From NCBI GenBank assembly GCA_035498405.1, contig DATKAE010000027.1:64154-128153 (forward strand): DNA of 64,000 nucleotides, given 5' to 3'. The notes beneath the pieces were generated by a model that made no database searches, was not told the origin of the DNA, and saw only the letters and a list, made by a program, of their open reading frames with translations. This DNA comes from Thermoanaerobaculia bacterium. GTDB lineage: Bacteria > Acidobacteriota > Thermoanaerobaculia > UBA5066 > Gp7-AA6. Position numbers and translations under genes: made by a program. This document shows positions 1-64,000 of the stretch, in pieces (the stretch's first letter is position 1; each line of letters begins with the position of its first letter).

Positions 1-255
1 CCGGGCAGGCCATCTTGCTTCCCAAGAACTTGGGAACCCGGCTCGGCGGTTCGTACCGAGCGCTCATCGGGTGCGACAACGGAGCACCCGAGGGAGCGCG
101 ACAAGCCGCGGCGTCGAGCCGCGGCGAATCTCCCCGGGCAGGCCAAGTCGCCTTGCCGAACCTGGCACCCTGGGTGAGTTGGAACGAAAGTTGCTGGTAT
201 CCGCAACATGCTCCGGGGCAAGCGTTCCAACGGATCTTTCGGAAGGAGGCCTTCC

Positions 256-831
256 ATGAAACACCTTGCCGCCTGCATCGGACTAGCCACGGCGGTCGCG
301 GTCGTTTCGAGTTGCTCGAACTCAACGGGGTCGGCGGGAACCGCATCCACGTCAGGATCTGCCTCGAAGACCGCCTCGGGAACCGGGGGAAGCTCCTCCA
401 CCGGGACGGCGAAGTCGACGACCGGGCAGACGAGCACGATGTCGACCGCCGCTTCGGCCGCCGGCGGCGCCGCCAGCGCCACGGGTGTCGATCTCGCCGG
501 AACCCTTGGCTCGAGTCTCGGGCTGACGCCGGATCAGGCCTCCGGAGCGGTCGGCTCGATCCTCTCGCTCGCGCAGGGGAAGCTCTCCTCCTCGGACTAC
601 TCGAAAGTCGCGGGGGCGGTCCCGGGCGCCGGTCAGTACGTTCAAAAGGCAAAGGACCTGGGAGCGGTGCCGAGCACGGGGATTTCGAGCGAGTCCGCTC
701 TCGATGGCGCCTACGCGAAGCTCGGGATCAGTCCCGAGATTGGGTCCCAGGTCACGCCGCTCGTCGTCAATTACGTCGGAAAAGCCGGCGGGCCAACGGT
801 CCAGAGCCTCCTCTCGAGCGTGCTCCAGTAG
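256..831 (+). CDS. DUF2780 (VcgC/VcgE-like) secreted lipoprotein
   Basis: ATG at 256 follows GGAAGGAGG. Signal peptide has a lipobox-like VSSC. A Ser/Thr/Gly-rich linker is followed by two helical 'LG(L/I)(T/S)P(D/E)' repeats typical of DUF2780. The ORF-track start at 208 is judged too far upstream. Confidence 0.6.
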   Translation: MKHLAACIGLATAVAVVSSCSNSTGSAGTASTSGSASKTASGTGGSSSTGTAKSTTGQTSTMSTAASAAGGAASATGVDLAGTLGSSLGLTPDQASGAVGSILSLAQGKLSSSDYSKVAGAVPGAGQYVQKAKDLGAVPSTGISSESALDGAYAKLGISPEIGSQVTPLVVNYVGKAGGPTVQSLLSSVLQ

Positions 832-1050
832 GGTGATTGGGAGCACGCGCGCAGACGCGGGCTCCCACCTCGCATCCCCGAACGCACCGGGCAGTCGGGA
901 TCTCCTTCGACGTGATCTGGTACCTGAAGCCGTCCGCACCGAGCGGGTCGAGCCTGCTCTCTGCACGATTCCGCCTGAGGACCGAGAGGCGACGTCCCTC
1001 GGAATCGTCTGACCCTTGCACCGCACGACTGCCGCAAATAGATTTGCCTC

Positions 1051-2112
1051 ATGACGCTACCCACCGAACCGATCGGCAGCATTCCACGCCCCGCCGCGCT
1101 CCTCGAAGGGATGAAGGCGGCCTCCGAGGGCCGACTTCCCGGAGAGAAGCTCGAAGCCCTTTTTGACGAAGCCGTGAGAGACACGATCCGGCGATTCGAG
1201 GAGACCGGCTCCCCCATCATCACCGACGGCGAGCAGCGAAAGCCCTCCTTCGCCACGTACCCGATCCAGGGGGCGAAGAACCTCGCTCCGGGAGGAGTGA
1301 CGATCAAGTTCAAGGACGGCCACACGCGCCAGCTCCCCGTCCTGAGCGCCGGACCTTTCCGATACACCACGTACGCCGTGAGCTACCTCGACGCGGCCAA
1401 GAAGCACGCGCACGTCCCGCTCAAGGAGGCCGTCATCTCGGCCTCGGCCTTGAGTCTTCTCTACCCGCAGGCTGGCTTGAAGGGCTACTCGCGGGATGCT
1501 TTCCTCGAGGATCTCGTCAACGAGACCGCCAAGGACGTCCGGCAGTGCCTCGACCGAGGCGGCCCGGTCCAAATCGATTTCACCGAGGGGCGCCTGGCGG
1601 TCAAGCTCGATCCCTCCAAGGGCCTGCTCAATTCCTTCGTCGATCTCAACAATCGCGTGCTCGAGCGCTTTTCGCCGGCCGAGCGAAAGAGAATCGGCGT
1701 CCACACCTGCCCGGGCGGCGACCGCGACTCGACGCACAGCGCCGACGTCGATTACGCGGAGCTTCTTCCCGCTCTCTTCCGCCTCAACGTCGGGAACTTC
1801 TACGTTCAGCTTTCGAGCGAGACAGACCGCCCGCGTGTGCTGGCGATCCTCGGAAAGAACGCGACCGGAGACCGCAGGGTCTTCGTCGGCGTGACCGACC
1901 CTATCGACCCGCGTGTCGAGACCGCCGAACAGGTCCGAGACCGAGTCCTGGAAGCTGCGAAGTTCATTGACGCGGCGCACCTTGGCACGACCGACGACTG
2001 TGGCTTCTCCCCCTTCGGCGACGACACTTCGACCTCGCGCGACACCGCCTTTGCGAAGATCCGCGCCCGGGTCGAGGGAACGGCGATGGCCTCGAAACAG
2101 CTCGGCGTTTAG
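1051..2112 (+). CDS. Cobalamin-independent methionine synthase-like protein (Meth_synt_2 / MetE C-terminal domain family)
   Basis: 353 aa. N-terminal 'PTEPIGSIPRP' is present, with Zn-ligand-like 'HTCPGG' and 'DDCGFSPF' motifs. Confidence 0.75.
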   Translation: MTLPTEPIGSIPRPAALLEGMKAASEGRLPGEKLEALFDEAVRDTIRRFEETGSPIITDGEQRKPSFATYPIQGAKNLAPGGVTIKFKDGHTRQLPVLSAGPFRYTTYAVSYLDAAKKHAHVPLKEAVISASALSLLYPQAGLKGYSRDAFLEDLVNETAKDVRQCLDRGGPVQIDFTEGRLAVKLDPSKGLLNSFVDLNNRVLERFSPAERKRIGVHTCPGGDRDSTHSADVDYAELLPALFRLNVGNFYVQLSSETDRPRVLAILGKNATGDRRVFVGVTDPIDPRVETAEQVRDRVLEAAKFIDAAHLGTTDDCGFSPFGDDTSTSRDTAFAKIRARVEGTAMASKQLGV

Positions 2113-2633
2113 GGGGTACCGGCTCCGGCGGTGTCCTCCTTGGCCTTTCCGTCCAGAAACAGGAGGTAGTCGGTCGCGAGCGGGGTCTTGCCGAGCTGCC
2201 GCAACAGTGTCGCGACCTGTCCGCGGTGATAGGTCCCATGGTTGACCACGTGCACGAGAGCGTCACCCAGCGGGTATGACCAGGTCTCTCCCTTGAAATT
2301 CACGTAGGAGATGGGCTCGGCCATCCGGGCCGGGGTGAGCGTCCCGAAGACACCCCTCTGTCCATCCTCGATTTCCGCGAGCTTCGATTTGAGATCGCCG
2401 AGGTTGGCGAAGCCCTCAGGCAACGCGCGGGGCGAGCGTCCCTGCCACCGTTCGAGCCAGACCCACTCGGCGCCGATCAAGTGGGCCAGCGTGCCGAGGA
2501 TCGTCGAGAAGCTTCCCCCGACCTTGTGCTCGAGCTCCCCCGCGGAAACCGCGTCGCAGGCCTCGAGCGTGCGCCCGTTCGCCCAACGGTTGAATTCGTA
2601 GAGTCTCGCGATCTCCTGCGGCGAGCGTGACAT
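2109..2633 (-). CDS. DinB family protein
   Basis: Shows 'WANGRTLE', 'LAHLIGAEWVW' and 'HVVNHGTYHRGQVATLLRQLG'. The internal ATG at 2633 abuts the stop of the upstream gene at 2636. Confidence 0.8.
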   Translation of the reverse strand: MSRSPQEIARLYEFNRWANGRTLEACDAVSAGELEHKVGGSFSTILGTLAHLIGAEWVWLERWQGRSPRALPEGFANLGDLKSKLAEIEDGQRGVFGTLTPARMAEPISYVNFKGETWSYPLGDALVHVVNHGTYHRGQVATLLRQLGKTPLATDYLLFLDGKAKEDTAGAGTP

Positions 2634-2635
2634 TT

Positions 2636-4300
2636 CTAGAGGCCCTCTACGCTGATCTTCGTATCCGCGTTCGCCCAGGCGGCGTCGAACTGCGTTTGAA
2701 CCCACGCCGCGTCAGAGGACTTGCCCTGGGCCTTCAAACTCTCCACCAGGCCGAGGAGCGCGCGGCCGTTGCGCGGATGCACTTGCAGATCGTCTCGAAA
2801 GACCCGCTCGGCTTCCCGGGCCTGGCCGGCAGCGAGCAGAGCCGCGCCGAGGGATTCTCGCATCGGCTGCTGCCAGGGGGGAGGCTCGTCATAGGCCAGC
2901 GCGTCCTCGGCCGCAACCGCGAGTCTCCAGCTCTCGATCGCAGCCTGCCGGTCGCCCCGAGCCTTGGCGATCCGGGCATCCAGATCGTGTCCCGAGACCG
3001 CGAGGACCCCGCGCACCGTGTTCTGGGGACCCAGGAGACGTTCGGGCGCGATCCCCTGGGAAGCGGCCTGGAACGCCACGCGTCTCTTCTCCGCTCCCTC
3101 CCGATTTCCTGATTCCGCCGCGGCGGCGGCCTGCGCGTAAAGCCAGAAAGCTCTCGTCGCGGGCAGGCTCGGGCCCGGGTCCGGCATGGCGAGGATCTCG
3201 CTCCACTTGCGGAAGCGGATGGCCACGACCAGGGGCTGGACGAGGTATCCCTCGACCGTCGGGTCCATCGAGGCCTTTGGCAGGGCCTCCTCGTAGAGGC
3301 GGTCCGCCGACTCTCGAGCCTCGGAGTACCGGCCTGCCATCACCGCGGCCGCCGATTCGAAGTGGAGGTTATGGCAGTAATACATGATCCGATACATGTC
3401 CGAGGGCGACGTCTCCCGGAAATAGGCTCGGTCCGTTTCCCCCGCCGCCGCGTTCGCCTTCGCCGCCCCGGCATAGTCGCCCGTGCGCATGTAGATGTGC
3501 GCCGGCATGTGAACCAGGTGTCCGGCCCCCGGCACGAGCGTCTGGAGCCTCGAGGCGGACGCCAGCGCCTTCTCCGGATGGAGCGACGCCTCGACCGCGT
3601 GGATGTAGTAGTGGTTCGCCCCGGGGTGCGAGGGATCGCGCTTCAGGACCGACTCGAGCGCGGCGAGAATTTCCGCCGTTCCGTCCTCCGGCGTGCCGTC
3701 GGCCTTCCAGAGCTTCCAGGGACGCAGGTTCATCCCGCTCTCGGCGTAGAGCGTCGCCGCGTCGAGATCGTCCGGGTAGCTCTTCGAGAGCTCGCCCATC
3801 GCGGCGTTGTAGTCTCGCAGAAGCGCCTTCGGGTCGGACTTCGGGTCCGCCGAGTAGCGGCGGGCGACCGCCTGAGCGTAGGCGCGCTCGTTCGAGGGCC
3901 CGCCGGCCGAGAGCGCGAGAGCCTTCTGCGCCTCTTCGTACGCACTCTTCAAGCGCTCGACGGCCGGCTGTGGATCGTTGTAGTTCATTCCGAGAGCAAG
4001 CGAGATCCCCCAGTGCGGCATCGGGGCCGAGGGGTCGAGCTCGGCCGCGCGCTCGAAGGAGCGGATCGCCTCCTCGTGATTGAACCCGTAGAGGAGGGTC
4101 AGCCCTTGATCGAAGAATTTCTGAGCCTCCGGACTCGAGGTCGAGATCGCATGATGATGGGAGCCCATGCCCTCGAGCAGCGCGGGCGCCGGCCGCGCCG
4201 CCGGAGTCGGCGGGGGCTGCCCGTGCGAATGTTGCGCGAGCAGCGGGGAGGACAGGGCGCTCGCCAGGACAACGGTCGAGATGAGAAAAGGGTGTCTCAT
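2636..4300 (-). CDS. Secreted TPR-like protein with conserved His motifs (paralog of 28173-29834)
   Basis: Has a signal peptide and a His-rich N-terminus (QHSHG, GSHHH). Shares 'HPGANHYYIHA' and 'HLVHMPAHIY' with the paralog. Confidence 0.75.
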   Translation of the reverse strand: MRHPFLISTVVLASALSSPLLAQHSHGQPPPTPAARPAPALLEGMGSHHHAISTSSPEAQKFFDQGLTLLYGFNHEEAIRSFERAAELDPSAPMPHWGISLALGMNYNDPQPAVERLKSAYEEAQKALALSAGGPSNERAYAQAVARRYSADPKSDPKALLRDYNAAMGELSKSYPDDLDAATLYAESGMNLRPWKLWKADGTPEDGTAEILAALESVLKRDPSHPGANHYYIHAVEASLHPEKALASASRLQTLVPGAGHLVHMPAHIYMRTGDYAGAAKANAAAGETDRAYFRETSPSDMYRIMYYCHNLHFESAAAVMAGRYSEARESADRLYEEALPKASMDPTVEGYLVQPLVVAIRFRKWSEILAMPDPGPSLPATRAFWLYAQAAAAAESGNREGAEKRRVAFQAASQGIAPERLLGPQNTVRGVLAVSGHDLDARIAKARGDRQAAIESWRLAVAAEDALAYDEPPPWQQPMRESLGAALLAAGQAREAERVFRDDLQVHPRNGRALLGLVESLKAQGKSSDAAWVQTQFDAAWANADTKISVEGL

Positions 4301-4371
4301 AGGCTCCTCGGTGAAGACCGCGCCGCCGGATTCTAATTGGCGGGCCGCCCGCCCGAGAAGGAGCCCCTGTT

Positions 4372-6522
4372 ATGATTCGCGCCCCTCATGAAGAAGACGG
4401 CGTGAGGCGAAGGACGGCGCTCGCGGCCGGGTTGGCGGCCTTCCTGCTGACCCTGCCCGCGTCGGCGCGGGCTGCCCCGGCCACGAGCCCCCCGATGGCA
4501 AACAAGAAACCCAAGACCACCGACATTCACGGCGACCGGCTCCAGGACGACTATTTCTGGTTGCGCGATCGCTCGAACCCGGAAGTCCGTGCCTACCTCG
4601 AAGCGGAGAACAAGTACGCCGACGAGGTCATGAAAGACACCCTCGCCCTGCAGGAAAAGCTGTACCAGGAGATGCTCGGACGCATCAAGCAAACCGACCT
4701 CACCGTTCCCTATCCGATGCGGGGCTACTTCTACTATTCGCGCACGGAGACCGGGAAGCAGTACCCGATCTACTGCCGCAAGAAGGGAAGCCTCGAAGCG
4801 CTCGAGCAGGTCCTGCTCGACTTGAACGAAATGGCCAAGGGCGAGAGATTCATGGCGGTCGGGGACTGGGACGTCTCGGACGACGGGACGCTGCTCGCCT
4901 ACACCACCGACACCACGGGCTTCCGAGACTACACGCTGCACGTCAAGGACCTCTCGACGGGAAAGATCCTCCCCGACACGGTGCCGAAGGTCTCGTCCGT
5001 GGCCTGGGCGGCCGACAACCGAACGCTCTTCTACACGACCGAGGACGCCGCCAAGAGGTCCTACCGACTCTACCGCCACCCACTCGGCGCCGATCCGGCG
5101 AGCGACGCTCTCGCCTATGAAGAGAGAGACGAGATGTTCCGCATCGAGGTCTTTCGGTCCGGAAGCCGCAAGTACCTCTTCCTCGATTCCGGCTCCCACA
5201 CGGCCAACGAATGGCGGATGCTCCCGGCAGATAACCCGTCGGGTGACTGGAAGCTCGTCGCGGCCCGGGAGAAAGAGCACGAATACGAGGTCGACCACCG
5301 GGGGGATCTTCTTTACATTCGGACCAACAGCGCCGGCTGCCGCAACTTCCGTCTCGTCACGACGCCGGTGGCCGCGCCCGGGCGCGAGAACTGGAAGGAA
5401 ATGATGCCTTGTCGCGAGGACGTCATGCTCGCGGGGCTCGAGCTCTTCTCCGATCACATGGTTCTGATGGAACGAGAGGACGGCCTCCAGCGGATTCGGA
5501 TCACCGACCTCCCCTCCGGCCAGTCCCACCGCATCGCCTTCCCCGAGCCCGTCTACTCCGTCACTCCCAGCAACAACCGGGAGTTCGAGACCGGGACCTT
5601 TCGGTACAACTACCAGTCGCTCACGATCCCCTCCTCGATCTACGACTACGACCTGAAGTCGCGGCAGAGCAAACTCCTCAAGCGAACCGAAGTTCTCGGC
5701 GGCTACGACCCGGACCGGTATCAGGCGGAGCGGCGGTACGCCACGGCGTCCGACGGCACGAAGATCCCGATCTCGCTCGTCTATCGCAAGGGAATCGAGA
5801 AGAGCGGGAAGAACCCGGCGTTGCTGTACGCCTACGGATCCTACGGAGCGCCGATCTTCCCGACTTTCAACTCCAACCGCGTCAGCCTGCTCGACCGCGG
5901 GTTCGTGTACGCCATCGCGCACATCCGCGGCGGCGGCGAGATGGGCAAGAAGTGGCACGACCAGGGCCGCATGATGAACAAGAAGAACACCTTCACCGAC
6001 TTCATCGCCTGCGCCGAGGCCCTCATCGCGGACCGGTACACGTCCAAGGACCGACTCGTCATCGAGGGCGGGAGCGCCGGAGGCCTTCTCCTGGGGGCAG
6101 TCGTCAACATGCGGCCCGACCTCTTCAAGGCGGTCGTGAATCACGTGCCCTTCGTCGATGTCATCAACACCATGCTCGACGAGTCGTTGCCTCTGACCGT
6201 CGGCGAGTTCGAGGAGTGGGGCAATCCGAAGATTCCGGAGCAATACGCCTACATACGGAGCTACAGCCCCTACGACAACATCGCCGCCAAGGAGTACCCG
6301 GCGATGCTGGTCAAGACGTCCTTCGACGACAGCCAGGTCATGTACTGGGAGCCCGCCAAGTACGTCGCCAAGCTGCGGTCGGTCAAGACCGACAAGAACC
6401 CGCTGATCTTCAAGATCAACATGGCCGGAGGCCATGGAGGGTCTTCCGGCCGATACGATCGGTTGCGGGAGACCGCCTTCGACGACGCGTTCATTCTCAC
6501 GATGCTCGGCATCGCTCCGTAG
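4372..6522 (+). CDS. ptrB: Oligopeptidase B / prolyl oligopeptidase family S9A serine peptidase
   Basis: 716 aa. Tat/Sec-like 'RRRTALAAGLAAFLL' leader. N-terminal propeller region carries 'DDYFWLRD'. C-terminal catalytic domain has the 'GGSAGGLL' nucleophile elbow. Confidence 0.85.
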   Translation: MIRAPHEEDGVRRRTALAAGLAAFLLTLPASARAAPATSPPMANKKPKTTDIHGDRLQDDYFWLRDRSNPEVRAYLEAENKYADEVMKDTLALQEKLYQEMLGRIKQTDLTVPYPMRGYFYYSRTETGKQYPIYCRKKGSLEALEQVLLDLNEMAKGERFMAVGDWDVSDDGTLLAYTTDTTGFRDYTLHVKDLSTGKILPDTVPKVSSVAWAADNRTLFYTTEDAAKRSYRLYRHPLGADPASDALAYEERDEMFRIEVFRSGSRKYLFLDSGSHTANEWRMLPADNPSGDWKLVAAREKEHEYEVDHRGDLLYIRTNSAGCRNFRLVTTPVAAPGRENWKEMMPCREDVMLAGLELFSDHMVLMEREDGLQRIRITDLPSGQSHRIAFPEPVYSVTPSNNREFETGTFRYNYQSLTIPSSIYDYDLKSRQSKLLKRTEVLGGYDPDRYQAERRYATASDGTKIPISLVYRKGIEKSGKNPALLYAYGSYGAPIFPTFNSNRVSLLDRGFVYAIAHIRGGGEMGKKWHDQGRMMNKKNTFTDFIACAEALIADRYTSKDRLVIEGGSAGGLLLGAVVNMRPDLFKAVVNHVPFVDVINTMLDESLPLTVGEFEEWGNPKIPEQYAYIRSYSPYDNIAAKEYPAMLVKTSFDDSQVMYWEPAKYVAKLRSVKTDKNPLIFKINMAGGHGGSSGRYDRLRETAFDDAFILTMLGIAP

Positions 6523-6527
6523 GCACC

Positions 6528-7631
6528 GTGCGGTCCAGGTTCTTGTCTCTCGGCGCGGCGCTCCTCGCCGCCGGCGCGGCCGCCTTCGGGGAGCGGCCGG
6601 ATTCCCTACCGCTCGAGACGATCAAGCTGCCCAAGGGCTTCTCGATCGCGCTCTACGCTCGCGTGCCGAACGCCCGGTCCATGGCGCTTGCACCCAGCGG
6701 AACGCTCTTCGTCGGAACGCGACACGAAGAAGTGTTCGCGGTGCGCCGCGACACGCCCGAGCGCGGCGGCGATGTCGTCACGATTGCGCGAGGTCTCGAC
6801 ATGCCCAACGGCGTGGCGATGCGCGACGGCTCGCTCTACGTTGCGGAGGTTTCGCGCGTCCTGCGCTTCGACGACATCGAGGAGCATCTCGAGAACCCTC
6901 CGCGCCCGGTGGTCGTGCGCGCAGATTTTCCGACGGAGCGGCACCACGGGTGGAAGTTCATTGGGTTCGGCCCGGACGGCTGGCTCTACGTGCCCGTGGG
7001 CGCTCCCTGCAACATCTGCGAGAGCAAGCAGCCGGTCTTCGCCGCGATTCACCGGATGCGCCCGGACGGCTCGAAAGTCGAGCTCTATGCCTCCGGCGTG
7101 CGCAATACCGTCGGATTCGATTGGGACCCGCAAACCAAGGAGCTCTGGTTCACGGACAATGGCCGCGACTGGATGGGCGACGACCAGCCGCCGGATGAGC
7201 TCGACCACGCTCCGCACGCCGGAATGAACTTCGGCTACCCCTACTGCCACGGCGCGAGCATTTCCGATCCGGAATTTGGCCGGAAGCACCCGTGCTCCGA
7301 ATTCACGCCGCCAGCCATGGCGCTCGGCCCCCACGTGGCCTCCCTCGGGATGCGCTTCTACACGGGCGCGATGTTCCCGCCCGAGTACCGAAACCAGATC
7401 TTCATCGCCGAGCACGGCTCCTGGAATCGCTCGCACAAGATCGGATATCGCGTGAGCCTCGTCCGGTTGGAAGGCGGACACGCGGTGTCCTACCGTCCCT
7501 TCGCGACGGGATGGCTCCAGGGGGAGCGCGCCTGGGGTCGCCCGGTCGACGTGCTCGTCATGCCGGACGGCGCGCTGCTCGTTTCCGACGACCACGCCGG
7601 AGCGATCTACCGGATCTCCTATCGGGGGTAG
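6528..7631 (+). CDS. PQQ-dependent sugar (sorbosone/glucose) dehydrogenase family protein
   Basis: GTG at 6528 lies in frame just after the ptrB stop. Signal peptide present. Shows 'PNGVAMRDGSLYVAE', 'GWLYVPVGAPCN', 'GVRNTVGFDWDP' and 'DELDHAPHAGMNFGYPYCHG'. Confidence 0.8.
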   Translation: MRSRFLSLGAALLAAGAAAFGERPDSLPLETIKLPKGFSIALYARVPNARSMALAPSGTLFVGTRHEEVFAVRRDTPERGGDVVTIARGLDMPNGVAMRDGSLYVAEVSRVLRFDDIEEHLENPPRPVVVRADFPTERHHGWKFIGFGPDGWLYVPVGAPCNICESKQPVFAAIHRMRPDGSKVELYASGVRNTVGFDWDPQTKELWFTDNGRDWMGDDQPPDELDHAPHAGMNFGYPYCHGASISDPEFGRKHPCSEFTPPAMALGPHVASLGMRFYTGAMFPPEYRNQIFIAEHGSWNRSHKIGYRVSLVRLEGGHAVSYRPFATGWLQGERAWGRPVDVLVMPDGALLVSDDHAGAIYRISYRG

Positions 7632-7738
7632 GCCCCACCGTCTCGGAATCGGGCGCGTCGCGACCGGGTTGTAGTATCCCGCCTTCGCCGTGGAGGCTCG
7701 CCCGGGACCGGACCCGACCCGGCAGCTTAAGGAGAGTC

Positions 7739-10522
7739 ATGAGATTCGCCAGGTCAACTGCATCGTTCCTCGCCTCCCTCGCCCTCGCCGCCCAGCTGGC
7801 CGCGCAGTCGGCAAGGCCCGCCGCCAAGCCCAAGGCGCCGGCCTCGCCGCCGGCGCCGACCAAGGTCACCTCGGTCGAAGGAATCACCGAGTACGTCCTC
7901 GGAAACGGCCTGCACGTTCTGCTCTTTCCCGACCAAACCAAGCCGACGATCACCGTCAACGTCACTTACCTGGTCGGCTCGCGAAACGAGAACTACGGTG
8001 AGACCGGCATGGCGCATCTGCTCGAGCACTTGATGTTCAAGGGCTCGCCGAACCACCCGAACATCCCGCAGGAGCTGACGTCGCACGGCGCGCGGCCAAA
8101 CGGATCGACCTGGTACGACCGGACGAACTACTTCGAGACGTTCCGGGCGACCGAGGAGAACTTGAAGTGGGCCCTGGAGCTCGAGGCGGACCGGATGGTC
8201 CACTCCTTCATCGCCAAGAAGGACCTCGACAGCGAAATGACGGTCGTGCGAAACGAGTTCGAGGCGGGCGAGAACGACCCGGAGGGTGTCCTGGCCGAGC
8301 GGGTGCTCTCGACGGCCTACCTCTGGCACAACTACGGCAAGAGCACGATCGGCGCCCGGGCGGACATCGAGAATGTGCCGATCGATCGCCTCCAGGCCTT
8401 TTGGCGGACCTACTACCAGCCGGACAACGCGTACCTTCTCGTGGCCGGCCGGTTCGACGAGGCCAAGACCCTCGCGCTCGTCAACCAGATCTTCGGCTCC
8501 ATTCCGCGGCCGAAACGCGCGCTCGAGAAGACCTATACGGCCGAGCCGACGCAGGACGGCGAGCGCTCCGTCACTCTCCGGCGCGTGGGCGACGTCCAGT
8601 CGGTCGCCGCGGCCTATCACGTCCCATCGGGTCCCCATCCCGACTCGGTGGCCATCGACGTGCTGGGGCAGGTGTTGGCCGACACGCCGTCGGGACGCCT
8701 CTACAAGGCCCTCGTCGAAACCAATAAGGCCACGTCGGTGTCGGATTTCTTCCTCTACCTTCACGACCCCGGCTTTCTGCTCTTCCAGGCGCAGGTGCGG
8801 CAGGAGAGCTCGCTCGAGGATGCCGAGAAGACGATGCTCGCGACGATCGACGCGATCCCCGGCAACCCCATCACCAAGGAAGAGGTCGAGCGGGCGCGCG
8901 CCGAGTTCTTGAAGAACATCGACCTGACGTTGAATTCGGCCGACCGCGTCGGCCTGGAGATGTCCGAGTGGATCGGCGCGGGCGACTGGCGCCTCTTCTT
9001 CCTGAACCGCGACCGGATCAAGAAGCTCACGGCCGAGGACGTTCAGCGGGTCGCCGTCGAGTACCTGAAGCCCTCCAACCGAACCGTCGGCCTCTTCATC
9101 CCGACGGGCCGGCCCGACCGCGCGGAGATCCCGCCCTCCCCGGATGTCGCGACGCTGCTGAAGGACTACAAGGGAGAAGCCGCCGTGGCCCAGGGCGAGG
9201 CCTTCGATCCTTCTCCCGCCAACATCGAGTCCAAAGTCACCCGAACGAATCTTCCGAATGGACTCCAGGTGGTGTTGCTGCCCAAGAAGACCCGCGGCGC
9301 GACGGTCGTCGCGGCGATGACGCTGCGCTTCGGCGACGAGAAGAGCCTCTGGAACAAATCCGCGACGGCGGACCTCGCGGCAGACATGCTGATGCGCGGC
9401 ACGGCGAAGCACACGCGACAGCAGTTGAAGGACGAGCTCGACCGATTGAAGGCCCGCGTCGGCGTCTCCGGAGGCCCCACACAGGCCTCCGTCTCGATCG
9501 AGACGATCCGAGAGAACCTGCCGGCCGTCTTGAAGCTCGTCGCCGAGGTGCTGCGCGAGCCCGTCTTCCCCGAAAACGAGCTCGAGCAGCTCAGGCAAGA
9601 GAACCTGGCGGCGATCGAACAGCAGAGAAGCGAGCCCGACGCGGTCGCCTCCAACGCCTACACCCGCCATCAGAACCCGTACCCCAAGGGAGACGTCCGC
9701 TACGTCGAGACTCCCGACGAGTCGCTCGCGAGCTACAAGGCGGCAACCCGAGAAGACGTCCGCTCGTTCTATGGCGGGTTCTACGGGGCTTTGAACGCGG
9801 AGCTCGCCCTCGTGGGCGATTTCGACCCCGGCACGACCTTGCCGCTCCTGACGGAGCTCTTGGGCGACTGGAAGAGCAAGAGCCCCTTCGAGCGCGTGCC
9901 CCGGCCGTACCAGAATGTCGCGCCGGTCAACGACCGCTTCAAGACCCCGGACAAGGCGAATGCCTTCTTCATCGCCGGAGAGAATCTGCCCATCGGCGAC
10001 GACGATCCCGACTACCCCGCTCTGGTGCTCGGCAATTACCTGTTGGGAGGCGGATTCCTGAACTCGCGGCTGGCCGTGCGGATTCGCCAGAAGGACGGCT
10101 TGAGCTACGGCGTCGGCTCACAGCTCTCCGCCTCGCCGCTCGACAAGGCGGGCAGCTTCACCGCCTACGCGATCTACGCGCCGCAGAACGCGGTCAAGCT
10201 CGAGAAAGCGTTCCGGGAGGAAGTCGACCGGGTCCTGAAGGACGGCTACACCGAATCGGAGGTCGACGAAGGAAAGAGCGGTTACCTGCAGTCGCGGCAG
10301 GTGTCGCGCGCACAGGACCCGGCCCTCGCGCGGACCCTCGCCGCCGACCTCTTCTTGAAACGCACGCTCTACTGGGACGAAGCGCTCGAGAAGAAGATCG
10401 CGGCGCTGACGCCGGCGGAGATCGCCGCCGCGATGCGGCGGCACCTCGATCCCGGCAAGTTCTCGGCCGTCGAGGCCGGCGATTTCGACAAGAGCCCGCC
10501 CGCCGAAACGCCGGCCAATTAA
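7739..10522 (+). CDS. M16 family (pitrilysin/insulinase-like) zinc peptidase, two tandem M16 units
   Basis: ATG at 7739 follows AAGGAGAG. Signal peptide present. Contains the inverted zinc motif 'HLLEHLMFKG'. Length is about 928 aa. Confidence 0.85.
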   Translation: MRFARSTASFLASLALAAQLAAQSARPAAKPKAPASPPAPTKVTSVEGITEYVLGNGLHVLLFPDQTKPTITVNVTYLVGSRNENYGETGMAHLLEHLMFKGSPNHPNIPQELTSHGARPNGSTWYDRTNYFETFRATEENLKWALELEADRMVHSFIAKKDLDSEMTVVRNEFEAGENDPEGVLAERVLSTAYLWHNYGKSTIGARADIENVPIDRLQAFWRTYYQPDNAYLLVAGRFDEAKTLALVNQIFGSIPRPKRALEKTYTAEPTQDGERSVTLRRVGDVQSVAAAYHVPSGPHPDSVAIDVLGQVLADTPSGRLYKALVETNKATSVSDFFLYLHDPGFLLFQAQVRQESSLEDAEKTMLATIDAIPGNPITKEEVERARAEFLKNIDLTLNSADRVGLEMSEWIGAGDWRLFFLNRDRIKKLTAEDVQRVAVEYLKPSNRTVGLFIPTGRPDRAEIPPSPDVATLLKDYKGEAAVAQGEAFDPSPANIESKVTRTNLPNGLQVVLLPKKTRGATVVAAMTLRFGDEKSLWNKSATADLAADMLMRGTAKHTRQQLKDELDRLKARVGVSGGPTQASVSIETIRENLPAVLKLVAEVLREPVFPENELEQLRQENLAAIEQQRSEPDAVASNAYTRHQNPYPKGDVRYVETPDESLASYKAATREDVRSFYGGFYGALNAELALVGDFDPGTTLPLLTELLGDWKSKSPFERVPRPYQNVAPVNDRFKTPDKANAFFIAGENLPIGDDDPDYPALVLGNYLLGGGFLNSRLAVRIRQKDGLSYGVGSQLSASPLDKAGSFTAYAIYAPQNAVKLEKAFREEVDRVLKDGYTESEVDEGKSGYLQSRQVSRAQDPALARTLAADLFLKRTLYWDEALEKKIAALTPAEIAAAMRRHLDPGKFSAVEAGDFDKSPPAETPAN

Positions 10523-10539
10523 GCGCGGCGGCTGCCCGC

Positions 10540-10890
10540 TCAAGCATGAGGGGCGAGCGTTCCGCCGGGAGTCGCGCCAGGCCGGAGGCGGCCAGGACCT
10601 CGCCGTGCGTCACGTTCGGCTCGGGATCGAGCAGGCACTCCTTGTCGTATTCGAAGTATCGCGCCCGCTCGATGTCCGGTCCCGCATAATCCCGGATCGC
10701 CTCCGCGGAGTCCCAGAGCGAGACGAGAAGGAAGCACGCGATCACCTTCGCCGCACCGCAGCAGAGTAACGCCGCGGTTCCCTCGAACCGCCTGATATCC
10801 GCGAACCCCGAGATGCGAGTCCGATCGATACCTCGCGCAGCCCTCGGCCTTCTCGACGGGCACCGCTCCATCCCAGACGCGCGCGATCAT
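10540..10890 (-). pseudogene. Antibiotic-biosynthesis-monooxygenase (ABM)-like gene, apparently frameshifted
   Basis: The N-terminus 'MIARVWDGAVPVEKAEG' is in one frame. The ABM-like core 'FLLVSLWDSAEAIRDYAG...PEPNVTHGEV' is in another frame (ORF 10194-10871) that has no nearby stop. The only nearby stop (10540) is in the first frame. Confidence 0.4.
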
Positions 10891-10927
10891 GTGCCCTCCC
10901 GTCCCACTCGACGTGGATGAGTCAGCG

Positions 10928-12238
10928 TCAATCGCCGCGGTAGACCCTGCCGTCCTTCATGACGAATCCAACCGACTCGAGCACCTGCACGCTCTGGAGC
11001 GGGTCGCCGGAGACGGCGATGAGGTCGGCATAGGCGCCCGGCGAGACGGCTCCGATCTCGCCCGACATCCCGAGCATCTCGGCGGCGCGCGAGGTGGCCG
11101 CCTGGATCGCCGCCATCGGCGTCATGCCGAACTCGACCAAGCGGGCGAACTCCCGGGCGATCGGCTCCTTCCAGGAGAAGCCGCCGGCGTCGGTGCCGAA
11201 GGCGATCTTGACGCCGGCCTTGACGGCCTTCTGAAGGGACGGCCCGTGCACCGCCGCGCGCTTGCGGTCGCGCTTTCCCTCCGGCGTGTCCTCCGGGGCC
11301 CAATGGTCGTAGTAGACGCTCATCGTCGGCACGAGCCAGGTGCCCTGGCGAACCATCTGGGCGATCGACGCGTCGTCGAGCTCGAGTCCGTGCTCGATGG
11401 AATCGCAGCCGCCGTCCAAGCCCCGATGAAGGCCGACGCCGTTGTAGGCGTGGCAGGCCACTTTCCTTCCCCAGCCGTGCGCCTCGTCGACGATCGCCCT
11501 GATCTCCTCGAGCGTGAAGGTGGGCTGAGAGACGAGGTTGCCCTGCTTGTCCACCCAGGACCGGTGTGTCACGTAGATCTTGATCCAGTCCGCTCCGTGA
11601 TCGAGCTGCTCGCGCGCGGCCTTGCGCGCCTCGACCGGACCGTCCACGATCTGAGCGCCCTTGGGCACATCGATCTCGGGCGCGTAGTCCTCGAGCGGAT
11701 AGCCCCCGGTCGTCGAGATGGCGCGCGTGACGACGAACATCCGCGGCCCGGGAATGTAGCCTCCTTCGATCGCCTGTTTGATTCCGACGTCGCCGTAGCC
11801 CGCTCCCTCGGTTTCGACGTCGCGGATCGTCGTGAAGCCCTGCTCGAGGGCGCGCCGTGCCGAGGCCGTCGCCCGGGCCGCGCGAAAGGCGAGCCCCTGC
11901 TTGAGCAATTGCACGTCGTAGCCTCCCTCGGCCGGGTCCTCCCCCTGCAGAAAGATGTGCGTGTGGGTGTCGATCAGACCCGGCAGCACGGTCGCCCGCG
12001 AGAGGTCGATGACCTTCGCGCTCGCCGGGACCGCGACCGTTGCGGTGTCTCCCACGCTCTCGATCCGATTGCCGCGGATCACGATCGACTGATCGCGGCG
12101 GGGACTCGCAGACTTCCCGTCGATCAGGGTCCCCGCCCGAATGACGGTGACACTCGGCGGGTTGGACGATTGCGGGGCCGCCGGCCGAGCCGCCGCGAAC
12201 AGAATCAGCGCGGGACTGAGTGCGCGCAGCCTCTTCAT
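10928..12238 (-). CDS. Secreted amidohydrolase family metallo-hydrolase
   Basis: Signal peptide present. 'LPGLIDTHTHI' supplies the HxH metal motif. Also shows 'VACHAY' and 'IAFGTDAG'. Confidence 0.85.
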   Translation of the reverse strand: MKRLRALSPALILFAAARPAAPQSSNPPSVTVIRAGTLIDGKSASPRRDQSIVIRGNRIESVGDTATVAVPASAKVIDLSRATVLPGLIDTHTHIFLQGEDPAEGGYDVQLLKQGLAFRAARATASARRALEQGFTTIRDVETEGAGYGDVGIKQAIEGGYIPGPRMFVVTRAISTTGGYPLEDYAPEIDVPKGAQIVDGPVEARKAAREQLDHGADWIKIYVTHRSWVDKQGNLVSQPTFTLEEIRAIVDEAHGWGRKVACHAYNGVGLHRGLDGGCDSIEHGLELDDASIAQMVRQGTWLVPTMSVYYDHWAPEDTPEGKRDRKRAAVHGPSLQKAVKAGVKIAFGTDAGGFSWKEPIAREFARLVEFGMTPMAAIQAATSRAAEMLGMSGEIGAVSPGAYADLIAVSGDPLQSVQVLESVGFVMKDGRVYRGD

Positions 12239-12398
12239 GGAATCCCTCCTTCTCCCTTCGTTCCCGGTTCCGGCGCCGCCGTCCGGAATCTCGGCCGCCC
12301 ATCGTGGCGGCGCGGTCTCCCGATGTCAAACAGGGAATAGAATCCGCCTCGCAAGACCCGACCGCGCCCGTCCCGGCGCAGATCGTCGCGAGGTGCGT

Positions 12399-13085
12399 AT
12401 GGCGGAGAGGCCTCTCATCGCCGGATTCCGACTGGGCATCTACGTCTTCAAGGACGCCGAGATCGTGGACTTCGCCGCGCCGCACGGAGTCTTCTCGGTG
12501 GCCCGGCGCTTCGACGCGGAGCTCGAAGCCTTTCTCATCGCCGACGCCATGCGGCCCGTGCAGGCGCAAGCGGGATTCACCGTCCTGCCGAACTATTCGT
12601 TTCGGGACTCGCCCGCCATGGACGCGTTCCTGATCCCGGGAGGCTTCGGGACCCGACAGGAGATCGCCAATCGGCGCCTCCACGATTTCGTCCGATCGCT
12701 CCCGCCGTCCACGCTCCTGACGAGCGTGTGCACCGGCTCCTGGATCTACGGCAAGATGGGCCTGCTCGATGGCCTGCCGGCGACCAACCGCAAGGAGCCG
12801 GACCGCGTGGAGTCCTCCGGCGCCGGAATGGTCCCCATCGACCGCCTCGCGAAGATCGCGCCGCGCGCGCGAATCAGCCGTGCCCGAGTGGTCGATTCCG
12901 GGCGGATCATCACCGCCGGGGGCATCACCTCGGGCATGGAAATGGGATTCCACCTCCTGCGCCGCGCCGGCTACAGCGAAGAGTTCATCGCCGAGGTCGC
13001 GCGCGTCATGGAGTACAGCAAGGCCTACGAGCTCTATCGCGGCGACGTCGAGATCTCCGGAGAGGCTTCGATCGGCCGCGGATAG
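12399..13085 (+). CDS. DJ-1/PfpI family protein
   Basis: ATG at 12399. Shows 'FLIPGGFG', the nucleophile elbow 'SVCTGS' and 'ITAGGITSGMEMG'. Confidence 0.8.
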   Translation: MAERPLIAGFRLGIYVFKDAEIVDFAAPHGVFSVARRFDAELEAFLIADAMRPVQAQAGFTVLPNYSFRDSPAMDAFLIPGGFGTRQEIANRRLHDFVRSLPPSTLLTSVCTGSWIYGKMGLLDGLPATNRKEPDRVESSGAGMVPIDRLAKIAPRARISRARVVDSGRIITAGGITSGMEMGFHLLRRAGYSEEFIAEVARVMEYSKAYELYRGDVEISGEASIGRG

Positions 13086-13097
13086 AATCGGCGCCCG

Positions 13098-15668
13098 GTG
13101 ACGCTCCCGGCGGGATCCCGCCTCGGCCCCTACGAGATTCTCGCGCCGCTCGGCGCGGGCGGCATGGGCGAGGTATATCGCGCGAAGGACCCGCGCCTCG
13201 GCCGCGAGGTGGCGATCAAGGTCCTTCCAGCCTCCTTCTCGAGCGACGCCGACCGCCTGCGCCGGTTCGAGCAGGAAGCCAGAGCCGCCGGGCTTCTCAA
13301 TCATCCCAACATCACCGCCGTTTACGACATCGGGACTCACGAGGGAGCGCCTTACGTCGTCCAGGAACTGCTCGAAGGGGAAACGCTTCGCGCGGAGCTC
13401 GCCGACGGGCGATTCTCCTCCCGCAAGGCGATCGAGTACGCCCAGCAGATCGCCCAGGGCCTCGCCGCCGCGCACGAGAAGGGGATCGTCCATCGGGACT
13501 TGAAGCCCGAGAACCTCTTCGTGACCCGAGACGGTCGCGTCAAGATCCTCGACTTCGGCCTGGCGAAGCTGACGGAGGCCGAGCCGGGCGGCCAGGCGAC
13601 GAGCCTGCCAACCGCCACGGCCGGCACCGAACCCGGTGTCGTCATGGGAACGCTCGGCTACATGTCTCCCGAGCAGGTCAAGGGCAAGGCGGCCGACGCG
13701 CGCTCGGACATCTTCGCCTTCGGCGCGGTGCTCTACGAGATGCTCTCGGGAAAGCGCGCCTTCCACGGGGAGTCCGCCGCCGAAACGATGGCGTCGATCC
13801 TGAGAGAAGATCCGCCGGAGCTGTCGGTCACCGGCCAGAACATCTCACCGGGACTCGAGCGAATCGTCCGGCACTGTCTCGAGAAGAACCCCGAGCGGAG
13901 ATTTCAATCCGCGAGCGACATCGCCTTCGATCTCGAGACCCTCTCCGGGCTGTCCGGGCCGATGGCCACGCCGGCGCGTGCGCCGGGCAAGAAATGGGGC
14001 CGCCCGTCCTCGCTTCTTGGGGCTGCCCTTCTCGGAGGCCTCGTCGTCGGTGCCATCGTCTACCTCGCGGGCGCGAGGATGGGATCCCGCTTGCCGCCCT
14101 CCTTCCAACAGCTCACCTATCGCCACGGAACGGTATGGTCGGCTCGATTCGGATCCGATGGAAAATCCATTTTTTACAGCGCTTCGTGGGACGGCCACCC
14201 GACAGAGATTTTCGTGAGCTCGCCGGAGAGCCCCGAGTCGCGTCCCTTCGGCCTTTCGGGGGCTGACGTTCTGGCGATCTCGGCCTCGGGGGAATTGGCC
14301 GTCGGCCTCGCGAGCACCGTTTCCGGTGAGTTCTTGAAGACCGCGACGCTCGCGCGCACGAGCGCCACGGGCGGCGGAGCGCCGCGCCAGATGCTCGAAG
14401 ACGTCCAGTTTGCCGACTGGTCGCCCGACGGAAAGGAGCTCGCGATCGTTCGCGCCGCGGGCGGCCGGACCCGGCTCGAATATCCCATCGGCAAGGCGCT
14501 CTATGAGACCGGAGGCTGGATCGGAAATCCGCGCGTCTCGCCGCTCGGCGACCGCGTCGCCTTCATCGATCATCCGGTCGGTGGCGACGACGGCGGATCG
14601 GTGGCGGCCGTCGACCGGACCGGGAAGAAGACGAATCTGTCAGAACTCTTCGGGAGCATCCAGGGCCTCGCCTGGTCGCCCGACGGATCGGAGATCTGGT
14701 TTACCGCGGCGCTCGCGAGTCGCGCCCTCTATGGAGTGTCGCCGGCAGGCAAGCAAAGACTCATCGCCCGGGTCACCGGTTCGCTGACTCTCCAGGACAC
14801 GTCCCGCGACGGCCGCGTCCTGTTGACCGACGAGCTGCGCCGAGTCGGACTATCGGTACTCGCACCCGGGGATGGCAAGGAGAAGGACCTCTCCTGGCTC
14901 GATTGGTCCCGTCCAGCCGGCCTCTCCGCCGACGGCAAGACCGTCCTCTTCTTCGAATCCGGAGCAGGCGGAGGCCCCGGCTACTCCGTGTACCTGAGGG
15001 GAACCGACGGCGGGCCGGCCGTCCGGTTGGGCGAAGGAACGGCTCTGTCGCTCTCCCCGGACGGGAAGTGGGCCTTGGCACTTCTGCACAAGTTCACCAA
15101 CCCGGAGGTCGTCCTCTATCCCACCGGTGCAGGGCAACCGAGGCCCTTGCCCCTGGGATCTCTCAAGCCGCAGACCGGAAGATTTCTTCCGGATGGCCGC
15201 CGCATCCTCATCGTCGCCACGGAACCGAGGCGGGCCACCCGCATCTACCTGACCGACGTCCAGGGGACGAAGCCCCAGGCGCTCACGGACGAGAATTACA
15301 GGGGACCGACGTTCACTTCGTCCGACGGGACACGCTTTCTCGTTCGCGGACCGGACGAGACAACTTCGGCCTACTCTTTCGAGACCCGAGGGCTCACACC
15401 GATCCCCGCCATCCAACCGAACGAAATCGTCGCCGGCTGGACGGCTGACGGCACTGGCCTCTACGTCCAGGGCCCCGGAATCCCGGCACCGATCGACCGA
15501 CTCGATCTGGCGACCGGCCGCCGGGAGCGATGGAAAGAGATCGCGCCCTCCGACGTCGCGGGCGTCGTTCGTATTTCCTCTTTCGTCATATCGCCGGATG
15601 GACGGTTCTATACCTACGCCTACTCGCGCGTGCTCTCGAACCTTTATCTTGCCGGGAATCTGAAGTGA
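13098..15668 (+). CDS. Ser/Thr protein kinase with TM segment and C-terminal PD40/TolB-like beta-propeller
   Basis: GTG start. Carries [26 protein letters not shown] and 'GYMSPEQ'. The C-terminal part has repeated 'SPDG' propeller motifs. Confidence 0.9.
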
Positions 15669-15880
15669 CCCTGGCCCAGAGCTCCCGCCTCGGACCCTAC
15701 GAGATCCTCGCGCCGCTCGGAGCGGGCGGAATGGGTAAGGTGTACCGTCGCGCGCGCCCCTTTCGGGGTCTCCGTCCTGCGGACGCACCGGCTCACGGCT
15801 CGCCCGGATGCGGGCTCGACGGCCTGCCTGACCCCTCACTGCGCGCCGCGACCGGAGGGTCGCGCCGCGAACGACGATGA
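15665..15880 (+). pseudogene. Kinase N-terminal remnant mini-ORF (71 codons)
   Basis: Encodes '[28 protein letters not shown]', then an Arg/Pro-rich non-kinase tail. GTGA overlaps the upstream kinase stop and ATGA overlaps the downstream kinase start. Confidence 0.5.
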
Positions 15881-18540
15881 CGCTCTCTGCGGGAACGAGG
15901 CTCGGCCCTTACGAGCTCCTTTCTCCCCTCGGTGCCGGGGGCATGGGAGAGGTGTATCGGGCGAAGGACCCGCGGCTGGGAAGAGAGGTGGCCATCAAGG
16001 TTCTGCCTGCGTCTTTCTCGCAGGATGCCGACCGCCTGCGCCGCTTCGAGCAGGAGGCCAAGGCGGCGGGGGTTCTCAACCACCCGAACATCACCGCGGT
16101 CTACGACATCGGCACCCACGACGGCGCACCGTACGTCGTTCAGGAACTCCTCGAAGGAGAAACTCTTCGTTCGGAGCTCGCCGCCGGCCGGTTTTCCTCC
16201 CGCAAGGCAACCGAGTATGCCCTCCAGATCGCGCAAGGCCTGGGCGCGGCGCACGACAAGGGGATTGTCCATCGAGACCTGAAGCCCGAAAACCTCTTCG
16301 TCACCAACGACGGACGAGTCAAGATCCTCGACTTCGGACTGGCGAAGTTGACGGAGCCCGAACGGAGCAGCCAGGCGACGAATCTCCCGACGGCAGCGGC
16401 CGCTACCGAGCCGGGTGTCGTGATGGGCACTCTCGGGTACATGTCCCCCGAGCAGGTCAAGGGCAAGCCGGCCGACGCACGATCGGACATCTTCGCCTTC
16501 GGTGCCGTCTTCCACGAAATGCTCTCGGGCAAGCGCGCCTTTCACGGCGAATCGGCCGGCGAAACGATGGCGTCGATCCTCAAGGAGGAGCCGGCGGACC
16601 TTTCGCTGACCAACCAAAACGTCTCCCCCGGCCTCGAGCGCATCGTTCGCCACTGCCTCGAGAAGAACCCGGAGCGAAGGTTCCAATCCGCGAGCGACAT
16701 CGCGTTCGCCCTCCAGACTCTCTCGGAGGCGTCCGGGAGCGTCGTCGCCGGTGCACGGGTGTCTCCAATCCGCCGAATCCCTGGCGCTTTCCTTTGGGGC
16801 GCGGCCGGGCTCCTCGCCGGGGTATTCGCCGCAACGCTCCTTCCGATCGGACGCCGAGCTGCCCCTGACTCGTCGGAAGGACGACCGATTCGCTTCGAGG
16901 TCGCTGCGCCGCCGGACCAACGCGCCGTCGGGACCCTCGCTCTCTCCCCGGACGGCAGCCGGCTGGCCTTCGCGATGCGTGAGCCGGGCGGCGCGACCAT
17001 GCTCTGGACCCGGGCGCTCGCGGATCCGAAGGCGGAGAAGCTGCCGGGAACCGAAGGTGCCGAGCTCCCGTTCTGGTCGCCCGATGGCCGTTCCCTGGGC
17101 TTCTTCGCCAGTGGAGAGCTCAAACGAATCTCGATTTCGGGGGGCCCTCCTCAGCCGATTGCTCCCGTGACCGCCGACGTCCGAGGCGCCTCCTGGGGAG
17201 CAGATGACCAAATCCTGTTCGCCCCGGCGTTCTCCGGGCCTCTTCAGCAGGTTTCCGCGACGGGCGGGAAGATCACGCCGGCCACGATCCTGAACAAGCG
17301 GCGAAACGAGGGTACGCATCGCTGGCCATGGTTTCTGCCGGACGGACGGCACTTCCTCTACTACTCCGCCTCCGACACCGGCGAGGAACCCGGCGACGTC
17401 TACTTGGGGCGGCTCGGTTCGAGCGACGTCAAGCGCCTCACGGCGTCGAGCTCGCTCCCCGTCTATGCGTCCCCCGGATACCTCGTGTTCGTCCGCGGCA
17501 GCACTCTGGTCGCGCAGCCCTTCGACGCCGGCCGGCAGGAGATTCGCGGGGAACCGACGCCCCTGGGCGTGGACCTTCCCTCCAATTCGTCGACCAGCGG
17601 GCTGCGAGCTCTCTCGGCGTCTCTGGACGGCACGCTCGCCTGGCGCACGCAGGCGGGAGCGACGAGCCAGCCGGTGTTGCTCGATCGACAGGGACACGAG
17701 ATCGGCAGGCTCGCGGAGGCGGGGGAGTGGTATCTGGCCCGCCTCTCGCCGGACGGGCAGCGTCTGGCAACGGCGCGCTCGAGTGCCGCGAACACGTCGG
17801 GCGACATCTGGACGATCGACATTGCGAGGAATATCGCGACGCGCATGACGCTCGACCCGGGCGACGACAACAACCCGATCTGGTCCCCCGACGGAACCCG
17901 CTTGGCCTTCACCTCTTCGCGCAAGGGAGCCGCGGGAGACCTCTACGTCATGCGCGCCGACCAGCCGGGCAGCGAGGAGCTTCTTCTCGCGAGCGACGGT
18001 GCCAAGACGCCCAACTCCTGGTCGCCGGACGGCCGCTCGCTGATCTTCGAGGTCAGCACTCCGCAGAGCCGACAGGACCTGTGGCTCCTTTCCCTCGACG
18101 GAGACCGAAAGCCCCTGCCGTTTCTGGCCACCCCTTTCGCCGAGCGGAACGCCCGCTTCTCTCCCGACGGCCGCTGGGTGGCCTACACGTCGGATGTGTC
18201 GGGCGCGCCGGAGATCTACGTCCGTCCGTTCCGAGAATCCGGAGGAACCTGGAGGGTCTCCAACCGCGGCGGCCAGACGCCGACCTGGAGGGGCGACGGC
18301 CGCGAGATCTATTACCTCTCCCCCGACAACATGCTCATGGCGGCGCCCGTCACCAGCACGGCGCCCTTTCAGACGGCACCTCCCGTGCCGCTCTTCCAGC
18401 TCGCCGTTTCGGAAAACCTCGATCCTCAGTACGACGTCTTCTCGGACGGCAAGCGGTTCATCGTCAACCAGCAGATCTCGTCGAAGGAAGAGCCGATCAA
18501 CGTGCTCGTCAACTGGACCGCGACACTCAAGAAGCCATGA
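15877..18540 (+). CDS. Ser/Thr protein kinase with TM segment and C-terminal PD40/TolB-like beta-propeller (paralog)
   Basis: The kinase domain is identical to 13098-15668 at most positions by eye, but the C-terminal propeller is divergent. All catalytic motifs are present. Confidence 0.9.
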   Translation: MTLSAGTRLGPYELLSPLGAGGMGEVYRAKDPRLGREVAIKVLPASFSQDADRLRRFEQEAKAAGVLNHPNITAVYDIGTHDGAPYVVQELLEGETLRSELAAGRFSSRKATEYALQIAQGLGAAHDKGIVHRDLKPENLFVTNDGRVKILDFGLAKLTEPERSSQATNLPTAAAATEPGVVMGTLGYMSPEQVKGKPADARSDIFAFGAVFHEMLSGKRAFHGESAGETMASILKEEPADLSLTNQNVSPGLERIVRHCLEKNPERRFQSASDIAFALQTLSEASGSVVAGARVSPIRRIPGAFLWGAAGLLAGVFAATLLPIGRRAAPDSSEGRPIRFEVAAPPDQRAVGTLALSPDGSRLAFAMREPGGATMLWTRALADPKAEKLPGTEGAELPFWSPDGRSLGFFASGELKRISISGGPPQPIAPVTADVRGASWGADDQILFAPAFSGPLQQVSATGGKITPATILNKRRNEGTHRWPWFLPDGRHFLYYSASDTGEEPGDVYLGRLGSSDVKRLTASSSLPVYASPGYLVFVRGSTLVAQPFDAGRQEIRGEPTPLGVDLPSNSSTSGLRALSASLDGTLAWRTQAGATSQPVLLDRQGHEIGRLAEAGEWYLARLSPDGQRLATARSSAANTSGDIWTIDIARNIATRMTLDPGDDNNPIWSPDGTRLAFTSSRKGAAGDLYVMRADQPGSEELLLASDGAKTPNSWSPDGRSLIFEVSTPQSRQDLWLLSLDGDRKPLPFLATPFAERNARFSPDGRWVAYTSDVSGAPEIYVRPFRESGGTWRVSNRGGQTPTWRGDGREIYYLSPDNMLMAAPVTSTAPFQTAPPVPLFQLAVSENLDPQYDVFSDGKRFIVNQQISSKEEPINVLVNWTATLKKP

Positions 18541-18572
18541 CGCTTCCCGCCGGCTCTCGCCGATCCCAGACT

Positions 18573-18590
18573 CATAAGTAATTACTTATG
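18573..18590. promoter_or_regulatory. 18-bp perfect AT-rich palindrome CATAAGTAATTACTTATG
   Basis: Perfect dyad in the 73-nt gap between the kinase and permease genes, 24 nt upstream of the permease ATG. It stands out against the GC-rich background. Confidence 0.35.
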
Positions 18591-18613
18591 CATTCAGCTC
18601 GAGGAGCGAGCGG

Positions 18614-20026
18614 ATGGCCCTAGAGCGCGCGCTCAAGACGCGCGACATCGTCCTCTTCAACGTCGCGGCGATCGTCGGCATGCGGTGGGTGGCGCTGGCG
18701 GCCGCGGCGGGACCCTCCTCGCTCTTTCTCTGGGTGCTCGCGGCGATCGTCTTCTTCATCCCGCAGGGCTTCGCCGTCACGGCGCTGTCCTCGGCCATTC
18801 CGGCGGAAGGCGGCCTCTACGTCTGGACGACGAAGGCCTTCGGCGAGCGGCAGGGGTTCCTGGCGGGCTGGCTCTACTGGGCCTCGAACATCACGTACTT
18901 CCCGACACTGACACTCTCGACGGTCGTGTTCGCCCTCTTCGTCTTCGGCACGCGCTTCGCCTCCCTCGAGCAGAGCCCTGTTTATGCCGGAGGAGCTTCG
19001 CTCGTGCTTCTGGCAATCGCGCTCTTCTTTAACATCGTCGGGCTGAAGACCGGCAAGTGGGTGCAGAACATCGGCGGGCTCGCCCAGTGGCTGCCGTCCG
19101 GGGCCCTGCTCCTGGTGGGAATCATCGCCCTCGTCCGGTCCGGCTCGGCGACGCCGATGCCCTTGCGGTCCATCGTTCCCGATTTCGCGCAGCTCCCGAC
19201 CGTTCTCTTCTTCGCCAATCTCTGTTTCGGGTTCGCCGGACTCGAGCTCGCTCCCACCATGGCGGACGAGTGCATCGATCCTTGCCGGACGTTTCCGCGC
19301 GCCATCACGATCTCGGGACTCTCGATCGCCGCCTGCTACCTGCTCGGCACGGTGTCGCTTCTCTGGGCGCTGCCCCACGGCGAGATCTCGATCATCTCGG
19401 GAGTCAACCAGGCGATCACGAAGGCCGGCGCTCAGCAGGGTCTTCCCTGGCTCGGACCGCCGGTCGCGCTTCTCATGACGCTCGCGGGCTTGGGCGGCAT
19501 CGGCGCCTGGCTCATCGCGACGGCGCGGCTGCTCTTCGTCGGCGGGCTCGACCGGTACCTCCCGCCGATCTTCGCGAGGACCCATCCGAAGTGGAAGACG
19601 CCCTGGTTCGCCATGGCGTTCCAGGCCGGCTTCTCCGCCATTTTCATCGTGGCCGCGACCCAGGGCGACACGGTCAAGGGCGCCTACTTGAAGCTCGTCA
19701 ACGCGACGCTCATCGTCTATTTCCTGCCTTACCTCTACATGTTCGCTTCGGCCATCCGCCTGCGCGCTGAAATCGCGCGGCAGCCCGAAGGGGTTCCGGT
19801 TCCCGGCGGAACGGCGGGCAGCTTCTTCTGGAACGGCTTGGGCTTTCTCACGACGGCCGTCGCGATCGTCCTCGCCCTGATCCCGCCGGCCGACACGGCG
19901 AACAAGAAGAGCTTCTTCGTCGAAGTCTTCACCGGATCCTTCGGTTTCCTCGCCGCCGGCCTCGTCCTCTACGCGATGGCGGAGCGTCGCCGCCGCCGAG
20001 CCGGCGGAGGCGCACCCTCGCCATAG
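18614..20026 (+). CDS. APC superfamily amino acid/polyamine permease
   Basis: GAGGAG RBS. 470 aa with about 12 hydrophobic segments. The N-terminus 'DIVLFNVAAIVGMRW' is typical of amino acid permeases. Confidence 0.85.
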   Translation: MALERALKTRDIVLFNVAAIVGMRWVALAAAAGPSSLFLWVLAAIVFFIPQGFAVTALSSAIPAEGGLYVWTTKAFGERQGFLAGWLYWASNITYFPTLTLSTVVFALFVFGTRFASLEQSPVYAGGASLVLLAIALFFNIVGLKTGKWVQNIGGLAQWLPSGALLLVGIIALVRSGSATPMPLRSIVPDFAQLPTVLFFANLCFGFAGLELAPTMADECIDPCRTFPRAITISGLSIAACYLLGTVSLLWALPHGEISIISGVNQAITKAGAQQGLPWLGPPVALLMTLAGLGGIGAWLIATARLLFVGGLDRYLPPIFARTHPKWKTPWFAMAFQAGFSAIFIVAATQGDTVKGAYLKLVNATLIVYFLPYLYMFASAIRLRAEIARQPEGVPVPGGTAGSFFWNGLGFLTTAVAIVLALIPPADTANKKSFFVEVFTGSFGFLAAGLVLYAMAERRRRRAGGGAPSP

Positions 20027-20048
20027 AATCCCATCGGGTTGAACGAGG

Positions 20049-21670
20049 ATGGGTCTTTCGCCGGGCACTCGTCTGGGACCCTACGAAATTCGCCGCTCGG
20101 CGCCGGAGCCATGGGAGAGGTCTATCGTCGCCTTCGCTTGCGAGGGGATCCGGCGGCGCCGGCCCATGGAGAAACAACGTCTGATGCTCTGCGCCGCCAC
20201 CGGCCGTCGGCTCGGCCGGATGCGCCCTCGACCGCCGGCCTGATCCCCTCGCCGGTCTACCGCGGCCGCGATCCCCGCCTCGGGCGGGAGGTCGCCATCA
20301 AGGTTCTTCCCGCCGCCCTCTCCGACGACCCCGGCCGCTTGAGGCGATTCGAACGCGAAGCGAAGGCCGTTTCCGCGCTCAACCACCCCAATATCCTCAC
20401 GATTCATGACATCGGAACCTCCGAAGGAAAGCCCTACGTCGTCACCGAGCTCCTCGAGGGCGAGACTCTGCGGGCGCGGCTCGCGGGCGGGCCGCTTCCC
20501 GCCGCTTGCGCGGTCGAGCTTGCGACCGAGCTCGCGCACGGCCTCGGCGCCGCGCACGAGAAAGGAATCGTCCATCGAGACATCAAGCCCGAGAACCTCT
20601 TCGCAACGGCGCAGGGACACCTCAAGGTCGAGCTCGTGCCCGCGAAGGACCAGCCCGGCGCGGGGGGCGGACGCGCGTCCGCGAAGGCCTACGAGCTCTA
20701 TCTCCAAGGCCGATTCCAACTCTCGCTCGACACGACCCTCTCGAGCGTCAACGCGGCGATCGAACGCTTCGAACAAGCCCTGGCGCTCGATCCGGACTTC
20801 GTCTTTGCGCAGCTCGGTTTAGCCGACGCCTTCGCTCGAATGGACTTCTCGATCGACCCGGAGGGAGGCTGGTTCGACCGCGCCGAGGCGATGTGCCGCC
20901 GCGCCCTGACGATCGCGCCGGAGCTGCCCGAGGGGCACTACCTGCGCGCCCGGCTGCTCTGGCACCCGCGCAGTGGCTGGGACGGGCCCGGCGCCGTGCG
21001 GGAGTTCTCGGCGGCGATCGCCGGACGCCCGAGCCTTAACGAAGCCCATCACTTCCGCGCCCAGGTCTTCAATCACCTGGGCCTGCTGGAAGAAGCCGTC
21101 GCCGGATTCGATCGAGCGCTGGCGATCGACCCCGGAGACGAGTACGCGCGGGTGCATCGGCCTCTGTCCCGCTATCTCCAGGGGCGATACGGGGAAGCTC
21201 TCGAGGCGATGCGGCCGCTTGCCTCGGCCAACCCCACCGCCTGGAGTCTCTACACGACCGCTCTCTGCCAGCTCCGTCTCTCCCGCATCGGCGACGCGGC
21301 GGCCACGATCGAGCGGCTCGCCCGCCAGTTTGCCGGCAACGTTCTGCTTTTCGCGGGTAAAGCGCTTCTTGCCGCCCTTCAGGGAGAGCCGGACCGGGCC
21401 CAGGAGCAGATCGCGCTCGTCGACCGCAACCGCAAACTCTACGGGCACTACCACCACGCGCAGTACGACGCGGGGTGCGCGGAGGCGCTGCTCGGGGACA
21501 AGAACGCCGCCATCGACTGGCTTACGGCCGCCGCCGAAAACGGCTTCCCGTGCGCGCCGGTGTTCTCGAGCGACCGATGGCTCGAGCCCCTGCGGGGCGA
21601 GCCTCGCTTCGTGAGCCTGCTCGCCGAGCTCCAGCGGAAAGGCGAGTTGTACCGAAGCCTCGTGCCCTGA
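20049..21670 (+). pseudogene. Degenerate Ser/Thr kinase N-lobe fused to TPR domain (frameshift, 45-codon insertion, C-lobe missing)
   Basis: ATG at 20049 gives '[14 protein letters not shown]'. The frame then shifts near 20090 to '[12 protein letters not shown]'. A 135-nt insertion follows, then VAIKVL and HRDIKPEN. No DFG, activation loop or C-lobe is present. A TPR-like region follows from '[10 protein letters not shown]'. Confidence 0.55.
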
Positions 21671-21698
21671 AGGGCTCCCCGATCGAGCCCGCGCCGTC

Positions 21699-24600
21699 TC
21701 AGCTCTCGACCGAGCGCAGAGCGACGGTGGCCGTCGCCGGTTCCTCCTCCGGCTCGCGCACCGGCTCAACCGGTGTGGGGGCCGGGCGGCTCTCGCCCTT
21801 CCGGCGGTGCAGGCGCTGCTGCAGCCGGTCCATGTAGACATAGAAGACCGGCGTGACGTACAGGGTCAAGAGTTGCGAGAAGAGGAGGCCGCCCACGACA
21901 GCGAGGCCGAGCGGGCGGCGCGACTCCGCGCCCGCGCCGAATCCCATGGCGATCGGCAGGGTGCCCATGAGCGCCGCCATCGTCGTCATCATGATTGGCC
22001 GGAAACGCACGAGACACGCCTCGTAGATGGCTCCCTCGGCGTCCTTTCCGCCGAGACGCTGCGCTTCGACGGCGAAGTCCACCATCATGATGCCGTTCTT
22101 CTTGACGAGGCCGACCAGCATGATGACGCCCACGAAGGCGTAGATCGAAAGCTCGACGTTGAACAGGAGCAGAGTCACGAGCGCTCCGAAGCCGGCAAAC
22201 GGCAGGGCCGACAGAATCGTCAGCGGGTGGATGAAGCTCTCGTAGAGGATTCCGAGAACCATGTAGATGACGACGATCGCCACGATCAGCAGAATGCCCA
22301 GGCCCTGAATCGAGCTCTGGAAAGCCTGAGCCGTCCCCTGGAAGCTCGTCTGAATGGTCGACGGCAGCGTCTGCCGCGCCGCCTTGTCGACCGCCGCGAC
22401 GGCGTCGCCCAGGGCCAGGCCCGGTTTCAAGTTGAAGGAGAGTGAAACCGACGGCAGCTGACCCGTGTGCGTGACGGCCAGCGGGCCCGTTCCCCGGGTG
22501 ATGTCCGCAACCGAGGAGATCGGCACCAGCTGCCCGGAGGCCGACCGGACGTAGAGGAGCTCGATCGCCGCCGGGTTGGCCTGAAACTCCGGAGCGAGCT
22601 CCATGATCACCTGATACTGGTTGTTCGGCGCGTAGATCGTCGAGATCTGGCGCGGCCCGTAGGCGGTGTAGAGGGCGTCCTCGATCGCCTGGGGATTGAC
22701 GCCGAGCGCGGCCGCGCGGTCGCGGTCGATGTGCACGTTGATCTGGGGATTGGAGAGCTGCAGGTCGCTCGTGACGTCCTGGAGGCCGCGAATGCCCTGC
22801 ATCTTCTCGAGCAGGAGCGGCGCGTACCGAAAGAGCTCGCTCGTGTCGGAGTCCTGCAGCGTGTATTGATACTGGCTCTTCGTGAGGCTTCCCCCGAGCC
22901 GGATCGGCGGCGGCACCTGCATGAAGGCGCGGATTCCCGGGATCTTCGCGATCTGGGGCCGCAGCTCCTGAACGATCTCCTCGGCGGATTTCTTGCGCTC
23001 CGAGCGAGGCTTCAATTGCGCGAAGACGATTCCCTGGTTGCCGAGGGCGATCGCGCCGCGTGGCCCGCAACTGGAGAGCAGGTTCGCTACGTCCGGGTGG
23101 CTCCGAACCACGGCGGCAACCGCCTGCTGCTTCTCCTTCATGGTGGGGAACCCGATGCCCTGCGCGCCTTCCGTGAACCCGAAGATCTGCCCCTGATCCT
23201 CCGTCGGCAGGAACCCCTTCGGGATCTTGACGAAGAGCCACCCCGTCGCCACGAGGACGAGGCCAGAGAAGACCATCGTGGCCCGCTTGCGCCCGAGCAC
23301 CCACCGCAAGGTCCGGTCGTAGAACCGCAGCATGCCTCCGAGGAACCTCTCGGAAACCTCGTAGAACCGGCCATGCCGGACCTTTTCGTCATGGCGCAGG
23401 AAACGGCTGCACAGCATCGGCGTCAGCGAGAGGGCGACGAAGCCCGACACCAGAATCGCCGCGCCGATCGTCACCGCGAACTCGTGAAAGAGCCGTCCGA
23501 TGATGCCGCCCATGAAGAGCACCGGGATGAAGACCGCCGCCAGCGACATCGTCATGGAAAGAATCGTGAAGCCGATCTCGCGCGAACCGCTGAGCGCCGC
23601 CTCGTACACGCTCTCCCCCAGCTCCATGTGGCGCACGATGTTCTCGAGCATGACGATCGCGTCGTCCACGACGAACCCGACCGAGAGCGTCAGGGCCATC
23701 AGCGAGAGGTTGTCGAGGCTGTAGCCGAGCAGGTACATCACCGCGAACGTGCCGACGATCGAGAGCGGAAGCGCCAGGCTCGGAATGACGGTCGCCGAGA
23801 GATTGCGCAGGAAGAGGAAGATCACGAGCACGACGAGGCAGAGCGTCAACACCAGCGTGAACCTCACGTCGTCGACGCTCGCGCGGATCGACACGGATCG
23901 GTCGTACAGGATGTGCAGCGAGGCGGCTGCCGGGAGCTGCTTCTGGAAGGTGGGCAGCAGCTGCCGCACCGCGCCCGCCACCGCGACCGTGTTGGTTCCC
24001 GGCTGCTTGAAGACCGCCAACGAGATCGACCGCTCCACGTTGTACCAGGCCGCCGTCTTGTCGTTCTCCACGGAGTCGATCACCTGGCCCAGATCCGCGA
24101 GCCGCACGGGCGAGCCGTCGCGGTAGGTCACGATGACCGGCCGATACGCGGCCGCCTCGGTGAGCTGCCCGCTCGCCTGCACGGTGAAGGCGGTCATCGG
24201 GCCAAAGAGGACGCCCGTGGGCAGATTCACGTTGGCCTTCTGCACCGCGGCGTTGACCTCGTCGATACCGATGCCGCGGCTGGCGAGCTGGCGAGGATCG
24301 AGCTGCACGCGCACGGCGAACTTCTGCGGCCCGTAAACCTGCACCTGCGCGACACCGGAGACCGTCGAGATCCGCTGCGCCATCATGGTTTCGCCGTATT
24401 CGTCCAGCTGCGAGAGCGGCAGCGTCGCGGAGGTCAGCGTCAGGTAGATGACCGGCTGATCCGCCGGGTTGACCTTCTGGTACGTCGGGGGGCTCGGCAT
24501 GTTGGGGGGCAGTTGCTTCGCCGAGGCCGCGATCGCCGACTGAACGTCCTGCGCCGCGCCGTCCAGGCTGCGGCTCAGATTGAACTGCAGGGTGATCGCG

Positions 24601-24866
24601 GTCGAGCCCTGCACCGAAGTCGAGTTCATGTTGTCGAGCCCCGCGATCGTCGTGAACTGCCGCTCGAGAGGCGTCGCCACGGAGGAGGCCATCGTCTCCG
24701 GGGAGGCGCCGGGCAGCGACGCCGCGACCTGGATCGTCGGAAAATCGACGTTCGGCAGGTCGGACACGGGGAGCGCCCGGTATCCCATGATCCCGAAGAT
24801 CAGGATGCCGACCATGACCAGGGTCGTCGTGACCGGACGCCGGATGAAGATCTCGGAGATGTTCAC
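21699..24866 (-). CDS. Efflux RND transporter permease subunit (AcrB/MexB-like)
   Basis: GTG start gives 'VNISEIFIRRPV'. About 1055 aa, with 12-TM and large-loop architecture evident. GTGA overlaps the MFP stop. Confidence 0.9.
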   Translation of the reverse strand: MNISEIFIRRPVTTTLVMVGILIFGIMGYRALPVSDLPNVDFPTIQVAASLPGASPETMASSVATPLERQFTTIAGLDNMNSTSVQGSTAITLQFNLSRSLDGAAQDVQSAIAASAKQLPPNMPSPPTYQKVNPADQPVIYLTLTSATLPLSQLDEYGETMMAQRISTVSGVAQVQVYGPQKFAVRVQLDPRQLASRGIGIDEVNAAVQKANVNLPTGVLFGPMTAFTVQASGQLTEAAAYRPVIVTYRDGSPVRLADLGQVIDSVENDKTAAWYNVERSISLAVFKQPGTNTVAVAGAVRQLLPTFQKQLPAAASLHILYDRSVSIRASVDDVRFTLVLTLCLVVLVIFLFLRNLSATVIPSLALPLSIVGTFAVMYLLGYSLDNLSLMALTLSVGFVVDDAIVMLENIVRHMELGESVYEAALSGSREIGFTILSMTMSLAAVFIPVLFMGGIIGRLFHEFAVTIGAAILVSGFVALSLTPMLCSRFLRHDEKVRHGRFYEVSERFLGGMLRFYDRTLRWVLGRKRATMVFSGLVLVATGWLFVKIPKGFLPTEDQGQIFGFTEGAQGIGFPTMKEKQQAVAAVVRSHPDVANLLSSCGPRGAIALGNQGIVFAQLKPRSERKKSAEEIVQELRPQIAKIPGIRAFMQVPPPIRLGGSLTKSQYQYTLQDSDTSELFRYAPLLLEKMQGIRGLQDVTSDLQLSNPQINVHIDRDRAAALGVNPQAIEDALYTAYGPRQISTIYAPNNQYQVIMELAPEFQANPAAIELLYVRSASGQLVPISSVADITRGTGPLAVTHTGQLPSVSLSFNLKPGLALGDAVAAVDKAARQTLPSTIQTSFQGTAQAFQSSIQGLGILLIVAIVVIYMVLGILYESFIHPLTILSALPFAGFGALVTLLLFNVELSIYAFVGVIMLVGLVKKNGIMMVDFAVEAQRLGGKDAEGAIYEACLVRFRPIMMTTMAALMGTLPIAMGFGAGAESRRPLGLAVVGGLLFSQLLTLYVTPVFYVYMDRLQQRLHRRKGESRPAPTPVEPVREPEEEPATATVALRSVES

Positions 24867-26008
24867 GAAGAGCTCCCCTCGGAAGGCTTGATCTCGACCG
24901 TTGCGCCCGGAGAGAGGCGCAGCTGACCGTCCGTGACGACCCGTTCCCCGGCCTGCAGACCCTTGGCGACCACGGAGAGTGTTCCCCGCGTGCGGGCCAC
25001 CTCGACGGGCCGGGCCTCGACGGTCAGATCGGGTTTGACGACGAAGACGAAGGAGCCCTTCTGCCCCGACTGCACCGCCTGCGACGGAACCACGATGGCG
25101 TCCGCGTCGGTCGAAAGCACCAGGCTGACCATCACGAACTGGCCGGGCCAGAGCGTTTGTTTCGGGTTGGCGAAGGTCGCCTTCAATTCGATCGTGCCCG
25201 TCGTCGCGTTGACGGCGTTGTCCAGAAACGAGAGTTCGCCGATCTCCTGATGAGTCGGGTCGTCCGAGGGCGCCGCGCTCACCTCGAGCGGCCGGCCGCC
25301 CGCGATGTGCTGCTTGATTCGCGCGAGCGAGGTCTCCGGCACGGCGAACTTGACGTAGACAGGCTGAACCTGGTTGATCACCACGAGCGGCTTGTCGTCG
25401 TTGGCCTTCACGACGTTTCCGGCGTGGAGCAGGAAGCTGCCCGCCCGGCCGGAGATCGGGGCCGCGATCGTGCAGTAGGAAAGATCGAGCTCGGCGGTTT
25501 GGACGGCCGCCTCGTCGGCCTTCACGGTCGCGCGGGCCGCCGACGCATCCGAATCCGCCTGGTCGGCCTGCGACCGCGTCACGTAATCCTTCGCCACCAG
25601 CTCCGCATACCGGCGCTGGTCCTGCTCCGCCTTCGTCGCCCGCGCCCGGTCGCGGTCGAGGTTCGCGCGCGCCTGAGCGAGCGCCGCCTCGTAGGGGCGC
25701 CGGTCGATCACGAAGAGCACGTCTCCCATGTGGACATCCTGCCCCTCCCGGAAGTCGACTCGGGTCAGCTGCCCGCCGACACGCGCCGTCACGGCCACCG
25801 TCCGATAGGGCTGAACGTTGCCGATCGCCGAGACTTCCAGGGGAACGGCCTGGCGGGCAACGGTGCCGACCGTGACGGGAACCGTTTCGCGGGCCGGCCC
25901 GGCGCGTTTCTGCCCGCCGCAAGACGCCGCCACAACCGCGCCGAGAGCGGCGACCGCAAACGCGAGAAGGCCTCCGGGGCCAATACGCGCGGGGGCTGCC
26001 GCCGTCAT
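24863..26008 (-). CDS. Efflux RND periplasmic adaptor (MFP) subunit
   Basis: Lipoprotein-like signal 'VAASCGG'. Shows HlyD/AcrA-type lipoyl, coiled-coil and beta-barrel pattern. 4-nt overlaps on both sides. Confidence 0.9.
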   Translation of the reverse strand: MTAAAPARIGPGGLLAFAVAALGAVVAASCGGQKRAGPARETVPVTVGTVARQAVPLEVSAIGNVQPYRTVAVTARVGGQLTRVDFREGQDVHMGDVLFVIDRRPYEAALAQARANLDRDRARATKAEQDQRRYAELVAKDYVTRSQADQADSDASAARATVKADEAAVQTAELDLSYCTIAAPISGRAGSFLLHAGNVVKANDDKPLVVINQVQPVYVKFAVPETSLARIKQHIAGGRPLEVSAAPSDDPTHQEIGELSFLDNAVNATTGTIELKATFANPKQTLWPGQFVMVSLVLSTDADAIVVPSQAVQSGQKGSFVFVVKPDLTVEARPVEVARTRGTLSVVAKGLQAGERVVTDGQLRLSPGATVEIKPSEGSSS

Positions 26009-27507
26009 GGGATCCCCCCATTCTCCTTGTGCGCCGGATTGACGATTTCCGCCGCCCTCGGAAGGAGCGCCCCGGTCGCGTGCGCAAGCTGGGCCATTGC
26101 CAGGAACCAGAGCGACCGAGCCTCGACGTCCTGCGCGCGCGCATTGGCGAGCGACGTCTGGGCGCTCAAAAGGTCGAGGATGCTGCCGACTCCTTCTTTG
26201 TAGCGCCCTTCCTCGACGTCGGCCGACTGGCTCGCGCTCGCCAGGAGGTCCTTCGTCGTGCGCACGGTCTGCGCGGCCGTCCGAACCGCGTAGTAGCTCG
26301 TCCAGACGTCGAGCGTGACCTGGTCCTGCGTCCTCACCGCCGCCGCCCGCGCCAGCTCGGCCTCCTCCTTCGCCTTTCGGGTGCTGTAGACGGTGTCGAG
26401 GCCCGTGAACACCGGGATGCGCAGCAGGATCGCGCCGGTGTAGTTATCCGAGTAGGGCGATTGGGTCGAGTTGTAGTAATAGGTTCGGTTGAGGGTGCCG
26501 AGCGCCACCAGCTTGGGCAGGCCATCCGCCAACACCGATTGGATGTGTTGCTGCGCCGCCTCGGCCTCGAAGCGCCGCGCCGCCAGGTCTGGCCGCTCGG
26601 CGCTCGCCTGCGCGATCAGCTCGTCCACGCTCTTGGTGACGCGGTCCAAGGGAAGCTCCTCGGGCAGCTCGCCCACGTCGACCGGCACCGTGGCCGGCAC
26701 GCCGACGGCCGTCGCGAGCGTTCCCCGGATCACCTGGACCAGCCCCTGCGCGATCTGCAGGTTGAGCTCGGCCTGCGACACGGAAGTCTTCGCGAGCAGG
26801 ACATCGGCGATCGTCGCCACTCCTGCCCGGTGGCGCGCCTCGGCGGCGTCCAGATTGCTGCGGGCATCCTCCAGGTTTACCTGCCGCGCGACCACGAGCG
26901 CCTTGTCGTTCAAGTAGGTGTAGTACGCCTGCGCCACCTGCAGAACGACGTCCTGAATGGCCGCGTTATGACCCCAATCGGCCGCAAAGAGCGCCGCCCG
27001 CGCCTCGGCGACGTCGGCGCTTCGCCCGCCAAAGTCGAATAACAGCCAGTTGAGCGCGGCGGCCGGTCCGTACGTCGTCTGCAGGTAGGTGAACTGGCTG
27101 GGCTGGCCTCCCAGCGCGGTCTGTTTCTCCCGCGTGATCGAGCCGTCGAGCTCGATGTAGGGGAAGAACTCCGCCTGCTTGACTCCCACTTCGGCGGCGG
27201 CCGCCCGCGCGAAGTGCCATGCCTCGCGGGTGGCCGGGTTGTTGCGCAGCGCGACGTCGACGAGCTGGGCGAGTGAAAAGGTGGTGCCGGGCTTCAGGTA
27301 TTGCGGCGGAATCTCGAGGGTCGACGCCGGCGCCTGCGGCATCTGCCCTGCCGGCGGCGGACTCCAGGGAACGGCCGGGGCCTGCGAGACCGCGCCCGAA
27401 ATGGCCCGTCCCGGCTGCATGTGCGTGCAAGCGGCGGCCGTCAACAGAACGGCCAGGCTGGCCGCCCCGCGGCCGAGCGCCCCGCGCCAGAAAGAAGGCT
27501 GCGTCAT
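26005..27507 (-). CDS. Efflux outer-membrane factor lipoprotein (NodT/TolC family)
   Basis: Lipobox 'LTAAAC'. Contains two OEP repeats with coiled-coil heptads. Confidence 0.9.
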   Translation of the reverse strand: MTQPSFWRGALGRGAASLAVLLTAAACTHMQPGRAISGAVSQAPAVPWSPPPAGQMPQAPASTLEIPPQYLKPGTTFSLAQLVDVALRNNPATREAWHFARAAAAEVGVKQAEFFPYIELDGSITREKQTALGGQPSQFTYLQTTYGPAAALNWLLFDFGGRSADVAEARAALFAADWGHNAAIQDVVLQVAQAYYTYLNDKALVVARQVNLEDARSNLDAAEARHRAGVATIADVLLAKTSVSQAELNLQIAQGLVQVIRGTLATAVGVPATVPVDVGELPEELPLDRVTKSVDELIAQASAERPDLAARRFEAEAAQQHIQSVLADGLPKLVALGTLNRTYYYNSTQSPYSDNYTGAILLRIPVFTGLDTVYSTRKAKEEAELARAAAVRTQDQVTLDVWTSYYAVRTAAQTVRTTKDLLASASQSADVEEGRYKEGVGSILDLLSAQTSLANARAQDVEARSLWFLAMAQLAHATGALLPRAAEIVNPAHKENGGIP

Positions 27508-28088
27508 GCTGTCCCACTCCGCGCGATTCCTCGAGTGAAAAGGCCGACGATCTCCGATACGAGCGCGTCGATCGTGTCGCCGTCCCTTCGGAAGATGTTG
27601 ATTCCCCGAACCATTCCCAGAAAAGCCTCGGCGGCGAGGAAGGGATCGACACCGCGGAACTCGCGGCGCTCGATTCCCGAGACGATCGCCTCTTGCGCGA
27701 GCTTCATGATTCGATCGTGCCGCTCCCGTAACCCTCCGCGACGCGTCGAGAGGTTGCGCTCGTCCCGGTAGAGAAGCATCAAGAGCGAGCGCTGGTGCCA
27801 GAAAAAGGAGAGCATCTCACGGGCGATCCGCTCGAGACGCCGCGTCGGCGAAACCTCCTGCGGCAAGGCGGTCAACAGCAGGTCGTGCAGCCGGTCGAGG
27901 CCCCGGAGAATCGTCGCAAAGTAGAGGTCTTCCTTGGTCCGGAAGTACCGATAGACAGTGCCTTTGCCGATTCCGCCGGCCTCCGCGATCTCGTCGATCA
28001 GGACGTGATGGAAGTCCTTCCGGGCAAAGACGCGCGAGGCGGCTTCCAGAATCTCTTCGTGTTTCTCGTCGGTCTTTACGCGGGGCAT
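27504..28088 (-). CDS. TetR/AcrR family transcriptional regulator
   Basis: N-terminal HTH 'IAEAGGIGKGTVYRYFRTKEDLY'. It is the first gene of the efflux operon. Confidence 0.9.
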   Translation of the reverse strand: MPRVKTDEKHEEILEAASRVFARKDFHHVLIDEIAEAGGIGKGTVYRYFRTKEDLYFATILRGLDRLHDLLLTALPQEVSPTRRLERIAREMLSFFWHQRSLLMLLYRDERNLSTRRGGLRERHDRIMKLAQEAIVSGIERREFRGVDPFLAAEAFLGMVRGINIFRRDGDTIDALVSEIVGLFTRGIARSGTA

Positions 28089-28096
28089 GGCTAATT

Positions 28097-28118
28097 TGGA
28101 ACTGACCGGTCAGTTCCA
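28097..28118. promoter_or_regulatory. 22-bp perfect palindrome TGGAACTGACCGGTCAGTTCCA, probable TetR operator
   Basis: Perfect dyad located 9 nt upstream of the TetR start codon (minus strand). Confidence 0.5.
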
Positions 28119-28172
28119 GTATTTCATACGGGAGACGGGCCCGCCGAGTTGCGTCGAGCCGCTCGGGGGCGG

Positions 28173-29834
28173 CTACCTGAGCGATCCCTCTGCGGCCGCG
28201 GCCCGCCCGGATACAAACGCCTTCGCTTCAGCCAGTTCCGGGCGCCGGCTCCCGGGATCGGCTATTGCCAGGAGCCTTTCGTAATAGGTCTTCGCCTTAC
28301 GCACCTGACCGGTCATCTGCGCCGCTCGTGCCGCGCCGTAGAGGCTGTTGAAACGGTTCGGGGCCGCGGCGAGAACGACCTCGTACTCCCGCAGAGCTTC
28401 GGCCGGCCGGTTACTCCCCCAAAGGAAGTCGGCCAACTGCTCGCGGGCGGGCACGATCGCGCCCGGCGTGACCGCGTGCTTTTCGGTCGAATCCTCCAGG
28501 GTCGCCGCACGGCGCATCAGCGCCAGGGCTTCCTCCCCTCCGCCCTCGGCCTGGGCGAGCCAACCCTCCGCTTCGAGCCGGAGCACCTCGAGAGGCGTCG
28601 ACCAGTCGAATCCCGGCTGACCCTTGACGCTGTCCCGCAGCGAGATGAGCGCCTCGATCTCTTTACGTGCCGCGGCCATGTCTCCGGTGCAGGCCGCACC
28701 AATCGCTCGCGCGAAGCGCGTCATGCCGTTCGCGATCGCGAATTTCCCCCAGGGAAAGTCCGCCGGGGAGCTCTCGAGCGCCGCGGCCTCCACCCAGCAA
28801 TGTCTCTCGACGAGATACCGCACGGGAATCGCCGAAAGCGCATAGGCCGCCGTCATGGCCACGGGTTCCGCGGTCTTCACCTCCTTCGTGCGATCGATCA
28901 CGGCCTTCGCACTCTCGTCGTCGCCCCGCTGGAGATAGGCGTACATCAGGTAGTCGAGCGCGTGCAGCTCCTGGTCCCAGGCGGCCGACATGCCGGAGCG
29001 CCGCTCGTAGTCGCGGGCCGCGCCGGCCGATGCGAGGTTCGAATCGATCGAATCCTGCCAGAGGCCCAATCGCGTGAAGATGTGGGACGGCATGTGGAGC
29101 GCGTGCGGAACCGCCGGGGCGACCCTCGCATAATTGCGGGCGGCGTTCAATGCGAGCGGAGCGAGCACCGGCGTGTCGTAGGCGTGGATGTAGTAGTGGA
29201 GCACACCGGGGTGATCGGGCATCTCGCTGGCGATCCGATCGAGGACGGCGGCGGCCTTTCTCGGATTGGTCTCGTCGTTCGGCGAGACCGACAGGGTCCA
29301 GAGAAGCGCGACGGCGTAGAAGGCGGCCGCTTCGTGATCCTCCGGATACGCGTGGGTGACTGCCTCCATCGCCTTCTCGTAGGCGATGGCGCGGGTCTTG
29401 TGGTCCAGCCGGTCGGAGTCCCGGTAGAAGACCTCGATCGCCGCGATGTACGCTTTCTCGCGATCCGTCGTGCCTCCGATCGACTTCGCCTTCGCGACGG
29501 CCTCCCGGCCGCCGGCGAGCTCCGCGGCGCCCGGCGGGTACCAGATCGGGTGGTAGAGGCTCATCGCGATTCCCCAGTACGCCATCGCGCAGCGCGGATC
29601 GGCGGCGGCGGTCTTCCGGAAGGCCTTCTCCGCTTCCTCGTACCAGAAGGAGTGCAGCATCGCCACACCGCGGGCAAACTCGGCCTGTGCCGCTTCGTTG
29701 CAGGAGACCGGGAAGGAAAGGCGGCCGAGCTCCTGCTCCTCCCCCGTCTGATGGGAATGGCCTTCGTGTTGCGCGGCGGCTCTGGCCGATAACAGCAGGG
29801 CAAACGAAAAGGCGGCACCCAGCCGTCGCTTCAT
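28173..29834 (-). CDS. Secreted TPR-like protein with conserved His motifs (paralog of 2636-4300)
   Basis: ATG at 29834. Signal peptide followed by 'QHEGHSHQ'. Shares 'HPGVLHYYIHA' and 'HALHMPSHIF'. The rest of giant ORF 28173-32741 is antisense artefact. Confidence 0.75.
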   Translation of the reverse strand: MKRRLGAAFSFALLLSARAAAQHEGHSHQTGEEQELGRLSFPVSCNEAAQAEFARGVAMLHSFWYEEAEKAFRKTAAADPRCAMAYWGIAMSLYHPIWYPPGAAELAGGREAVAKAKSIGGTTDREKAYIAAIEVFYRDSDRLDHKTRAIAYEKAMEAVTHAYPEDHEAAAFYAVALLWTLSVSPNDETNPRKAAAVLDRIASEMPDHPGVLHYYIHAYDTPVLAPLALNAARNYARVAPAVPHALHMPSHIFTRLGLWQDSIDSNLASAGAARDYERRSGMSAAWDQELHALDYLMYAYLQRGDDESAKAVIDRTKEVKTAEPVAMTAAYALSAIPVRYLVERHCWVEAAALESSPADFPWGKFAIANGMTRFARAIGAACTGDMAAARKEIEALISLRDSVKGQPGFDWSTPLEVLRLEAEGWLAQAEGGGEEALALMRRAATLEDSTEKHAVTPGAIVPAREQLADFLWGSNRPAEALREYEVVLAAAPNRFNSLYGAARAAQMTGQVRKAKTYYERLLAIADPGSRRPELAEAKAFVSGRAAAAEGSLR

Positions 29835-29954
29835 GGCATTGACCTCCAGGAGCACCGCGGCAGCTCCCCAGCGTACACGAATCGGCACGCGCTTCGCGGA
29901 GGGTGGCCATCGAGGCCAAACCCTTCTGTATGTTAGAATTGCCGAACTACATCG

Positions 29955-30458
29955 ATGAAATTCAACGGTGTCCTCCGCCAGAGCTTCTCGACGGCCGATG
30001 TGGCCCGGTTGACGGGTCTGACCCCGAGGCAGCTCGACCACTGGGACCGCCAGGGCTTCCTCAGGCCATCGCTCGAGCAGGCTTCGGGCTATGGCTCCAT
30101 GCGCCGATACTCGTTCGCCGACGTCGTGCGCCTGCGGGTCGCCGCACGGTTGAGGGCGGCGGGAATCGGCCTCCAGCGGATCCGCCGCTGCGCGGATGCG
30201 CTCGCGCGGCTGGAGCCCGAAGGGCCCGGAGATCTCGCGGGAGCGCGTTTGCTCGTGGTCGGCAATCAGGTCCTCTGGGCGCGTTCCGACCAGGAGCTGG
30301 TGGACCTCTTGAACGAAGGGCAGATGGTTCTCGTCTTCTCGCTGGGCGGCGCGGTCGAGGACGCGGCCGGCGCGGTCGATCGACTCTCGCGGGAGGCCGA
30401 GAACGAGAGCTTGCCGGCCGCTTCGAAGGCGCGGCGGAGGCGGCGACACCTTACCTAG
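29955..30458 (+). CDS. MerR family transcriptional regulator
   Basis: HTH 'FSTADVARLTGLTPRQLDHWDRQGFL' plus 'RRYSFADVVRLRVAARL'. Confidence 0.8.
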   Translation: MKFNGVLRQSFSTADVARLTGLTPRQLDHWDRQGFLRPSLEQASGYGSMRRYSFADVVRLRVAARLRAAGIGLQRIRRCADALARLEPEGPGDLAGARLLVVGNQVLWARSDQELVDLLNEGQMVLVFSLGGAVEDAAGAVDRLSREAENESLPAASKARRRRRHLT

Positions 30459-30497
30459 GGGTACCCCGGTCGGCCGGGCGGGACAGGAGGCGGTGGG

Positions 30498-31592
30498 TTG
30501 GAGCAGCACGAGGCGAACCCTCGCGTCGGGTCGCTTGCGCGACTCGGGCGCCAGCGGGATTTTTCCGTTCCCCGCTTTCGTCGCGCACTGACACTCGCGT
30601 CGCGGCACACCAAGCGCGCCGAGATCCTTCGCTTGCTCTTCTCCGAGTGGCTGGGCCTCACGCTCTCCGCTCCCGAGGCCGAGAGCGCGTGGCAGGAGAT
30701 CGAGGAGCTCGTGCCCCGCATGCGCGAGAAGCTCGGGCGCCCGCTCTCGCTTCAGACCGTGCTGCTGCATCATTTTCACAGCCACAAGGGGAAGCTGAAG
30801 GAGCCCTGCCTCGTGCCGGAGCGGGAGCTGGCCCGCCTTCGCGTGAGCGCCTTGACCGATCCGCTGACGGGCCTCTACAACCGGCGGTTCCTCATGGAGC
30901 ACTTTGCTCGCGAGATCGCTCGCTCCGAGCGGTCGGAAGGCATCGTCTCCGTCATCATGCTCGACCTGAAGGACTTCAAGGCGGTCAACGACCGCTACGG
31001 GCATCCCGTCGGCGACAACGTGCTGCTGCGCACGGCCCGCGTGGTGCGGCAATCGCTTCGCACGGTGGATGCCGGTTGCCGCTGGGGCGGCGACGAGTTC
31101 GTCGTCGTGCTGCCCAACACGAGTCTGCTCTTCGCCGTCGCCGTGGCAGAGCGAATAAGGCGTCGAGTCGCGGCGCTCTCGCTGCCGTTTCGCTCGGAGC
31201 TGCGGATCGGTCTCCATTATGGAATCGCAACCTATCCGACCGACGGCAAGACCGCGGATTTCCTGCTGAAGGTCGCGGACCTGCGCCTCTATCAATGCCG
31301 CGAGCAGGCAAACTTTGCGGGGGCCGAGCGGCGCAGCTACCCGCGCTTCTCGCCGACGGAAACGAGCGTGCGGCTCTTGCGGCAGGGCGATGAGCCCTGG
31401 ACGGTTCCGGTCGTGGACGTGGGCTACGGCGGCATCGCCCTGCGCGCCCCGCAGCCGGAGAAGTGGCCGCGCCGATGGACGGGTGAGATCTTCCGACGGC
31501 TGAACTCCGAACGGCATCCTGTCAAGCTGCGCGCCATCAACTGGGCGCCCCTGCCGGACGGCGGAGTGCGCGTGGGTTGCGCGTATGTCTGA
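30498..31592 (+). CDS. Diguanylate cyclase (GGDEF with RxxD I-site) fused to C-terminal PilZ-like domain
   Basis: 'LTGLYNRR' and 'RTVDAGCRWGGDEF' (RxxD five residues before GGDEF). C-terminal 'RSYPR' and 'DVGYGG' are PilZ-like motifs. The TTG start is uncertain. Confidence 0.8.
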   Translation: MEQHEANPRVGSLARLGRQRDFSVPRFRRALTLASRHTKRAEILRLLFSEWLGLTLSAPEAESAWQEIEELVPRMREKLGRPLSLQTVLLHHFHSHKGKLKEPCLVPERELARLRVSALTDPLTGLYNRRFLMEHFAREIARSERSEGIVSVIMLDLKDFKAVNDRYGHPVGDNVLLRTARVVRQSLRTVDAGCRWGGDEFVVVLPNTSLLFAVAVAERIRRRVAALSLPFRSELRIGLHYGIATYPTDGKTADFLLKVADLRLYQCREQANFAGAERRSYPRFSPTETSVRLLRQGDEPWTVPVVDVGYGGIALRAPQPEKWPRRWTGEIFRRLNSERHPVKLRAINWAPLPDGGVRVGCAYV

Positions 31593-31619
31593 TCGGCCCA
31601 AGCCGGAGCCTGCCTCGAA

Positions 31620-31640
31620 CCCTCTCCCCGAGGGAGAGGG
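31620..31640 (+). other. 9-bp stem hairpin CCCTCTCCC-cga-GGGAGAGGG
   Basis: Perfect stem lying between the GGDEF-PilZ stop and the HK start, with no U-tract. Confidence 0.3.
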
Positions 31641-31649
31641 AGCGGAGCC

Positions 31650-32924
31650 TTGACCTCGCCGGCCTTCGCCGCTCATCGGGCGGCGGTCTCGGCGCTCTTC
31701 GCCCTCTTCTGCTTGCTCGCCATCGTTCTCTCGGCGGGTGATCCTCGCCTCTTCGCCATCTTGGCCGGGCTGTCGCTTCTTTCCGCATTCCTCGTGACCC
31801 GCGAATTCGTCGGAGGACTCGGGGCGTTCGCGTCGCCCCTCGCGATCCTCCTCGATCAGGCGTTGCTCTGGGCCGCGATCGTGCCGGCCGGGGGAGGTCA
31901 GAGTCTCTTCGCCCTGCTCTTGCCCGCCGGGGTCGCCCTCGCCTGGCAGCTCGAAGGAAGAGGCGCCGCGCGGTTCTATGCCGTGATCTCGCTCGCGGCG
32001 GCCGGCGGGCTTCTGGCGGCGCGCGCCCTGCCGCTCTCCTTGCCAGGGCTCCTGCCACTGGTGCTGACGGTCCTCGCCGCGCCGGCCCTGCTGATTGCCC
32101 TGGAGGCGGCGACGAGTCGGGCAAAGGGCGCCGCGACCGATCGCGCGGCGGCCGAGTCTGCGGCAACGGAGCAGGCGACGACCGCTTCGGCCTCGCCGGC
32201 GCGCGAGACGGTCCGCGCGAGGAGGCGAGACGAGGCGATTCTTCACGATCTGAAATCGCCGCTTTCGGTCCTGCGTGTGTACGCCGACCTGATCACCGAG
32301 GGGGCTCGGCGCGGAGAGCTGCCCAATCCGGAGCACCTGACGAATCTCTCCCGCGAAATCGAGCTCGTCGAGAAGCTCGTCGGCGGCTCCGCCGAGCCGG
32401 CTGCGGTTGCCGAGAACCGCGGAGCGCCGGAGAAGGCCCCCGCGCCTCCCCGCGAGGCCACCTCCGCGGATCTGGTCGAGATCCTGGGCTCGCTCGCGAC
32501 GGCCTATCGCCTCTCGCAGGGGGGCCGACGCCGCATCGAGTTCATCGCGGAGAAGCCGGAACTCGTGGTGGCGGCCGATCCGGTCGCCCTTCAGCGCGCC
32601 TTTCGCAACGTCCTCGAGAACGCCGTCAAGTACACCCCTGAGGGGGGCGAAATCCGGATCCGGGCCGGTCCCGCCGGCCCGCACGCGTTCGTGGTCTTCA
32701 AAGACACCGGCATCGGCATGACGCCGGAGGAACGCACCCACGCCTTCGACTACGCCTTTCGCGGCTCGGGGGCGATCGCCTCCGGCGCTCGCGGCAAGGG
32801 AATCGGCCTGGCCGTCACGAAGGAAATCCTCGAGGCCAACGGGGGTCGGATCAGCCTCTCCTCGGAGACCGGATTCGGATCCGAGGTGACGATCCTGCTT
32901 CCCTTCGCGCGGGGGACGCGGTGA
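31650..32924 (+). CDS. Membrane sensor histidine kinase
   Basis: Multiple N-terminal TM segments. H-box 'ILHDLKSPLSVL'. HATPase motifs 'NAVKYTPEGG', 'DTGIGM' and 'GKGIGLA'. TTG start. Confidence 0.8.
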   Translation: MTSPAFAAHRAAVSALFALFCLLAIVLSAGDPRLFAILAGLSLLSAFLVTREFVGGLGAFASPLAILLDQALLWAAIVPAGGGQSLFALLLPAGVALAWQLEGRGAARFYAVISLAAAGGLLAARALPLSLPGLLPLVLTVLAAPALLIALEAATSRAKGAATDRAAAESAATEQATTASASPARETVRARRRDEAILHDLKSPLSVLRVYADLITEGARRGELPNPEHLTNLSREIELVEKLVGGSAEPAAVAENRGAPEKAPAPPREATSADLVEILGSLATAYRLSQGGRRRIEFIAEKPELVVAADPVALQRAFRNVLENAVKYTPEGGEIRIRAGPAGPHAFVVFKDTGIGMTPEERTHAFDYAFRGSGAIASGARGKGIGLAVTKEILEANGGRISLSSETGFGSEVTILLPFARGTR

Positions 32925-33316
32925 AGCGCATCGTCGTCGTCGATGACGAGCCGGGTGTCGGCACGGCGATCCGCGATCTGCTCTCGCCGGACGGATACGC
33001 CGTCGAGGCGCCGGGCGACGCTCGGGCCGCCCTCCCCGACCTCATCCGCGCGGCGCCGGATCTCCTGATTCTCGACGTCAACATGCCCGGAATGAGCGGC
33101 TGGGAGCTGTGCGCGATCCTGCGACGGCAAACCGCGACGCGCGGCGTTCCGATTCTGTTCCTGACGGGCCGCCGCGAGCTGAAGGACCGAATCACTGCCA
33201 TGCAGCTCGGGGGATCCGACTACCTGGCCAAGCCCTTCGGCGCCGACGAACTGCGCCGAAAGGTTCGCGCCGTTCTCGAGCGCGAACTCGAAGAGGGTCG
33301 ACCGGAGGAACAATGA
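32921..33316 (+). CDS. Single-domain response regulator (REC)
   Basis: 'IVVVDDEPG', 'LLILDVNMPGMSG' and 'KPF'. 4-nt overlap with the HK. Confidence 0.85.
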   Translation: MKRIVVVDDEPGVGTAIRDLLSPDGYAVEAPGDARAALPDLIRAAPDLLILDVNMPGMSGWELCAILRRQTATRGVPILFLTGRRELKDRITAMQLGGSDYLAKPFGADELRRKVRAVLERELEEGRPEEQ

Positions 33317-34677
33317 GCTCGAGACGCCGCACGGATCCGGTTCGCCTGGAGCCACGCCGCCAACCGGTCGCCGAAGACGTTTCGGCGAAAACGGTCGAGC
33401 GCCTTCGGCAGGAACGGTTGGTTTACGACGGGGTGACGGGGCTCCCGCTTCATCCGTTCGAGGATCCGGATCGGGCCTCCGCAATCGAGCGGATCGAGCG
33501 TCTCGGCGTGATCTATCTCCAAATCGGGAAGTTCTTCGGCTTCGAAGAGTTCTACGGCTGGGAGCTCTACGACCGCGTTCTTGTGGCGGTCTCGGAGGGC
33601 CTGCGCGCGGACGTGGAAGCCTCGCGCCTCTCTCCCCATTTCGTGTCGCTTCGCTACTCCGGCTCCGACGGCTTCTACGTGCTCTTCGATCTGCCGACCG
33701 TCGTCCGGGGACGCGCGCTCCCCTCGCTCGAGCGAGAGGCGCTGAACTTCCAGGAACGCGCGATGCGGCGTCTTCGCCAAACCTTCGGCGGAACCGCCGT
33801 CGACCTGATGAGCGTCCACGTTTCCAGTCTCATCGCCGACGACAATCCCCGCGTGCGCCCCGCCCGGCATCTGATCCGCAACCTGTCGGAGGCCGCCAAG
33901 ATCGTGTCTCAGCGTCAGACGCGGGAAAAGCTCGATCTGTGCGCGGAATTGAAGGGCGTGATCGGACGAAGGAAGCTCAAAGCCGCCTTCCAGCCGGTGC
34001 GCCACCTGCCCGACGGCCAGATCCTGGGTTACGAGGCCTTGATCCGGGGGCCGCAGGGAAGCTCGCTCGAACGGCCCAACGTTCTCTTCGCGGTCGCCAA
34101 CGAGAACGAGATGGGGATCGAGCTCGAGACCCTGTGCCTCGAGACGATCTTCCGCAGCCTGCCCAAGACGGTCAACACCGGGCGTCTCTTCGTCAACGCG
34201 TCCTCGCGCCTGCTGCGCCATCCGATCTTCCTCGACGAACGGAATCTGAAAGCGATCAACCGGAGCCACGCCGACGTCGTCGTCGAGATCTCGGAGAAGG
34301 AGATGGTGGGCGACTACTCGAGTTTTGCGGAAATCATTCGCACCATTCGGGGGTCGAAACTGAAGATCGCGATCGACGACGCCGGCTCCGGCTACTCGGG
34401 TCTCGAAACGATCCTGAATCTGCGCCCCGACTACATCAAGGTGGCCGACTCCCTGGTCCGCAACCTCGAGGAGGACCCCATCAAGCGGGAGATCATCGCG
34501 AGCCTCGCCGCGATCGGCAGCCGCATCGGGGCAATCGTCATCGCCGAGGGCATCGAAAGGGAAGAGGAGCGAAGGGCTCTAGTCGAGCTCGGTATCCCTT
34601 ACGGCCAGGGGTTCCTTCTGGGGAGGCCTGCTCTCCACGGTCCCGGCGGAAAGAAGCGGGTAGAGACCTCCCACTGA
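33313..34677 (+). CDS. Degenerate GGDEF-like plus EAL domain protein (putative c-di-GMP phosphodiesterase)
   Basis: ATG at 33313 overlaps the REC stop (ATGA). Shows 'YEALIRGP', 'EISE', 'DDAGSGYS' and 'EGIE'. The upstream domain lacks a GGDEF motif. Confidence 0.8.
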   Translation: MSSRRRTDPVRLEPRRQPVAEDVSAKTVERLRQERLVYDGVTGLPLHPFEDPDRASAIERIERLGVIYLQIGKFFGFEEFYGWELYDRVLVAVSEGLRADVEASRLSPHFVSLRYSGSDGFYVLFDLPTVVRGRALPSLEREALNFQERAMRRLRQTFGGTAVDLMSVHVSSLIADDNPRVRPARHLIRNLSEAAKIVSQRQTREKLDLCAELKGVIGRRKLKAAFQPVRHLPDGQILGYEALIRGPQGSSLERPNVLFAVANENEMGIELETLCLETIFRSLPKTVNTGRLFVNASSRLLRHPIFLDERNLKAINRSHADVVVEISEKEMVGDYSSFAEIIRTIRGSKLKIAIDDAGSGYSGLETILNLRPDYIKVADSLVRNLEEDPIKREIIASLAAIGSRIGAIVIAEGIEREEERRALVELGIPYGQGFLLGRPALHGPGGKKRVETSH

Positions 34678-34798
34678 AGGACCTCTCCTAGTCGCTAGTT
34701 AGATAAATACTTATCCATCAGTAATTTAATCCTTTTTTTTTATAGTTTGGATAAACTATAATCTGTTAGTTAACGTAGTTAAGTAACATAGAGGCGTT
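34678..34798. promoter_or_regulatory. AT-rich intergenic island with nested dyads (promoter/operator region of TetR-ABC operon)
   Basis: GATAAatacTTATC at 34702-34715. TATAGTTTggatAAACTATA at 34741-34760. TAGTTAA direct repeats and a T9 run are also present. Confidence 0.45.
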
Positions 34799-35431
34799 AT
34801 GGGAATCACTGAGCGTCGCGAGAGGGAGCGGCAGGAGATCCGGGAAAAGATCCTGGACGCGGCGAGGGAGCTCTTCGCCAGCGACGGCTACGAGGCGGTC
34901 ACGATGCGACGGATCGCCGAGAAGATCGAGTACTCGCCGACGGCGATCTATTTCCACTTCAAGGACAAGGAGGCTCTCCTCCGGGACCTCTGCGACACGG
35001 ACTTCGCCGCGCTCGCCACTCACTTCCAGACGATCGCGCGCATCGCCGACCCCATCGAGCGGCTCCGTCAGATCGGCCTCGCTTACGTGGAGTTCGGTTT
35101 GACGCACCCCAACCAATACCGCTTCATGTTCATGACGCCGCGACCGCCCCTTTCGCCGGACGCAAGCGCCATCGAGCGGGGCAATCCGGAAGAGGACGCA
35201 TACGCCTTCCTCCGAGCGACGATCCAGCAGGGAATCTCCGAGGGGCGCTTCCGCCCCGAGCTTCAGGACGCGGATCTCCTTTCTCAAGTGGTCTGGGAGG
35301 CGACGCACGGCGTCATCTCGCTCCCGATCTGCAAGTGCAACGACGGATGGGTCGACTGGCGTCCGGTTCAAGGGAGCGCCGAGCTCGTCATCGACGCTCT
35401 CATTCGGGGCCTGACGAGGAAGGCGGAGTAG
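34799..35431 (+). CDS. TetR/AcrR family transcriptional regulator
   Basis: 'ILDAARELFASDGYEAVTMRRIAEKIEYSPTAIYFHFKDKEAL'. Confidence 0.9.
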   Translation: MGITERRERERQEIREKILDAARELFASDGYEAVTMRRIAEKIEYSPTAIYFHFKDKEALLRDLCDTDFAALATHFQTIARIADPIERLRQIGLAYVEFGLTHPNQYRFMFMTPRPPLSPDASAIERGNPEEDAYAFLRATIQQGISEGRFRPELQDADLLSQVVWEATHGVISLPICKCNDGWVDWRPVQGSAELVIDALIRGLTRKAE

Positions 35432-35436
35432 CGTCG

Positions 35437-36564
35437 ATGGTCGATCTCGCCACCAAGAGCCTTCTTCACGACAAGCTGCGCTTCGCCATCACGGTCACGG
35501 GCGTCGCCTTCGCGGTGGCCCTCGTGTTCGTGCAGGTCGGACTCTTCCTCGGGCTCCTCGACAACGCCTCGATCACGATCGAGCACATCGACGCCGACCT
35601 CTGGGTCACCTCCCGCAACACGCCGAACGTCGATTTCGCTCACACGTTCCCCGAGACCGCCGTGCAGCGGGTCCGCTCGATCCCGGGCGTCGGCCGCGCG
35701 GACAACCTGATCGTCTGGTTCATGACCGTCAACCTGCCGAGCGGCGCGCAGGAGGGCACTCTCGCCTACGCGCTCGAGGACTTTCGGCGCTGGAACATCC
35801 CCTGGAACGTGGAGGAGGGAGACCTTTCGGACCTGCGCCGAGGGCAGTATTTCTTCCTCGACGACTCCGCGGTAAAGCGCTATGGCCCATTTCGGGTCGG
35901 CGAGTACCGAGAGGTCCTGGGACAGCGGTTGAAGATCATCGGCCGCACGAAAGATGCCCGCTCCTTCACGACGACGCCCATCTCCTTCATGGATTTCGAG
36001 CGCGCGCAGAAGCTCTCCTACCAGCAGCTCGCCAACAAGACGACCTATGTGCTGGTCAAGCTCGCGCCGGGCGCCGACGTCGAGCGTGTCCGCGCGGAAA
36101 TCCGGCGGCGCCTGCCGTACAACGACGTCTACACGAAGAAGGAATGGGCGAGGCGTTCCCGCTCCTACTGGGTCGAGTCGACCGGCATCGGATTGAACAT
36201 GGTTCTGACGGTCTTCCTCGGCTGCCTCGTCGGGATCGTCGTCGTCGCGCAGACCCTGTACACCTCCACGATGGAGCACATCAAGGAATTCGGGACGGTC
36301 AAGGCGATCGGCGGAGGCAACGGCGACATCTACCGGATCCTGGGAAAGCAGGCGGCCATCGCGGCTGTCGTCGGCTTCCTCCTCGGCGCCGCGATGTCGT
36401 ACGCCATGCGCCCGGCGATCGCCAGGATCGACCTGAAGCTGATCATTCCGACGTCCTTGTCCTTGATCGTCTTCGCCGGCGCCGTCGTGATGTGCCTGGC
36501 GGCCGCGATGATCTCGTTCCGCAAGGTGGCCTCGATCGACCCGGCGCTGGTGTTCCGGACCTGA
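35437..36564 (+). CDS. ABC transporter permease, FtsX/MacB-like
   Basis: ATG at 35437. One N-terminal TM, a large periplasmic domain and three C-terminal TMs including 'GTVKAIGG'. Confidence 0.85.
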   Translation: MVDLATKSLLHDKLRFAITVTGVAFAVALVFVQVGLFLGLLDNASITIEHIDADLWVTSRNTPNVDFAHTFPETAVQRVRSIPGVGRADNLIVWFMTVNLPSGAQEGTLAYALEDFRRWNIPWNVEEGDLSDLRRGQYFFLDDSAVKRYGPFRVGEYREVLGQRLKIIGRTKDARSFTTTPISFMDFERAQKLSYQQLANKTTYVLVKLAPGADVERVRAEIRRRLPYNDVYTKKEWARRSRSYWVESTGIGLNMVLTVFLGCLVGIVVVAQTLYTSTMEHIKEFGTVKAIGGGNGDIYRILGKQAAIAAVVGFLLGAAMSYAMRPAIARIDLKLIIPTSLSLIVFAGAVVMCLAAAMISFRKVASIDPALVFRT

Positions 36565-36598
36565 GGCGAGGGGCGAGGGAAGAACGAAAGGAAAGCAC

Positions 36599-37285
36599 AT
36601 GAGGGTTCTTGAGGCGAGCGAGGTGACGAAGGAGTTCCGCGAGGGGCGGGAGACCGTTCCGGTCTTGAAGGGAGTGTCGCTCGCGCTCGATCGCGGGGAG
36701 ATCGTCGCGCTCGAAGGCCCCTCGGGGTCCGGCAAGACGACGTTTCTCTCGATCCTCGGCTGCATCTTGACGCCCACCTCGGGCCGCATCGTCGTGGACG
36801 GGGAGCACGTGGATCCGAGCCGCCCCGGCCGGCTCCCGGCGATCCGCCGGAAGTCGATCGGGTTCGTGTTCCAGCAGTTCAACCTCTTTCCCTCGCTGAC
36901 GGCGCTCGAGAACGTCGAGTACGCGCTGAACGTCAAAGGGCTTCGCGATTCCGCCGCGCGAAAAGAAGCCGAGCGCGTCATCGAGGCGGTTGGACTCTCG
37001 GATCGCCGGCATTTCCTGCCGCGGGACCTCTCCGGAGGTCAGAAGCAGCGGGTCGCGGTGGCGCGGGCATTGGCCGGACAGGCGCCCATCCTGCTCGCCG
37101 ACGAGCCAACCGCGAACCTCGACTCTCAGATCGGAGGACAGATTCTGGAGCTCTTCCGGGATCTGGCCAAGAAGGAGAACCGCGCGTTGCTCATCGTCAC
37201 CCATGACCCGAAGGTGCGCACGATCGCCGACCGCGCGGTGCAGATTCGGGATGGACTCGTGTCGGAGGCTCGGCAGGCGGCCTAG
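36599..37285 (+). CDS. ABC transporter ATP-binding protein (MacB/LolD-type)
   Basis: Walker A 'GPSGSGKTT', signature 'LSGGQKQR', Walker B 'ILLADEPT' and H-loop 'VTHD'. Confidence 0.9.
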   Translation: MRVLEASEVTKEFREGRETVPVLKGVSLALDRGEIVALEGPSGSGKTTFLSILGCILTPTSGRIVVDGEHVDPSRPGRLPAIRRKSIGFVFQQFNLFPSLTALENVEYALNVKGLRDSAARKEAERVIEAVGLSDRRHFLPRDLSGGQKQRVAVARALAGQAPILLADEPTANLDSQIGGQILELFRDLAKKENRALLIVTHDPKVRTIADRAVQIRDGLVSEARQAA

Positions 37286-37287
37286 GA

Positions 37288-37366
37288 GAGGTGTGAGGTT
37301 TGAGGTGTGAGGGGAGAAGCGAGACGTTGCTGGCGCCTCGCCCCTCGCCCCTCGCCCCTCGCCCCT
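37288..37366. repeat. Opposed heptamer tandem repeats: (GAGGTGT-like)x4 then (CCTCGCC)x4
   Basis: GAGGTGT GAGGTTT GAGGTGT GAGGGGA lies at 37288-37315. CCTCGCC x4 lies at 37336-37363. Both sit between the ATPase stop and the adaptor-gene RBS. Confidence 0.7.
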
Positions 37367-37388
37367 CGCCCCTAAGTCAGGAGGAATT

Positions 37389-38273
37389 ATGAAAGATCCA
37401 GTTCGGTGGAAGCGAGTCCTCTGGCCGGTGTTGGGACTCTCGCTGCTGGCGTTTGTCGTCCTGCAGGCGCGCGCCGCGACGGCACCCCGCCGGGCACCCG
37501 CGGCTGCGGCCGCTTCGCCGGCACCGGCTCGCCTCGCGGCCGAGGGGCGACTGGTGGCTTACCCGGGAGCCGAGGCGATCGTCGGTACCGACCTGGCCGG
37601 CACGGTTGTCTCTCTGCCGGTGCACGAGAAGGACACCGTTCGAAAGGGGCAGGTCTTAGCCGAGCTGCGCTCCGACGACTACCGAGCGGCGCTCGCCGAG
37701 GCGAAGGCTCGAGTCGTCGAGGCCGACGCGGACATCCGTCTGTTCGAGGCCGAGGTCGAGCGGGCGCAGGCCCTCTGGAAGAAAGAGGTCGGGACCAAGC
37801 AGCAGCTCGACCGGGCCGAGCGCGACCTCGAAGCGGGCCGCGCGCGACGCGAGACCGCTGCCGCGACGGCACGCCGACTCGAGGCGACCCTCGCCAAGAC
37901 ACGGATCCTCTCTCCGATCGACGGCGTGGTGGTGGCGCGGCACGTCGAGCCCGGTGAGACGCTGGAGGCTGGCAAGCCCGTCGTGACCGTCGCCGACCTC
38001 GCGCGAACCCGCATCGAGGCGGAATTCGACGAGTTCGACGCCGGGCGCGTCAAGCTGGGCGCGAGGGCCCGCGTTTCCGCCGAGGGCTTCGACGACCGGT
38101 CGTGGCCCGGCATCGTCGAGGAGATCCCGGATGCCGTGACCGGCCGGCGGCTGAAGCCGCAGGATCCGGGCAAGCCCGAAGACACCCGCGTCTTGCTCGT
38201 GAAGATCGCGCTCCAGGAACCCACGCCGCTCAAGCTCGGCCAGCGCGTCGAGGTCGCCGTCGACCCGAAATGA
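37389..38273 (+). CDS. HlyD/MacA-type periplasmic adaptor subunit
   Basis: AGGAGG RBS. TM anchor present. Lipoyl motif 'GQVLAELRSDD', a coiled coil, and 'ILSPIDGVVVARHVEPGE'. Confidence 0.85.
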   Translation: MKDPVRWKRVLWPVLGLSLLAFVVLQARAATAPRRAPAAAAASPAPARLAAEGRLVAYPGAEAIVGTDLAGTVVSLPVHEKDTVRKGQVLAELRSDDYRAALAEAKARVVEADADIRLFEAEVERAQALWKKEVGTKQQLDRAERDLEAGRARRETAAATARRLEATLAKTRILSPIDGVVVARHVEPGETLEAGKPVVTVADLARTRIEAEFDEFDAGRVKLGARARVSAEGFDDRSWPGIVEEIPDAVTGRRLKPQDPGKPEDTRVLLVKIALQEPTPLKLGQRVEVAVDPK

Positions 38274-38373
38274 CGGCGGCTTGATGACCTGGGCCTGTTG
38301 GTCCGCCGTTCGATAAGGCGGACTCCATCCCCCGAGACGGGGCCTCGAGCGCCGAGCTAAGATCGCGCGGCCC

Positions 38374-39756
38374 TTGAAGAGCCCGAGCGCCCGAGCCCCC
38401 TACCTCGCTCTGCGGCACCGCGACTACCGGCGGCTGCTCATCTCGCAGTTCTTCTCGATGATCGGCTCGCAGATGCAGGTCGTCGCGATCAACTGGCACG
38501 TGTATCTCCTGACCCGCTCGCCGCTCGCGCTCGGCTTCGTGGGGCTGACACGCGTCCTGCCGATCATCATCTTCTCGCTCTGGGCGGGTGTCGTGGCCGA
38601 TCGGCGCGACCGGCGGCGCGTCATGCTCGCGGCGCAGCTCGGCATGACCGGCGTCGCCCTGTTGCTCGCGGCTTTCACCCATGCCCGCCGCGAGACCGTC
38701 TGGCTGCTCTACGGGCTGAACATGCTCTCCGCCTCGGCCGGCGCCTTCGACGGACCGGCACGGCAGGCGCTCATCCCGCGGCTCGTGCCGACTCACGACC
38801 TGCCGGGCGCCCTCTCGCTCAACCTCTCGGTCTTTCAGGCGGCATTCATCGGCGGACCGGCGCTGGCGGGCCTGATCATTGCGGGACAGGCCGGTCCGCT
38901 CCGCGCGGCGCACGGCCGCCTGCCGGCACCGGGAGCGCCCATCGACACGTCCAGCCTCGCCGTCATCTATCTCTTGAACGCGATCTCGTTTCTCGCCGTG
39001 ATCTTCGCCCTCGTCACGATGCACACGTCGGGTGCGCCCGAGAAGGGCTCCGACGTCGAGCACCCGTTCGAGGCTCTGAAGTCCGGGCTCCGGTTCGTCT
39101 TCTCGACGCCCTTGATGGTCTGGACGATGGGGCTCGATTTCCTCGCCACCTTCTTTTCGGGCTCGATGTCGCTGCTCCCGATCTTCGCGGACCAGGTGTT
39201 GAAAGTCGGTGCCCGCGGATACGGCGTGCTGGCCGCGGCGCCCGCCACGGGAGCGCTCATCGGATCGCTCTGGGTCTCCATCCGCCCGCTGCCCTCGGGG
39301 CAGGGCCGCATCTTCCTGACCGCCGTTGCGGCCTACGGGGCGTCGACGATCGTGTTCGGTTTCTCGCGCAGCTTCTTCCTGACGCTTCTGGCGCTTGCGG
39401 CAATAGGCTTTTCCGATGCGATCTCGACGGTGATCCGACAGACGGTGCGGCAGTTGCTCACGCCGGATCCCCTGCGCGGGCGCATGACCTCGGTCAACAT
39501 GATCTTCTTCCTCGGAGGCCCGCAGCTGGGCGAGCTCGAGGCGGGGCTCGTCGCCTCGCTCTTCGCCTCGGCCGCCGTTGGCGTGACGTTCTCGGTAGTT
39601 TCGGGAGGCGTTCTGACCGTGCTGCTGACGGGGGCCATCGCGGCCTGGGCTCCCGTGATCCGGCGTTACGACTTTCGCCAGCACGCCCAGTTGGTGCCGC
39701 CTTTCCCCGTCAAAGAGCCCACGCCGGGCCGGGCGGGGACACCCATCGGTCCCTGA
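38374..39756 (+). CDS. MFS transporter (EntS/MFS_3-like)
   Basis: 'YRRLLISQFFSMIGSQMQVVAINWHVY', 'AGVVADRRDRRRVM' and about 12 TMs. TTG start. Confidence 0.85.
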   Translation: MKSPSARAPYLALRHRDYRRLLISQFFSMIGSQMQVVAINWHVYLLTRSPLALGFVGLTRVLPIIIFSLWAGVVADRRDRRRVMLAAQLGMTGVALLLAAFTHARRETVWLLYGLNMLSASAGAFDGPARQALIPRLVPTHDLPGALSLNLSVFQAAFIGGPALAGLIIAGQAGPLRAAHGRLPAPGAPIDTSSLAVIYLLNAISFLAVIFALVTMHTSGAPEKGSDVEHPFEALKSGLRFVFSTPLMVWTMGLDFLATFFSGSMSLLPIFADQVLKVGARGYGVLAAAPATGALIGSLWVSIRPLPSGQGRIFLTAVAAYGASTIVFGFSRSFFLTLLALAAIGFSDAISTVIRQTVRQLLTPDPLRGRMTSVNMIFFLGGPQLGELEAGLVASLFASAAVGVTFSVVSGGVLTVLLTGAIAAWAPVIRRYDFRQHAQLVPPFPVKEPTPGRAGTPIGP

Positions 39757-40526
39757 TGTCCGCCCCGCCCTTCGAGGACGGTCTCGTCCTGGAAGCCTTG
39801 ACTGTCGAGGATCGGCGGTTGACCGCGTGCGAAGACCTGTCGCTGCGAGTACCGGCCGGGGTCATTTACGGCTTGCTCGCACGGAGCGGTGCGGGCGTGT
39901 CTTCCCTGTTCGCGGCCGTGGCCGGCGAGCGCAAGCCCGCAAGCGGACGTGTCCTGGTTTGCGGCACGGACGCCTGGAGGCAGCGTCGCGCCGCGCGCAA
40001 GCTGGTCGCGCGCGCCGCCCCGGACAGCCGATCCCGGATCACGCCGGTCGATCTCGTGGAGGCCGCTCTGACCCGCTCGCCTCGGGTGCTGCTTCTGAAC
40101 GGAATCGACTTGGGTGGGGAGGCCTCCGCGGGCCCAACAATTCGCGGGAAGCTCCGTGAGGCCGCCGCGCGAGGAGCCGCGGTTCTGCTGGCCACGAGCC
40201 ATGCCGCCGATGCCGAGGGTCTCGCCGACCGGATCGGCATCCTGCGTTCGGGCAAACTCGCGCTCGAGGACGATGCCGCCGCGCTCGCCCGACGCTTTCG
40301 CAAGATTCGCTATCGGAATGAGGTCACGAACACGCGGACGGAGTACGGCACCGAGCTCGATCTCTTCGAGGCGGTTCGCGTCCGCGTGAGGGGATGGGGT
40401 GTCGAGGCCGTAGTGTCCAACTTCTCGGACGACCTCTTCGACCGACTGCGGGCAAGCGACGGCATCATGGACGCCGAGGCCAGTGTCATGACGCTCTCAG
40501 AGATTTTCGACGCGGTGGCGCCGTAA
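39756..40526 (+). CDS. Degenerate ABC ATPase-like protein (Walker A Lys, signature and Walker B acidic residues missing)
   Basis: '[12 protein letters not shown]' replaces GxxGxGKS/T. No LSGGQ is present. '[10 protein letters not shown]' replaces the hhhhDE Walker B. 'TSH' is retained. The start overlaps the MFS stop (TGATG). Confidence 0.6.
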
Positions 40527-40732
40527 CGGCGACCCAAACCTCTCTCGCCGAGCGATGTCTTCCAACTACAACTTTCGCCCGCGCGCCGCGGAGGTCCTGG
40601 TCGAGGACGCGGACGCGTTTCTCATCCGGCGTCGCGAGACTTTCGAAGACCTCACACGACTGGAACGTGGATAGAATCGCCCGACGCTCGGGCCCCGGGA
40701 AGGATCGGGCCCCTGGGAAGGGAGAAGAGGGT

Positions 40733-43531
40733 ATGCGGCTCCGCTTCGGGTTACTCGTCTGTCTCTTGCCGCTCGCCACGGCATCGCTCGCTCTCGCGCA
40801 GACGACGGGCTCGGTGACCGGCGTCGCCCGCGACACCAACGGCGCGCCCATGCCCGGCGTTCTCGTCACGATCTCGGGGCCTCAGATGCCGCTGGGCCGC
40901 TCGATGACGACGCGCTCGGATGGCGTCTTCCAGTTCCTGAATCTGGTTCCCGGCACGTATCGGCTGAAGGCCGACCTGAAAGGCCTCGGGAGCTTCCAGC
41001 AGGAAGTGGTGGTCGCGATCCTGAAGGACACGGAGGTCTACCCCGTTCTGCGCCCGATGGCGATCGCGGCCGTCACGGTGACGGCGGCGGTCCCGCTGGT
41101 CGACACGAAGGCGACCGACATCTCGACCGTCACGCCGCGCAGCACCCTCGAAAAGCTGCCACTCGTGCGGACGTTCAGCGGGACCTTCCAGCTCGCGCCC
41201 GGGATCGCGGAGTCCGGTGTGGCCATCTCGAACACGAACGTCGGCGTCAACGCCGGCGGCGGCCGCCAGGACAACACGTATCTCTATGACGGAGTCAACG
41301 TCACGAACCCGTTCTTCGGAGACCTCTACCAGGACTTCGCCGAGCTCGACATCCAGGAGGTCAACATCACGCGCGGCGGGGCGACACCGGAGCTCGGCCG
41401 CACCGGCGGCTTCATCGTCAACGGCGTGACCAAGTCGGGCACGAACACCCTAAAGGGCGACGTGCGGCTCGAATACCAGCCGGCGGCCTTCGAGGCCGAC
41501 AGCAAGGACCCGAATCTGCAGACCAAGCTCCAGCGTTTTCGCCCCGGTGTCGGGGCGGGTGGCCCCCTGATCAGGGATCACCTCTTCGCCTACGGCTCTC
41601 TGAATTTCTACCGAGTCACCGAAACCGATCGCGTCAATGCGCTCGGCCCGGTCCCGGATTCGAAGCTCGACATCAATGAGTACTTCATCAAGCTCTCGGG
41701 CCAGCCCAACGCCTCGCAATTGATCGACGCCTCGTTCCGGTATCGCGGCATCGACCAGACGTACGCCGATATCGGCTCGACCGACGCGGGCTCCACGGGC
41801 GACAACCCAAAGGAGATCGACCGGGTCGGCGTCTTCTCCTGGTTCTGGACCGTCAACCCCGTCTGGAACCTCGAGTTCAAGTACAACTACGACGACTATC
41901 CGAGCGGCGCCACACCGGTTACGCCGCTGCCCTACCAGCCGCCCTTCAACGCCGCCGACCCGGCCAGCGTCGGCAACTTCTGCGACCGCAACGACATCTG
42001 CACGGGAGGGACCTCGCTTTTCTCCAACGACGACAACTTCCAGCGTCAGGAATTCAAGCTCGGGACGACCTATCTGACCCAGGGCCTGGGCGCCTCTCAT
42101 CAGATCAAGGTCGGTGCGACCTACAGCGCCAACAAGGAAAACCTGAAGCGCATCGCCAACGGGTGGGGCGCCATCACGTTCACGACGTCGGCCTCCAACT
42201 GCGGGACCGACTCGAACGGCGACGCTCTGACGTGCTACCGCGCCCGCTACTCACCCGCGCAGCCGGCCCAGATCTCCCGCGGCCAGACGATCGGCGTGTA
42301 CGTTCAGGACCAGGCGACCTGGAACCGCCTCACCCTGAACATCGGCGTTCTTCTCAATCAGGACACCTACATCCCGAACGACAACGGCAAGTTCACGTTC
42401 GTCCAGGGCGACTTCACCGTCCCCAACTCCGATCTGTACCCTTGCGGCAGCGCGCAGGCGAGTCCGCTCGCTTGCACCTATCAGGACACGTTGACCATTC
42501 CCTTCTCCAAGCAGATCCAGCCCCGCGTCGGCATCGCGTACGAGACGGATCCGACGGTTCACGACAAGGCGTACGTCAACTACGCGCGCTACGACAACAT
42601 GGACAATCAATCCCTCGCGCGTGCGGCGGCCCCGATCCGTCTCTACCGGACCGACGCGTTCTTCGATCTGACGACCGGCCAGCTCTTGAACCAGGTCACC
42701 CGCACGAACCAGACGGGCAAAATCGTCCTTCCCAACATCGACCCGACCTTCACCGACGAGTTCAGCCTGGGCTACGCCCGCCCGCTCGGACACGGCTGGT
42801 CCGCGGAGATCTGGGGCAACTTCCGCTACACCAAGAACGTCATCGAGGATTTCCCCGCCACGGGCCGCCAGGACGATCCGAGCAACTTTCGCTACGGAAA
42901 CATCCCCGGCTGGCGAAAGTACCGCGCGGTCACGCTGGAGGTCCGGAAGGCCTACGGCTCCAACTGGACCATGGATGTCTCGTACACCCTGTCGCGCCTG
43001 GTGGGCAACTGGGACCTCGACTACGCCACTCAGCTTTTCTATTCCTCCTCCTACATCGAGGACGGCCCGGGAATCTACGTCGAGGACCCGAATCGAACCG
43101 GGGTCCTCACCGGGAATCGCACGCACGTCGCCAAGGTCTTCGCGAGCTACACCTTTCCTTTCCGCCTGAACCTGGGCGGGTACCTCCGGATCCAGACCGG
43201 CGCCCCCTGGCAGGCGCAGGAATTCGATCCCATCTATGGCACCGACTACCAGTACGCCGAGAAGGCAGGCAGCCGGACGCTGCCGACGTGGACGAACCTC
43301 GACCTGCTCGCGTCTTACGACTTCCCGATCGGCCAGACGACCCTTCGAATCGAAGGCCGATTGCTAAACGTCTTCAACTCGCAACCCGTCCTGAACGTCA
43401 ACCGGGATCTGTACTTGAACGACGACAACACGGGCCCCAACCCCAACTTCGGCCAGCCGTTCAGCGACTCGAGCTTCGCCGCCTACGCGCCGCCCCGAAG
43501 ATTCGTGCTGTCGGCCATCTTCAACTTCTAG
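40733..43531 (+). CDS. Oar-like outer-membrane protein (CarboxypepD_reg domain plus TonB-dependent-receptor-like barrel)
   Basis: Signal peptide present. 'GSVTGVARDTNGAPMPGVLVTISG' marks the CarboxypepD_reg domain. The long beta-rich body ends in 'FNF'. Confidence 0.8.
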   Translation: MRLRFGLLVCLLPLATASLALAQTTGSVTGVARDTNGAPMPGVLVTISGPQMPLGRSMTTRSDGVFQFLNLVPGTYRLKADLKGLGSFQQEVVVAILKDTEVYPVLRPMAIAAVTVTAAVPLVDTKATDISTVTPRSTLEKLPLVRTFSGTFQLAPGIAESGVAISNTNVGVNAGGGRQDNTYLYDGVNVTNPFFGDLYQDFAELDIQEVNITRGGATPELGRTGGFIVNGVTKSGTNTLKGDVRLEYQPAAFEADSKDPNLQTKLQRFRPGVGAGGPLIRDHLFAYGSLNFYRVTETDRVNALGPVPDSKLDINEYFIKLSGQPNASQLIDASFRYRGIDQTYADIGSTDAGSTGDNPKEIDRVGVFSWFWTVNPVWNLEFKYNYDDYPSGATPVTPLPYQPPFNAADPASVGNFCDRNDICTGGTSLFSNDDNFQRQEFKLGTTYLTQGLGASHQIKVGATYSANKENLKRIANGWGAITFTTSASNCGTDSNGDALTCYRARYSPAQPAQISRGQTIGVYVQDQATWNRLTLNIGVLLNQDTYIPNDNGKFTFVQGDFTVPNSDLYPCGSAQASPLACTYQDTLTIPFSKQIQPRVGIAYETDPTVHDKAYVNYARYDNMDNQSLARAAAPIRLYRTDAFFDLTTGQLLNQVTRTNQTGKIVLPNIDPTFTDEFSLGYARPLGHGWSAEIWGNFRYTKNVIEDFPATGRQDDPSNFRYGNIPGWRKYRAVTLEVRKAYGSNWTMDVSYTLSRLVGNWDLDYATQLFYSSSYIEDGPGIYVEDPNRTGVLTGNRTHVAKVFASYTFPFRLNLGGYLRIQTGAPWQAQEFDPIYGTDYQYAEKAGSRTLPTWTNLDLLASYDFPIGQTTLRIEGRLLNVFNSQPVLNVNRDLYLNDDNTGPNPNFGQPFSDSSFAAYAPPRRFVLSAIFNF

Positions 43532-43552
43532 GCCGGGCGAGGCGCTTCGGAC

Positions 43553-43578
43553 GGCCGGGAGCCCTCGAGCTCCCGGCC
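43553..43578 (+). terminator. 10-bp stem hairpin GGCCGGGAGC-cctcga-GCTCCCGGCC
   Basis: Lies 22 nt after the OMP stop and is followed by a weak U-rich tract (TTATCATTT). Confidence 0.4.
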
Positions 43579-43591
43579 TTATCATTTGCGC

Positions 43592-44101
43592 ATGAGAAAG
43601 CCCATGGGGCTCGTCCCGCTCGCCGCGCTCCTGATTCTCCACCTGCCTGCCGAGGCCGCTTCGCCGCCGCCCGTGCTCAAGATCCCGGCCTCGCCGGACC
43701 GGCCGATCGCGTCCGAGTCTCTGCTCGGGGCCGACCGCAGCGACGTACGCCAAGAGGACGCCCAGGGCGATGTGACGGTCTACCACGGCCTGCCGCTGCT
43801 CTCGGTTCTCGAGAAGAGCGGTGTCGACACCAAGACGATGCCGGGGCAGCGCAAGCTCGCCACCGCCGTCGTCGTCGTCACCGCGCGCGACGGCTACACC
43901 GTGGTCTTCTCGGCCGGAGAGCTCCTGATGCACCGCGCCGACCCGAGAGTGTTTCTGGTTGCCGAGACGGCGGCCGGGCCGCTGCCGGAGAACGAAGGTC
44001 CCGTCCGGCTGATCGTCTACGGCGACCGCTCGCGCTCCTCCTACGCTCTCGCCCGGATCGAGCTCAAGTACCTCGCGGAGAACACGCCGGCCAAGCGCTG
44101 A
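43592..44101 (+). CDS. Small secreted protein, molybdopterin-oxidoreductase-fold-like (function uncertain)
   Basis: Signal peptide present. 'GLPLLSVLEKSGV', 'ARDGYTVVFSAGEL' and 'EGPVRLIV' resemble the Oxidored_molyb fold. The start could be 43586 (TTG) or 43592 (ATG). Confidence 0.45.
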   Translation: MRKPMGLVPLAALLILHLPAEAASPPPVLKIPASPDRPIASESLLGADRSDVRQEDAQGDVTVYHGLPLLSVLEKSGVDTKTMPGQRKLATAVVVVTARDGYTVVFSAGELLMHRADPRVFLVAETAAGPLPENEGPVRLIVYGDRSRSSYALARIELKYLAENTPAKR

Positions 44102-44110
44102 GCGTCGCCT

Positions 44111-46141
44111 TCAGTCGGCAGCGCGAACTCTCGCGAGGGACTTCGCCACTTCCGGCTGATCGGGCCTCAAGGCAAGTGAGCGCTCGAGCAGCCGGATGAC
44201 CGCCTGTCGATCGGCCAAACAGGTCTCGAAGAGCGCCAGATCGTTCATCGTCTGCGGATCGGTCGTGCTCGCCTCGAAGCGCGTGAGCGCCTCCACCGCG
44301 CCCCGGCAGTCCTTCGCACGATAGAGCAGCAAGGCAAGCTCGCGGGCGACCGCTTCGTTGGCAGGGTATGCCTTCGCCGCTCGGAGGAGCAGCGACTTGG
44401 CGGCGGCGGCCCTTCCGTCCCTCTGATACTCGCGCGCCCAGGAAGCGACGGCCGCCGCCGGGTCGGTCTTGAGCGCCGCGAGCGACCGCAAGAGCCACTC
44501 CTCGGCCGCGCGCGTGTCTCCCCGCTCGCGGTACAGCAGCGCGAGATTGAACATCGGCGAGTAGTAGCCCGGGTTGAGCCTCAAGGACTCGTCGAAGGCC
44601 CTTCGCGCGGCCGAGAAGTCCTTCCGCGTCTCGAGCTCATACATGCCGAGGTTGTTCCAGGCGCCTTCCGTCATCGCCGGCCGGTCGCCACCGGTCGGAG
44701 CCAGAGGCTGCGCCTGCCCCGGCGAAAGGTAACCGAGCGCCAGGAGCTTCCTGGCGTACTCGCTCGATTGCTCCGCTGACATCGTCGCGGCGGCGACACG
44801 GCGCACCACGAGGCCCGAGAAAACGTCTCTCTTCGGCACTGACGGGAGCTCGGAAAACGGCGCACGCAGCGGCGATCCGGGCATCCGCGAGTCGGCGGGA
44901 AGGTCCTGCAGTGCCAACACGGTCGGCGCCACGTCGAAAAGGCTCGCTCGGGACCGCTCCGGCGAGGGCACCACGCGACGACCCCAGGCCGCCAAGACGC
45001 CCTCCGGTCGGTGCCAGAAGGCGGCCGTGCTCCAGCTGCCCGACGCAAACCCGCAAGGCCGGTCCGCGCCCCACTTGAAGCCGTGGTCGGAGTGGACCAG
45101 CAGAGTTGCACCGTCCTCCTCCGCGCGCCGCATCCACTGCCCGAGGATTCGGTCGATCGCCGAGTAGTAGGTCTCGACGACGCGCCGGTACTTCGAAAAG
45201 TCTGCCTCGGAGACCGAGGCGCAGTCCGTGCGCGGCGGGGTGAACGGGGCGAAGAGGTGACCGACCTCGTCGGTGCCCTCGAAGTAAACCGCCTCGAGCT
45301 CGGGCAGATCGCGGTCGTACAGGTCGCGCGCGATCCGCTGCGTGATCCGAGTGGCGGCGAGAATGCGGGACAGCGCGACGATCGGATTCTCCATGCCGGC
45401 CCCCCCGGAGAGCGCGGCCTCGACCTCCGAGGAAGGCGCCTCGATGTACGCGGCGAGATCCCCGGCCGCAACACGCGCTTCGCGACGAACCACCTCCGCG
45501 ACACCGGCCTCGAGCGGCGCCGGGAAGGCGACGCCGGAAAGGGACAGCGCATCGAAGAGGATCGGGCTCGCATGATCGCTGACGAAGGAGCCGTTGACCT
45601 CCTCTGCCGGATGCGTCGCCCACCAGCCCACGACGCCGACCCTGCGCCCCCCGGCCGATGCCACATTCCAGACCGCCGGCACCGCGCGCGAGAACCCGGT
45701 GATCGGAACCTTGCGCCCCGTCTTCGGCTCCACCTCCTGGAAGTCGAGTACACGGTGAATGTCCGGCGCGACGCCCGTAGCGGCCGTCGTCCAGAGGATG
45801 GGCGAGATCAACGGAAAGAAACTCTGCAGCCTGGCCGAGTAGCCTTCCGCCGTCAGGCGCTTCCAGTTGGGCATTCGGCCCTCGGCCGCCAGGCGGTCGA
45901 GGAGCTCCCAGTCGAGCCCGTCGAGCCCGATCCAGATGACCGGGGGACGCGGGCCCGGCGGGCGTCTCGCGCGCGAGGAGACATCCGCCGACTCGACCGA
46001 TGAAGCCAGAGTCGACGCCGAAGAAACCGCTCGAGATCCCGCTTCCCTGTCGCGCTTCTCGCCGCCCCGACAAGAGACTGCGGCCAGGCCGGCCAACAGA
46101 AGCGTCGCGAGACGGTCACGCCGGCTCATCCGGCGCACCAT
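44111..46141 (-). CDS. Alkaline phosphatase superfamily (type I phosphodiesterase/nucleotide pyrophosphatase-like) protein with C-terminal TPR repeats
   Basis: Lipoprotein-like signal. 'VIWIGLDGLDWELLDRLAAEGRMPNWKRL' and 'HSDHGF' are present. The C-terminal TPR region includes 'AWNNLG'. An alternative ATG lies at 46129. Confidence 0.75.
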   Translation of the reverse strand: MVRRMSRRDRLATLLLAGLAAVSCRGGEKRDREAGSRAVSSASTLASSVESADVSSRARRPPGPRPPVIWIGLDGLDWELLDRLAAEGRMPNWKRLTAEGYSARLQSFFPLISPILWTTAATGVAPDIHRVLDFQEVEPKTGRKVPITGFSRAVPAVWNVASAGGRRVGVVGWWATHPAEEVNGSFVSDHASPILFDALSLSGVAFPAPLEAGVAEVVRREARVAAGDLAAYIEAPSSEVEAALSGGAGMENPIVALSRILAATRITQRIARDLYDRDLPELEAVYFEGTDEVGHLFAPFTPPRTDCASVSEADFSKYRRVVETYYSAIDRILGQWMRRAEEDGATLLVHSDHGFKWGADRPCGFASGSWSTAAFWHRPEGVLAAWGRRVVPSPERSRASLFDVAPTVLALQDLPADSRMPGSPLRAPFSELPSVPKRDVFSGLVVRRVAAATMSAEQSSEYARKLLALGYLSPGQAQPLAPTGGDRPAMTEGAWNNLGMYELETRKDFSAARRAFDESLRLNPGYYSPMFNLALLYRERGDTRAAEEWLLRSLAALKTDPAAAVASWAREYQRDGRAAAAKSLLLRAAKAYPANEAVARELALLLYRAKDCRGAVEALTRFEASTTDPQTMNDLALFETCLADRQAVIRLLERSLALRPDQPEVAKSLARVRAAD

Positions 46142-46207
46142 AACAAAGCGATTCGCCGCGTCTGTTTGACCCCCCCTGTCCGGGGGGTTACACTGCGCGG
46201 TTCCGAC

Positions 46208-46285
46208 GGTGGGTGTAGCTCAGCTGGTTAGAGCGCCAGACTGTGGATCTGGATGTCGAGGGTTCGAATCCCTCCACTCACCCCA
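46208..46285 (+). tRNA. tRNA-His (anticodon GTG)
   Basis: Cloverleaf folded by hand. Has the extra G(-1) paired with the discriminator C, anticodon loop CTGTGGA, T-loop GGTTCGAATCC, and an encoded CCA. Confidence 0.9.
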
Positions 46286-46297
46286 AGTTCGTTCTTT

Positions 46298-46375
46298 GCG
46301 CCCGTAGCTCAGTCCGGATAGAGCGTTAGCCTCCGGAGCTAAAGGTCCCGCGTTCGAATCGCGGCGGGCGCACCA
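46298..46375 (+). tRNA. tRNA-Arg (anticodon CCG)
   Basis: Acceptor stem GCGCCCG/CGGGCGC, anticodon loop CTCCGGA, T arm CCGCG-TTCGAAT-CGCGG, and an encoded CCA. Confidence 0.9.
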
Positions 46376-46447
46376 CCTCCTCCAATGACTTAGCAGACCC
46401 CGACTCCTCCTCCGACTCCCGATTGTCCGTGTTTGGTCCGTGTTTGC
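46330..46447 (+). repeat. Direct repeat copy 1 (3' 46 nt of tRNA-Arg plus ~72 nt downstream)
   Basis: 46330-46375 is identical to 59685-59730. The following ~72 nt are about three-quarters identical and end in the shared tandem GTCCGTGTTTG x2. Confidence 0.75.
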
Positions 46448-46501
46448 TTTTCGGGACCAGCTGCCTTGCTGAGGTAACGCGTTTTTCGTCGCGAGCATTC
46501 T

Positions 46502-49087
46502 TCAGGCCGAGAGCTCGCGCTGGAGCCACTCCCGGGCCGCTGCCCACTTACGTTCAACCGTAGCGGGCGAGATTGCCATCGCCTTCGCGACCTCGTCGAT
46601 CGTCAGGCCGCCGAAGAACCGCAGCTCCACGACGCGACCCTGTTCCGGATCGAGCGCGGCGAGCTTCTTCAGCGCGTCGTCTACGGCGATAAGGTCGGCG
46701 TTGCGAGGCAGCGACATCGCCTCGGTCTCCAGCCGTGCCGGCACCTTCCCTCCGCCGCGCTTCTGTGCGGAACGCCGGCGGGCGTAATCAACCAGGATTT
46801 CGCGCATCGCCCGCGAGGCGACCGCGAAGAAATGAATGCGATTCTGCCAGTCTGCGTTTGGGCGGTTGACGAGCTTCAGATACGTTTCGTTGACGATCGC
46901 CGACGGTTGCAGAGTGTGCCCGGCCCTTTCACTGCGAAGGTGGCTTTCGGCCATCTGATGAAGGTCGCCGTGCACGAGGGAGATGAGCCTGTCGAAGGCG
47001 GATTTCTCCCCCGCCTGCCAGGCGAGGAGCAAGTCGGTGACGTTTTCGGGCTTCGGCGCGTCGTCCCGTCGATCATTCCTGGACGGCTCGCTCTCTTCGG
47101 GAAGCACCCCACTCTGGATGCCGGGACCGTCGAGAGTCTCGACGGCCTCCTCTGACTCCTGCCTTGCGCTTGCCTTCGCCGTCGACAGCAAACCGCCTGC
47201 GTCGGCCGACCATGCCTGCGAGGGCCAGCCCCGTCGTCCACCAGGCTCGCAGCGCTCGAGCAATTCCGCTACAGCGGTCGCCCATGCTTCGATGTCGGAC
47301 GGGCGATCCAACTTCGACTTTGCCAACGCCGCTTCGAAGAGGTGGTCGAGCTTCGGCGGTGAGCCGGGCAGGAAATCCGACAATGCCGGGGCGGACTCGA
47401 AGAGGACCTTCAGGATCACCTGCGCGACCTGCCTGCCCTGCACCATCTTGTGCCCGGTGGCCGCCTCCCAGGCGACGCAGGCCAGCGAGTAGACGTCTGA
47501 TCGCTCATCGAGGTCAGCCGATTGGACCTGCTCGGGCGACATGTAAGCCGGTGTCCCCACCGCGTTCCCGGCCTGCGTGAGGCGTGCCTCGAACCGGGCC
47601 GAGAGCGCCACTCCGAAGTCGAGCAGCTTCGCCTGGAAGCCGCCGGAATCGGCCACGAGGAAGATGTTTTCGGGCTTCACGTCGCGGTGAATCACGCCCG
47701 CGCGATGTGCGGCAGCGAGCGCCGCGCTGGTCTGCCGAAGGAATCGCGCCACTTGCTGTGGTGTTCCGGCACCGTACTCGACGAGGAGACTCGAAAGCTC
47801 TCTGCCCTTCAGCAGCTCCATCACGAGAAAGGCCGATCCGTCGTCCAGCTCGCCAACGTCGAAGAGAGCCGTCACACCCGGATGTTGAGCGCGCGCGATG
47901 ACCTTTGCCTCCCGCTCCAGCCGGACCCGCATCGCCGGGTCTCCGAGAAATGCTGCCTTGATGATTTTCAGCGCGACGTTGCGGTCGAGCTTTTCGTCGT
48001 AGGCTGCAAAGACCGTTCCCATCCCGCCTTCGCCCAGAAGTCTCTCGAAGCGGTACCGCTCGTTGACGCGAAACGGAAGAATCCGCGACGCGTCGAGTTC
48101 GGCGCCGTCGCGTGCGCACCGGGCCCCCGGGCCGCTCTCCCCCCGCCCCGTGTCGCCCGTGCAGGCGCGGCAGCGAGGGCAGACGAGCAGGGCCTCGATC
48201 CCGCGCTCGTGCATGGCCCGCCGTGTCATCGCTCGCTTCGCTTCGGCCTCGGACAACTGGCGCTTCAGGGAGCGCAATTCCAACGCCGTTCCGAGATGAT
48301 GGGCGAGACCGGAAATCACGCGACGCTGGGTATCGCCAAAAGAGCGTGCCGGGCCGTCGATGACGAGGGCCCCACACGGCTCGGTCATCATTCCCATGAC
48401 TGGCACGACGACCGAGCCGCCCGCTGCCATGAACTCGACGTTCGCCCCCGGACCCTTGAGGCGGTTGGCCGGGGGAGGAGACGTACCCCCCGCCGCGAGC
48501 GGCACTACCCGGTCTTCCTCCAGAGCCCAGACGCCGATTTCCTTCGCTCCGATGGAACGCGCGACCTCGGCTGCCATTGCCGCGGCCCAGGCCGAGGTGT
48601 CTTCGAGCTGACGCGACGACGCCGAGAGGCGGGAGATCTGGTCCTGTGCGATGCGGATCTGCTCGTAGGCTTCCTTCAGTTCCAGGTTCTTCGATTCGGT
48701 CTCGCGCTGTAGGCGCCAGATGGTGAGCTGGTTCTCCACCCGGGCTATGACTTCCTCCGCCTGAAACGGCTTCGTGACGTAGTCGACGCCTCCGGCTTTG
48801 AAAGCCTTGACCTTGTCCAGCGGCTCGTCCAGGGCGCTGATGAACACAACCGGGATGTCTCGCAGGGCGGCGTCGGCCTTCAGCTCACGGCACACCTCAT
48901 AGCCGTCCATCTCCGGCATGGTGATGTCGAGCATCACGAGCTCGGGACGCTGCGCCCGGATCATCGCGAGAGCTCTCTTTCCCGTGTTTGCCGCACGCAC
49001 CCGAAGGCCGGCGCCGCGCAGAATCCCGGCCAGCAGCGAGAGGTTGCCAGGATTGTCGTCAACGAGGAAGATTTCGCCCGTCATCAC
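46502..49087 (-). CDS. REC - GAF-like - Ser/Thr protein kinase - ECF sigma factor (PF07638/TIGR02999-like) fusion protein
   Basis: Single 861-aa ORF. REC domain ('FLVDDNPGN', 'MLDITMPEMDG', 'KPF'). Coiled coil plus a GAF-like segment. Cys cluster 'CPRCRAC'. Kinase domain (GEGGMGTVF, VALKIIK, HRDVKPEN, DFG, 'GTPAYMSPEQ'). C-terminal sigma region ('LLLAWQAGEKSAFDRL', 'IVNETYLKLV', 'ELRFFGGLTIDEVAKAMAISPATVERKW'). Start is GTG 49087 or ATG 49084. Confidence 0.85.
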   Translation of the reverse strand: MMTGEIFLVDDNPGNLSLLAGILRGAGLRVRAANTGKRALAMIRAQRPELVMLDITMPEMDGYEVCRELKADAALRDIPVVFISALDEPLDKVKAFKAGGVDYVTKPFQAEEVIARVENQLTIWRLQRETESKNLELKEAYEQIRIAQDQISRLSASSRQLEDTSAWAAAMAAEVARSIGAKEIGVWALEEDRVVPLAAGGTSPPPANRLKGPGANVEFMAAGGSVVVPVMGMMTEPCGALVIDGPARSFGDTQRRVISGLAHHLGTALELRSLKRQLSEAEAKRAMTRRAMHERGIEALLVCPRCRACTGDTGRGESGPGARCARDGAELDASRILPFRVNERYRFERLLGEGGMGTVFAAYDEKLDRNVALKIIKAAFLGDPAMRVRLEREAKVIARAQHPGVTALFDVGELDDGSAFLVMELLKGRELSSLLVEYGAGTPQQVARFLRQTSAALAAAHRAGVIHRDVKPENIFLVADSGGFQAKLLDFGVALSARFEARLTQAGNAVGTPAYMSPEQVQSADLDERSDVYSLACVAWEAATGHKMVQGRQVAQVILKVLFESAPALSDFLPGSPPKLDHLFEAALAKSKLDRPSDIEAWATAVAELLERCEPGGRRGWPSQAWSADAGGLLSTAKASARQESEEAVETLDGPGIQSGVLPEESEPSRNDRRDDAPKPENVTDLLLAWQAGEKSAFDRLISLVHGDLHQMAESHLRSERAGHTLQPSAIVNETYLKLVNRPNADWQNRIHFFAVASRAMREILVDYARRRSAQKRGGGKVPARLETEAMSLPRNADLIAVDDALKKLAALDPEQGRVVELRFFGGLTIDEVAKAMAISPATVERKWAAAREWLQRELSA

Positions 49088-51681
49088 GCCTCCACGCCGA
49101 CCTTCTCAAGCAGACTAAGCAACTGGTCAACCTGGAAGCCGGCGATCGCTTCCTTGAGCGCGTCGCCAAGCGCAGGGTCCGCCGACTGGATCGCCGCGAC
49201 AAGCTTCCCGGCTGCCTCGTCGTCCCCGATGTCGAGGGCCCCGCGCAGCGGCGCCAGAAGCCCGGAAGGCAGTGCAGACAGCCGGGCCACAGTCAAAACG
49301 CCGGACGCCGGTGCGGCGCTCCCCGCGACCTCTGCTTCGTACTCGAAGCGAACGCCGAGGTGGACCGAGAGCTTCTCGAAGACGGCAGCCTCGCGAAACG
49401 GTTTCGCGAGAAAGTCATCGCAGCCGCTTTCGACGACTACCGCTCGCTCGTGCTCGAGGGCGCTCGCCGAAAGCGCGACGACCTTGACCGGCGTCCGCCC
49501 TCCCGCCGCCGTGCTCGCCTCGGCCTCGCGAATTGCCTTCGTCGCCGTCAGACCGTCCATGACCGGCATGCGCATGTCCATCCAGATGAGGTGGGGTTGA
49601 AATTCGCGCCACAGCTCGACCGCCTGCTCGCCGTTGGTCGCTTGCCGTACCTCGAAGCCGACGGACTCGAGAAGCTTCGCCAGGAGAATGCGGTTCTCCG
49701 GGACGTCGTCTACGACGAGAAGCCGGAAGGCGGGTTGGCCCACCGCAAGCCCGACCACGGTCCGCTCCTCCTCCAGGTACCGGGCGCTCTCGCCCTCTGC
49801 CACAAGCGGTAAGAGAGCGGTGACGGTGAACGTCGAGCCATGCCCCCGTTCGCTCCCGACGGTGACATCGCCTCCCATCAGCCGCGCAAAGTTCCGGCTG
49901 ATCACGAGGCCAAGGCCCGTCCCTTCCTTTGCCTTCTCCCCGGTCGCAGTTTGCACGAAGGGTTGGAAGAGCTTGGCGAGCTCTTCCGGCGTCATTCCAG
50001 GGCCCGTGTCCTCCACCTCAAGGGTTCCTTTGCCCTCGCTCCAGGAGACCCGCAGGACGACCCGGCCCTTCTTGGTGAACTTGATGGCGTTTCCCATCAG
50101 GTTGATGAGAATCTGTCGCAGCTTGCTCTCGTCTCCGACGATCGCTCGCGGCGGAGACGAGAGCGGCTCGAACACGAAGTCGAGACCCTTGGCCTCGCAC
50201 CGGGGTCTGAGCATCTCTGTAAGGCCCTCGAGAAACGGGAGCAGGTCGAACCTCGCCGGGCTCAAGCTCTCTTTTCCCGCCTCGATCTTGGACAACGACA
50301 GCACGTCGTTGATGAGGTCGAGAAGATGCTCACCGCTGCGCAAGATGATCCGCAGGTGCTCCCGATGGTCACGGGGCAAGGAGCGGTCTCGGTCCATCAG
50401 CTGCGCAAAACCGATGACCGCGTTGAGCGGGGTCCGGAGCTCGTGGCTCATGTTCGCGAGGAACACGCTCTTGGCTCGATTCGCGGCCTCGGCCCGCGCG
50501 CGCTCGGTCTCCGCCTCGGCGCTGTGCTGGTCCGCGGCCTTTCGAGCGACCTCGGCGTCCTGGAGGGCCGCGCGCAAATCGTGCGTGCGCTCCTCGACTT
50601 TGCGCTCGAGCTGGCCGTAGGACTCCTTCAGCTGCACGGCCATGCTGTTGAATTGGCCGGCCAGGCCCTCCAACTCATCGCCCGTCCTCACGTCGATCGA
50701 CTGATCGAGCTGGCCCGCTCCGATGCGCGCGGCGCCAGCTTGCATCGCGCGGATCGGCTCGACCATGCGGCGCGCCAGAAACACGCCGGCGACGACGGAG
50801 GACACCAAGCCGACGAGGAGCAGCAAGCCTGTTCGCCGAAGCGAGGCATCCAGCGTCGCAAACGCCTCCTTCAGCGGCTGTTCGACGAAGACATGCCAGC
50901 CGAGCGGCTGAATGCTCGCGTAGGCGGCCAGAACCTCTCGCCCGCGCGGGTCGCGCGCGATCGAGACCTGCTGGCTCTCGTCGTTCTCCTTTGCTCCGAG
51001 GGCAAGGCGCACCTGGGGAAGCGCGGACAGATCCAGATTTTTCAGCACCTGGCTGATGTCGGGGTGTGCGATCAACCGGCCGCGGCCGTCGATCACGTAG
51101 GCGAGGCCGTTCTGACCGATCTTGATACGCGAGATGACGTCCCAGATGAATTTCAGATTCACTTCGGCAACGGTGATGCCGGCCGCCTCGCTGCTTCCAG
51201 CGACGGCGATCGTTATGTAGGGTTCCGTTTCCTTTCGGAAGTAGACGGGGCTGAAGTAGGTCTTTCCGGAAAGCGGTACGGTGACCCTGGGGTCGGACGA
51301 AAAGTCCGCGTCGCTGCTGGCGACATTCATGCTGAGCCGCGAAACGTGGAGCTGCTCCCTACCCTTTCGGTCGATCTGCGAGACGTCTGTGATCGCCTGA
51401 ACCTGGCGAAGCAACCGAAGGTATTCGAAGCGGCGCTCTTCGGGGCCGGCCTCGCCGAGCTGCGGCATCCCCAGCCAGCCAATCTCGTGCTCGATCTCGA
51501 GAACGTAGGCTTCGATCCGCGAGGCCGCGGCGCCCGCCTTCTCGCGTTGGAGGCGGAGTAGCTCATCGCGATTCTCGCGGTAGTTGGAGTAGACGCCGAT
51601 CGCCCCGCTCGCGATCAGGGCGAGAGTGACGAGCACCGCGAAGGAAGCGGCGTACTTGAGGAAGAGCGAGCCGCGGCGCAT
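49084..51681 (-). CDS. Hybrid sensor histidine kinase (TM - Cache-like periplasmic domain - TM - HAMP - HisKA - HATPase_c - REC)
   Basis: H-box 'MSHELRTPLNAV'. 'DTGPGM' and 'GTGLGL'. REC domain 'LLVVDDVPENR...WMDMRMPVMDG'. HAMP motif 'PIRAMQAGAARIGAG'. Confidence 0.9.
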   Translation of the reverse strand: MRRGSLFLKYAASFAVLVTLALIASGAIGVYSNYRENRDELLRLQREKAGAAASRIEAYVLEIEHEIGWLGMPQLGEAGPEERRFEYLRLLRQVQAITDVSQIDRKGREQLHVSRLSMNVASSDADFSSDPRVTVPLSGKTYFSPVYFRKETEPYITIAVAGSSEAAGITVAEVNLKFIWDVISRIKIGQNGLAYVIDGRGRLIAHPDISQVLKNLDLSALPQVRLALGAKENDESQQVSIARDPRGREVLAAYASIQPLGWHVFVEQPLKEAFATLDASLRRTGLLLLVGLVSSVVAGVFLARRMVEPIRAMQAGAARIGAGQLDQSIDVRTGDELEGLAGQFNSMAVQLKESYGQLERKVEERTHDLRAALQDAEVARKAADQHSAEAETERARAEAANRAKSVFLANMSHELRTPLNAVIGFAQLMDRDRSLPRDHREHLRIILRSGEHLLDLINDVLSLSKIEAGKESLSPARFDLLPFLEGLTEMLRPRCEAKGLDFVFEPLSSPPRAIVGDESKLRQILINLMGNAIKFTKKGRVVLRVSWSEGKGTLEVEDTGPGMTPEELAKLFQPFVQTATGEKAKEGTGLGLVISRNFARLMGGDVTVGSERGHGSTFTVTALLPLVAEGESARYLEEERTVVGLAVGQPAFRLLVVDDVPENRILLAKLLESVGFEVRQATNGEQAVELWREFQPHLIWMDMRMPVMDGLTATKAIREAEASTAAGGRTPVKVVALSASALEHERAVVVESGCDDFLAKPFREAAVFEKLSVHLGVRFEYEAEVAGSAAPASGVLTVARLSALPSGLLAPLRGALDIGDDEAAGKLVAAIQSADPALGDALKEAIAGFQVDQLLSLLEKVGVEA

Positions 51682-52661
51682 TACTCGATCACCTTGTTCG
51701 CCTGCAAGAGCAGCTCCGGCGGGATGGTCAGGCCAAGCGTCTTCGCCGTCCGAACATTGATGAAGAGATCGATGCGCGTCGGTTGTTCGACGGGGAGGTC
51801 GGCTGGATTCGCACCCTTCAAGATTTTCGAGACGAGACCCGCAGCCTTCCTGTAGAGATCTCTCCGGTTCGGGCCGTATCCCATCAACCCGCCATGGTCG
51901 GCGTACTCGGGGTAGCCGCTCATGGAAGGCAGGCCGTACTTCGCCGCCAGCTCCGCGATCTGCCGACTCTGCTGGAAGAGGAAGGAGTCGACGAGCCAGA
52001 CGAGAGCCTCGGCCTTCTCGGCCGCTGCTCTTGCCAGGGCAGTTTCAATCTCCGCGGGCGTTTTCGCCTCGAAGCTGAGGAGTCGGATCCGCCGAAGGCG
52101 GGACGCCTCGACGACTCCCTTGAGCACGGAGCCCATCGCCGGGTTGAAGAGCACCGCCACCGAAGAGAGCTTCGGCACCCACGCCGTGAGGAGCTCGAGC
52201 TGCTTGGCCGCCGTGTCGCTCAACAGCAGGGAGCAGCCGGTCGTATTGCCTCCGGGGTGAGCGAGGCTCTTCACCAGCCCATCCGCCACCACGTCGCCGC
52301 CTCCAACGAACACAATGGGAATTGTCTTCGTCGCTCCCTGCGCCGCGCGCGTGCCGGGCGTTCCGTCGGCCACGATGACGTCGACCGGCATCCTCGTGAG
52401 CTCATCCGCCAGGGCCGGAAGACGCGTGTAGTCGCCGCCCCCGAACCGCCACTCGATGACGAGGTTCTTCCCTTCGACGTAGCCTAGCTCGGCCAGGGTC
52501 GCCGGGACGGCGCCCCACGGGCTCGAATCGAGCGGCTCGGGCCGGGTGCGCGTCATTAGGCAGCCGACCCGCCAGATCCTATCGGCCTTCTGTCCTAGCG
52601 CGCCGCCCGGCGCCAGCAGCGCGGTGCACAGAAAGACAATCCCTCGTCGCTGAGGCTTCAT
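51681..52661 (-). CDS. PF04392-type ABC substrate-binding protein paralog 1 (orphan)
   Basis: Signal peptide. 'WRVGCL', 'HPGGNTTG' and the C-terminal 'ILKGANPADLPVEQPTRIDLFINVRTAKTLGLTIPPELLLQANKVIE'. Confidence 0.85.
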   Translation of the reverse strand: MKPQRRGIVFLCTALLAPGGALGQKADRIWRVGCLMTRTRPEPLDSSPWGAVPATLAELGYVEGKNLVIEWRFGGGDYTRLPALADELTRMPVDVIVADGTPGTRAAQGATKTIPIVFVGGGDVVADGLVKSLAHPGGNTTGCSLLLSDTAAKQLELLTAWVPKLSSVAVLFNPAMGSVLKGVVEASRLRRIRLLSFEAKTPAEIETALARAAAEKAEALVWLVDSFLFQQSRQIAELAAKYGLPSMSGYPEYADHGGLMGYGPNRRDLYRKAAGLVSKILKGANPADLPVEQPTRIDLFINVRTAKTLGLTIPPELLLQANKVIE

Positions 52662-53656
52662 TCGATCACCTTGTCCGCCTGAACGAGCAGCTCCGGCGGG
52701 ATCGTCAGCCCGAGGGCCTTCGCCGTCGTACCGTTGATGAGGAACTCGATCTTGGTCGGCTGTTCTACGGGGATGTCTGCGGGCTTTGCACCTTTGAGGA
52801 TCTTGTCCACCAGCCTCGCCGCGTGCCGATAGCCATCCAGCAAGCTCATTCCGTATCGAACGAGACCGCCCGCCTCGACGCCTTCACGGCTGCACACCAT
52901 GGAACCGGTCCGGTTGTCCAGAGCGAGTCTCGCGATGAGTCTCGAGTGCCCGAGGAAAACGGGGTCTTCAGGAACGAGGAGGGCCTCGGCGCGCGCGGCC
53001 CGAATCTGGTTGATGCCCGGCTCGATCTCCTCTCGGTTCCTCACCGAGACCGGCAGCACGCGAGTCCCGATCACGCGTGCCGCGTCCTCCGCACTCTTCA
53101 GCATCGCCCGATGCGCCGGAGTGTCGGGGTTCACGAACACGGCGAGTTTGGACAGGGCCGGAATCAGCTCCTTCAGGATCTCGACACGTTTCGAAGTGAG
53201 CTCGATGGCGAGCAGAGACATCCCTGTCGTATTCCCGCCGGGATGAGCGAGGCTCTCGATGAGGTGATTCCCTACAGGATCTGTAATTGCGGCGAAGACT
53301 ATGGGCGTCGTCCGCGTCGCGCCCTGAAGAGCCTGAGTCGCCACAACGCTGTGCGTCACCAGAACGTCGGGGCTCGTCCTGGTGAGGTCCCCGGCGAGCG
53401 CCGGGAGCCGATCGGCATGATCCTCGGCAAAGCGCCACTCGATGACGAGGTTCTTGCCCTCGACGTAGCCGAGGCCGCGCATCTCGCTCACGAAGGCGTC
53501 GTAGTAGACGTCCGGATGGGACGGGGTCGAAGGGAAGCGCGTCCCGAGAAATCCGACCCGATAAATCCTCTCCGGCGGCCTCGCAAAGACCGGCTGGGAC
53601 GCGAGGAAGGCCGCGGCCAAGCATGCGACGCCGATCCAAGGTTTCACGAGCTTCAC
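52658..53656 (-). CDS. PF04392-type ABC substrate-binding protein paralog 2 (orphan)
   Basis: Same family signature, ending '...LLVQADKVIE'. GTG start. 4-nt overlaps with both neighbours. Confidence 0.85.
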   Translation of the reverse strand: MKLVKPWIGVACLAAAFLASQPVFARPPERIYRVGFLGTRFPSTPSHPDVYYDAFVSEMRGLGYVEGKNLVIEWRFAEDHADRLPALAGDLTRTSPDVLVTHSVVATQALQGATRTTPIVFAAITDPVGNHLIESLAHPGGNTTGMSLLAIELTSKRVEILKELIPALSKLAVFVNPDTPAHRAMLKSAEDAARVIGTRVLPVSVRNREEIEPGINQIRAARAEALLVPEDPVFLGHSRLIARLALDNRTGSMVCSREGVEAGGLVRYGMSLLDGYRHAARLVDKILKGAKPADIPVEQPTKIEFLINGTTAKALGLTIPPELLVQADKVIE

Positions 53657-54624
53657 TCGATCACCTTGTCCGCCTGCACGAGGAGATCCGCGGGGATGGT
53701 CAGCCCCAGCGCCTTGGCGGTCTTTCTATTGACGACAAAGGCGAACGTCGTCGGCTGCTCGACGGGGAGATCTCCGGGGTTCGCGCCACGAAGGACCTTG
53801 TCAACATAGACGGCCAGGTACCTCCACATGGCCCGCTGGCTCGCGCCGTAGCTCATCAATCCACCGACCGACGGGTAGAGGGCGTCCGTCGTGATGGACG
53901 GCAGCCTGTGCTTTGCCGAGAGGTCAGCGATCAAGCGAGCTTGCTGGTTGAGGAACGGATCCGAGATCCAGTACAGCGCCCCGACTCGGCCGGCTTCCAA
54001 TCCGGAGAATGCCCCCTCGATGTCGGCAGGCGTCCCCGCCTGGACCGATACGACCGTGATGCCCCTCGACTCCGCCGCCGTCTGGAAGTTCTTCAGATGC
54101 CCCACATGGGCCCCATTGGCAGGGTTGGACAGGACGCCGACCCGCGACAGCCGGGGCACCATCCGACTCAGCATTTCGAGGTCTTTGACGCCGACATCGC
54201 GCAAGAGGACCGAGATCCCGGTCGCGTTTCCTCCTGGGTGCGCCAGGCTCTTGACGAGGCCGTTCTCTACCGCACCGCCGACCACGAAGACGATCGGGAT
54301 CGCTTGCGTCACCTTCTCCGCCGCTCCGGCGGCCGGGGAAGCGTCGGCGACGAGGACGTCCACAGGAAGCCGCACGAGGTCTGCCGCAAGCGCAGGCAAC
54401 CGGCTGTAGTCGCCGTCGGCGACCCGATACTCCACGGCCAGATTCCTTCCCTCCACGTAGCCGCGTTCGCGCAGCCCATCGATCAGCGCCTCGAGGACTT
54501 CCGGACGGCGACTGGGCGCGAGGATTCCGACACGCCAGACCTTCGCCGCCTCTTGCGCTGGGCCACCCCGAGGCAGGGCAACGAGGCAGATCAGCGCGGC
54601 GAGAATCCGGCACCGCATCCTCAC
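53653..54624 (-). CDS. PF04392-type ABC substrate-binding protein paralog 3 (orphan)
   Basis: Same family signature. Start is GTG 54624 or ATG 54618. Confidence 0.85.
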   Translation of the reverse strand: MRMRCRILAALICLVALPRGGPAQEAAKVWRVGILAPSRRPEVLEALIDGLRERGYVEGRNLAVEYRVADGDYSRLPALAADLVRLPVDVLVADASPAAGAAEKVTQAIPIVFVVGGAVENGLVKSLAHPGGNATGISVLLRDVGVKDLEMLSRMVPRLSRVGVLSNPANGAHVGHLKNFQTAAESRGITVVSVQAGTPADIEGAFSGLEAGRVGALYWISDPFLNQQARLIADLSAKHRLPSITTDALYPSVGGLMSYGASQRAMWRYLAVYVDKVLRGANPGDLPVEQPTTFAFVVNRKTAKALGLTIPADLLVQADKVIE

Positions 54625-55619
54625 TCGATCACCCTGTCGGCCTGGAGGAGGAGCTCCGGCGGGATCTCGAGGCCTAACGCCTTGGACGTCTTTCGATTGA
54701 TGACGAGCGCGAGCGTTGTCGGTTCCTGAACCGGCAGATCGCCGGGGTTGGCACCCTTGAAGATCCTGTCGACGTATTCCGCGATGCGCCGCCAGATCGC
54801 GGGGCGGTTGGGTCCGTAGCCCATCAGACCGCCAACCTCCGGATACTCAGTGGTTCCGCTCGTCGACGGTAGTCGGTATCTCTCCGCCAGCTCCGCGATC
54901 TGGCGCTGCTGCTGGATAAAAAAGGCGTCGACCGCCCAGATCAATGCCTGTGGGTGCTCTTTCGCCGCCCGTAAGAACGCACCCTCGATCTCCTGCGGTG
55001 TGCGCGCGTCGAAGAAGAGAATCTGAACCTTGGCCGCCTCAGCCGCACGCTGAAAGTCCTTCTGCACCATGGCCATCGACGAGTTCGCGGAATTAACCAG
55101 AATAGCCAACCGGGAGAGTTTCGGGACAGCGGTCGTGAGAAGCTCGAGCTGCTTTCCGATTGTGTCCCCGAACAGGAGAGTGAACCCAGTGGTGTTGCCT
55201 CCCGGGTGGGCGAGGCTCTTCACGTAGCCCTGAGCAACGACGTCGGTTCCGCCAACGAACACGATCGGTATCTTGCTCGTCGCCTCTTGCGCCGCGCGGA
55301 TGCCGTCTGATGCTGCGGTTACGATGACGTCGACGCGGCGACCCACCAAGTCAGCGGCCATTCCCTGGAGGCGCCCATAGTCGCCCGCGGCGAAGCGCCA
55401 TTCGAAGGACACGTTCTTGCTCTCGACGTACCCGAGCTCTCGCAGGCGCCGCAGAAACTGGCCGTAAAGCGGGTGCGACTCGACGGATTCGGGACGCTGG
55501 CGGACGTCCAGGATGCCGATGTGCCACACCTTCTCTGGCTGCTGAGCGAAAGAGAAAGCCGGAAGAGCCAAAAGAACGGCGATGCTCAGAAGCAGCCAGG
55601 AAGCACGGCGAAAGCTCAT
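54621..55619 (-). CDS. PF04392-type ABC substrate-binding protein paralog 4 (orphan)
   Basis: Same family signature, ending '...LLLQADRVIE'. ATGA overlap with paralog 5. Confidence 0.85.
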   Translation of the reverse strand: MSFRRASWLLLSIAVLLALPAFSFAQQPEKVWHIGILDVRQRPESVESHPLYGQFLRRLRELGYVESKNVSFEWRFAAGDYGRLQGMAADLVGRRVDVIVTAASDGIRAAQEATSKIPIVFVGGTDVVAQGYVKSLAHPGGNTTGFTLLFGDTIGKQLELLTTAVPKLSRLAILVNSANSSMAMVQKDFQRAAEAAKVQILFFDARTPQEIEGAFLRAAKEHPQALIWAVDAFFIQQQRQIAELAERYRLPSTSGTTEYPEVGGLMGYGPNRPAIWRRIAEYVDRIFKGANPGDLPVQEPTTLALVINRKTSKALGLEIPPELLLQADRVIE

Positions 55620-56611
55620 TCGACAACCTTGTCAGCCAGCACGAGCAGCTCCGGCGGGATGGTCAGGCCGAGCGCCTTGGCCGTCCTTCGATTGAAGACG
55701 AGTTCAAGCGTGGTCGGTTGCTCGACAGGAAGGTCGGCAGGATTGGCGCCCTTCAGGATCTTGTCGACGTAGACGGTCGCCCTGCGGAAGTTCTCTGCCA
55801 GGTTCTGCCCGTAGCTCATGAGACCACCCGCGGCGGGGTAATACCGATCGCTACCCATGCTCGGCAATCGATGGCGCAATGCCAGATCGGCGAAGAGTCG
55901 GCGCTCCTGATAGAAGACGCGGTCGCGGGTCAGGATGAAAGCCGAAGCGCCTCGCGTCGTCATGGCCGAAAGCGCATTCTCGATGTCCCCCTCGCTCCGG
56001 ACCTCCGCTGGAACAAGAGGAATGTTGCGGGTGGATGCGGCGGCCTGGAACGCCTTCAAAGACACGGCCGCGAGCGGGTTGGCCGGATTCAACAGGAGGC
56101 CGATGCGCGCCGGAGTGGTCGCGAGACTGAGAAGGATCTCCAACTGTTTCGCCGCCGTATCAGTCGTGATGAGCGAGATCCCAGTCGCGTTGCCCCCAGG
56201 ATGTGTCAGGGTCTTGACGAGGCCGTTTCCGACGGGATCGCCAGCGCTGGCGAAGACGATCGGAACCGACGTTGTCGCCTTCAGTGCCGCCAGGGTGGGG
56301 GGTGTGCCGTCGGTCACGATCACCGCGACGCCGAGTCCCACGAGCTCATTGGCCAGCTCCGGGAAGCGTTCGTAGCGCCCGTCGGCGAAGCGCCACTCGA
56401 TGACCAGGTTCTTGCCTTCGACGTAACCGAGCTCGCGAAGGCCGAGAACGATCTGGCCGTAGTGCTCGTCTTGTTGCACGTTGTAAGGCCGGCGAACAGA
56501 CGCGAGGACACCCACTCGCCAAACCTTGGTTCCGCCGGCGGCGTAGGAGCCAGACCGCGTGGCGAGAAACGCGACACCGAACGAGCCCAGCAACTCACGG
56601 CGTGTGATCAT
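55616..56611 (-). CDS. PF04392-type ABC substrate-binding protein paralog 5 (orphan, Tat-like leader)
   Basis: ATG 56611 gives 'MITRRELLGSFGVAFLA'. The alternative TTG 56668 would overlap paralog 6 by 8 nt. Confidence 0.8.
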   Translation of the reverse strand: MITRRELLGSFGVAFLATRSGSYAAGGTKVWRVGVLASVRRPYNVQQDEHYGQIVLGLRELGYVEGKNLVIEWRFADGRYERFPELANELVGLGVAVIVTDGTPPTLAALKATTSVPIVFASAGDPVGNGLVKTLTHPGGNATGISLITTDTAAKQLEILLSLATTPARIGLLLNPANPLAAVSLKAFQAAASTRNIPLVPAEVRSEGDIENALSAMTTRGASAFILTRDRVFYQERRLFADLALRHRLPSMGSDRYYPAAGGLMSYGQNLAENFRRATVYVDKILKGANPADLPVEQPTTLELVFNRRTAKALGLTIPPELLVLADKVVE

Positions 56612-56660
56612 CCGATTGCTCTGGCCCGGTGCATGTTCTTCACGCCTGCGCCTTCGCTCC

Positions 56661-57677
56661 CTAGTCAATGATCTGGTCTGCTTGCAGCAACGTCACCGGC
56701 GGAATTTGGATGCCGAGAGCCTTGGCCGTCTTTCGGTTGATGACGAGTTCGAATGCCATCGGCTGTTCGACGGGCAGATCGGCAGGACTCGTACCCTTCA
56801 GAATCCGGTCGACGTAGAAAGCGGCTCGCCGCCACTGCTCCGATAGCTTCGCGCCATAGGACATCAAGGCGCCATCCTGGACGAACTCCCTAAGAGCCGC
56901 CACCATCGGTAGTCGGCGACCGATCGCAAATTCGGCGATCTCTCGAGCGTGCGCCTGAAGGAAGGCGTCCCAGACACAGATCAGTGCGTCGGGAGACCCA
57001 CTCGCGATTTGCGTAAAGGCATTCTCGAGCCCAGCCGGGTCGCTTGCTGCAACGGCCTGGACGGCGAGACCAGCCTTGGGAGCAGCGATGTTGATCTCCT
57101 GCTCGGCGAGGATGTTGTTTGGGTTCGTTCGGTTGAGGAGCAAGGTCGCTCGCGAAAGCCTGGGAAGAACTTCCTTGAAGAGCTGCAGACGCTTCCCCCA
57201 GAGCTCGGCGCCCAACGCGGCCACGCCCGTGACGTTTCCGCCCGGCCGGGCGAGGCTCTGAACGAGCCCGGTGCGGGTGGGATCGCTACCGATTCCGACC
57301 ATGACGATTGGAACCGTTCGCGTGACGTCCTTCGCAGCAAGGACGGAGGGGGTGCCGCTCGCAACGATGACGTCCACTTTCGATCCAATGAGCTTGGCGG
57401 CGCGGGCCGGAAGCGCTTCGACCGTTGCTTCCGAGTAGCGATACTCGAAGACGACGTTGCCTCCCTCGATCCAACCGAATTTGCGAAGCTCGGCGCGGAA
57501 AGCCCCGATCAGGGCAGGGTCGACAGCGTACCCGAGGACTCCAATGCGGCGGACCTGAGCCCGCTCAGTTGACGCGCTTTGCGCGACCGCACTGAAGGGG
57601 AACGTCGAGAACAGCAGGAGGAGAAGCGCGAACGAAAGAAACCGCGTAGTGACGTTTCCTCCGCCGGAAACAGTCAT
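56661..57677 (-). CDS. PF04392-type ABC substrate-binding protein paralog 6 (orphan, most divergent)
   Basis: ATG 57677 gives 'MTVSGGGNVTTRFLSFALLLLL...'. Ends '...TLLQADQIID'. The ORF-track start at 57878 was rejected. Confidence 0.8.
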   Translation of the reverse strand: MTVSGGGNVTTRFLSFALLLLLFSTFPFSAVAQSASTERAQVRRIGVLGYAVDPALIGAFRAELRKFGWIEGGNVVFEYRYSEATVEALPARAAKLIGSKVDVIVASGTPSVLAAKDVTRTVPIVMVGIGSDPTRTGLVQSLARPGGNVTGVAALGAELWGKRLQLFKEVLPRLSRATLLLNRTNPNNILAEQEINIAAPKAGLAVQAVAASDPAGLENAFTQIASGSPDALICVWDAFLQAHAREIAEFAIGRRLPMVAALREFVQDGALMSYGAKLSEQWRRAAFYVDRILKGTSPADLPVEQPMAFELVINRKTAKALGIQIPPVTLLQADQIID

Positions 57678-57862
57678 GGCTTCTTGCCGGCCTTTGCCAG
57701 GAGAGCCTCGAAGCAAGGATGGGGCTTGAGCGGCTCCCAGCGTGGTGGGTCGAGACGCAGCGCGTGCGTTGCAGGCCCGAGGGCTCGGGCACCGCCAAGC
57801 TTCTCCTCTTCGTCGGCCATGGGGGATCTGGTTGAAAAAAAGTCTATCCCAAAGGGTCGCAC

Positions 57863-57892
57863 ACCCTCTCAAGCGCAAATGAGAGGGTTTTT
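57863..57892 (+). terminator. Orphan terminator-like hairpin ACCCTCTCA-agcgcaaa-TGAGAGGGT followed by T5
   Basis: 9-bp stem plus a T-run on the plus strand, inside the divergent intergenic region. No plus-strand gene lies upstream. Confidence 0.3.
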
Positions 57893-58044
57893 CGCTCTCT
57901 TGCGCCTTTAAGGTCTAGAGGGAGCCGCTCAACCTCTTGTTAATGCCGGGAGGTTGTGAAGGCTCAGATGGAAGCGCTGCCGGAGTAATACCATTGCGGC
58001 ACGTTCGCCCCCTCCGCGCATCGCAATGACACAGGGAGGAAGGA

Positions 58045-59460
58045 ATGCTTGGTCGGTCTCGGCTCCGGCTGGCGATCGCCATATCCCTTCTCTTGGTGCT
58101 GTCCCGCAGTACGTTCGCTCAGGCGCCTCCCGAGACGACGCCAACACCGACGGACCCCCAATTGGAGGAACTGAAGCGGGAGATCCAGAGCCAGCGCGCC
58201 GCGATCGAGAAGCTCGAAGCAGAGGCCAAAAGGAACGAGGAGACGCTCCGCCAGATGCAGGAGAAAGCAGACGCACAAGCGAAGGAGGCGAAAAGCGCCG
58301 CCAAAGCGGCCAAGCCACAGCCGCTCACGGTTTTTGGCTTCAATCCGCCTCCTGCTCAGGAGGGCGCGCCCTCCGCCATCCTCCGCATCAGCGATTCCGT
58401 CGCCTTCCGCTTCGGCGCCGAGGTGCAACTGAATTACGAAGCCCTACAGGACGTCAATAGCGGGGGGTATTCGCAGAACTTCTACATAAGACGCGGGCGG
58501 TTCTTGATGCTCGGCGCGCTCCCCCATGGGGTGACGCTCTTTCTTCAGACGGACGGCGGCGCAATGCTCGGATACGCGGGTCAAAACGGGGTCAAAAACG
58601 TCAACTCCGGATTCCGGTTCATTGACGCGCTCGCACACTGGGCCTTCGCCGGCAAGACCATGGCGCTGGAGGCCGGCCTCTTCCTCGTTCCGAGCGTCCG
58701 TCAGCGCCTCACGAAGAACTGGGAATTCATGTCTCTAGATCTCGCAACATGGGTGTTTCAAGAACAGACGCCTCTGACGGAGAACGCCAACCGTGATTAC
58801 GGAGTCGGTCTCGACGGAGTGATCCTCAACGACCGATTGAGCTACAGATTCGACGTTCTCGACGGCCACCGCTACCCAGCCGGCGCGCCCGAGCCTCCCC
58901 ATGGGGCCCCGGCCGGATCCCGTAACTCCCCGCGCATCGCCGGACGACTCATGTACGACTTCTTCGAACCCGAGTATGCGTACGCCTACAACGGTACGTT
59001 TCTCCGACCGAACAAAGTTGCATCGCTTGCCTTCGTCGGTGACGGACAGGGCTACTACAAGGCTTTCGGTGGCGACGCCTTTTTCCAGTGGCCGGTCGGT
59101 TCGGGCTCAGTCACCTTTGAGGCGGACTACCTGCACTATGACGCGCACCACTTCGTTTACAACATCGGCGGCACGCCGACGCCCCTGCCCGAGCAGCAGA
59201 CGTTCTTCACGAATGCCGGTTATTGCTTTCTCGGATACAAGCTGCAGCCCTGGGTCCGGTTCGAGACACTCACGTATGCAGAGCCGGTGAACCTCGCCAA
59301 GGAGCAGTCGCGAGTTGGCGGCGGCGTGAACTACTACGTCCTCGGCTTCAACTTCAAGCTCACTGCCGCGTACGAGCGGATCCTGAACAAAGTGCAGCCG
59401 CCGACCGCGGCGATCAAGAACCAGAATCGATTCGTTTTCCAGGTCCAGGGTTGGTACTGA
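58045..59460 (+). CDS. Outer-membrane porin (phosphate-selective porin O/P-like) with N-terminal coiled coil
   Basis: GGGAGGAAGG RBS. Signal peptide. Charged heptad segment 'LEELKREIQSQRAAIEKLEAEAKRNEE'. Beta-rich body contains 'YIRRGRF' and ends in 'VQGWY'. Confidence 0.7.
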   Translation: MLGRSRLRLAIAISLLLVLSRSTFAQAPPETTPTPTDPQLEELKREIQSQRAAIEKLEAEAKRNEETLRQMQEKADAQAKEAKSAAKAAKPQPLTVFGFNPPPAQEGAPSAILRISDSVAFRFGAEVQLNYEALQDVNSGGYSQNFYIRRGRFLMLGALPHGVTLFLQTDGGAMLGYAGQNGVKNVNSGFRFIDALAHWAFAGKTMALEAGLFLVPSVRQRLTKNWEFMSLDLATWVFQEQTPLTENANRDYGVGLDGVILNDRLSYRFDVLDGHRYPAGAPEPPHGAPAGSRNSPRIAGRLMYDFFEPEYAYAYNGTFLRPNKVASLAFVGDGQGYYKAFGGDAFFQWPVGSGSVTFEADYLHYDAHHFVYNIGGTPTPLPEQQTFFTNAGYCFLGYKLQPWVRFETLTYAEPVNLAKEQSRVGGGVNYYVLGFNFKLTAAYERILNKVQPPTAAIKNQNRFVFQVQGWY

Positions 59461-59684
59461 TATTGCCCGACGTCTGACTCGGTGACGTGGGTTCTCTTAT
59501 AGCCTCTGGTGAGAACCGATTAGCAGACGATGCTGCCCGAGCGGCCAGGGCCATTCGGATTCTCCGTGTTTTCTCCGTATCTTCACGACAACCGCCGGAA
59601 GTTCACGACAGACGCACGGAGCCAACTCGTTGATTTGTCTACTCTGAGCTGTCGTCGGATGTCGTCGGCTCCTCCCCGTTCTCC

Positions 59685-59802
59685 CCTCCGGAGCTAAAGG
59701 TCCCGCGTTCGAATCGCGGCGGGCGCACCAATTCTTCCAATGAGTTAGCAGAACCCTCCCCCTCCCCAGACCCCTGAGTGTCCGTGTTTGGTCCGTGTTT
59801 GC
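59685..59802 (+). repeat. Direct repeat copy 2 (orphan 3' 46 nt of tRNA-Arg(CCG) plus ~72 nt)
   Basis: 59685-59730 is identical to the anticodon-loop-to-CCA part of the tRNA at 46298-46375, and no 5' half is present. The downstream arm is homologous to 46376-46447. Confidence 0.75.
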
Positions 59803-59830
59803 GGATTGGGAGCACGTTGGAGCGCTTCCC

Positions 59831-59989
59831 AGCGAGGCTAGTGAACCAGTGCTCGTCGAGTCACTCGTCCCGGAACTTTCCGTTGAAGCCCTCGCCGAAG
59901 GCGTTCCGCGTCGGCTTGCCGGGCTCGATGAAATGAAGCTGGACGCTCTTCCAAGCCACCAAGTCCGCTTCGTACCGATTCCGAGCATC
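59831..59989 (-). mobile_element. IS3-family transposase (OrfB integrase core C-terminus) remnant
   Basis: Minus-strand translation gives 'DARNRYEADLVAWKSVQLHFIEPGKPTRNAFGEGFNGKFRDE*LDEHWFTSLA', with an internal stop. It is truncated at both ends. Confidence 0.6.
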
Positions 59990-60222
59990 TCAACGCTGTC
60001 GAGGGCCTCATGTACCCCATCCAGGGCAAGCGCTCGACCGATACCCTGAACGAGACGACGCGCAAGGAGCCGACGGCCGACCTTTCCGAGAACTGGAGCC
60101 TGGAAGCCACTCGCCGCGGGGGGCGACCCGCTTCCGGGCGCCCGGCCCGGAAAAACCGGCGCTCGTCCCCGACTACATTGAAAGTATTGACAATTTTTCA
60201 TCGACGTAAGACTGTCCGCTCC

Positions 60223-60798
60223 GTGAGGCGGACGTACGCGATTCGAAGGGCGGATCAGATCGCGGCGCTCGGGTCGGCGGCGCGCATCGAGATCCTCGAC
60301 ATCCTCGCGGGACTCGGGACGTCGTCGGTCGCGAACCTTGCGGCGGCGCTCGGGCGACCGGCCGACGCGCTCTATTACCACCTGCGGCTTCTCGTGCGTC
60401 TCGGCCTCGTCGTGCCGGTCGGAAGGGGCCGCGGCCGCGGGCGGGAAGAGGCGCTCTACCGGGCCGTCGCGCCGCGGCTCGCCGTGGTGTACGCGCCGGA
60501 GGATCCGGAGAACGTCCGTGCGATGACTCGGACGGCCGCGGCCCTCCTGCGTCTCGGCGCGCGCGACTTCCGTCTCGCCTTTCAGCCGGGAGTCACGGTC
60601 TCGGGCCCGCGTCGCGAGCTTTGGGTTGGCCGCATCGCGGCGCGCCTGGCGCCCGCCGATATCGCCCGCATCAACCGCCTGTTGCTCGAGAGCGTACGGA
60701 TTCTCGAGTCGGCGCGCGCGTCGCGCCGCGGGCGGCTCTACGCCTGGACGTTTCTGCTGACGCCGATCGATCGACGCCGAAAAGGGAGGACGAAATGA
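60223..60798 (+). CDS. ArsR-like winged-helix transcriptional regulator
   Basis: 'AALGSAARIEILDILAGLGTSSVANLAAALGRPADALYYHLRLLVRLGLV'. GTG 60223 is a tentative start. An AT-rich TTGACA-containing dyad lies at 60183-60205 upstream. Confidence 0.6.
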   Translation: MRRTYAIRRADQIAALGSAARIEILDILAGLGTSSVANLAAALGRPADALYYHLRLLVRLGLVVPVGRGRGRGREEALYRAVAPRLAVVYAPEDPENVRAMTRTAAALLRLGARDFRLAFQPGVTVSGPRRELWVGRIAARLAPADIARINRLLLESVRILESARASRRGRLYAWTFLLTPIDRRRKGRTK

Positions 60799-61904
60799 GA
60801 TTCGAATCGGGGGTCCGCGCCGCCGCATGTGCCGCGGGACTGCTGCTGGGCGGCGCGGCCGGGCTTCCGGCGGAAGCGGCGCCGGTCGAGCCGCCGCCGA
60901 AAACGTACGACACGGTCCATCTCGGCGAGGGGGTGGACGCCTTCATTTCGACGAAGAGCGGCTTCGCCAATGGCAACACGCTCCTGGTCGTCGGCGACGA
61001 CGCCGCCCTCGTCGTGGACTCGGGGATCTCCCCGTCCATCGCCCGCCAGATCATCGCCGACATCCGCCGCAAGACCGACAAGCCCGTGCGCTATCTCGTC
61101 AACACGCACTGGCACGAGGATCACTGGGTCGCCGACGGCGAGTACCGTAAGGCGTTCCCCGGCATCGTGATCGTCTCGACGGAGTTCACGCGCGAGCGGG
61201 TCGTGAAGGAGATTCCGGAAGCGATCCAGAAGATGATCGCCAATGCCCAAGCGGAGTCGAAGAATTACGAAGAGGCGCTCGCGCGCGGCACGAGGAAGGA
61301 TGGGACGCCGCTCGACGACGCCGCGCGAAAGAAGTACCAGGATGTCATCGACGACATGGCGTTCTCGCAGGCGGATTTCCGCCAGGCCGGCGTTCTCGTA
61401 TCGCCCGATCTGACGTTCGAACAGGGCATCCGCTTGTATCTCGGAAAGCGCGAGGTTCGCGTGTCATTCCTCGGCCTTGGAAACACGGCCGGCGACGCCG
61501 TCACGTACGTGCCGGACGCGAAAGTCGTCGCGGCGGGCGATCTCGTCGTCCTCCCGACGCCCTTCTCTCTGGGGTCGTATCCGAAGGAGTGGATCGAGAC
61601 GCTCCGGAAGCTTTCCGCCCTCGACACGGTCGCGCTCGTTCCCGGGCATGGGCCGGTCCAGAGAGATCAGACGTACGTGAACATGCTCATCCGTCTTCTC
61701 CAATCGGTGGTCACGCAGGTGGCCGAAGCCGTCCGCTCCGGCGCGACGCTCGAAGAGACGCGCACCCGCGTCCATCTCGACGACCTCGAGAAGGAATTGA
61801 CGAAGGGCGACGCCAGGCTGGATCCCATGTTCCAGGCCTACTTCGTCGTTCCGGCGGTCGAGCGGGCGTACCAGGAGGCGAAGGGCGCCTACGGGCCGGA
61901 GTGA
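60795..61904 (+). CDS. Secreted MBL-fold metallo-hydrolase
   Basis: ATG 60795 (ATGA overlap, GGGAGGA RBS). Signal peptide. 'NTHWHEDHW' supplies the HxHxDH motif. 'VPGHG' is also present. Confidence 0.85.
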   Translation: MRFESGVRAAACAAGLLLGGAAGLPAEAAPVEPPPKTYDTVHLGEGVDAFISTKSGFANGNTLLVVGDDAALVVDSGISPSIARQIIADIRRKTDKPVRYLVNTHWHEDHWVADGEYRKAFPGIVIVSTEFTRERVVKEIPEAIQKMIANAQAESKNYEEALARGTRKDGTPLDDAARKKYQDVIDDMAFSQADFRQAGVLVSPDLTFEQGIRLYLGKREVRVSFLGLGNTAGDAVTYVPDAKVVAAGDLVVLPTPFSLGSYPKEWIETLRKLSALDTVALVPGHGPVQRDQTYVNMLIRLLQSVVTQVAEAVRSGATLEETRTRVHLDDLEKELTKGDARLDPMFQAYFVVPAVERAYQEAKGAYGPE

Positions 61905-62046
61905 CCGTGTTGGGGTCAGTCCGACGAGGACTGACGAGGACTGGGGTCAGTCCTGACTAATTGAGTTGTCGGCTTCGAAGCTGGCTGCGTCTGCGGTGAG
62001 AAGCTCACCCCGGTTCTTCGCGAGGCAGCTCGGACCCGGAACCAAG

Positions 62047-62162
62047 AAGTCAACAAGTCAGGACTGACCCCTCGGGCGGGTCACGGATCAAAAAGTCAAT
62101 AAGTCAGGACTGACCCCTCGGGCGGGTCACGGATCAAAAAGTCAACAAGTCAGGACTGACCT
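62047..62162. repeat. 46-bp tandem repeat, 2.5 units, each carrying the dyad GTCAGGACTGAC
   Basis: Units start at 62047, 62093 and 62139. The consensus is AAGTCAAYAAGTCAGGACTGACCCCTCGGGCGGGTCACGGATCAAA. Confidence 0.8.
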
Positions 62163-62215
62163 CGATCATTGGAGATCGTCGACCGCCTTACACTTTGACG
62201 GCGGAGGCCCGAGCC

Positions 62216-62674
62216 ATGTCCTCGACGCTAGATCCCGCGAAGCAGCTCGAAGGCTTCATCGGGAAGTTCGAGCCGAAGGCCCGGACGTTGATCCGCGCGG
62301 TACGGCGCGCCGTGCGTCGGCGGCTGCCCACCGCCAACGAGCTCGTCTGGGACAACTACAACTTTTTTGTGATCGGCTACAGCGCGACCGAGCGTCCGTC
62401 GGATTCGATCCTCTCGATCGCGGCCGGCGCCAGCGGCGTCGGCCTTTCCTTCTATCGCGGCTCCACGCTGCCGGACCCGAAGGAGGTCCTTCTCGGCGAG
62501 GGCAAGCAGAACCGCTTCATCCGGCTCGACTCGGCGAAGGTCCTGGACAGACCCGAGATCGAGGCGCTGATCGCCGCGGCGATCGCGCAGGCGCGTGTGC
62601 CCTTGGCGAAGAGCGGGCGCGGGCGCCTGATCGTGCGGTCGGTGTCGAAGAAGCAGCGCGCCCGTCGGAAGTAG
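62216..62674 (+). CDS. DUF1801 (YdhG-like) domain protein
   Basis: GGAGG lies 8 nt upstream of ATG 62216. 'LIRAVRRAVRRRLP', 'VWDNYNFFVIGY' and 'GVGLSFYRG' are present. Confidence 0.6.
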   Translation: MSSTLDPAKQLEGFIGKFEPKARTLIRAVRRAVRRRLPTANELVWDNYNFFVIGYSATERPSDSILSIAAGASGVGLSFYRGSTLPDPKEVLLGEGKQNRFIRLDSAKVLDRPEIEALIAAAIAQARVPLAKSGRGRLIVRSVSKKQRARRK

Positions 62675-62697
62675 CGCACGGCCGGACGGACAGTCCA

Positions 62698-62966
62698 CGG
62701 GACTTCTTTTTCTGCGGGGCGGCGCGAAGATCGACGGCGCGCGCTCCGTCGACGAGGGCGGCTTCGTGGTCCTCGACCGCGAAGGCCAGACGCTGACGAT
62801 CGAGCCCGGCGCCGCGGACTCGACGATCCTGCTCCTGTCCGGAGCGCCGATCGCCGAGCCGGTCGCCGGCTACGGGCCGTTCGCGATGAACACGGAGAAC
62901 GAGATCCACCGCGCGATCGCCGACTACCGGTCGGGGAAGATGGGGCGCCTGGATTCGACGGCCTGA
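62698..62966 (+). pseudogene. Pirin C-terminal fragment
   Basis: In-frame peptide '...LLFLRGGAKIDG...TILLLSGAPIAEPVAGYGPFAMNTENEIHRAIADYRSGKMGRL'. The N-terminal cupin domain is absent. Confidence 0.55.
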
Positions 62967-63209
62967 AGGCCGCTCCTGCTACGGCGGGGAGTGGAGAGGC
63001 CGCGGCAGATCCGACGGGTAATCGGTCGTCCGCGAGGCGTCGTCTCGAAGTGCAGGATGGCTGAAATCTGATTCCATGTCCCACACATGTCCTGGGGTGG
63101 CTGAAATCAGAAATCCGGACTGACCCTCGACAACGCTGGCAGGACGGCGTGCTGCCCTAGTCCGCGGGACGAGCAGAAATCGCGATGGCGGCGAACTCGC
63201 CGCTCCGGA

Positions 63210-64000
63210 TCACGGCCTCGGCTTCAGTGTTTTTGGTCGCGGTTCGCGCTGCACCCGTTCGATCGAAGGGCGTCCCGGGACTTCGAGAGTCAGCTTCGCG
63301 ATCTTGCCCTGTGCATTCTCGGAGAACACCATGTTGCCCGCGGTCTCTGTGAACCAGATGTTGTTGTCCGGCCCTGTGACGATGCCGCCGGGCTGACTGC
63401 CTTCGGTGGGAATGGGGAATTCCGTGATCTTGCCGGAGATCGTGATCCGTCCGACCTTGTTCCCTTTGCGCTCGGTGAACCACATCGCTCCGTCCGGGCC
63501 CGCGGTGATCGCATTGGGCTCGCTATCCGCGGTTGGGATTGGAAACTCCGTGATCTCTCCCGATGTCGTGATCCGGCCGATTCGATTGGCCATGACCTGC
63601 GTGAACCAGAGTGCGCCGTCCGGGCCGGTGGCGATTTTCAAGGGCGCGGCGTCGACGGGGAACTCGGTGACGATTCCCGTGGTCGTAATACGCCCGATCT
63701 GCATCGCGTTGGTCTCGGCGAACCAAAGCGCACCGTCGGGGCCCGCGGCGATCCCGGCCGGACTGATCGCATAGTACGGCTGCGTCGGGAGATCGAAGAG
63801 CGTGATGGTCCCGACGGTGCTGATCCGTCCGACCACGCCGGCATCCCATTCGGTGAACCACATGTGGTCGTCGGAACCGCTCGTGATCTCGATCGGTCCG
63901 TCGCCGATCATGAAAATCGCGGTCGGTCCGAACTCTGAGATCGCTCCGTCCGTCGTGATCCGCCCGATCTTGCTGGCAAATCCTTCGGTGAACCAAAGGG
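63210..64000 (-). CDS. Virginiamycin B lyase (Vgb)-like beta-propeller repeat protein, 5' end outside window
   Basis: Repeated 'GPDGA(L/M)WFTE...N(K/R)(I/V)GRIT..G.ITEF(P)' blades. The frame stays open to the window edge. Confidence 0.75.
   Translation of the reverse strand, partial: LWFTEGFASKIGRITTDGAISEFGPTAIFMIGDGPIEITSGSDDHMWFTEWDAGVVGRISTVGTITLFDLPTQPYYAISPAGIAAGPDGALWFAETNAMQIGRITTTGIVTEFPVDAAPLKIATGPDGALWFTQVMANRIGRITTSGEITEFPIPTADSEPNAITAGPDGAMWFTERKGNKVGRITISGKITEFPIPTEGSQPGGIVTGPDNNIWFTETAGNMVFSENAQGKIAKLTLEVPGRPSIERVQREPRPKTLKPRP

Follow-up and report, generated by a model that had tools for sequence, protein, structure and literature searches.

A receiver, a Hanks-type kinase and an ECF sigma domain joined in one polypeptide of a Thermoanaerobaculia bacterium

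The fusion gene and its operon

The window analysed here, a 64,000-nucleotide stretch of DNA from a Thermoanaerobaculia bacterium, carries on its minus strand a gene (46502-49087; 861 codons from a GTG, with the stop codon at 46502-46504) whose product runs from a two-component receiver through a GAF-like module and a Hanks-type Ser/Thr kinase to an ECF sigma domain. The original prediction, which gave no strand, had described a single uninterrupted ORF of 861 codons with coherent domain content, and both points hold: the frame is continuous over its full length, and profile matches identify Response_reg, Pkinase and a full-length Sigma70_ECF domain. Gene callers do not use the initial GTG but begin at the next codon, an ATG at 49084-49082, which gives a protein of 860 aa. 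This ATG is the probable start, and it shares one base with the TGA stop codon of the histidine-kinase gene upstream.

That upstream gene (49084-51681, minus strand) encodes a hybrid sensor histidine kinase with dCache_1, HAMP, HisKA, HATPase_c and REC domains, and it occupies the same position at all related loci examined. It is preceded by six tandem paralogues of the PF04392 substrate-binding-protein family (51681-57878, minus strand), which have no permease or ATPase gene with them; binding-protein arrays likewise precede the histidine-kinase gene in loci L001, L004, L091 and L102. The tandem proteins are candidate periplasmic co-sensors for the histidine kinase. The proposal that the upstream hybrid kinase controls the fusion protein agrees with the overlap of stop and start codons between the two genes and with the constant gene order of the operon in all relatives examined. 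However, no HPt domain or motif was found in the hybrid kinase, its tail included, and the route by which phosphate would pass from it to the fused receiver is therefore uncertain.

Downstream of the fusion gene lie two tRNA genes and a conserved phosphodiesterase-TPR gene. In agreement with the original prediction, no anti-sigma gene or domain was found among the neighbouring genes; a 92-aa downstream ORF that was considered as a small anti-sigma gene is spurious, as it overlaps the two tRNA genes. Two sequences found ahead of two free-standing sigma genes, the GGAAC-N-CGTCC pattern and the TCGTCCGAC motif, show no enrichment in the window. The 11-mer CCTTAAAGGCG occurs once upstream of the binding-protein array and once upstream of one free-standing sigma, a sharing that may be due to chance.

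Domains from the receiver to the sigma factor

The receiver had been placed at about residues 5-118, with its phospho-acceptor aspartate in the motif MLDITMP, and the Pfam Response_reg match (aa 6-117; 48737-49072, minus strand; E 1e-27) agrees with this. The acceptor is Asp54 (codon 48926-48928), and the other residues of the site, D10, D11, S84 and K106, are all present. Among 41 relatives, D54 and K106 are invariant, and D10 and D11 are found in at least 90%.

Between the receiver and the kinase, AlphaFold models (48203-48733, minus strand) predict a long signalling helix at about aa 110-179, a small GAF-like alpha/beta module at about aa 183-244 and a second long helix at about aa 252-294; the model of aa 118-345 has a pLDDT of 89. 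The top 50 Foldseek matches of this model in the PDB are all GAF domains, although weak ones (E 9e-4 to 2e-2, TM about 0.5), and the Pfam GAF_3 match is below threshold (E 1.3e-3, 19.6 bits against a gathering score of 27) and covers only aa 219-270. The module has just four strands in about 65 residues, and Pfam GAF matches are found in the more distant homologues P0075, P0085 and P0087. The GAF-like segment proposed at about aa 150-275 has some support from the weak resemblance of the predicted fold but not from a profile score above the gathering score, and the module is best named a reduced GAF-like fold rather than a GAF domain. It is followed by a four-cysteine beta-ribbon, C303-P-x-C306-x-x-C309...C324 (48056-48202, minus strand), which corresponds to the cysteine cluster expected at about aa 303-324. 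C309 occurs in at least 90% of the 41 relatives and the other three cysteines in all of them, and the predicted model has short beta strands here. The ribbon is a putative zinc or redox site.

The kinase domain (aa 345-605; 47273-48055, minus strand; Pfam Pkinase aa 345-597, E 5e-42) retains every motif that had been read from the sequence. The Gly-loop (352-357), K374 of VALK, E393, H467-R468-D469, N474 and D490-F-G are intact, T504 lies in the activation loop, and the SPE motif is at 517-519. Foldseek matches of the kinase model include PknB and PknA, with target-normalised TM scores of 0.85-0.91, and the model also matches PknS. With this complete catalytic signature of the Hanks-type family, the kinase is active-looking.

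The kinase and sigma domains are separated by a linker of about 75 residues (aa 606-680; 47048-47272, minus strand), present where it had been placed. Its composition is mildly acidic (15 D/E against 9 K/R), and it is predicted to be disordered, with pLDDT below 50 at residues 631-679. In comparison with relatives, it combines the C-terminal tail of the unfused kinases with the N-terminal leader of the free-standing sigmas. One in-frame GTG, at codon 661 (window position 47107), precedes the sigma domain.

The identification of a complete sigma region 2/4 at about aa 682-860 is supported by full-length matches well above the cutoffs of both relevant families. The sigma domain (aa 681-861; 46505-47047, minus strand) matches PF07638, Sigma70_ECF, over aa 681-860 (profile positions 2-184 of 185, E 2e-53, 181.5 bits against a cutoff of 21.1) and NCBIfam TIGR02999 over profile positions 3-183 of 183 (209.4 bits against 126.15), with a Sigma70_r4_2 match at aa 807-855. 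Its nearest free-standing sigmas are 60-72% identical, and in an end-to-end alignment with 43 free-standing members, at 58-70% identity, it retains all 50 invariant columns, including those in regions 2.4 and 4.2. The sigma part of the full-length structure model is of moderate confidence (pLDDT 55-85), the underlying alignment being shallow there; an alignment that mixed free-standing sigmas with the full-length proteins put the sigmas in the wrong place and was discarded for structure prediction.

In region 2.2, the fused sigma has QPSA (aa 727-730) where ordinary ECF sigmas have DAED, and its nearest free-standing relatives have QP[S/T]A. In the ECF sigma of PDB 6dxo, the counterpart of Ser729 (codon 46901-46903) is the Glu of TAED, and Ser or Thr stands at this position in 192 of 196 family members, 24 of which have exactly QTTA, the ECF43 consensus (PMC13147305). 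In three genomes, a kinase gene lies downstream of a free-standing relative (P0151, P0125 and P0131) and overlaps its stop codon. The motif and these neighbouring kinase genes strengthen the link to ECF43 and EcfP-PknT that the original prediction had drawn, and by motif and kinase pairing the fused sigma can be called ECF43-like. Its QPSA departs from the QTTA consensus, and the label covers both ECF43 itself and a sister kinase-linked group (the kinase-linked or alternative groups being ECF59-62, 217 and 283). At the equivalent position, EcfP and EcfK receive an activating phosphate (PMC8999054, PMC13147305), and from the alignment Ser729 is the predicted phospho-acceptor. However, EcfK remains functional with the equivalent T51A change, and a further site, in the linker between regions 2 and 4, matters (PMC13147305). 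Thus, sites other than Ser729 may contribute or even be decisive.

Fused and unfused relatives

Several observations indicate that this cytoplasmic protein is genuine and kept by selection. The identical protein is found on 7 contigs from different assemblies and sources, and in three diverged relatives (75-78% identity) the frame is likewise unbroken, even though their linkers carry in-frame indels. Identity among the fused relatives is 84-93% in the receiver and kinase parts, 73-78% in the sigma part and 33-42% in the linker, with dN/dS of 0.09-0.12 for the kinase, 0.11-0.15 for the sigma and 0.24-0.64 for the linker. Purifying selection therefore acts on either side of the kinase-sigma junction, and GC3 is even from domain to domain.

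The closest unfused relatives (P0005-P0017) share the receiver, GAF-like module, Cys ribbon and kinase, with 64-73% identity over the first approximately 650 residues, and end within the region equivalent to the linker. They belong to the same operon, in which a binding-protein array leads to a dCache hybrid histidine kinase and then to the receiver-kinase gene, again with overlapping stop and start codons. No sigma gene was found near their loci, and their output is presumably the phosphorylation of separate substrates. More distant unfused members occur in metagenome-assembled genomes of Vicinamibacterales, Gemmatimonadales and Dehalococcoidia. In a neighbour-joining tree, the sigma domains of the four fusions group together to the exclusion of all others, from which it follows that the sigma was added once.

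Four related fused sequences were found, a count that is a lower bound because sigma-only and junction queries of a large protein index missed the fused proteins themselves. A metagenome scan with the junction region gave no further fused examples, and the best matches in a genome-collection scan with the whole protein were 37-44% identical and dominated by generic receiver patterns. The original prediction held that PF07638 sigma domains are often N-terminal to the kinase and that the order is reversed here. Both statements agree with our searches: the fusion has its kinase (aa 345-605) before its sigma (aa 681-861), all seven other fusions found (P0294, P0379, P0380, P0386, P0392, P0411 and P0456) are sigma-first, and no kinase-then-sigma protein was found outside the fused clade in searches that included a whole-library kinase and sigma profile search, whose best 150 proteins were mostly multi-kinase proteins and which was not exhaustive for this order. 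A receiver-bearing kinase-then-sigma fusion is thus rare and was observed in one clade only; we found no description of a receiver-kinase-sigma architecture in the literature, our coverage of which is incomplete. When proteins are clustered at 50% identity, the cluster of the fused protein is represented by the unfused P0010, so that a search of clustered databases can miss architectures of this kind.

A proposed switch, its alternatives and known systems

We propose a model in which the fusion is a serial switch in one chain, from receiver to kinase to a phosphorylation-activated sigma. The upstream dCache hybrid histidine kinase would detect a periplasmic signal, probably together with the tandem binding proteins, and would lead to phosphorylation of the receiver at Asp54. 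The long helices, the GAF-like module and the four-Cys ribbon may relay this change to the Hanks-type kinase and so activate it. The kinase would then phosphorylate Ser729 in sigma region 2.2, either within the chain by way of the flexible linker or across a dimer. With this negative charge added, the sigma could bind RNA polymerase at the clamp helices of the beta-prime subunit and direct transcription. By analogy with the ECF43 pairs, a two-protein kinase-to-sigma switch appears to have been fused into one chain. We infer each of the phosphotransfer steps, and we give the serial model a probability of roughly one-half.

The form in which the sigma domain would act is a separate matter. In one version of the serial model, which we consider less likely than not, the full-length fusion phosphorylates itself at Ser729 under receiver control and enters RNA polymerase still tethered to its receiver and kinase. 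A disordered, fast-evolving linker would also suit a precursor or sequestered form, in which the sigma acts only once it is released, whether by BldN-like proteolysis of the linker or from an internal start. The receiver-kinase part would in that case be a covalently attached inhibitor or a co-expression partner, and phosphorylation could come before or after release. Initiation at the codon-661 GTG would yield a 201-aa product, the size of the free-standing relatives, but this codon is not kept in the three other fused proteins, and no protease gene is conserved beside the fused loci. In addition, the frame is open through the variable linker in all four lineages, which a separate sigma would not need. 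We regard release as the rather unlikely route.

It is also conceivable, although we consider it improbable, that the C-terminal domain has lost its sigma function and now serves, still tethered, as a decoy, a docking domain or a pseudo-substrate, by which the kinase is regulated or a partner titrated. The actual output would then be phosphorylation of proteins other than the sigma, as is presumably the case for the unfused relatives. These relatives do without a fused sigma, which means that the kinase must have some other substrate or output. Divergence is also faster in the sigma part than in the receiver and the kinase, and in PhyR a receiver is combined with a sigma-like domain that acts as a mimic (PMC8999054). 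A decoy is hard to reconcile, however, with the retention of all 50 invariant positions, a TIGR02999 score far over its cutoff, a sigma dN/dS as low as that of the kinase and the lack of a NepR-like partner gene nearby. Finally, the possibility that two separate genes were joined into the long ORF by an error of assembly or sequencing, or by a recent read-through of a pseudogene-like kind, could draw on the metagenomic origin of the source sequences and on L004, where the neighbour genes are each in two ORFs, which suggests some sequence errors in that assembly, but it is effectively refuted already by the identical copies from independent sources, the diverged relatives with their in-frame linker indels, the purifying selection on both sides of the junction and the uniform GC3.

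Bacterial signalling through two-component systems, through Ser/Thr kinases and through ECF sigma factors is commonly regarded as three separate routes, and to our knowledge activation of a sigma by phosphorylation, as in ECF43, has been demonstrated for only a few pairs. If one natural protein connects the three in series, evolution would lend independent support to the idea that the kinase and the ECF43-like sigma are a direct enzyme-substrate pair, and mutants of the receiver (D54), the kinase (K374) and the sigma (S729) could all be studied in a single compact construct. Among ECF sigmas, the fusion also stands out by the very large size of its N-terminal signalling extension. The current ECF classification describes no class of this kind, and we know of no characterised precedent for an extension of 680 residues. 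If the full-length protein does act while tethered, a two-component signal, Ser/Thr phosphorylation and promoter selection would follow one another inside one polypeptide, and an active protein kinase would be brought to the transcription complex. The protein would then be the first case of a sigma factor that contains its own activating kinase and receives direct His-Asp input, and a natural single-chain model for the phosphorylation licensing of ECF sigmas.

The closest functional parallels are EcfP-PknT of Vibrio parahaemolyticus and EcfK-PknS of Xanthomonas citri. Like the fusion, these pairs have an ECF sigma without the acidic DAED/DxxD motif in region 2.2, a Hanks-type kinase partner and no anti-sigma factor, and Ser or Thr stands at the third position of the motif in each case (QTTA in ECF43, QATE in EcfK, QPSA in the fusion). 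In the ECF43 mechanism, phosphorylation provides the charge needed for binding to the beta-prime subunit (PMC8999054, PMC13147305). The known pairs are two proteins with a transmembrane receptor kinase that has an extracytoplasmic sensor domain, whereas the fusion is one cytoplasmic chain with the kinase first and takes its input through a receiver and a GAF-like module; its predicted phospho-site is a Ser rather than the Thr of the ECF43 pairs.

The sigma-then-kinase fusions, which come from metagenomes, resemble our protein in that a sigma of the same family, 48-60% identical to the fused sigma, is covalently joined to a Hanks kinase. Their sigma-first order is what read-through from a sigma gene into the kinase gene that usually follows it would produce. 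In contrast, they are without the receiver, GAF-like module and Cys ribbon, and the kinase of our fusion is from a different, receiver-controlled lineage.

Two further systems combine an ECF-type domain with additional sequence. PhyR, of the alphaproteobacterial general stress response, also has a receiver and an ECF-sigma-type domain in one polypeptide and so connects a two-component system with the control of ECF sigmas (PMC8999054), but it has no kinase domain, and its sigma-like domain, at the N-terminus, serves as a mimic to which the anti-sigma NepR binds. The C-terminal, non-degenerate sigma of the fusion, with all family-invariant residues, and the absence of a NepR-type partner gene nearby rule out membership of this class of sigma mimics. 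BldN (ECF121), like the fusion, is an ECF sigma made with extra N-terminal sequence, and the ECF extensions described, BldN among them, are short or cleaved (PMC7826278). The BldN extension is a pro-sequence that is cut off by proteolysis and has no signalling domains, whereas that of the fusion carries a receiver, a GAF-like module and a kinase.

A continuous and constrained fusion gene

The receiver–GAF-like–kinase–sigma protein is encoded by 861 uninterrupted codons on the minus strand (46502-49087), as originally predicted in all but the strand, which had been left out. The ORF opens with GTG-ATG, and gene callers choose the ATG (49084-49082), which yields 860 aa and overlaps the upstream gene's TGA stop by one base. 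The receiver (Pfam Response_reg, aa 6-117, E 1e-27) has D10, D11, S84, K106 and the expected acceptor, D54. The kinase (Pkinase, aa 345-597, E 5e-42) retains the Gly-loop, K374, E393, HRD (467-469), N474, DFG (490-492) and SPE (517-519), including every residue named in the original prediction. The proposed Cys cluster is likewise present (C303, C306, C309 and C324); across 41 relatives, with identity down to 37%, C309 is conserved in at least 90% and the other three are invariant. The C-terminal sigma domain is complete, as had been claimed: PF07638 (Sigma70_ECF) matches aa 681-860 over positions 2-184 of its 185 (E 2e-53), Sigma70_r4_2 is also matched, and the score for the NCBIfam model TIGR02999 ('ECF-type sigma factor'), 209 bits, exceeds its cutoff of 126.

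The fusion is real, and an assembly or sequencing artefact is effectively excluded. An identical protein occurs on seven contigs from different assemblies and sources, and three diverged relatives (P0002, P0003 and P0004; 75-78% identity) share its four-part architecture, with a continuous fusion ORF in both of those that have DNA. Codon-level comparison gave dN/dS values of 0.04-0.12 for the receiver, 0.09-0.12 for the kinase, 0.11-0.15 for the sigma domain and 0.24-0.64 for the linker, at a dS near saturation (about 0.65-3.0 over domains and pairs). Linker identity between fused proteins is only 33-42%, with every indel in frame, and GC3 is even over the domains of the gene. At the P0002 locus, L004, the histidine kinase (5400-8004) is called as two ORFs of 465 and 377 aa, and the gene for one of the binding proteins (2453-3438) is likewise split, which points to frameshifts or sequencing errors of that assembly; the fusion gene is intact there despite its split neighbours.

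For the middle region, the predicted GAF-like segment is weak by sequence, and its modelled fold resembles GAF domains. Pfam GAF_3 scored 19.6 bits, under its gathering score and over aa 219-270 only, and Pfam GAF matches are present in more distant homologues of the module. In an AlphaFold model of the whole protein (mean pLDDT 79.6), the receiver is followed by a helix of ~70 residues and a small alpha/beta module of four strands. A second helix of ~40 residues comes next, then a short beta-ribbon with the four cysteines, the kinase in canonical form, disorder over residues 631-679 and a helical sigma domain. When aa 118-345 were modelled separately (pLDDT 89.3), the best 50 PDB matches were all GAF domains (PDE6, CyaB2, PDE2A, phytochromes and DosS/DosT), although with modest scores (E 9e-4 to 2e-2, TM about 0.5), and the modelled module is best called a 'reduced GAF-like fold'. 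The modelled kinase superposes on the structures of PknB and PknA at a target-normalised TM of 0.85-0.91, and PknS, which partners the ECF43 sigma EcfK, is among its matches as well.

The sigma domain and the origin of the fusion

In ordinary ECF sigmas, an acidic DAED/DxxD motif contacts the beta-prime subunit. The family of the window protein's sigma domain has GHTLQP[S/T]A at this position, QPSA in the window protein itself, and Ser729, the predicted phospho-acceptor, aligns with the TAED Glu of the PDB 6dxo ECF sigma. Among 196 family members, the four-residue site is QPTA in 83, QPSA in 55 and QTTA in 24, plus minor variants, and its third position is Ser or Thr in 192. The ECF43 consensus is QTTA, with the second Thr as phospho-acceptor, and it is at this position that PknT phosphorylates EcfP, and PknS phosphorylates EcfK (T51, motif QATE) (PMC13147305, PMC8999054). 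A second site in the linker between regions 2 and 4 of EcfK can also matter (PMC13147305); the same stretch of the window protein, RLETEAMS, likewise has Ser, Thr and Glu. The best matches of the sigma domain are free-standing TIGR02999 sigmas (190-199 aa, 60-72% identity), to which it aligns end to end with all 50 invariant columns kept. In all three of these from long contigs, a kinase gene overlaps the sigma stop codon, and kinase-associated ECF groups are defined by a sigma gene followed by a kinase gene (PMC7826278). Since its relatives are kinase-linked, its motif is uncharged and the acceptor position holds Ser, the domain appears to be ECF43-type by motif and kinase association, in every respect testable here, consistent with the kinase link first proposed.

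The next closest proteins, P0005-P0017, are 64-73% identical, about 650 aa long and composed of REC, GAF-like and kinase parts without a sigma domain. Their operon runs from a PF04392 substrate-binding-protein array through a dCache-HAMP hybrid histidine kinase to the REC-kinase gene, with stop/start overlap; no sigma gene is adjacent to the REC-kinase gene in the unfused loci examined, and the upstream context of the fused loci is the same. The unfused proteins terminate within the region equivalent to the fusion linker, and the remaining linker matches the N-terminal leader of free-standing sigmas in length. A neighbour-joining tree placed the four fused sigma domains in a clade of their own, apart from 120 free-standing sigmas and 6 sigma-kinase fusions. 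From the unfused operon, the linker correspondence and this clade, we conclude that the fusion arose a single time, when a receiver-controlled kinase gene gained a complete sigma gene, end to end, at its 3' end, and that it has been inherited since.

Genomic context and a proposed relay

Six tandem PF04392 ABC substrate-binding paralogues (51681-57878, minus strand) are accompanied by no permease or ATPase genes, and their resemblance to tryptophan-binding TrpX (NCBIfam) is well under cutoff. Fused and unfused loci alike have the array upstream of the dCache hybrid histidine kinase. The closest NCBIfam resemblances of this kinase are TorS, BarA and LuxQ, of which TorS and LuxQ sense via binding proteins. 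Because the array lacks transporter genes and is conserved upstream of the histidine kinase, it suggests binding-protein-assisted sensing, by analogy with TorT-TorS or LuxP-LuxQ. The histidine kinase carries its own receiver, followed by a helical tail of ~95 residues (771-865; window 49084-49380, minus strand); no HPt domain was found in the protein, and the tail contains no histidine and thus no HPt motif. In the unfused locus L001, array and histidine kinase are separated by an opposite-strand insertion (4583-5253) that consists of a PIN-domain toxin gene and a small gene upstream of it.

Directly past the fusion-gene stop, on the opposite (plus) strand, are genes for tRNA-His(GTG) and tRNA-Arg(CCG) (46209-46285 and 46298-46375); a 92-aa ORF overlapping both (46220-46498, minus strand) was rejected as spurious. 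The pair is kept in another fused locus, being present at L093 (2551-2722) and L102 (5710-5876), and no tRNA genes occupy the equivalent place in unfused L001, L090 and L091. L004 has a phage-type integrase and tRNA-Asn 3-4 kb downstream. A candidate regulon member is the type I phosphodiesterase/nucleotide pyrophosphatase that ends in TPR repeats (44111-46141, minus strand; L093 4645-6624; L102 6211-7974), because two fused lineages conserve it as a downstream neighbour; at L093, two ABC-transporter genes separate it from the tRNAs. Just upstream of the operon's first binding-protein gene lies the only window copy of the 11-mer CCTTAAAGGCG (57903-57913, minus strand). L005 (5937-5947, plus strand) and its duplicate, L006, also have a single copy, which precedes a free-standing sigma gene of the same family by 54-64 nt, and the unrelated loci L037 and L057 contain one copy each. 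The 11-mer could be a promoter element or a chance match, with 0.65 matches at ≤1 mismatch expected in the window.

Three further Hanks-type kinase genes lie on the plus strand (13098-15668, 15877-18540 and 20039-21670). Two of them end in beta-propeller tails of the PD40/WD40 type. In the third, the kinase match is confined to the N-terminal half of the profile (positions 14-139 of 263) and is followed by TPR repeats, so that this protein may be truncated or a pseudo-kinase. The window ORFs scanned include no free-standing PF07638 sigma gene. An RND efflux system (21699-28088, minus strand) combines an AcrB-type pump, to which an N-terminal extension is fused, with an outer-membrane factor and a TetR regulator; this system, like an EAL-domain protein (33109-34677, plus strand), appears unrelated to the fusion.

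The best-supported reading is a serial relay from a periplasmic signal to RNA polymerase. The signal would enter, probably via the six binding proteins, and be taken up by the dCache histidine kinase, itself a hybrid without HPt domain, and phosphate would reach Asp54 of the fused receiver. The helices, GAF-like module and Cys ribbon would pass the change to the Hanks kinase, which would phosphorylate Ser729 within one chain or across a dimer, and the sigma domain would then act at RNA polymerase, either tethered or released. A rival explanation is that the sigma is freed from the fusion by proteolysis or an internal start; an in-frame GTG is present at codon 661 but is not conserved. Another takes the sigma domain to be a decoy or pseudo-substrate.

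Rarity and precedent

We found at least seven single-chain fusions of a PF07638-type sigma with a kinase, and the sigma comes first in all seven, in agreement with the order originally described as frequent. The reversal of that order, with a receiver added, was also upheld: kinase-then-sigma, or sigma-kinase plus receiver, was found only in the four-member clade among the proteins and metagenomes searched. Four is a lower bound, because sigma-domain-only or kinase-sigma-junction queries of a large protein index missed the fused P0001-P0004, and in a library clustered at 50% identity, the unfused P0010 stands for the cluster that contains the fused protein. Rare C-terminal domain additions can stay hidden by word indexing and clustering. 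A literature search, which addressed whether the architecture was already described, found no published description of REC-kinase-sigma. The ECF reclassification describes N-terminal extensions as uncommon and as a rule shorter than those at the C-terminus; the sole well-described case, that of BldN, is a cleaved pro-sequence (PMC7826278).

The fusion clade is one small clade of uncultured bacteria, probably Acidobacteriota going by the names given to more distant matches, in which three signalling systems are placed in one chain, and a single construct suffices to test sigma activation by phosphorylation. The fusion extends a known mechanism and reveals no new one: it is best filed as a putative kinase-activated ECF43-like sigma, a known type, with its covalent joining, in reversed order, to a receiver-controlled kinase as what is new.
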